Below are positions 1 to 32,000 of a DNA stretch of 32,000 bases, one piece after another. A model generated the notes under the pieces. The model searched no databases, had not been told where the DNA came from, and worked only from the letters and a program-made list of their open reading frames with translations. Position 1 is the first letter of the stretch. Each line of letters starts with the position of its first letter. The stretch lies in the NCBI GenBank assembly GCA_964401865.1, contig CAYNZZ010000004.1, positions 60,001-92,000 of the forward strand. The letters are read 5' to 3'. This DNA comes from an uncultured Erysipelotrichaceae bacterium (lineage in GTDB: Bacteria; Bacillota_I; Bacilli_A; Erysipelotrichales; Erysipelotrichaceae). Position numbers and translations under genes: made by a program.

Positions 1-6
1 TTTAAC

Positions 7-35
7 TTGTGAAATATGACAAAATATTTTATAAT
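7..35 (+). promoter_or_regulatory. Candidate sigma-A promoter for rny: -35 TTGTGA (7-12), 17-nt spacer, -10 TATAAT (30-35)
   Basis: The hexamers and spacing were read directly. A GGAGG SD at 70-74 precedes the ATG at 84. Sequence upstream of the window is not visible. Confidence 0.4.
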
Positions 36-83
36 AGGTAAGAAGTGTAACTTCATTAAAAGTTAATATAGGAGGTAGGAATT

Positions 84-1643
84 ATGGGAGACAATAATAT
101 CTTTACTTCCATTATATTTAGTTTACTAGGTGTGGTTATTGGCATAGTGATAATGTTTGTAGCCAGTCGTGTTGGATTAAATCGAGATAAACAAAAAGCA
201 AAATTAATATTAGAAGAGGCTGAAAACAAAGCTAAAAATACGGTTAAACAGGCTGTATTAGATGGCAAGACGCAAGTTTATGATTTAAAATTGCAAGCTG
301 AAAAGGAGATCAAAGATCGCCGTCAGGAATTGCAAGATTTTGAAACGAAATTATTGCGTAGAGAAGATTCGTTGAATTACCGTGATGAATCAATGAATCA
401 AAAGGAAAAGAAACTCGATGAAAAACTAAAAAAAGCTGAAGACAAGGCTTTACAACTGGATAAAATGGAAGAAGATTTGCAAGCGCGAATTGATGGTCAA
501 ATTGTGCTTTTAGAGCGTGTTTCATCAATGACACAAGAGGAAGCTAAGAAGGAATTGATGGATGTAGTGGAGAAGAAAATAACTAATGAAGTAGCGACAT
601 ACATTCACGAACAGGAAGAAGAAGCTAAATCGCGTGCTCAAGATATGGCAAGAGAAATCATTGCAACTGCTATTCAAAGATATTCGCAAGAAGAGACTAT
701 TGATCGTACTGTATCAGTAGTAGCACTTCCTTCGGAGGAAATGAAGGGTAGAATAATCGGAAGAGAAGGCAGAAACATTAGAGCCATTGAACAAGCTACA
801 GGTGTTGATTTGATTATTGATGACACTCCTGAGGCTATTACTGTTTCGTGCTTCAACCCAATCAGAAGAGAAATCGCTCGTTTATCACTTGAAACTTTGA
901 TTCGTGATGGTCGTATTCAACCGGGCAGAATTGAAGATGTTGTAAATAAGATTACAAAAGAGATTGATGACACAATCTTAAAAGCTGGTGAAGAAGCTTG
1001 CTTCAAGCTGCAAATAGGTAAGATGGACAAAGAGTTAATCAAGATGGTAGGCCGTATGAGATATCGTTATTCTTATGGGCAAAATGGTCTTGAACACTCA
1101 ATGGAAGTAGCTTTCTTAGCTGGAATGATGGCAGCTGAATTAGGTTTAAATCAATCTTTGGCTAAAAGAGCTGGTCTGCTTCATGATATTGGTAAAGCAG
1201 TTGACTTTGAAGCTGATGGTACTCATGTAGAACTAGGAGCTAAACTGGCTAAGAAACATGGCGAAAATGAAATAGTTATCAATGCGATTGAATCACATCA
1301 TGGTGATAAGGAGCCTACATCACTGATCTCTTATTTGGTAGCTGCTGCTGATACATTAAGCGCTGCCAGACCAGGCGCTAGGTATGAAGGAATTGAAAAT
1401 TATATCAATCGTCTAGAATCACTAGAAAAAATTGCCTATGATTTTGATGGTGTTGATAAGGCATTTGCTATTCAAGCAGGTAGAGAAGTCAGAGTAATGG
1501 TTGTGCCAGAAAAAGTCAATGATAATAAATGCGTGATGATTGCTCGTGAAATCAAAGAACGTATTGAAAAAGAATTGACATATCCAGGACAAATAAAAGT
1601 TACAGTAATTCGAGAAATGCGCGCAAATGAATTAGCTCGCTAA
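84..1643 (+). CDS. rny: Ribonuclease Y
   Basis: 519 aa with an N-terminal TM helix and a Lys/Glu-rich coiled coil. It has a KH motif ([26 protein letters not shown]) and an HD domain ([10 protein letters not shown]...LLHDIGKA). A strong SD is present and ymdB follows, as in Bacillota. Confidence 0.95.
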
Positions 1644-2434
1644 TGAGAATATTATTTATAGGCGATATTGTTGGCCGTCCTGGTCGAGATACCGTCTTTA
1701 CTTATTTAGATAGCATTAAAAAAGAATATAATATTGATTTTACAATTATCAATGGAGAGAATAGCGCGCATGGGAAAGGTATTACTTCTAAGATATATGA
1801 TCAATTTATAAATGCTGGGGTTGATTGTATCACCATGGGAAATCATAGTTTTTCTAAAAGTGAGATTATTGATCATCTCGATGAACTTGATAAACTAGTT
1901 GTTCCTCATAATCATATTAAAGGTTACGGAAATAGCGCTAAACTTTTTGATGTTAGTGGTTTTAAACTATGCGTCTGTAATATATTGGGCGAAGTGTTTA
2001 TGTCTGAAGTTTCTTCATCGCCTTTTGAATCGATGGAAGAGATTATGAAAGAACATGGTGATGTCGCTTATCTTGTCGATCTTCACGCCGAGGCAACTAG
2101 TGAAAAATTGTTGTTTGCTCATTACTTTAAAGATAGAGTTTTGGCTACCTTGGGAACTCATACTCATGTTCAAACCGCTGATGAAAGACTGATTGGAAAT
2201 GAGGCCTATATTTCCGATGTTGGTATGTGTGGGGTGTTTGATAGCATCATTGGACGCGATATTGATGAGATGATTGATAATCATATCTATGGCAATGCGA
2301 CTAGATTTACTGTTGCGGATGGCGATGCACAATTATGTGCAGTGGTTATTGATGTCGATACAGTAAATAAAAGAGCCACTTCAATATCGCGTATTCAAAT
2401 AAGACCTAGTGAAGAGGCACTATATGACAAATAA
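1643..2434 (+). CDS. ymdB: YmdB-family metallophosphoesterase (2',3'-cyclic-nucleotide 2'-phosphodiesterase)
   Basis: The N-terminus [15 protein letters not shown] and the GNH and GTHTHVQTAD motifs fit the family. The start overlaps the rny stop (TAATG), matching the conserved rny-ymdB pairing. Confidence 0.9.
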   Translation: MRILFIGDIVGRPGRDTVFTYLDSIKKEYNIDFTIINGENSAHGKGITSKIYDQFINAGVDCITMGNHSFSKSEIIDHLDELDKLVVPHNHIKGYGNSAKLFDVSGFKLCVCNILGEVFMSEVSSSPFESMEEIMKEHGDVAYLVDLHAEATSEKLLFAHYFKDRVLATLGTHTHVQTADERLIGNEAYISDVGMCGVFDSIIGRDIDEMIDNHIYGNATRFTVADGDAQLCAVVIDVDTVNKRATSISRIQIRPSEEALYDK

Positions 2435-3809
2435 AACAGATTATGATGTAGTTATTGTTGGCGGGGGGATAGCCGGTTTAATGTCGGCTTATGATTTAAT
2501 TACCTCAAGACCAGATTTACATATCTTGCTTCTAGAAAGAGGTAATAAACTACATAATAGAAATTGTCCAATCATCAATAAAAAGACCAATGCCTGTGTT
2601 AAATGTAAACCATGTTCAGTTATGGAAGGTTTGGCAGGAGCAGGAGCTTTTTCAGATGGGAAATATATTATTTCTTCGGAGTATGGTGGTTGGTTAACTG
2701 ATATTCTAGATGAAGATGAAGTTTTAAAATACATTCATCGAGCCGATGATATTTTAGTAAAGTTTGGAGCAACTAAAGAAATATATGTTCCTGATGATGA
2801 ACTTAAAATCGAATGTCTTAAACATGATCTTCATATGCAACAAGCTATCGTTAAACATTTGGGAACCGATGCAAATTATGCAACAATGGCTAGTTTGATT
2901 GATTATCTTGAAAATAGAATCGAGATATCTGATTTGAGTAATGTGTGTGATATTGATATTCGTAGTCATATCATCACCTTTATTAAAAACGGAAAAGAAC
3001 ATGAGGTAAAAGGCAAATATGTTCTTATCGCTGTTGGACGCGCCGGATCTAGAGAATTTCAGACTTGGTGCAAGAAAAATGATATTCCACTTAAAAATAA
3101 TCAGATTGATATTGGAGTCAGAGTTGAACTTCCTTGGACTATTTGGAAACATTTTTCAAGAAAGATATATGAGCCGAAAATTCTTTATCGAACAAAGATG
3201 TATCATGATAGCGTTAGAATGTTTTGTTTCAATGAAAAAGGCTATGTCGTAACCGAAAACACTGACGGCGTATTAACGGTAAATGGACATTCGTTTAAAG
3301 ACAAAGCTAAGAAGACTGACAATTCTAATTTTGCACTTTTATCGACTATTAATTTTACTGAACCATTCGATGAACCGATTGAATATGCTAGGTTTGTTGC
3401 CTCGCTTGCCAATAAAATATCTGGTGGCAGTGTTTTGGTACAGAGGTTTGGCGATTTGGTTAATGGAAAACGCACAAATGATAATCGCCTAGCTTCGTCA
3501 AGTGTTAAACCAACTTTGAAGGCGGTGGCTGGTGATTTAAGCTTATGTATGCCAAAAAGACAGCTTGATAATATTATCGAAACAATATATGCCCTAGATA
3601 AAGTTGCACCAGGCACTGCTAATTACGATACTCTTTTATACGGCGTTGAGTGTAAGTATTATAGTGCCAGACCGAAATGTAATGATTTTGAAATTGAGGG
3701 TACTGATAGAATATTTGCGCTTGGTGATGGAGCAGGATTTACTCGTTCTTTATCTCAAGCTGCAGCTAATGGTTTGATTGTAGCGGATAAAATTCTTAAT
3801 GAAATATAA
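2409..3809 (+). CDS. FAD-dependent oxidoreductase (COG2509-like uncharacterised dehydrogenase)
   Basis: A Rossmann dinucleotide motif (DVVIVGGGIAGLMSA) lies near the N-terminus, with a Cys cluster (CPIINKKTNACVKCKPC) and a C-terminal GDGAG motif. The start is ambiguous between 2409 and the ATG at 2424 (MTNKTDYDVV). Confidence 0.8.
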   Translation: MKRHYMTNKTDYDVVIVGGGIAGLMSAYDLITSRPDLHILLLERGNKLHNRNCPIINKKTNACVKCKPCSVMEGLAGAGAFSDGKYIISSEYGGWLTDILDEDEVLKYIHRADDILVKFGATKEIYVPDDELKIECLKHDLHMQQAIVKHLGTDANYATMASLIDYLENRIEISDLSNVCDIDIRSHIITFIKNGKEHEVKGKYVLIAVGRAGSREFQTWCKKNDIPLKNNQIDIGVRVELPWTIWKHFSRKIYEPKILYRTKMYHDSVRMFCFNEKGYVVTENTDGVLTVNGHSFKDKAKKTDNSNFALLSTINFTEPFDEPIEYARFVASLANKISGGSVLVQRFGDLVNGKRTNDNRLASSSVKPTLKAVAGDLSLCMPKRQLDNIIETIYALDKVAPGTANYDTLLYGVECKYYSARPKCNDFEIEGTDRIFALGDGAGFTRSLSQAAANGLIVADKILNEI

Positions 3810-4488
3810 AATATTTATCGTTGAAGACGATGAAATAATCGCTTCACTATGCAAGAAACATTTAACATCTTGGGGATATGACGCTAAAGTATGCGAAGAT
3901 TTTCATAATGTCTTAAATGAGTTCATTTCTTATGATCCGACGCTTGTGTTGTTGGACATTTCTTTGTCATACTTTAACGGTTTTAAGTGGTGCGAAGATA
4001 TTAGAAAGATTTCATCGGTACCGATTATTTTTATTTCTAGTGCTAGCGATGATATGAATATGATTATGGCTATGCATTTAGGGGCCGATGATTTTATTGC
4101 TAAACCTTTTTCAATTGATTTATTAATCGCTAAGATACAAGCTATTTTAAGAAGAAACTACGATTATAAAAGCAGCAGTCAATTATTAAAATATCGTGAT
4201 TATTTTTTGAATGTTGAAAAGGCTTCTATCATTTATGGTGATAGTTCCTTAGAATTGACTAAGAATGAGTTTAAAATATTTAAAACTTTATTAGAAAATA
4301 AGGGTAGGATAGTTAAAAGAGAAACGCTAATGCAAAAGATATGGCAGACTGATGAATTCATTGATGATAATACTTTGAATGTCAATGTCAATCGTTTAAG
4401 AAAAAAATTGGAAGATATTGGACTTATAGCTGTCATTGAAACCAAAAAGAATCTAGGTTATATATTAAAAGATGAAGAAAATGTTTAA
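3799..4488 (+). CDS. OmpR/PhoB-family response regulator (BceR-like)
   Basis: It has a receiver domain (IFIVEDDE...LLDISL...KPF) and a C-terminal winged-helix domain (LTKNEFKIFKTLLEN...GYIL). The start overlaps the stop of the upstream gene. It lies next to an intramembrane-sensing kinase and a BceAB-like transporter. Confidence 0.9.
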   Translation: MKYKIFIVEDDEIIASLCKKHLTSWGYDAKVCEDFHNVLNEFISYDPTLVLLDISLSYFNGFKWCEDIRKISSVPIIFISSASDDMNMIMAMHLGADDFIAKPFSIDLLIAKIQAILRRNYDYKSSSQLLKYRDYFLNVEKASIIYGDSSLELTKNEFKIFKTLLENKGRIVKRETLMQKIWQTDEFIDDNTLNVNVNRLRKKLEDIGLIAVIETKKNLGYILKDEENV

Positions 4489-5434
4489 TTATCTGTATAA
4501 GAACAGGATATTGATATGTGCATATTGTTTGGCTAATTTTTTGTGTGCATTTGTCTACATTCTGTATGGCAAAGAGTTAGAAATAGTTTTATATCCTATT
4601 GTGATTTCGTCCTTAGTGTTTGTGATGTTTCTAATGTATGGATTTATAAGATATTTAAAGCATTTGGAAAATATTAAAAACTTCTTTGATAATAATATTT
4701 TATTTGAAGTCAAAGAACTTGATGAAAGGTTAGAAATTGACCGTATTATCGAACTAAATAAAAAAGTTAATCGTTTGAATAATTTAATGATTAAAGAAAA
4801 AGAAGAGATGATTGATTTTTATGCCATGTGGGTTCATCAAATCAAGATACCTGTCTTTGCGATGAAATTGCTTCTTGACGAAAGCAGTGATATTAATTTA
4901 CAGATAGAATTATTGAAAATTGAGCAATATGTGAATATGGTTTTAAACTTTATTCGTTTAAATGATTCAAGTGGAGATTTGCTAATCGAAGAAGTTGATG
5001 TTGATGAGATAGTTAAAAATGCCATTAAGACATACTCGAATATCTTCATCAATAAGCATTTGTATATTGATTTTAAAGATACTAATCAAAAAGTTTTGAG
5101 CGATAAAAAGTGGTTGATTTTTGTGGTTGAGCAGATTGTTGCCAATGCGGTTAAATACACCAAAAAAGGTGGTGTGACAATTAGCTTTGAAAACAGCGTT
5201 CTTTCAATTAAAGATACAGGGCTTGGCATTGAAAAAAGCGATTTATCAAGAGTGTTTGAAAAAGGATATACTGGCAAGGTCGGAAGAAGCGAGATGCAAT
5301 CAACAGGACTCGGCTTATATTTATCTAAAAAAATTCTCGATCATTTAAATCACAAAATTACAATAGAATCTCGTATCAATGAAGGCACTGATGTTATGAT
5401 TGATTTATCGAGTGATAGGCGTTTAAACGACTAA
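4472..5434 (+). CDS. Intramembrane-sensing histidine kinase (BceS-like)
   Basis: 320 aa with two N-terminal TM helices and essentially no extracellular loop. It carries an H-box (WVHQIKIPVFAM), an N-box (VANAVKYT) and G-boxes (DTGLGI, GLGLYL). It overlaps the response-regulator gene. Confidence 0.85.
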   Translation: MKKMFNYLYKNRILICAYCLANFLCAFVYILYGKELEIVLYPIVISSLVFVMFLMYGFIRYLKHLENIKNFFDNNILFEVKELDERLEIDRIIELNKKVNRLNNLMIKEKEEMIDFYAMWVHQIKIPVFAMKLLLDESSDINLQIELLKIEQYVNMVLNFIRLNDSSGDLLIEEVDVDEIVKNAIKTYSNIFINKHLYIDFKDTNQKVLSDKKWLIFVVEQIVANAVKYTKKGGVTISFENSVLSIKDTGLGIEKSDLSRVFEKGYTGKVGRSEMQSTGLGLYLSKKILDHLNHKITIESRINEGTDVMIDLSSDRRLND

Positions 5435-5460
5435 TCTTACATTAATGTAAGATTAGTTTT
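5431..5460 (+). terminator. Perfect 26-nt palindrome (CTAATCTTACAT|TAATGTAAGATTAG, 5431-5456) followed by a T-run; intrinsic terminator and/or response-regulator binding site
   Basis: The palindrome was checked base by base. It is followed by TTTT and begins within the kinase stop codon region. Confidence 0.6.
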
Positions 5461-5530
5461 ATATTTGTAAGGTAAATCAATGGTTAGTGAAATTCAAAAG
5501 AATTAATCTTGAAGTATAGGAGGAAAACTT

Positions 5531-6289
5531 ATGAATTTATTAGAAGTTAAGAATTTGAAAAAGACATATACTACAAGATTTGGATCGATGAAATGTCAGG
5601 CACTTAATGGTGTTAATTTCAATGTTGAAAAAGGAGAATTTGTCGCTATTATGGGTGAATCTGGTAGTGGCAAAACTACACTTTTAAATATCATTGCCGG
5701 CATTGATTCACCAAGTGAAGGTGAGATTATTTTAAATGGGCAAAACTATGACCATTTGAGTGAAAAAGATATTACGATTTTTAGAAGAAATCATATGGGT
5801 TTTGTTTTTCAAGATTTCTCTTTACTAGATAATTTCAATATTAAAGACAATATTTTATTACCACTTGTTTTATCAGGGAAAAGTGTTAGAGAGATGGAAA
5901 ATAAAATATATTCATTGGTAAATAAATTGGGTATTGAATCACTACTTTTGAAGCAACCTTACGAAGTATCTGGTGGTCAAAAACAACGCGTCGCAGTTGC
6001 GAGGGCTTTGATTAATGATCCGGACTTAATTTTGGCTGATGAACCAACTGGAGCTCTTGATTCCAAAGCATCTGATGAACTTTTGAATCTATTTGAAGAT
6101 ATTCATGATGGTGGGCAGACTATTTTGATGGTAACACATTCAACTAAAGCGGCTTCTTACGCTTCACGTGTTCTTTTCATTAAGGATGGGTCTTTGTTTC
6201 ATCAGATATACAAGGGTGATGACAGCAACGAGATGATGTATAAAAAAATTAGCGACACACTTTCGCTATTATTGAAGGACGCAAAATGA
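5531..6289 (+). CDS. ABC transporter ATP-binding protein (MacB/BceA-type)
   Basis: Walker A (GESGSGKTT), the ABC signature (VSGGQKQRVAVARAL) and Walker B (LILADEPTGALD) are all present. A TAGGAGG SD precedes the start. Confidence 0.9.
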   Translation: MNLLEVKNLKKTYTTRFGSMKCQALNGVNFNVEKGEFVAIMGESGSGKTTLLNIIAGIDSPSEGEIILNGQNYDHLSEKDITIFRRNHMGFVFQDFSLLDNFNIKDNILLPLVLSGKSVREMENKIYSLVNKLGIESLLLKQPYEVSGGQKQRVAVARALINDPDLILADEPTGALDSKASDELLNLFEDIHDGGQTILMVTHSTKAASYASRVLFIKDGSLFHQIYKGDDSNEMMYKKISDTLSLLLKDAK

Positions 6290-8226
6290 AAAATTTGTAT
6301 TGGCGTTTAGCTTTTCAAAATATTTTTAAGAATAAAAAGGTTTATTTCCCTTATATCATCTCCATTACTTTTTTAGTCACGATGACTTATATTATCGTGT
6401 CGCTATCGTTAAACGAATCATTTTTATCGACTCTTGGTGGTCAAGTTATCAACGATTTCCTTATACTCGGCACTTTTGTTATTGCGATACTAGTTTTCAT
6501 TTTTCTATTTTATTCTAACTCTTTTATGATTAAGTCTAGAAGAATGGAATTAGGGCTATATAATATTTTAGGCTTGGAAAAAAGACATGTTATGATGATC
6601 ATGTTTGCTGAATTTATTTATATCGCTATTTTTTCAATCGGTGTCGGTTTAGCGTTCGGTGTCTTATTGGATAAATTAGCTTTTATGATCTTACTGAATT
6701 TATCTAAGGGTAGCGTGCCAATCGGTTTTAGCTTATCGATTAAAGCTTTAATCGAAGTATCAATTTACTATATTCTGATCTTATTTTTAACCTTTATATA
6801 CAACTCTTTACAAGTTAAACATTATACAGCGATTAATTTATTAAAAAGTGACAGTATCGGTGAAAAAGAACCAAAGGCTAAATATTTAACGGCTATTTTA
6901 GGATTCGCAATACTAGCTTATGGTTATTACATCGCTATAAGTGTCATCAATCCTATTGAAGCAATTATCAATTTCTTTGTGGCGGTCATTTTAGTTATCG
7001 TTGGGACATATATGTTATTTATTGTCGGAGTGCCAGCTATACTGAAACTTTTAAAATCAAAGAAAGACTACTATTATAGGACTACTCATTTTATTTCTGT
7101 ATCTACACTTTTATATCGCATGAAAAAGAATGCAGTTGGTTTGGCTAATATTTGTATTTTGTCAACCATGGTTCTGGTCATGATATCTTCGACTAGTGCG
7201 ATATGGTTTTCCTCATATAGTACTTTACATAGTTTATATCCAAATGATGCCAGAATCACAATTAATAATTCTTTAAGAGAAGAAAATACACTTGCTGATT
7301 CTATTGTTGAAAAAATATTAAATGAAAATGGTTTTTCAGATGACGATTATGTAGCTTTCAATGAAGTATACCTTAGTGGCAGTTTTGAAAATCGTAAAAT
7401 CATTAAAAGCAATGGCGAAAATACATATATCTTACACTTTGTAACAGTTGATACTTATAACCGTTATACAGATAAAAATGTTATTTTGGCAGATAATGAA
7501 ATCATTATGCTAAATGAATTAAGTTTAACTTTTGATGATAAAGTGCAAATCTTTGATAAAGAATTTGATAATGTTTTAAGTGAAAATAAACTTATTAAGG
7601 ATTTACCTTTATCGCCAGTTATTTCTAACGGAGAAATACAGGTGGTTGTAAAAGACGAAGATGTATTAAATAGTTTTAACACTACAGTAAGTCGTTATTA
7701 TGGTTTTGACTTAGGTGACAAAGAATTAACTGACAATATCGTTTCTGAAATATATGATTCATTCCTTGAAGAATTATCTGAAACAAGTATTTTGAGTTTA
7801 TCTAATTTTGGTGAATTATACGAACTGATGATGAGTGTATATGGAGGCTTGTTCTTTCTGGGTATCTTTTTGAGTGTTGTCTTTATCGTGGCAATGACTC
7901 TTGTCATGTACTATAAACAGCTTCAGGAAAGTAGCGAAGACTTAAAACGATTTAAGATTATGAAAAAGGTTGGTTTAACTAATAAAGATATCTCTAGAAC
8001 AATTAATTCGCAAATGTGGATATTATTCTTTCTTCCGTTGATTGTGGCTATTATTCACATGTTGTTTGCTTACAATATTATCAATAAACTATTAGTAGCA
8101 GCATCGATGAACGGAAGTTTCAGTTACGCTTCGGTGTTTATTACAACTATAGCAATATTCATAGTTATATATGGAATAATCTATAAACTGACATCAAAGC
8201 TTTACTATAACATTGTTACAGTATGA
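6286..8226 (+). CDS. ABC transporter permease, FtsX-family (BceB-like, ~10 TM with a large extracellular domain)
   Basis: 646 aa. TM bundles flank a ~200-aa hydrophilic segment (residues ~310-510), which is the typical BceB architecture. The start overlaps the ATPase stop (ATGA). Confidence 0.85.
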   Translation: MKNLYWRLAFQNIFKNKKVYFPYIISITFLVTMTYIIVSLSLNESFLSTLGGQVINDFLILGTFVIAILVFIFLFYSNSFMIKSRRMELGLYNILGLEKRHVMMIMFAEFIYIAIFSIGVGLAFGVLLDKLAFMILLNLSKGSVPIGFSLSIKALIEVSIYYILILFLTFIYNSLQVKHYTAINLLKSDSIGEKEPKAKYLTAILGFAILAYGYYIAISVINPIEAIINFFVAVILVIVGTYMLFIVGVPAILKLLKSKKDYYYRTTHFISVSTLLYRMKKNAVGLANICILSTMVLVMISSTSAIWFSSYSTLHSLYPNDARITINNSLREENTLADSIVEKILNENGFSDDDYVAFNEVYLSGSFENRKIIKSNGENTYILHFVTVDTYNRYTDKNVILADNEIIMLNELSLTFDDKVQIFDKEFDNVLSENKLIKDLPLSPVISNGEIQVVVKDEDVLNSFNTTVSRYYGFDLGDKELTDNIVSEIYDSFLEELSETSILSLSNFGELYELMMSVYGGLFFLGIFLSVVFIVAMTLVMYYKQLQESSEDLKRFKIMKKVGLTNKDISRTINSQMWILFFLPLIVAIIHMLFAYNIINKLLVAASMNGSFSYASVFITTIAIFIVIYGIIYKLTSKLYYNIVTV

Positions 8227-8232
8227 TAAATT

Positions 8233-8252
8233 GGTCCTTTTAGGACCTTTTT
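8233..8252 (+). terminator. Intrinsic terminator GGTCC-TTTTA-GGACC plus T-run
   Basis: The hairpin was read directly, immediately after the permease stop. Confidence 0.7.
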
Positions 8253-8280
8253 ATATGATATTATTTAATTGGTAGTTACT

Positions 8281-8310
8281 TTGCGCTAAAAAATAAATAT
8301 ATGATAGAAT
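8281..8310 (+). promoter_or_regulatory. Candidate promoter: -35 TTGCGC (8281-8286), extended -10 TGaTAGAAT (8302-8310)
   Basis: Read directly. It overlaps the ORF-track ATG at 8301, which argues for the downstream start at 8337. Confidence 0.45.
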
Positions 8311-8336
8311 TGTATAGATATTCAGGAGGGACAGGT

Positions 8337-8696
8337 ATGTCAATTAGTAAAAAGACTTCTTTAGGACAAGTAAAAATATCGGATTCAGCTATTGCAGTAT
8401 TAGCTGGCGGAGCTGTTGTAGAGTGTTATGGTGTTGTGGGCATGACTAGTCAACAAGTATTAAAAGATGGTCTTAATGAATTATTAAAGAAAGAAAATTA
8501 CTCAAAAGGAGTAGTTGTTAAAAATAAGCCTGATGGTTTAGAAGTTGATTTATATATCATCGTAAGCTATGGTGTTAAAGTATCGGAAGTTGTTAATGAG
8601 GTACAGAAACGTGTTAAATACACTTTAGAAAAATCATTAAATATGGATGTTTTGAGTGTTGATGTGTATGTACAGGGAATCAAGGTGGTAGCATAA
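8337..8696 (+). CDS. Asp23/Gls24-family envelope stress protein (YloU-like)
   Basis: ~119 aa with typical Asp23 features (ISDSAIAVLAGGAVVECYGVVGM...VDVYVQGI). The ATG at 8337 has an AGGAGG SD 6 nt upstream. It is followed by a DAK2 gene, as in the yloU-yloV pair. Confidence 0.85.
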   Translation: MSISKKTSLGQVKISDSAIAVLAGGAVVECYGVVGMTSQQVLKDGLNELLKKENYSKGVVVKNKPDGLEVDLYIIVSYGVKVSEVVNEVQKRVKYTLEKSLNMDVLSVDVYVQGIKVVA

Positions 8697-8697
8697 T

Positions 8698-10305
8698 ATG
8701 AAAACAATTAATGGTGCTATTTTAAAGGAGATGCTTAAAAGCGGTAATGCTAATTTGAGCAATCATAAAAGTTTAATTGACTCATTGAATGTATTTCCGG
8801 TGCCTGATGGTGATACCGGTACAAATATGTATATGACTTTCTCTAACGGCGTTAAAGATGCTTTAGGTGTAGCATCTGATAGTATTTCCGATGTCGCTAA
8901 AGCATTATCTAAAGGTTTGCTTATGGGGGCAAGAGGAAATAGTGGAGTTATCACTTCACAGATTTTTAGAGGATTCTATCAATATGTTGAAGGCAAAGAA
9001 GAAATTACGACCAAAGAGTTAGCTGAAAGTTTTGAAAATGGTGCTAAGGTTGCCTATAAGGCAATTATGAAACCGGTTGAAGGCACTATCTTAACCGTAA
9101 TTAGAGAAGCGAGTTGGTATGCTAACCACTATATGATTGAACATCCAGATATTGATGTTGAAGAATATTTTAGATTGTTGATTGATTTTGCTCAGGATTC
9201 TCTAGATCATACACCAGAGTTACTTCCGGTATTAAAAGAAGTGGGAGTAGTAGATAGTGGCGGAACTGGTTTAGTCAAGATATTTGAGGGTTTTAAAGCT
9301 TATTTAGATGGCAAACCATATGTCATCGAAGAAAATAGTCAAGAAATTACAAGCAAAGCCAAAGAAGCTGAAAATGATGAATTTGGTTACTGTACAGAAT
9401 TTATTTTAAGATTAAATGACGAAAAAAAATTTAAGGAAACTATCTTGCGCAATAAGCTTGCTGAGATTGGAGAATCATTAGTGGTAGTTAAAGATGATGA
9501 TTTAGTTAAGGTTCATGTTCACACATTAAAACCTGGTGATGCTTTAAACATCGGTCAAAGATATGGTGAATTCATTAAGTTAAAGATAGAGAACATGCAG
9601 GAACAACATTCTAATTTATCTGATGAAAAAACCACTAAAGAGAAGAAAAAATATGCGGTTATTGCTGTAGCGGCTGGTAAAGGACTTGAAAAGTTATTCA
9701 AAGATTGTCGTGCTGATATCGTCATTTCTGGTGGACAGACAATGAATCCATCTACTGAAAGTTTTATTGAAGAAATCAAGAGAGTTAATGCTGAACATAT
9801 TATCATTCTTCCAAACAATTCAAATATCATCTTAGCTGCTGAACAGGCTAAGTCGATTATGGAAGACATCGATATAAGAGTATTGCCTACTAAATCAATT
9901 CAAGAGGGTATCAGTGCTTTGTCGATGTATTCTCCAGAAGCTGATATCGAAGAAAATTTAGAAGAGATGAGCGAAGCAGTAAAAAATGTTCAATCAGGCT
10001 CCATCACTTATGCTATTAAAGATACTGTATTTAATGGGGTCGAAGTTAAAGAAGGCGATTTTATCGCGATGACTAATAAAACGATTGTTGCAAGTAATAT
10101 CGATAAATTGACTACGGTCAAAGCCTTATTAGATGAAATGTTTAAAAAAGAAGATGCTGAACTTCTTACATTAATTGCCGGTGAAGATTCTAGTCAAGAC
10201 GAAATAGATGAAATAACTGCTTATATTGAAGAAAATAGTGATTTAGAGGTTGAAATGATTAAGGGCGATCAACCGGTATATTGCTATTTATTCGGTGTTG
10301 AATAA
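8698..10305 (+). CDS. DAK2 domain-containing protein (YloV-like)
   Basis: 535 aa with the N-terminal DAK2 motif (NVFPVPDGDTGTNM...ARGNSGVI) and a C-terminal DegV-associated-like region. It shows conserved synteny with the Asp23 gene. Confidence 0.9.
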   Translation: MKTINGAILKEMLKSGNANLSNHKSLIDSLNVFPVPDGDTGTNMYMTFSNGVKDALGVASDSISDVAKALSKGLLMGARGNSGVITSQIFRGFYQYVEGKEEITTKELAESFENGAKVAYKAIMKPVEGTILTVIREASWYANHYMIEHPDIDVEEYFRLLIDFAQDSLDHTPELLPVLKEVGVVDSGGTGLVKIFEGFKAYLDGKPYVIEENSQEITSKAKEAENDEFGYCTEFILRLNDEKKFKETILRNKLAEIGESLVVVKDDDLVKVHVHTLKPGDALNIGQRYGEFIKLKIENMQEQHSNLSDEKTTKEKKKYAVIAVAAGKGLEKLFKDCRADIVISGGQTMNPSTESFIEEIKRVNAEHIIILPNNSNIILAAEQAKSIMEDIDIRVLPTKSIQEGISALSMYSPEADIEENLEEMSEAVKNVQSGSITYAIKDTVFNGVEVKEGDFIAMTNKTIVASNIDKLTTVKALLDEMFKKEDAELLTLIAGEDSSQDEIDEITAYIEENSDLEVEMIKGDQPVYCYLFGVE

Positions 10306-10329
10306 ACCACTTCGGTGGTTTTTCTTTTT
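10304..10329 (+). terminator. Intrinsic terminator AAACCAC-TTCG-GTGGTTT plus T-run
   Basis: A stem with a TTCG tetraloop and a TTTTTCTTTTT tail was read directly. Confidence 0.8.
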
Positions 10330-10331
10330 GC

Positions 10332-10380
10332 TTGACGCTGTATTAATTGTCATAGTATACTTAATACAGATAATACAGAA
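10332..10380 (+). promoter_or_regulatory. Promoter (-35 TTGACG at 10332-10337; -10 TATACT at 10356-10361) with an embedded candidate GntR operator: perfect 9-bp inverted repeat CTGTATTAA (10338-10346) / TTAATACAG (10361-10369) plus a third direct copy TAATACAG (10371-10378)
   Basis: The inverted repeat was verified base by base and it brackets the -10 region. The GT...AC core is typical of GntR-family operators. Confidence 0.5.
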
Positions 10381-10390
10381 AGGAGATAAA

Positions 10391-10777
10391 ATGTTCTTAA
10401 TATCTTTGTCAGGGAAAGATTCAATTTATGAACAGATAAAAAAACAGATTTTGCGTTTTATTCAAACTGGTGTATTAAGCCCTAATGACAAGCTTCCTTC
10501 AGTTAGGCAACTGGCTGGTGAATTGGGTATCAATCCTAATACTGTTCAAAAAGCTTATCAAGAATTAGAAAGCGAAGGATATATCTATACGTTGTCAAAG
10601 AAAGGCGCATTTGTTGCTGACGGAACTAAAGTTAATACTAACGAAATGTTAAGAGACGAGTTTTTTAAGATTGTTGCTCGCTATAGGAATGATGGTTTTG
10701 ATGAAATTGAATTGATAAATATAGTGAAAGAAGTGTTTAAACAAGGAGGGGACGATACTTATGAGTTTAAGGATTGA
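10391..10777 (+). CDS. GntR-family transcriptional regulator (YtrA subfamily, short C-terminal domain)
   Basis: It has a winged-HTH region (LPSVRQLAGELGINPNTVQKAYQELESEGYI). The ATG at 10391 has an AGGAGA SD. The longer ORF from 10295 would run through the terminator and promoter, so it was not used. Confidence 0.85.
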   Translation: MFLISLSGKDSIYEQIKKQILRFIQTGVLSPNDKLPSVRQLAGELGINPNTVQKAYQELESEGYIYTLSKKGAFVADGTKVNTNEMLRDEFFKIVARYRNDGFDEIELINIVKEVFKQGGDDTYEFKD

Positions 10778-11648
10778 AGGCGTAACCAAGAGTTTTAAAG
10801 AATTAAAAGTTTTAGATGCTATTGATTTAGAAATAGAAAAAGGTTCGGTGTTTGGGCTTGTTGGCGTTAATGGTTCAGGCAAATCAACTTTGCTCAGATC
10901 GATTGCTGGAATTTACTCATTAGATGGCGGAAACATCTATTTTGAAGGTGAAGATACATATGCTAACCCAAATATTAGAAGAGATATTTTTTTGGTGGCT
11001 GATGATTTATATTATTCATTTGCGTCAACCATTAACACATTAAAAGATTTTTATGCTTCTTTTTATTCATTTGATGAAAATGAATTTCAGAAGTATTTAA
11101 AGATTTTCCGTTTAGATCCCAACAAGCAGATCAATAATTTTTCAAAGGGCATGAAAAGACAGGTGTCGCTAGTTTTTGCTTTGGCGATAAAACCTAAGTT
11201 ATTACTTTTGGATGAAGCTTTTGATGGCCTTGATCCGCTTGTGAGATATACATTTAATAAACAGTTAGCCAATCTTTTGGAAGATGAAGAAATAACGGTT
11301 ATTATTTCTTCTCATAACTTAAAAGAATTGGAAAATATTTGTGATACTTACGGTATTTTAGAAAACGGCAAGATCGAAAACTATGGCGATTTATCAGCTA
11401 ATAAAGCTAATATTTCTAAATATCAAATGGCTTTTAAAGAAGAGAAGACAATTGATGATTTTAAAGATTTTAATGTTTTACATTACTCTAAAATAGGTAA
11501 GGTTATTACACTAGTGATCAAAGGGGAAAAGCAAGAGACGATTGAAAAGCTCGAGGCTTATAATCCACTGATTTTAGATGTCTTAAATGTCAACTTTGAA
11601 GAATTGTTTATATATGAAGTCGAAAGCAAGGAGCACCAATATGAATAA
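10761..11648 (+). CDS. ABC transporter ATP-binding protein (YtrB-like)
   Basis: It has Walker A (GVNGSGKST), a degenerate signature (FSKGMKRQV) and Walker B (LLLLDEAFDGLD). It overlaps the GntR gene, indicating an operon. Confidence 0.85.
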   Translation: MSLRIEGVTKSFKELKVLDAIDLEIEKGSVFGLVGVNGSGKSTLLRSIAGIYSLDGGNIYFEGEDTYANPNIRRDIFLVADDLYYSFASTINTLKDFYASFYSFDENEFQKYLKIFRLDPNKQINNFSKGMKRQVSLVFALAIKPKLLLLDEAFDGLDPLVRYTFNKQLANLLEDEEITVIISSHNLKELENICDTYGILENGKIENYGDLSANKANISKYQMAFKEEKTIDDFKDFNVLHYSKIGKVITLVIKGEKQETIEKLEAYNPLILDVLNVNFEELFIYEVESKEHQYE

Positions 11649-13188
11649 AAGTTTTATTAAGTTTCAACTGACATCAAAGAAATACTTGATTATTTTCTTA
11701 TTTGTAATTCAATTTTTAACCTGCTTAGTTGCTTTTGCGTTTACAAGTTTTAGTTTCTTTAATAAGGGGATATTGAGCTATGGTTTGAGTTTTGCGACTT
11801 TGATGGTTGCGATTATTTCTCTGACGCCACTATTCTTTAATTTTCTTCACAATAAGAAAAGTATAGATACTTATTATTCCTTACCGATGTCAAGAAAATC
11901 GCTATTCTTTAATACTGTTATCTTTTTGATAGCCATATTATTTGCATCTTGGATAGTTCCTAATTTTCTTACTTTCTTATTGATAGCTGGTGAGTTTGGA
12001 GCTTTCTTGCCGGCTTTGTTAGGATTTTTGGAATATGTCTTAATGATTATTATGATAATAGCTGGTCTAGTTTTCTTTTATGCTACGATATATTTGGTTG
12101 CCAATAATTCATTAGATGGAATTGTTATGATGGTTGCTTACATATTGTTGCCTTTATTTCTTGCGATAGGAGTATATATATTTGGAGATATATTTGTATG
12201 TGGATATCAACCTTTTAGTCTTGACATTTTTGGTTTCTTATCAATGCCTTTTATGGCCTGCAATATGTTTTTTGAATCGTTGGATTTCTTGACAGTAAGT
12301 CGATATTATACAAACACCTTTTTCGTTGCTAGATATTTGGATATGCTGATATTCTTTATTAGTACAGTTGGGTTCGGCGCTTTACTGTATCATACTTTTG
12401 TGAGTCGTAAGGCAGAAAATGTGGAACAGAATTCTGATAGTTTCTTCGCTTATCCATCATTAATTTATTTTTATACTTTTATCTTATTATTTATATTAAC
12501 TTCTAGAGTTACATTTAATTATTATTACTCTTCTTCAACAACCACTTTGTTCTCCAATGCCATTGCATATCTATTTGTCTTTATATTCTTTGCAGTTGCA
12601 CATTTTGTCTGTCGTAGAAAGATATATATCAATATTAGAATGATTGCATTCTTTGCGTTATCTATTGTGCTTGTAAGTGGTTTTTCAACTTTGGCATATC
12701 AGACGAGAGGATTTGGTTTTTCTGATAGTTATACAAGAAATCATGAAAATGTAATCTTTGCTTTTAATACTATTTCAGATGCAGTTGAAGATAGAGAGTT
12801 AGTCGATCATTTAATAGAAGAATTAAAACCGATAGTAGAAGAATATTATGGTGATTATAATTACGATTATTTGAATCTTAGTATTGAAATAGAAATGGAC
12901 AAAGAGGATATTCAGAATAATCCAAAATTATATGAAATGATTGATGATCATCGCCGGTTGATGATTGATAGCTATTATGGCAACGATTCAACAAACGATG
13001 TTTCAGGTGTTAATGGTTTATGGGCCAGAATGAATGTTTATGAAAAAGACAATAAAGGCAACACAGAAAAATATTACTATTATTACACTAATTCATTTTA
13101 TTTAGAGAAAGAGTTCAGCGATGAACTATTAAACTATGATAAAATCAGAATTATTGCTGATGGATATGATATCGAAATTGCGGATTGA
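11641..13188 (+). CDS. Polytopic membrane protein, probable permease partner of the YtrB-like ATPase, with a C-terminal acidic soluble domain
   Basis: About 10 hydrophobic helices are followed by a ~150-aa Asp/Glu/Tyr-rich tail. The ATG at 11641 has an AAGGAG SD and overlaps the ATPase stop (ATGAATAA). Confidence 0.6.
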   Translation: MNKSFIKFQLTSKKYLIIFLFVIQFLTCLVAFAFTSFSFFNKGILSYGLSFATLMVAIISLTPLFFNFLHNKKSIDTYYSLPMSRKSLFFNTVIFLIAILFASWIVPNFLTFLLIAGEFGAFLPALLGFLEYVLMIIMIIAGLVFFYATIYLVANNSLDGIVMMVAYILLPLFLAIGVYIFGDIFVCGYQPFSLDIFGFLSMPFMACNMFFESLDFLTVSRYYTNTFFVARYLDMLIFFISTVGFGALLYHTFVSRKAENVEQNSDSFFAYPSLIYFYTFILLFILTSRVTFNYYYSSSTTTLFSNAIAYLFVFIFFAVAHFVCRRKIYINIRMIAFFALSIVLVSGFSTLAYQTRGFGFSDSYTRNHENVIFAFNTISDAVEDRELVDHLIEELKPIVEEYYGDYNYDYLNLSIEIEMDKEDIQNNPKLYEMIDDHRRLMIDSYYGNDSTNDVSGVNGLWARMNVYEKDNKGNTEKYYYYYTNSFYLEKEFSDELLNYDKIRIIADGYDIEIAD

Positions 13189-13192
13189 TTTT

Positions 13193-13215
13193 AAAGAAGC
13201 GAGAGCTTCTTTTTT

Positions 13216-13216
<1 letters not shown>
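13193..13216 (+). terminator. Intrinsic terminator AAAGAAGC-GAGA-GCTTCTTT plus T-run
   Basis: Read directly, 5 nt after the stop at 13188. Confidence 0.75.
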
Positions 13217-15206
<1,990 letters not shown>

Positions 15207-15491
15207 ATGGAAATAAATGAGATAAAAAAACTAGCACTTGATATTAAATTTGAATTATCAGATGAAGAAGCGAGCGATATTCAAAATGATTTTGTTTTAC
15301 TGGAAAAGAAACTTGCCTTGTTAGATGTTATTAATACTGATGGGGTTGAAGAAATGATATATCCGTTTGATATAGAGACATCATATTTGAGAGAAGACGA
15401 AGTAAGCGATGTTTTATCGGTTGAAGATGCTTTATCAAATGTATCTAAAACTAAGCAGAATCATGTGGTAGTACCAAAGGTGGTAAAATAA
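15207..15491 (+). CDS. gatC: Asp/Glu-tRNA amidotransferase subunit C
   Basis: 94 aa, in the position and size expected in front of gatA-gatB. It abuts the ligA stop. Confidence 0.9.
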   Translation: MEINEIKKLALDIKFELSDEEASDIQNDFVLLEKKLALLDVINTDGVEEMIYPFDIETSYLREDEVSDVLSVEDALSNVSKTKQNHVVVPKVVK

Positions 15492-16891
15492 TGAGAATAA
15501 AGATTAATGACAATTATAAAGAAGAATGTTTAAAGGCTTATAATAAAGCAGTTGCAGTACAAGAAAAGGTCAATGCATCGGTTACTTTAATTGATCCAAG
15601 CTCAAGACTTGAAGAAAAGCTAGAAGGTAAGCTGAAGGGTGTTGCAATTGCGGTTAAGGATAATGTTAATACTAAGGGCGTTAAGACAACTGCCTGCTCA
15701 AGAATTCTAGATAATTATGTGCCTGTCTATAATGCGCATATTGTTGATTTGTTGAATAAAGAAGGCGCAGTCATCATATCAAAAACCAATATGGACGAAC
15801 TTGCTATGGGCGGCACTAATCTTACAAGTTATTTTGGGGCTTGTAAAAATCCATATGACTTGAATCGTATTTCAGGTGGTTCTTCAGGTGGAAGTGCCGT
15901 TATCGTTGCCAGTAATGTTGTAAGTGTATCTATTGGTTCTGATACTGGTGATTCAGTTAGAAAACCGGCGTCATACTGTGGCGTTGTCGGTGTTAAGCCT
16001 ACATACGGTAAAATTTCTCGTTTCGGCATTATTCCATATGCTTCTAGCCTTGACCATGTTGGTTATTTTACTACCAATGTTAAAGATGCAGCTTTGATGT
16101 TAGAAGTATTGCAGGGCAGAGATGATAGAGATATGACTAGCGCTGATGTAGAAAATGAAGAATATACTAAACTTTTAAATGCTGATGTAAAAGGTAAAAA
16201 AGTATTAGTATTTAAAAATGTTGTTGACGCTATCAAAAATGCAAAAACAGTTGAATTGTTTAATAATGTTGTAGAAATATTAAAAAATAAGGGTGCTATG
16301 GTTGAAGAAGTTACCTATGATGAAGATTTATTAAGGGCAATTCTTCCTGTTTATTATATTATTGCTAATGCTGAAGCCACAGCTAATCATTCAAACCTTG
16401 ATGGTATTTTATTTGGACATAGGGAAGATGGCGAATCTACTGATGATATTATGATTAATAGCAGAACTAAAGGTTTTGGTCCATGGATTAAAAAACGTTT
16501 TGTCATTGGGTCTTATGCATTATTTGAAGAAAATCAAGAAAGATTATTGCGTAAAGCTCAAAAAGTTAGAAGGCTCATTGTTGATGAAGTATTATCTAAA
16601 CTACAAGATGCTGATGTATTGCTTGCGCCGGCTGCTACAGGTGTGGCACCACTTATTGAAGGACAGTCAACCGATGAATTATCAGACGAGTCTTTAATTG
16701 CGGAAAATCATATGGTTATTGCCAATTTTGGCGGTTTACCATCAATGACTATACCTATGGGTTATATTGATGGACTACCAATTGGTGTTAATTTAACAGC
16801 TAATCCTTTCAAGGAACAAGTAATGTTTGATATTGCTTTGGCTATTGAAGAAGGAACTGGTTTGGCTGATCAGACTAAGGAGGTATTATAA
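15491..16891 (+). CDS. gatA: Asp/Glu-tRNA amidotransferase subunit A
   Basis: It carries the amidase signature (GGSSGGSAVIVAS...GSDTGDSVRKPAS) and overlaps gatC (TAATG). Confidence 0.95.
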   Translation: MRIKINDNYKEECLKAYNKAVAVQEKVNASVTLIDPSSRLEEKLEGKLKGVAIAVKDNVNTKGVKTTACSRILDNYVPVYNAHIVDLLNKEGAVIISKTNMDELAMGGTNLTSYFGACKNPYDLNRISGGSSGGSAVIVASNVVSVSIGSDTGDSVRKPASYCGVVGVKPTYGKISRFGIIPYASSLDHVGYFTTNVKDAALMLEVLQGRDDRDMTSADVENEEYTKLLNADVKGKKVLVFKNVVDAIKNAKTVELFNNVVEILKNKGAMVEEVTYDEDLLRAILPVYYIIANAEATANHSNLDGILFGHREDGESTDDIMINSRTKGFGPWIKKRFVIGSYALFEENQERLLRKAQKVRRLIVDEVLSKLQDADVLLAPAATGVAPLIEGQSTDELSDESLIAENHMVIANFGGLPSMTIPMGYIDGLPIGVNLTANPFKEQVMFDIALAIEEGTGLADQTKEVL

Positions 16892-18315
16892 TGGAATACG
16901 ATGTTGTTGTCGGTTTAGAGATTCACTTGGAATTAAAAACTAAGACTAAGATGTTTTCGGGCGCTCCTTATGCTTTTAAAGATCAGGCTAATCATGATAC
17001 AAACGAAATAGATTTAGCTCATCCAGGAACATTGCCTTGCGTTAATGAAGAAGCGGTTAAAAAAGCTATTCAAGCATGTGTTGCTTTCAATTTAACAATT
17101 GATCCACTTATCAAATTCGATCGTAAGAATTATTATTATTCTGATTTACCTAAGGGCTATCAGATTACTCAGCAATTTCATCCGATTGGAAGACAGGGCT
17201 ATATAGAAATTTTTGTTGATGGTAAGTATAAAAAGATTCGTATCAATCGTATTCATATGGAGGAAGATACTGCCAAACAATTTCACTTATATGATGAGAC
17301 TCTGATTGATTATAATCGTGCTGGTGTTCCTTTGATTGAACTCGTATCCGAACCAGATATGACCAATGGTCAAGAAGCCAGTCTATATTTAGAAAAACTT
17401 CGTCAGACTTTGGATTATCTTGAAGTATCAGATGTCAAGATGGAAGAGGGTTCAATGCGTTGTGATGTCAATGTATCGATTAAACCAAAAGGTTCGAGTG
17501 TGCTAGGTACTAAAGTTGAAATCAAAAACTTAAATAGTATTTCTAATGTTAGGATGGCTATTGATTACGAAGTGCAAAGACAAAAAGAATGTATTGAAAG
17601 TAATGAAGAAATAGTTCAAGAAACTCGTCGTTTTGATGAAAAGAGCCAAACTACTGTATCAATGAGAAAGAAAGAAGGTTCGGTTGACTATAAGTATTTT
17701 CCTGAACCAAATATTTTCCCAATCCGTTTAAGTGAAGAATTTATTAAAAATATCCAAGACAATATGCCTGAACTTCCAGATGCGAAGTTTAAACGATACG
17801 TTGATGAATACAAATTGAGTGAATATGATGCTAACGTAATCATTGCTAATAAAGCTTTATGTGCATACTTTGAAAAGACAATGCAGAAAACAAATAATGC
17901 TAAACTTGTAAGCAATATGTTGAGCAGTGAATTAGCTGGTATTTTGGCTAAAAATAACTATTCATTTGAGAATTGTCCGATCAATAGTGATAACTTTGCT
18001 AAGTTAATTACGATGCTAGAGGCAAAAGAAATTTCTAATAATCAAGCCAAAGAAATTTTAGGTTTGATGCTAGATGGTGGTGACCCCAAAGCTATTGCTG
18101 ATCAAAAAGGTTTTAAACAAGTATCTAATGAAGATGAAATCTTAAAATTAGTAATTTCTGTTCTTGATGATAATCCTCAATCAATCGAAGACTTTAAGAA
18201 TGGTAAAGATCGTGCCTTAGGCTTCTTGGTAGGACAGGTTATGAAACGTTCTAAAGGACAAGCTAATCCAAAATTGGCCAGTGAATTAGTCGCAAGAGAA
18301 CTAAAGAATAGATAG
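16891..18315 (+). CDS. gatB: Asp/Glu-tRNA amidotransferase subunit B
   Basis: 474 aa with a GatB N-terminus (YDVVVGLEIHLELKTKTKMFS) and a C-terminal YqeY-like tail. It overlaps the gatA stop. Confidence 0.95.
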   Translation: MEYDVVVGLEIHLELKTKTKMFSGAPYAFKDQANHDTNEIDLAHPGTLPCVNEEAVKKAIQACVAFNLTIDPLIKFDRKNYYYSDLPKGYQITQQFHPIGRQGYIEIFVDGKYKKIRINRIHMEEDTAKQFHLYDETLIDYNRAGVPLIELVSEPDMTNGQEASLYLEKLRQTLDYLEVSDVKMEEGSMRCDVNVSIKPKGSSVLGTKVEIKNLNSISNVRMAIDYEVQRQKECIESNEEIVQETRRFDEKSQTTVSMRKKEGSVDYKYFPEPNIFPIRLSEEFIKNIQDNMPELPDAKFKRYVDEYKLSEYDANVIIANKALCAYFEKTMQKTNNAKLVSNMLSSELAGILAKNNYSFENCPINSDNFAKLITMLEAKEISNNQAKEILGLMLDGGDPKAIADQKGFKQVSNEDEILKLVISVLDDNPQSIEDFKNGKDRALGFLVGQVMKRSKGQANPKLASELVARELKNR

Positions 18316-18320
18316 AAGAT

Positions 18321-18345
18321 AAAAAGCCTTTGTATAGGCTTTTTA
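18321..18345 (+). terminator. Intrinsic terminator AAAAAGCCT-TTGTAT-AGGCTTTTT
   Basis: Read directly after the gatB stop. Confidence 0.75.
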
Positions 18346-18464
18346 TAAAGATTGAATAAAGTGATATAATAGTTGATGTATTGGAAATATAATCCTTTTG
18401 AATATGGCATGATTATATATTTTCCAAACTAAAATAAATATGATAGAATTTTAAAGGTGATAAA

Positions 18465-19073
18465 ATGAAAGAAAATAAACAAAAGATTAAAAAAGGAAAA
18501 AAGCTATCTAAGCCAGCTATTGTATTGATTGTTGGATTATGTATTATATTGATACCTCTAACTGTTTTTGGTGGAATATTGCTTAAAGCCCAATTACAGA
18601 CCGGTAAACCAATATTCGGCGATCGCTTTGTGGGGGATTTAGATCCAGCTATTACAAATCAACAGATGACCGATGTTGAAAATGAAATCAAGCAGTTAAA
18701 AGATGTTGAAGGAGTTACAGTGGTAATGACATCAGCACAGCTTCGCATCAACATTGATACTAAAGATACAATGACTGCTGAAGAAATGGATTTATTATTA
18801 GATGATGCTTATATCATTGTTAATAAAAAGCTACCTATTTCAACATATTTTACTTCAACCGATTCAAAAAGAATGTATGACCTTGCGATAAATGCTTATA
18901 ACTTCATTGATAGAGATGATGAAAGTATGGTTTATGTGATATTGACCAAGAATGCTATGATGGATAATTGGGAAAAACAAGTGTTGTCTGAACCGTTAGA
19001 TAGCGAATTAGCTAGTGAACTTCGTGGGGAAAATGTTGAAGTTGAACCTACAGAAACTCCAGAGGCTGAATAA
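18465..19073 (+). CDS. Hypothetical membrane-anchored protein (N-terminal Lys-rich segment, one TM helix, extracytoplasmic domain, acidic tail)
   Basis: 202 aa with a TM helix (AIVLIVGLCIILIPLTVFGGILL). An AAGGTGA SD precedes the start. No family was recognised. Confidence 0.6.
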   Translation: MKENKQKIKKGKKLSKPAIVLIVGLCIILIPLTVFGGILLKAQLQTGKPIFGDRFVGDLDPAITNQQMTDVENEIKQLKDVEGVTVVMTSAQLRINIDTKDTMTAEEMDLLLDDAYIIVNKKLPISTYFTSTDSKRMYDLAINAYNFIDRDDESMVYVILTKNAMMDNWEKQVLSEPLDSELASELRGENVEVEPTETPEAE

Positions 19074-19098
19074 AACTTCATTTATAATGAAGTTTTTT
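19074..19098 (+). terminator. Intrinsic terminator AACTTCATT-TAT-AATGAAGTT plus T-run
   Basis: A 9-bp perfect stem was read directly. Confidence 0.75.
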
Positions 19099-19111
19099 AT
19101 TAAGGAAGAAT

Positions 19112-20419
19112 ATGAAAAATCAGAAAATAGAATGTAAATGTATAGATATGACTGTTGACGGCTTTGGGATTTGCAAGTATGATTCCTTAGTTATTTTTGT
19201 CAAACAAATGCTCATTGATGAAGTGGCGATCATCAAGATTATTTCTCATAAGAAGAATTTAGCTTATGGCATTATCGATACTTTAATTGTACCTAGCAAA
19301 TATCGCATTAATAGTCCGTGTAAAGTGGCATATAAATGTGGAGGCTGCGATTTGCGACATGTCGATTATCGTTATGGTCTGAAGCTCAAACATAATATTT
19401 TAGATAATACGATGAATAAAATGGCTAAATTAGGAGTGAAAGTCGAGGATATTGTCGAAAGTCCTTTAAAAGATGGATATCGAAATAAGGTGCAAATACC
19501 GGTTAAAGAAAAGGGTATTGGCTTTTATCGCAAGAACTCCAATGATATCGTGGAGTTTGATAGATGTTTAATTCAAAGTGATGTTGAAAATGATATATTG
19601 TCTAAGCTAAAAGAACTAATTGGTGAATATAAGATAAGCGATTATTTGCGCCATATCATAATTAAAGAAGCATTTGGTACAAAAGAAGTTATGGTGGCAC
19701 TGGTTGTCAAAAGTTTTGATATACCGTCAATCGATGAGATAACAGCCATTATGGTTAAATGTTTCCCAATGATTAAGTCTTTTATTTTGAATTTAAAAAA
19801 GACTGATGATAATGTTGTACTGGGTGATGAAGAAAAGATATTATATGGTTCTTCATATATTATTGATGAATTTGATGGAATTATGGTTGAGATTTCGCTT
19901 AAATCTTTCTATCAGGTTAATCATCAACAAATGATAAACCTTTATAATAAGGTTTTAGAATTAGCCGATGTCGATAAAGATAGTTCAGTATTAGATTTAT
20001 TTTCGGGTATTGGCACTATTTCTTTATTTATGGCAAAACACGCAAATAAGGTTATTGGCGTTGAGATTGTTGAAGATGCGGTGATGAACGCTAAAGAGAA
20101 TGCTAAGCTAAATCATATTGATAATGCAGAGTTTTATCTTGGTGATGCAAAGGATGGATTAAATGAATATTTAGTCGATAAAGATGTAGTTATTGTTGAT
20201 CCGCCTAGAAAAGGTTTAAATGAGCAGATAATTGATAAACTAGCAGAGTTTAATATTCCTAAGATTGTTTATGTTTCTTGTAATCCTGCGACATTAGCCA
20301 GAGATTTAGAACTATTTAAAAAGAAAGGTTACTACTTTGATACAGTATATCCTTTTGATATGTTTCCGCATACAATGCATGTTGAGACGGTCTGCTTGAT
20401 GTCTAGGAAAGAGAAATAA
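19112..20419 (+). CDS. rlmD: 23S rRNA (uracil-5-)-methyltransferase, RlmD/RumA family
   Basis: It has an N-terminal TRAM-like domain and an Fe-S Cys cluster (CKVAYKCGGCDLRH). SAM-methyltransferase motifs are present (LDLFSGIGTISL, VDPPRKG, YVSCNPATLARD). The C-terminus reads FPHTMHVETVCLMSRKEK. Confidence 0.9.
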   Translation: MKNQKIECKCIDMTVDGFGICKYDSLVIFVKQMLIDEVAIIKIISHKKNLAYGIIDTLIVPSKYRINSPCKVAYKCGGCDLRHVDYRYGLKLKHNILDNTMNKMAKLGVKVEDIVESPLKDGYRNKVQIPVKEKGIGFYRKNSNDIVEFDRCLIQSDVENDILSKLKELIGEYKISDYLRHIIIKEAFGTKEVMVALVVKSFDIPSIDEITAIMVKCFPMIKSFILNLKKTDDNVVLGDEEKILYGSSYIIDEFDGIMVEISLKSFYQVNHQQMINLYNKVLELADVDKDSSVLDLFSGIGTISLFMAKHANKVIGVEIVEDAVMNAKENAKLNHIDNAEFYLGDAKDGLNEYLVDKDVVIVDPPRKGLNEQIIDKLAEFNIPKIVYVSCNPATLARDLELFKKKGYYFDTVYPFDMFPHTMHVETVCLMSRKEK

Positions 20420-20520
20420 ATAGCGAAAAGTAGCGTATTTACGGGCTTTTTTGAGATTAGGCAATAGCTCATGAAAGTCCGTAATTCTTATATTGAAACA
20501 TATCTACTGTAAAAATGGTC

Positions 20521-20688
20521 AGATGGTTTAGGCTGTGGATTAGATGTCGTGGGTTGTGGCACTAAGATAGATGTTATCTAGGGTGCAAACTCAATTTGAG
20601 TGAGTGATTTAGATGTTGTCTAATCCGGCAACTCAACCGTTGGCAATAAAGCAGGCAGTGGATTAGATGTTATGGAAGGAGCGAGGAA
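20521..20688 (+). repeat. Five degenerate direct repeats with core AGATGK (20521, 20542, 20569, 20611, 20665); longest shared form GTGGATTAGATGT (20535-20547 and 20658-20670)
   Basis: Core positions were counted base by base. Offsets are 21, 27, 42 and 54 nt, all multiples of 3 and all in the frame of the downstream ORF. In-frame stops sit at 20563, 20605 and 20647, exactly 42 nt apart. Confidence 0.6.
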
Positions 20689-20691
20689 ACA

Positions 20692-21621
20692 ATGAAATGT
20701 GCGTATTGTGGAAAAGAAGCTAAAGGTACAAAAGAGCATATCATTTCCAGTGGTATTCTCGGATTATTCCCTGAGTGCTTTGCGACAATAGATGGTGAAA
20801 GGAAAGTAGTGCATCAAGGTGACCCAATGGTTAAAGATGTGTGCGCCGATTGCAATAACAACAAAATTTCTTATATAGATTCCTACGCCAAGGCATTTAT
20901 AGAAAAGTATTTTATTAGGAAGTACACCAAGGACGAGATTTTGAAAATAGAATACGATTACTCTATGATTCAAAAAATGTGCTTGAAATATGCGTTCAAT
21001 GATTTGCGTTCGAGAAAGAAGGACACTTCATTTTTTAGTGAAGAAATTATTGGTTTTCTTTTAAATGAAAACGAAACAGAGCCATTAAGAAATGTAACAG
21101 TGTTGGCTGGACTTGCAGTAAATACTTCTCCTATGCCAGATTATGTTTTCGGTAATATGAAATTACGTTGGAGTGACTCACCAATGTTTTGCTCGAATAG
21201 TATTGCAATGAATGTTGATTATGATACAGGGAAAATAACATTACGAGATAAGATGGAAGTTCAGGAGTTTAAGAATACCGCATTATCATATGTGTTTAGA
21301 TTTAACAGTCTCCAGATATTGTTACTTTGTTGGGATAAAGAAATCACAGATGCGGATTTAATGGAAAACAAGATTGTTTTAGAGCATCAGTATCCGTATA
21401 AGATACTGGAACCTGTAGGTAATTCTGAGATATCAAGGTGTACTAGTGAGGCTACATATCATCATGAGAAAATAATTGATGTAACATGGGGGCAATCAAT
21501 TATGGATGAAATAAGTTTTATGAGAGGCACATTTACTGAGGAATATCAAAAATATATGTCTTTTGTTGAGTCTGAATGGAGTAAAGAAGAAAAGCATTTA
21601 TCAGAAGAACATCCAAGATAA
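20692..21621 (+). CDS. Hypothetical protein with an N-terminal Cys4 HNH-like (beta-beta-alpha-metal) motif and a ~250-aa unassigned C-terminal domain
   Basis: 309 aa. Motif residues are C3-x2-C6, E15-H16 (KEHIIS), and C51-x2-C54-N55 (VCADCNNNK), which fits the layout of HNH_5-type nucleases. GGAAGGAG/GAGG SD elements precede the ATG. Composition is foreign to the backbone. Confidence 0.7.
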   Translation: MKCAYCGKEAKGTKEHIISSGILGLFPECFATIDGERKVVHQGDPMVKDVCADCNNNKISYIDSYAKAFIEKYFIRKYTKDEILKIEYDYSMIQKMCLKYAFNDLRSRKKDTSFFSEEIIGFLLNENETEPLRNVTVLAGLAVNTSPMPDYVFGNMKLRWSDSPMFCSNSIAMNVDYDTGKITLRDKMEVQEFKNTALSYVFRFNSLQILLLCWDKEITDADLMENKIVLEHQYPYKILEPVGNSEISRCTSEATYHHEKIIDVTWGQSIMDEISFMRGTFTEEYQKYMSFVESEWSKEEKHLSEEHPR

Positions 21622-21672
21622 CTCGCGAAAATTACAAAGCCTATTATAGAAGCAATAGGAGGTTCGAAACAT

Positions 21673-22962
21673 ATGGAATACATAGGAATTGGTATTGTCA
21701 TAGCTGTAGCAATAGCAGCAGGCATTATCATCTATACAAAATTTAATAAGCGTGAAGCTATTCCATCAGGAGATTTGGTATCAGTGTCAACAACCAGCGG
21801 AAAAGATGAGCTTGCTGAGATTCATCAGGAAAATGAACTTATTATTCAGATGGAGATGCTCCCGGCTGAAGCTATTGATGATGAAACTAAGCTGGTAGAA
21901 ATTACCGATAGCAAGGTTCTTGCTCATGTCAATAATCTGGTTCCGGGATTGGCTCAGGCTGGCAATGCAGTAAATAATGCTGCGCAGGCTGTTCAAGCAG
22001 CGAATGGCGAAGTGTTGTATCGTGCGGTTATTCCAGCAGGTGCCAAACTGACAAATTCTAAAGCAATGGAAGGTGCTGTACGCGGTATCTATCATGGTGC
22101 TGATGGAATTAAAGGTCATGCCAATCTTGTGGCTGTAGAAGCACAAAAAGGAACTGCGGTAGTTGCTAATACTGCAGCAGCGGCAATGGGCGTTGCATCA
22201 ATGGTTGTTGGTCAGTATTACATGACTCAGATAAATGCTGAGCTAGGTGAAATCAGTGATGGCATTTCTCAGATACAGGATTTTCAGGATAATGAGTATC
22301 GCAGCAGAGTATTTTCGCTTGTAGCTCACGTAAAAAAGATTGCTGATTTCCAAACTGAAATTTTAGAAAACGATGAGTTACGTCTTTCAAAGATTGCGCA
22401 ACTTGATAGCTTGGAAGAAGAATGTACACAGCTTCTAGGACAAGCAAATCTTACACTCGCAGGTTTCGCAAAGAAAACGGGTCTAGATTATGAAGCTTAT
22501 GAGAAGGCATTAGGTAATGCGCAGAACTGGTTTATGTATCAGAAGTCATTATTGGATGTGCTTTACAAGATATCTGATTTGAGATATACATTGCACTTGG
22601 GTGCTGTATCAAGGGAACAGTGTGTTGCGTTATTACCAACCTACACTAAGCAAGTAAGTGATACTCAAGAACGACTTACAGCATGGCATGATGGAACAAC
22701 TCAACGCTTAGGCATCGAAACTGATGAAATTCGCAGAAAAAGAGCTGGATTTGATAGCGTGATTCATTTCATACCGGGACTGTTTAACGATGATTTCAAT
22801 TTCCGTTCGATAGAAAAGAAAACAGCAAAAATGATTACTGCGCAGGCATCTGGTCATGAATCATTACATGTTGTGGATACATCAGAGCTATATTCAGAAG
22901 ATGTTCAACTAATTTCAAAAGATGGAAAGATTTATTATCTTCCTGAAAGTAAAGCAGAGTAA
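21673..22962 (+). CDS. Hypothetical membrane-anchored protein (N-terminal TM helix, Ala/Gly-rich hydrophobic segment at residues ~161-183, long helical C-terminal region)
   Basis: 429 aa with a TM helix (IGIGIVIAVAIAAGIIIY) and a second hydrophobic stretch (TAVVANTAAAAMGVASMVVGQYY). A TAGGAGG SD lies 10 nt upstream. It is 51 nt downstream of the HNH-like gene. No family was recognised. Confidence 0.7.
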   Translation: MEYIGIGIVIAVAIAAGIIIYTKFNKREAIPSGDLVSVSTTSGKDELAEIHQENELIIQMEMLPAEAIDDETKLVEITDSKVLAHVNNLVPGLAQAGNAVNNAAQAVQAANGEVLYRAVIPAGAKLTNSKAMEGAVRGIYHGADGIKGHANLVAVEAQKGTAVVANTAAAAMGVASMVVGQYYMTQINAELGEISDGISQIQDFQDNEYRSRVFSLVAHVKKIADFQTEILENDELRLSKIAQLDSLEEECTQLLGQANLTLAGFAKKTGLDYEAYEKALGNAQNWFMYQKSLLDVLYKISDLRYTLHLGAVSREQCVALLPTYTKQVSDTQERLTAWHDGTTQRLGIETDEIRRKRAGFDSVIHFIPGLFNDDFNFRSIEKKTAKMITAQASGHESLHVVDTSELYSEDVQLISKDGKIYYLPESKAE

Positions 22963-22970
22963 ATAAAAAC

Positions 22971-23004
22971 AACCCTCTCAACCATCATGGCTGGGAGGGT
23001 TTTG
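22971..23004. terminator. Bidirectional hairpin AACCCTC-N17-GAGGGTT between convergent genes
   Basis: The stem was read directly (22971-22977 / 22995-23001). A U-run follows on the minus-strand reading (GTTGTTTTTATTT) and a weaker TTTG on the plus strand. Confidence 0.6.
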
Positions 23005-23015
23005 TGCGTCTTGTG

Positions 23016-24584
23016 CTATCTTTCTACATCGACCTTGAGTCCGGATTTCAATTCAACGGTGCAGTGGGTTGGCCAGATTATGATTTGTTTAAGCCAGCGT
23101 TTTACAAGGGTTTCATCAAACACTGTAAGGTCGGAAGGCTGGTCTTTAATGAAATCCTGCAATTCGTTTATGCGCTGTAACTGTTCATCACGCTGTACCG
23201 TGTCAATTGATGCTTGCTGACGCTTTTCTCTGAGTGTAAAAATCTGGTCGGCAATCTCGTCGTAGGCTTCTTTGTTGTTGGCCTTTTTAACAAGCTCCTG
23301 CTGAAGTTCCATAAGCTTCTCATCAATACCATCCGTGGTGATTGCTGCAGAAGCTCTGATGACCGAGGCGATGTTTTGCTGTAGCTGTTTCTGGTATTTG
23401 GATTTATCACCAAGGAGCTCATTCAAGGCAATGAGTACGATTTCCTGTAGGTCAAGCTCGTTGATGGTTCTGGCGTGGCATTCAAGGCCAGTAGGTTCTA
23501 GCTTGCTAATGCAGTGCCAGACGATGGACTTGCAGCCGCGATTGTTCCAATGAATTCTTCTGAACATCTCACCGCAGTCGCCACAAATGATAATCTGTGA
23601 GAAGCAGTGGTTGCAACTGTAGCTTCGTTTCTTTCCATTGGCGCTGGTCTTAACCACTCGTCTGCGTACCAATTCTTCCTGCACACGCATGTAAATCTCT
23701 TTTGGGATAATCGCTTCGTGGTTTCCTTCAACATAATACTGCGGAACGATGCCAGTGTTTTTAACTCTTGTCTTGTTAAGAAAATCGGTGGTGTAAGTCT
23801 TTTGAAGAAGGGCATCACCGATGTATTTTTCATTGCGGAGAATCTTGTTGATGGTGCTTGTATGCCAGCGTGGTTTACCTGCGCCGGTAAGAATACCATC
23901 CGCTTCAAGACCTGCAGCAATCTTATCCATACTGTAGCCTTCAAGGTACTCTCGGTAGATGCGCTTTACAACTTCAGCCTGTTCAGGGTCAATGACAAGG
24001 TTGCCATCTTCATCTTTGGTGTAGCCAAGGAAGCGGTTGTGGTTTACCTGCACTTGACCATTCTGGTAGCGGAACTGAAGACCAAGCTTTACGTTCTGGC
24101 TTAAAGACTGTGATTCTTGCTGGGCCAGTGAAGCCATAATCGTAAGAAGAACTTCACCCTTGGCATCCATTGTATTGATTGCCTCTTTTTCAAAGAATAC
24201 AGGGATGTTCTTTTCCTTAAGCTGTCTGATGTATTTCAAGCAGTCTAAGGTGTTTCTGGCAAATCGGCTGATTGATTTTGTGATAATCATGTCGATGGTG
24301 CCAGCTTCGCAATCCTCAATCATTCGGTTGAATTCTTCTCTGTTCTTTGTGTTGGTACCGGAAATACCGTCATCAGCGTATATTCCGACAAATTCCCATT
24401 CAGGGTTCTTCTTAATATATTCTGTGTAGTGCTCAACCTGAGCTTCATAACTTGTAGCCTGCTCATCGCTGTCAGTACTTACTCTACAGTACGCCGCGAC
24501 TCGGAGTTTAGGCTTTGCATCCTGCTTGCGACCGGTATTACCAATTTGTCGCTTGGCAGGAATGACCATTACATTTCCCATCAA
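23016..24584 (-). CDS. Large serine recombinase (intact)
   Basis: 522 aa with the resolvase catalytic region ([21 protein letters not shown]). It also has a recombinase domain, a Cys-rich zinc ribbon ([18 protein letters not shown]...WHC) and a C-terminal coiled coil. Confidence 0.9.
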
Positions 24585-25000
24585 ATAACCTCGCTTTCTA
24601 TAAGGCTGTATAAGTACTCAGCCTGTTTTACTGGATTGTCAAAATACTCTGTGATATCGCTGAAGCGGAAGAGTATTGGAGCCTTTTTCTCAGGTAGTTC
24701 TTTGAATCTGTCGTTGCGGCCAAGTTTGGCTGACCTGCGTCTGATTTCTCTACCTGCAGCAATGAAGGTTTCCTTATCGATGATGGCTGGATAAAAGTCA
24801 TCACCGAGATAATGCTTGTTTTGCATAATTCGCTTGGAACCTGCGTGAAGAGCATTGATTCCAGCTTCCTTAGCAGCATTCGTAAGTGAAAGACCACTAA
24901 GGTAATTCTTGTATAGCTGTCGTACCTTAGCTGCAGTTTCTTCATCGATAACTGCGATTCCATTTTCGATACGATAGCCAAGTGGCGTATGTCCCATCAA
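24581..25000 (-). CDS. Small recombinase-domain accessory protein (no catalytic resolvase domain)
   Basis: 139 aa. [40 protein letters not shown] resembles the recombinase/HTH subdomain of large serine recombinases. ATGA overlaps at both ends indicate translational coupling. Confidence 0.7.
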
Positions 25001-26296
25001 ATCATCTCCTTAAAAGTAAGACCACACTTCATGACAAATCCGACTTCCTTTCTGGAATACACCAGAATGTGGTCTACAAATCTCTCAAATAAATCTTCGC
25101 TGTATTCTTCCAGCATTGAACCACGTTCCGCAAAGTGGAGTAGGCGTTCAGCTTCAAAGAACCTAGAGCTGTCACCGCTCATCGTAGCATTGATAACCTC
25201 GATGTTCTCCCTGTAGGTATTGGCCTGTGCAAGAAGAGCATTTGTTTCGCTGTTGTACAATGCTTGGTCGATGTAGCCTTGCGCCATCAGTCTGGTTAAA
25301 GTTTCTCGCTGTTCCGTATTCTGCTCCAGAAGTCGTTCTAAGTGCTGAATTCTTACAAGGTTCTCATCACTGGAATTGCTCTGGAGGGCAGCAGCATAAG
25401 GTTTCAAGACTAGCTTGTGGCTGTAGATTAGTTTGTTAAGAACGGTAACGAAAGCTACCTTTAAATCTTCATCCTTAAGAAATAGCATCGAGCATTTTGT
25501 TTTATCTGCCAGATGGGTATTGTAGCACCAAGCTACGTATTTGCCATAGGTACTGGAGTGCATCCTTCTCCTGAAGGTATCGCCACATTCGTCGCAGATG
25601 ATTTTTCCGGAGAAGGCATAACGCTGCTGGTACTTATTGCTTTCACGCTGGATACCTTTTTCAGCAGCGCGTTGGGTTACCAAAAGTCCTGCTGCTTCAA
25701 AATCTTCTTTACTGATAATGGCTTCGTGATGGTCGGCAACATAATACATATCAAGTTCACGTTTGTTGTATGTCTGTTGAAAGAACCATCTGTAAAGGTC
25801 TTCTGGAAGATAACGTCGCCGGTATATTTCTCATTGGCAAGAATGCCTCTAATACTTGTTGATGTCCATTTACTACCACGCTCGGTAGGGGCACCTTCAT
25901 CCTCAAGGGCTCTTGCGATAGCATCCGTACCTTTACCGGAAAGAACATCAACAAAGATATGTTTTACAACTTCAGCCTGCTCAGGAATAACGCGAAGTGT
26001 GCGTCCATCCCAGCGGTATCTGTAAGGAGCGTAGCTAAGTTTGAAGGTTCCATTCTGGAATCGCTTCTTGATTGACCACTTGCTGTTTTCAGAAATAGAA
26101 GTGGATTCACCTTCGGCCATTGAGCTTAGGATTGTCAGGAATAGTTCGTTTTCCATTGAGCCGGTGTTTATGTTTTCTTTTTCAAAGTAAATAGGAACAT
26201 CCAGCTACTGCAGCTTTCTGACAAGCTCCAAGCAGTCAGTTGTGTTTCTTGAGAATTGGCTGATGGATTTTGTAATGATGAAGTCTATCTTCTTCA
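24997..26296 (-). pseudogene. Second large serine recombinase, inactivated: 5' truncation (catalytic Ser region missing), in-frame TAG at 26205-26207, and a frameshift near 25750
   Basis: My translation of the minus strand upstream of 26156 gives [53 protein letters not shown]. This is collinear with [42 protein letters not shown] in the intact paralogue. The 159-aa and 250-aa ORFs continue the alignment in different frames. Confidence 0.85.
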
Positions 26297-26304
26297 AGGT
26301 GTAG

Positions 26305-26637
26305 TTTTACAAATATTATAGTGGGCTTGGGATTGAGAGAAATGACATAGAGGGTGTTCTTGAATTGAACCTAGAGCAGCATAGCTATGATATTTTGATC
26401 TATGACAATGTTCCGGGAGGAGCAGGTCATGTTAAGAGACTGGTTGAGAAGAACGCTGTAATAACATCTTTAAATGCAGCATATGTGAAAGTATCACAAC
26501 AATGTTGCGATAAAAACACTTCTTGCTATAACTGCCTTAGAAACTATTGCAACCAAGCAAATCACAGTAAATTAAAACGCAAGTATGCTCGTGATTTCAT
26601 TGAAAGTCTATTGAGACAAATAGGTGTTAGACCTTAA
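26305..26637 (+). pseudogene. C-terminal remnant of a DUF1998/MZB (MrfA-type zinc-binding) domain protein, the type associated with DEAD/DEAH helicases
   Basis: The frame opens at 26305 right after the truncated recombinase. The region ILIYDNVPGGAGHVKRL...CCDKNTSCYNCLRNYCNQANHSKL matches the DUF1998 C-terminal Cys4 module. There is no plausible N-terminus, SD or helicase body. Confidence 0.65.
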
Positions 26638-26639
26638 AA

Positions 26640-26906
26640 CAGTCTTTATAGGTATAAGGGAGAGCGTGTTTTGGAAGCAAAATGTATTATTCAGCTTCTT
26701 GTATCTGATGATGTCGCCTCATGCAGAAATATATGTGCATGAAGATGACAGTACAAAGCAGATATATGGATTTATCGGATTGGATAATGACTATATTGCG
26801 GGTGTTTTTTGCAAAAGAAACAATGCAATCCGGGAGAAAAGGAATTTTTAATGGTTTGGAATCATTAACTTCCAATTTGTGTGGGAGAAACACAGAATCT
26901 AGATAA
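26640..26906 (+). pseudogene. GNAT acetyltransferase remnant (frameshifted and truncated)
   Basis: Frame 1 reads AEIYVHEDDSTKQIYGFIGLDNDYIAGVF. A second frame continues FFAKETMQSGRKGIFNGL, which resembles the GNAT motif A region. Neither frame gives a complete domain. Confidence 0.4.
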
Positions 26907-26966
26907 GGGTGGGTTCACTTCAAGAAATAAAGGATTATATTTAAATAAAAAAATGATTAGTACTAG

Positions 26967-26991
26967 ACACTCACATATTGAGTGTTTTTTA
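26967..26991 (+). terminator. Intrinsic terminator ACACTCA-CATAT-TGAGTGT plus T-run
   Basis: Read directly. It marks the end of the island-side transcription unit before a ~200-nt very AT-rich spacer. Confidence 0.6.
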
Positions 26992-27199
26992 TTATGATCG
27001 ATTATTAATATTCAAATGGATTTACCTCTTTTTCTTCGATTACAGGTTTTAATTGATTTAAAATTTTTCATCAATAGGTAATCTAATCCAAATTATATAT
27101 CTTCATTTAATTATACTTTTAGCTTTATTTATTAGTTAGTAATATTTTTGTTGAATGATTATATAATCTATAATTGGAAATATATGATTGGAGATTTAA

Positions 27200-27664
27200 G
27201 TGATTGAATTGTATAAACCTAAAATAGAAGAGTTATGGTTCAGAGAAGCAATGCTAAATGATAAACAAACTATGTCTTACAATAATGCTTATGGTGGCAC
27301 AATACCATTTCCAAAAGAAAAATGGCAATCGTGGTACGATAAGTGGTTAGTAAATGCTGAAGATAAAAGATTCTATAGGTACATTAAAGATAACGATGAT
27401 TTTGTAGGTAATGTAGCATATTATTTTGACGAAGATAGAGAAATATATATTACGGAAATAGTTGTATATGCTCCGTATAGAAGAAAAGGATATGGCTACA
27501 GTGCGTTATTAAAAATATGCGAGATTGCTAAAAACAATGGTATAAGTGAAATATACGATGACATAGCTATAGACAATCCGTCGATTTCATTATTTATTAA
27601 ATGTGGTTTTAAGAAAGTGATGCAAACTGATGAGTATATTTTGGTTAAAAGAGAATTTGATTAG
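27200..27664 (+). CDS. GNAT-family N-acetyltransferase
   Basis: 154 aa with GNAT motif A (VVYAPYRRKGYGYSALLKICEIAKNNG). It uses a GTG start with a GGAG SD 7 nt upstream. Confidence 0.8.
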   Translation: MIELYKPKIEELWFREAMLNDKQTMSYNNAYGGTIPFPKEKWQSWYDKWLVNAEDKRFYRYIKDNDDFVGNVAYYFDEDREIYITEIVVYAPYRRKGYGYSALLKICEIAKNNGISEIYDDIAIDNPSISLFIKCGFKKVMQTDEYILVKREFD

Positions 27665-27801
27665 GTAATTAAATCATTATTTTATTTATACTATCCAGCG
27701 TGATATTCAATCACATTCGGCAGTAAGCAGAAATATAAATAAATATATGCAAGCTAACTGAGATTGTATAGATTAGAAATATTTTATATTCTTAAAATAA
27801 G

Positions 27802-27836
27802 TTAACATATTTTAACATAACTACTACTTAACATAA
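27802..27836 (+). repeat. Three direct copies of TTAACATA (27802, 27812, 27829) upstream of the SWIM gene promoter
   Basis: Read directly. They are followed by a tandem GAATCAT x2 (27849-27863) and an extended -10 TGtTAGAAT (27875-27883). Confidence 0.4.
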
Positions 27837-27909
27837 GAAACAATAACGGAATCATTGAATCATAGAATACGCATTGTTAGAATTGAGATGTATTAGAAAG
27901 AGGTATAAT

Positions 27910-28794
27910 ATGTCAGATAATAATGTGATAAAAATAATTGATAATGAAATATTAGATGATGAAGAAGAATCAACACTTTATTGTGATGAAGGAAAAATCT
28001 TAGGTAAAATGAAAGATGAATTTCATGACAAGATTAAAAGAAGAGGAAAAGATTATTACTATCTTGGAAATGTTCTAAAGTGTTTTAAAGATGGCAATAG
28101 TTATGTTGCGAAAGTAAAAGGTTCTTTGCCAAAACCATACACTGTGAAAATTACCAATAGTATTTATGATGGCATAAAAATGGAATGTGATTGCCCATGT
28201 GACTATCCATGTAAACATGAATATGCTGCATTGATGGCTATATCTAATCAAGAATATAAAGAAGTGACATTGAAACCTGAATTAACAAAAAAGAAAAAGC
28301 CATTGTGTTCAATTATTGAAAGCATTCCTGCCGAAGAAATTAAGTCATATTTATTATCTCCGGTAGGCGAAGATTATGTTTGCTTTGAAATGATGGCCTT
28401 CGAGAAATATTTTATAAAGTATCTGCCAAAACAAGATTATGATTTTTACTATAACAACCTCTACAACAAAATTCTTTTAGAGGAAGATACAGATATGATA
28501 TTAGAGTCGTATTTGGATAAAACTAAACAATATATTGATGGCGATGATTTTGTTGAAAGCTTTAAAATAATAAAAAGTATAATCGAAGCTTATAACGATT
28601 CAAATAGACTCAATTTTGATGATTGTATTATTGATACATTATCTAAAATTGGTATGTTTTTAAGAATTATATATCGAAAGTGTGATATTGATACAAAGAA
28701 AGATATTGATGAATGGGCAGTATCTTTAAAAGATAGTGATTATTATGATAACTATTATTTAGAAGATATTATCAAAATGGTTAAAAGTATTTAA
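27910..28794 (+). CDS. SWIM zinc-finger domain protein
   Basis: The SWIM signature CxCx(n)CxH is present in ECDCPCDYPCKHEYAALMAI. The ATG at 27910 has an AGAGG SD 6 nt upstream. The TTG at 27874 lies inside the putative -10 element and was not used. Confidence 0.75.
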   Translation: MSDNNVIKIIDNEILDDEEESTLYCDEGKILGKMKDEFHDKIKRRGKDYYYLGNVLKCFKDGNSYVAKVKGSLPKPYTVKITNSIYDGIKMECDCPCDYPCKHEYAALMAISNQEYKEVTLKPELTKKKKPLCSIIESIPAEEIKSYLLSPVGEDYVCFEMMAFEKYFIKYLPKQDYDFYYNNLYNKILLEEDTDMILESYLDKTKQYIDGDDFVESFKIIKSIIEAYNDSNRLNFDDCIIDTLSKIGMFLRIIYRKCDIDTKKDIDEWAVSLKDSDYYDNYYLEDIIKMVKSI

Positions 28795-28802
28795 GAAAAA
28801 TT

Positions 28803-28832
28803 GAGGTAGTTTATAGATGACTATCTCTTTTT
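28803..28832 (+). terminator. Intrinsic terminator GAGGTAGT-N9-ACTATCTC plus T-run
   Basis: An 8-bp stem with one G-U pair was read directly. Confidence 0.6.
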
Positions 28833-28905
28833 ATAAGAATGGTTACTAAAGCTAGAAACAATGTGTAAAACGATTTAATATTATATTAAGGAAGGAAGTT
28901 GCCTT

Positions 28906-30183
28906 ATGAAACAAGCTTATATTAATGGAATAATACTAGATGGTACAAAAGATATGAAACCTGTATCAGGTAAAATGATTTTGTGTAATGATGGAATAAT
29001 CGAAAGCATCGAAAATCAAAGAGATATTTCTGATTATGAAATAATAGATTTGAAGAATAGATATATCATGCCTGGGCTTATCAATTTACATGTTCATTTA
29101 CCAGCGACTGGTAAACCACAAAAGAAACCAACCGATCCTAAGAAACTTATCAAGTTAGTTGGCTTAAATAGCTTGACCAAAAAGATTGGCGAAAAAATCT
29201 GCGAAAAAAGTGCTAAGACTCAATTATTGAGTGGCACCACAACCATTAGAACAGTGGGTGGAGCTTTTGATTACGATACGATTATTAGAGATAAGATTGC
29301 GAATAAGGAAATAATTGGACCTAGAATTTTAGCTAGTAATATGGCTATCTCGGTTCCTGAAGGTCATATGGCAGGTTCACTTGCCTATATTGCACATGAT
29401 GAAAATGAGACTAGTAATTATGTAGAGATGATAGCTAAAGATAAACCTGATTTAATTAAACTTATGATAACTGGTGGCGTCTTGGATGCTAAAGTAAAGG
29501 GAGAACCAGGCGAGCTTAAAATGAGTGCAGAACTTGTTAAAGCAGCATGTGATAAAGCTCATGAATTAGGATTGGTTGTGGCGAGCCATGTCGAAAGTCC
29601 GGAAGGGGTAAAGGTAGCTTTGAAAAATGGTGTTGATACGATTGAGCACGGTGCCAAACCTGATGAAGAGATGATTAGTTTATTTAAAGAAAGAAACGCA
29701 TCGTTAGTTACCACTTTATCCCCAGCCTTGCCATTTGCACTATTTGATCAAAGTGTTTCCAATGCTTCAGACATCGAAAAATACAATGGCAATATTGTTT
29801 TTGAAGGAATTATCGATTGTGCAAAAACCTGTTTAAAAGAAGATATAAAAGTTGGTTTGGGAACTGATACTGGTTGCCCGTATGTAACTCATTATAATAT
29901 GTGGCGCGAATTAAATTATTTTCACAACTATTGCGATGTATCTAATAGTTTTGCTCTATATACCGCAACCTTAGTTAACGCAGAAATTGCTAAGATTAGC
30001 CATATGGTAGGTTCGATTGAAAATGGTAAATGCGCCGATTTTATTGTCACTAAAGAAAATCCATTAGATAATCTTTGTGCTTTAAGGAATATTGACATGG
30101 TTGTTAAGGATGGAAAAATAATAAATAATCCAACCGTTAAAAAAATGGATAATGTCGAAAGGGAATTAGATAAATTTATCTAA
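28906..30183 (+). CDS. Metal-dependent amidohydrolase family protein
   Basis: 425 aa with the N-terminal HxH metal motif (LINLHVHL). Later His/Asp ligands (SHVES, IEHG, GTDTG) follow the amidohydrolase superfamily layout. Confidence 0.85.
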   Translation: MKQAYINGIILDGTKDMKPVSGKMILCNDGIIESIENQRDISDYEIIDLKNRYIMPGLINLHVHLPATGKPQKKPTDPKKLIKLVGLNSLTKKIGEKICEKSAKTQLLSGTTTIRTVGGAFDYDTIIRDKIANKEIIGPRILASNMAISVPEGHMAGSLAYIAHDENETSNYVEMIAKDKPDLIKLMITGGVLDAKVKGEPGELKMSAELVKAACDKAHELGLVVASHVESPEGVKVALKNGVDTIEHGAKPDEEMISLFKERNASLVTTLSPALPFALFDQSVSNASDIEKYNGNIVFEGIIDCAKTCLKEDIKVGLGTDTGCPYVTHYNMWRELNYFHNYCDVSNSFALYTATLVNAEIAKISHMVGSIENGKCADFIVTKENPLDNLCALRNIDMVVKDGKIINNPTVKKMDNVERELDKFI

Positions 30184-30224
30184 TTCTTTTATTTATGTAT
30201 GATAATATATAGATAAATATCAAT

Positions 30225-30518
30225 ATGAATAGTATAGATAAAGAAAATTTTGAAATTAACTCAATGATTATGAAGGCTTTTTCAGATCCTTGGCGCTTAA
30301 AGATTCTCAAAATATTGAAAGACGAACCTAAAAATGCCTCAGAATTATTGAGCTATTTAAACATCACTCAACCAACTCTATCTCATCACATGAGAATTTT
30401 ATTAAATTCCGGAATTGTGAAAGCAAATAAAAGGGGCAAATGGTCATATTACAGTCTAAATTGTGAGATGTTAAAGGAAGTTTCTAAGTATATTAGCGAT
30501 ATATCTAAAGATTATTAG
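30225..30518 (+). CDS. ArsR/SmtB-family transcriptional regulator
   Basis: 97 aa with FSDPWRLKILKIL...ASELLSYLNITQPTLSHHMRILLNSGIV, which is the canonical ArsR wHTH. Confidence 0.85.
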   Translation: MNSIDKENFEINSMIMKAFSDPWRLKILKILKDEPKNASELLSYLNITQPTLSHHMRILLNSGIVKANKRGKWSYYSLNCEMLKEVSKYISDISKDY

Positions 30519-30567
30519 ACAAAAGATGATTATGCAGATATAATGCTTTAAAGGATAAGGGGAAAAT

Positions 30568-31143
30568 ATGGAAGCTTTAAAAGAAAAAATAAAAAAAGAA
30601 GGGTCTGTCGCTATTGGCAATGTTTTAAAAGTTGATAGCTTTTTAAATCATCAGGTCGATATTAAATTCTTAAATGAGATAGGTAAAGAATTTAGACGCC
30701 TATTTCCAAGTAAAAAAATAAATAAGATATTAACTATTGAGTCATCGGGCATAGGTATTGCCTGTATTGCTGCTCAATATTTTGACTGTCCGGTTGTGTT
30801 CGCCAAGAAATCGCAAAGTATAAATATTGATGGAGAATGTTATCGCACTAATATCGAATCTTTTACGCACAAATGTATTTATCATGTGATGGTATCAAAA
30901 AAGTATTTATCTAGTGGGGATAATGTTTTGATTATCGATGATTTCTTAGCTAATGGCAATGCAATGATCGGACTTATTGATATTGTTAATAAGAGTGGCG
31001 CCACATTGGAAGGTGCTGGTATTGTAATTGAAAAAGCCAACCAAGTAGGTGGCATGATTATTAGAAATAAGGGTGTGAATTTACATTCGCTAGCCATCAT
31101 TGAATCGATGAAAGATGGCGAAATCAAGTTTAAAGACGAATAG
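30568..31143 (+). CDS. xpt: Xanthine phosphoribosyltransferase
   Basis: 191 aa. The N-terminus LKEKIKKEGSVAIGNVLKVDSFLNHQVD and the PRPP-binding loop VLIIDDFLANGNA fit Xpt. A GGGGA SD is present. Confidence 0.9.
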   Translation: MEALKEKIKKEGSVAIGNVLKVDSFLNHQVDIKFLNEIGKEFRRLFPSKKINKILTIESSGIGIACIAAQYFDCPVVFAKKSQSINIDGECYRTNIESFTHKCIYHVMVSKKYLSSGDNVLIIDDFLANGNAMIGLIDIVNKSGATLEGAGIVIEKANQVGGMIIRNKGVNLHSLAIIESMKDGEIKFKDE

Positions 31144-32000
31144 GACCTTGTAATTCTTTTTTGAGTAAAAGCTGTCTTTTTTCTTCGCTGAATAAAGAAG
31201 AGTATAATAAACTACTTTTCCATTCTAGAATACGATGTTCTAATGGGATAGTCTTAAAATTAGAAATAATTGGAGAATCATCATGATTTAGTTCGTGAAG
31301 AATTTTTCGACCGATATCATCAAAACCTAACACTCTAGCGTAAAGAGTGTTTTTTACATCTTCGATTTCTTTCTTAGTTGTGTGAGTCATGATACTAATC
31401 AATGTTCTTTGTATGCGAGCTTTTGTATATCTTTTAGAAGTTAGAGAATTGATGAAATCATCATAGTTATTATATTTGAAAGCACTATCCTTGAAACTTT
31501 TTTCAATACCTTCATTTACTAAGTGGTAGTTTCTTAATTCTTCAATGTCGCTTAAAAGTAAGACATTTCTAAGGTATGGATATAGCTCATCATTAAAATG
31601 TGGATCATCAACAATTAAAGGAGTGGCAACTTTATAATTTTCATCGTTATTTTTCAATGCTTTTCTGATAGCGGTGGCAGATGAAATACTGTTTATATCT
31701 ATGCTATGATATTCATTGGTTCTCTGTATACTTATAGGTTTTATATCGCTATTAGATATAGCTTTTAAGTATGATATAGCTAAGATGTCATTAGGATATA
31801 AAGAACCATTTAATAGACCGTAAGCTTTTGGATAGCTAACACCGGTTTTCATAATTTCTTTTAAATAATCGACATTGATCGATGAATTGGCAATGGTATT
31901 TAGTTCTTCGATATTGTTGGTTTCTGAACCGAATACTAAATAGTTAATGCCTAGCAGTTTTAATATTTCAACACTTTTTTGCCCAAAAATCGATGCATTT
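31130..32000 (-). CDS. tmcAL: YlbM/TmcAL-family nucleotidyltransferase (tRNA(Met) cytidine acetate ligase-like); 5' end lies beyond the window
   Basis: The frame stays open upstream of the ORF-track Met. My minus-strand translation of 31853-32000 gives ...FGQKSVEILKLLGINYLVFGSETNNIEELNTIANSSINVDYLKEI-MKTGVSYPKAYG. This matches the UPF0348 family layout. Confidence 0.7.
   Translation of the reverse strand, partial: NASIFGQKSVEILKLLGINYLVFGSETNNIEELNTIANSSINVDYLKEIMKTGVSYPKAYGLLNGSLYPNDILAISYLKAISNSDIKPISIQRTNEYHSIDINSISSATAIRKALKNNDENYKVATPLIVDDPHFNDELYPYLRNVLLLSDIEELRNYHLVNEGIEKSFKDSAFKYNNYDDFINSLTSKRYTKARIQRTLISIMTHTTKKEIEDVKNTLYARVLGFDDIGRKILHELNHDDSPIISNFKTIPLEHRILEWKSSLLYSSLFSEEKRQLLLKKELQGPIRL

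Follow-up and report, generated by a model that had tools for sequence, protein, structure and literature searches.

Conserved flanks enclosing mutually exclusive, rapidly exchanged and often single-gene cargo characterize the defence hotspots reported in 2022 (PMC9122126), in which a single DUF4238 protein was found to protect against T7. The locus described here, in the window (the whole 32,000-nt stretch of DNA that was analysed), resembles these hotspots in each of these respects and also in its cargo, which at other loci includes members of the same one-protein anti-T7 family, DUF4238. It differs from them in its host, a serine-recombinase integrative element at rlmD distributed among Bacillota and Negativicutes, and in that its slot holds exactly one gene within an operon-like frame that includes a conserved linker and a conserved downstream gene, ORF B.

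The element itself resembles the serine-integrase ICEs targeting rumA/rlmD and the decayed forms of such ICEs (Ambroset et al. 2016, PMC4701971; CTn5 of C. difficile), with which it shares insertion at, and replacement of, the 3' end of rumA, large serine recombinases, and the possible presence of coding sequences that separate the recombinases from the target gene. Unlike the ICEs of that study, the window contains no conjugation or mobilisation module, and two of the three recombinases are decayed. Furthermore, in PMC4701971 rumA is targeted by single serine integrases and the targets of recombinase triplets are other genes; here, by contrast, a triplet that has decayed is convergent to rlmD; the terminal slot and ORF B are absent from that description.

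Two further comparisons concern the proteins. The first ~65 residues of the ORF A product (hereafter A), with the pattern CxxC...EH...CxxC-N...D and a predicted beta-beta-alpha arrangement, resemble the HNH_5 (PF14279) and other His-Me finger nucleases (Jablonska et al. 2017, PMC5714182); unlike HNH_5, A falls below the Pfam threshold and carries a 240-aa C-terminal domain for which no Pfam, PDB or named relative was found. The defence loci linked to small serine recombinases (RADS; Andersen et al. 2026, PMC13552941) are matched by a homologue of the ORF B product (B) on E. faecalis plasmids, where some 4 kb separate it from a small serine recombinase and toxin-antitoxin and Fic genes surround it, although the recombinases of the window are of the large integrase type. 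The RADS screen is domain-based and names neither A nor B.

Architecture of the locus and its host element

The features of the locus, in window coordinates, are the following:

19112-20419, + strand: rlmD (rumA), 23S rRNA m5U methyltransferase gene, the integration target (Pfam PF05958)
20420-20681, + strand: conserved leader with GGATTAGATGT-type direct repeats, left flank of the slot
20682-21622, + strand: exchangeable cassette, SD plus ORF A (homology breakpoints against alternative-cargo loci)
20692-21621, + strand: ORF A, open reading frame of 309 aa
21623-21672, + strand: conserved linker (TCGCGAAAATTACAAAGCC...AGGAGG), right flank of the slot, holding the SD of ORF B
21673-22962, + strand: ORF B, open reading frame of 429 aa
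22973-23003, no strand assigned: terminator hairpin between the convergent ORF B and recombinase genes (fold energy)
23016-24584, - strand: intact large serine recombinase, 522 aa (Resolvase, Recombinase and Zn_ribbon_recom domains)
24581-26156, - strand: decayed serine recombinase gene remains, fragments of 139, 250 and 159 aa (Recombinase or Zn-ribbon domains only)
26365-26637, + strand: fragment of a helicase-associated MrfA Zn-binding domain (MZB, formerly DUF1998; Pfam PF09369)

Judged by their sequences, ORF A and ORF B are real genes, because each has hundreds of full-length homologues. In the ORF listing they lie on the same strand, 51 nt apart; the ATG of ORF A is preceded by the SD site GGAAGGAG and the start of ORF B by AGGAGG. 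The 272 nt upstream of ORF A form the leader, whose direct repeats are located at 20530-20552, 20568-20594, 20610-20636 and 20653-20675. Downstream of ORF B, a hairpin at about 22973-22999, with UUUU behind it, has a fold energy of -20.9 kcal/mol (z = -2.9), and its sequence is kept in L042; a simple terminator scan overlooked it because its loop is long. The layout proposed in the earlier note, with co-oriented ORFs, SD sites, a repeat-bearing leader and a terminator, is present in all its parts. A promoter scan of the leader yielded matches no more frequent than chance, and an Rfam search of the leader and linker returned no RNA family at E <= 1.

The region from about 20357 to 26650 is the decayed rlmD-proximal end of a serine-recombinase integrative element that targets rumA/rlmD. 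The last ~40-60 nt of rlmD, from the start of DNA homology at about 20357-20381, are supplied by the element, and the rlmD 3' end together with the downstream DNA is 72-99% conserved between hosts whose rlmD proteins are 30-41% identical in amino acid sequence. The element is inserted at the rlmD 3' end, brings a replacement 3' end and encodes a large serine recombinase combining Resolvase, Recombinase and Zn ribbon domains, homologues of which are convergent to B in at least 22 loci. The convergent group of serine recombinases perceived earlier does exist, with one gene of 522 aa intact and the rest in fragments, all three of which lack the catalytic Resolvase domain (Pfam). The foreign composition and the mobile-element origin assumed for this DNA agree with the recombinases, with the insertion at rlmD and with a GC content of 0.36-0.455 over 20.5-26.5 kb, versus about 0.30-0.33 in the flanks. 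The remnant of a DUF1998 gene suspected nearby was located at 26365-26634 as the MrfA Zn-binding fragment, which matches PF09369 (E = 1e-8) over the last 50 of the 80 profile positions only. Since a conjugation or mobilisation module is missing from the window and host-type genes (GNAT, amidohydrolase, PRTase) begin at about 27200, the element in the window is a decayed remnant.

No att core shared between the junctions near 20357-20381 and 23102-23116, nor elsewhere in the regions searched, was found; the direct repeats of serine integrases may be as short as 2 bp (PMC4701971). A possible duplicated linker/att site just past the rlmD stop (ATAGCGAAAAGTA...) was rejected, the equivalent site elsewhere being unlike the linker. 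The fixed frame of this element end consists, in order, of the element-supplied rlmD 3' end, the ~270-nt repeat leader, a one-gene slot, the ~50-nt linker, B, the terminator and the convergent recombinase.

An exchangeable one-gene slot upstream of ORF B

Homology to alternative-cargo loci ends at 20681 and restarts at 21623 in comparisons with three other cargo types. The DNA flanking the slot is 92-96% identical between loci with different cargo, the leader is 95-96% identical in loci with a DUF4238 or a 412-aa gene in place of A, and leader repeats are found upstream of the slot in many hosts. According to Pfam, the occupants elsewhere are RES-domain, DUF4238 (5 loci), AbiJ_NTD3 or several other proteins, or the slot is empty, and near-identical B alleles (96-99%) are found behind A, the 412-aa protein or DUF4238. 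Conserved flanks, mutually exclusive unrelated cargo and identical boundaries thus occur together, along with validated defence cargo in the form of DUF4238, the correspondence being one of family, with a different protein. Homologous recombination within the conserved flanks would most likely account for the exchange of cargo. These observations define a defence hotspot for one gene, located where serine-recombinase elements border on rlmD. The elements move between Clostridia, Enterococcus, Aerococcaceae and Veillonella, and the fixed flanks of the slot might be used as bait for new single-gene immune proteins in gut Bacillota.

Among the 93 loci of the B family, B is preceded by a gene other than A in 52, by A in 7, by directly abutting rlmD in 4 and by no gene in 30, and the preceding genes fall into at least 8 unrelated clusters. 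All seven A-carrying loci belong to one lineage with at least 92% DNA identity; in three of the seven, an A pseudogene adjoins an intact B, and in Veillonella A has two nonsense codons, with B intact. From the side of A, none of the homologue loci in 41 species-representative genomes (0/41) has B within 8 kb, by tblastn and likewise by profile search.

These data bear directly on the central claim of the earlier note, that A and B together make up a single two-gene sensor/effector cassette, that is, an abortive-infection pair of an HNH nuclease and a specific membrane partner. The adjacency of the two genes, their common leader and terminator and the recurrence of the pair in L051, L052, L055 and L142-144 are in line with such a pair, but every recurrence comes from the single element lineage, to which the adjacency of the two families is confined, and three of the recurring loci hold A as a pseudogene. 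This reading is contradicted because the homologues of A and B are not syntenic in other genomes, and we regard it as highly improbable. Instead, A and B, although adjacent, are probably independent genes and not a dedicated system; A is one of the occupants of the slot. ORF A and ORF B are probably co-transcribed, as a property of the slot and not of the A-B pair. As a general caution, operon-like adjacency within a hotspot does not amount to a system.

The linker calls for separate consideration. Nearly all sampled loci of the clade have it, in conserved form, ahead of B, and every upstream stop codon is found 0-12 nt before it. A linker helix that would occlude the SD pairs in 82% of the cells, with weak covariation that is no better than that of shuffles; as a slid register pairs too, this hairpin was rejected as a proven structure and is taken as a hint only. 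In linkers without an upstream ORF, the hairpin leaves the SD free. Moreover, B is the second, co-oriented gene, 4-62 nt downstream of the first, in 59 of the 93 clade loci and in all 6 of the distant loci. Taken with the single leader and single terminator that serve both genes, these features are consistent with a modular two-gene system, in which B is a constant subunit (e.g. a membrane effector or anchor), the first gene is variable (A, RES, DUF4238, Macro, GmrSD and others), and A-B is one functional combination among mix-and-match pairs. We consider this organization rather unlikely. Intact B is widespread, occurs alone on 70 Enterococcus plasmids and directly behind rlmD, and outlives the inactivation of A; some of the upstream genes (Type I HsdR, GmrSD) are parts of systems that are complete and self-sufficient, and the DUF4238 upstream gene functions alone. 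The A family, for its part, is almost never found with B, and L044 retains A with B deleted and the linker fused to the 3' end of the recombinase gene. The linker is also found ahead of non-B genes, in L002, L003 and L004; the 339-aa post-linker protein of L002 was considered as a distant relative of B and rejected (hhalign probability 0.07 with a shallow and 0.68 with a deep B profile, on a scale of 0-100).

The ORF A protein family

The assignment of A to the HNH_5-like His-Me finger proteins, with an additional C-terminal domain of ~240 aa, agrees with the HNH-like Zn-finger perceived earlier and is supported by the family as a whole. A itself matches HNH_5 at 14.7 bits, over residues 3-18 only, and misses the gathering cut-off of 27.5, whereas HNH_5 is the sole consistent match in 42 of 45 family members (best E = 4.5e-6), and P0095 has a precomputed PF14279 annotation. 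Across the 45 sequences (54-96% identity), C3, C6, E15, H16, C51, C54 and D63 never vary, and N55 is kept in at least 90%. In the AF2 model (pLDDT 92.4), strands span residues 12-16 and 46-51 and a helix spans residues 52-58, in keeping with the His-Me finger pattern of a catalytic His after the first strand, an Asn and an acidic or Asn metal ligand in the next helix, and two CxxC zinc knuckles. The catalytic roles of these conserved residues are presumed from the HNH motif. Comparison of the model with PDB structures gave no fold match, and sequence and profile searches of the PDB returned nothing meaningful.

The neighbours of A-family genes include AbiH, TIR, DolB (Dodola), Type IIG R-M and PDC-S02/S05, as well as recombinases, T4SS components (coupling proteins) and phage tail genes. 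A represents an uncharacterized family, combining HNH with an unknown domain, beside AbiH, TIR and Dodola genes. We suggest that A most likely acts alone, as a nuclease-type anti-phage or anti-plasmid protein of an abortive-infection-like kind, in which the Zn-stabilised HNH module would cut nucleic acid and the ~240-aa C-terminal domain would control or target this module.

In a search of PADLOC-DB v2.0.0 (library of 2023), neither A nor B had a match at E <= 1; a homologue of B from E. cecorum and two of the partners, the DUF4238 and the 412-aa protein, gave none either. The earlier note could assign neither protein to a named system, and searches of PADLOC, Pfam, NCBIfam and PHROGs gave the same outcome. 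Its suspicion of a link to defence holds in that both families adjoin defence genes elsewhere; A and B are plausible stand-alone defence candidates.

The ORF B protein family

The family of B is large, comprising 750 clusters at 50% identity, and sequence and profile searches gave no relative in Pfam, PADLOC or PDB; it is found systematically behind defence genes and escapes defence screens that rely on domains. The earlier description of B as a membrane-anchored helical protein is matched by a predicted N-terminal hydrophobic helix and long helices, both in a low-confidence AF2 model (pLDDT 50). B is probably an N-terminally anchored, mostly helical, cytoplasmic protein.

In BREX, Gabija and R-M islands, distant members of the family start 4-48 nt past a gene for Macro, GmrSD, NOV_C or HsdR. 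Of the six distant loci, three lack an annotated recombinase within 7 kb; the others have one intact co-oriented recombinase, one recombinase fragment and one tyrosine-integrase fragment, respectively. On plasmids of Enterococcus and Lactococcus, B is solitary. We envisage B as a separate gene, lacking a recognisable promoter signal upstream, that follows many unrelated defence genes on their 3' side and would be expressed from whatever is upstream, possibly by translational coupling across the linker hairpin. Our best guess is that B acts autonomously in defence or exclusion, as a factor associated with the membrane.

It has also been considered that B could be a universal downstream companion of defence genes, membrane-anchored and translationally coupled to unrelated upstream immune proteins (HNH, RES, DUF4238, Macro, GmrSD, NOV_C, HsdR), with which it would cooperate. 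Its part might be that of a membrane effector common to all of them, or of a back-up trigger that responds once the defence encoded upstream is engaged or inhibited, and coupling would be the task of the conserved linker. This we hold to be unlikely.

Another alternative is that neither protein serves defence, A being a selfish HNH homing-type endonuclease or a DNA-processing enzyme of the element, and B contributing to the element life cycle (maintenance, exclusion or regulation). Homing endonucleases do occur among the HNH families (PMC5714182), A is found at element ends near recombinases, T4SS coupling proteins and phage tail genes, and B is tightly linked to the recombinase in this clade. 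However, A lies outside any intron, intein or conserved target gene and alternates in its slot with RES, DUF4238 and AbiJ-type genes, and distant B is present in the chromosomal islands described above, half of them without a nearby annotated recombinase. Such a role appears distinctly unlikely for the two proteins, and we retain independent defence candidates as the preferred reading.

Large sigma-factor-like proteins encoded downstream of B (on the E. faecalis plasmid and in Isachenkonia) were examined as a conserved partner and rejected, a 34-residue HTH motif being all that they have in common. Members of the B family are often mislabelled "topoisomerase IV".

Organization of the rlmD element and its exchangeable slot

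The locus is a decayed rlmD-integrated element with a terminal single-gene hotspot. The present occupant of the hotspot, ORF A, is an uncharacterized HNH-family defence candidate, and beside the hotspot lies ORF B, which encodes an uncharacterized membrane protein, is conserved and widespread, and follows many defence genes. In the window, the locus comprises the following features:

20530-20552, 20568-20594, 20610-20636 and 20653-20675: GGATTAGATGT-type direct repeats of the leader
20692-21621, plus strand: ORF A, 309 aa
21623-21672: linker, a conserved block of ~50 nt with the SD of B
21673-22962, plus strand: ORF B, 429 aa
26365-26634: MrfA Zn-binding (formerly DUF1998) fragment, detected with Pfam

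The two co-oriented ORFs are separated by 51 nt, each with a strong SD before it; the four repeats fall within the 272 nt that separate A from the rlmD stop, and a stable hairpin (fold energy -20.9 kcal/mol, z = -2.9) followed by UUUU lies 3' of B. The GC content rises from about 0.31 to 0.36-0.455 over 20.5-26.5 kb. Pfam searches confirmed rlmD 5' of the pair and, on the minus strand 3' of B, identified one intact large serine recombinase of 522 aa together with three recombinase fragments lacking catalytic domains. A 90-aa ORF (26365-26637) covering the C-terminal part alone of the MrfA Zn-binding domain is what remains of a helicase-associated gene at the island's far edge, beyond which Pfam finds ordinary host-type genes; the remainder of the element is decayed in the window. 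The earlier note had described the ORF pair with its shared leader and terminator, the foreign composition, the upstream rlmD, the convergent recombinases and the DUF1998 relic, and these observations are confirmed in every detail; its interpretation of A and B as a two-gene defence or abortive-infection system is not confirmed.

The same order recurs in other loci: rlmD, a repeat leader of ~270 nt, a variable gene X, the linker, B, a terminator and a convergent serine recombinase. This layout is shared by hosts with rlmD proteins only 30-41% identical to that of the window; across these divergent hosts, conservation extends over the final ~40-60 nt of rlmD and the DNA that follows, which indicates that the element supplies the 3' end of rlmD. 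In this respect it matches the rumA-targeting serine-integrase elements described previously, in which coding sequences have also been noted to lie between the target gene and recombinase triplets; in that study, however, rumA is hit by single integrases and triplets go to other genes, unlike the layout of the window (PMC4701971).

Compared with the DUF4238 loci (L045 and L048) and the 412-aa locus (L042), homology to the window stops at 20681 and resumes at 21623, with slot flanks that are 92-96% identical. The L042 contig, whose B is 99% identical to that of the window, aligns only from 21623, directly after the A stop, spans B and the terminator and enters the 3' end of the recombinase; upstream of this point it carries an unrelated 412-aa gene. 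The unit exchanged is exactly an SD, an ORF and a stop. Comparison of the 110 nt preceding B in all loci showed that the linker, TTCGC(G/A)AAA(A/T)TTACAAAGCC...AGGAGG, is kept almost everywhere, in dozens of loci (upstream of B in L042-L131 as in the window), and the upstream genes all stop 0-12 nt before it. Its conserved form opens with the palindrome TTCGCGAA, the window version being CTCGCGAA. Some A relatives (L002, L003 and L004) have the repeat leader and the linker, followed by a different, non-B gene, and in L044 B has been deleted, as judged from the fusion of the linker to the recombinase 3' end. GGATTAGATGT-type repeats, in 2-4 copies, occur in leaders upstream of the slot in many hosts, empty-slot loci included, and similar repeats are present in L001, L003-L005, L048, L065, L073, L113 and L129; the leader repeats have no match in Rfam and may act as an operator, a promoter element or a recombinase site.

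The slot is filled by a RES-domain protein in 21 loci and by DUF4238, 412-aa and 282-aa proteins in five loci each, whereas an AbiJ_NTD3 protein and others occur once each; empty versions consist of leader, linker and B, or of the rlmD stop, linker and B. The slot houses genes of defence type. Conflict systems typically feature RES, AbiJ-N-terminal and TOTE-type domains. The rlmD island of E. cecorum runs on into Type I R-M and Hachiman genes, and a single DUF4238 protein from the P2 hotspot confers protection from T7 on E. coli (PMC9122126). The window locus belongs, as a variant, to the known kind of mobile-element defence hotspots.

The composite island downstream of rlmD in Enterococcus cecorum (L045/L046, locus coordinates 5386-21296) holds a decayed recombinase, DUF4238 with B, a second recombinase fragment, Type I R-M and the start of HamA (Hachiman). 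An ORF with TOTE-type primase and helicase domains (L079:31-1563) shares its 3' sequence with the RES-domain slot genes, apparently as a chimera that arose through recombination at the slot.

Synteny of A and B

One genome per species was scanned with the A alignment, yielding 41 loci, and tblastn detected a B relative within 8 kb of A in none of them; a profile from the deep B alignment again found none in the same loci. From the B side, 107 B-family loci were collected from metagenomes, viral contigs, plasmids and genomes, 93 of them with enough upstream sequence for counting upstream genes. A co-oriented gene other than A abuts B in 52 of the 93, an A-family gene in 7, rlmD itself in 4 and nothing in 30. 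The seven A-B loci, the window counted in, form a single element lineage (at least 92% DNA identity). Co-occurrence as adjacent pairs, which the earlier note had set beforehand as one check on its two-gene system, thus came out against it. Three of the seven loci, from Veillonella caviae (L142-L144; locus coordinates 9018-9947), contain an A with two in-frame nonsense codons, at positions 42 and 94, where the window has Gln, next to an intact B that is 94% identical, and the 90%-identity cluster of A has many truncated members (48-272 aa). A specific A-B pair is contradicted by the synteny data and is highly improbable; the two proteins probably act independently.

A 2.75-kb block (~20357-23116 of the window) is common to L055 and L142 at 91-99% identity, in hosts with unrelated rlmD genes. 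It spans the rlmD 3' end, the leader, A, the linker, B, the terminator and the recombinase gene's final ~100 nt, so that its end falls inside the recombinase 3' end. This block may be a cis-mobilisable remnant; a shared core sequence was looked for at its ends and not found.

The B family and its surroundings

Searches of Pfam, PADLOC-DB v2, NCBIfam and PHROGs gave no significant match for either A or B, in agreement with the earlier failure to assign the pair to a named system. Homologues of B number at least 1649 in a word-indexed search, all called hypothetical, and 750 clusters at 50% identity were obtained in an exhaustive search. An alignment of 51 sequences (31-86% identity) reveals a hydrophobic helix at the N-terminus with basic residues after it, and the conserved motifs LY.AIIP.GA.L, VAS.VVGQYYM.QIN, LLGQANL and C-terminal GK.YYLP; long helices are predicted. 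No Pfam family common to B members was found, and a profile search of PDB returned no relative. The frequent NCBI name "topoisomerase IV" (L136 from the Lactococcus plasmid pLLUC7005C, P0407, P0408, P0417, P0422, P0426, P0467, P0473 and P0490) has no Pfam, PDB or profile support and seems to be an annotation error that has been propagated.

In 70 Enterococcus plasmids and one Lactococcus plasmid, B stands alone, surrounded by toxin-antitoxin, Fic, R-M and small-recombinase genes; a recent study showed that defence loci are marked by small serine recombinases (PMC13552941). Six distant members, which share about 35-50% identity with B in the family alignment, were inspected, and each of the six is preceded at 4-48 nt by a co-oriented gene of defence type: a ~335-aa Macro-domain protein 4 nt before B, just after the BREX genes PglZ and BrxL (L145 and L147), GmrSD (L146 and L148), a 1528-aa NOV_C protein beside Gabija-like genes (L149) and Type I HsdR, with Mrr following (L150). 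Across its family, B thus resides in defence islands, at the 3' end of other genes. That A is a selfish HNH gene and B a housekeeping gene of the element is quite unlikely, given the kinds of genes alternating with A in the slot and the occurrence of B in BREX, Gabija and R-M islands on chromosomes, with no recombinase annotated within 7 kb in three of the six distant loci.

The main rival to independent action is that B serves as the constant partner of interchangeable first genes. The consistent second position of B and the conserved linker before it favour such a role, but B is often solitary and intact and outlives A, the A family occurs without B, and the upstream systems (HsdR, GmrSD, DUF4238) are self-sufficient, so that we consider it unlikely. 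In the case of independent action, B would be a rider that relies for its expression on transcription from upstream, no promoter signal of its own being recognisable before it. Most linker variants can fold to occlude the SD and linkers without an abutting ORF fold differently, which hints at translational coupling; covariation in the hairpin is weak and a shifted register pairs too, so this stays a hint. As a guess, B might have a membrane-associated defence or exclusion activity.

The A family and its neighbours

The sole hit of A in the Pfam, PADLOC-DB v2, NCBIfam and PHROGs searches is a sub-threshold HNH_5 match at residues 3-18, and its 333 homologues are all called hypothetical. Among 45 homologues (54-96% identity), C3, C6, E15, H16, C51, C54 and D63 do not vary and N55 is almost invariant, with HNH_5 as the only consistent Pfam match (42 of 45 members, best E = 4.5e-6); one of the remote matches to the N-terminus is a plasmid gene with an HNH endonuclease annotation. 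The AF2 model is confident (pLDDT 92.4). Foldseek matched it to no solved structure at E <= 0.001, leaving the ~240-aa C-terminal part without a relative among solved structures, and in BFVD to one uncharacterized phage protein only.

Outside the window lineage, the immediate upstream neighbour of A is AbiH (three loci), an AAA_2 ATPase (four), YhcG/DUF1016 (two), a TIR protein, phage tail proteins or rlmD. Within 3.5 kb of A relatives, PADLOC detects AbiH, DolB, Type IIG R-M, PDC-S02, PDC-S05 and DpdF, and Pfam detects recombinases, T4SS coupling proteins, relaxases and phage tail genes. A is therefore cargo of mobile elements, is found in the company of defence genes and lacks a fixed partner. 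Most likely, A would be a single-protein nuclease-type defence or abortive-infection candidate, in which the HNH module would be the effector and the C-terminal domain would provide regulation or target recognition. The locus offers two candidate families, A and B.

Small proteins of 141-164 aa with a hydrophobic segment are encoded 24-76 nt after several A-family genes that lack B (L001:8951-9430, L003:7825-8319, L004:1865-2311 and L008:8978-9403), and in L003 and L004 this protein stands after the conserved linker. They may echo the arrangement of A plus a membrane protein, or may be a coincidence.
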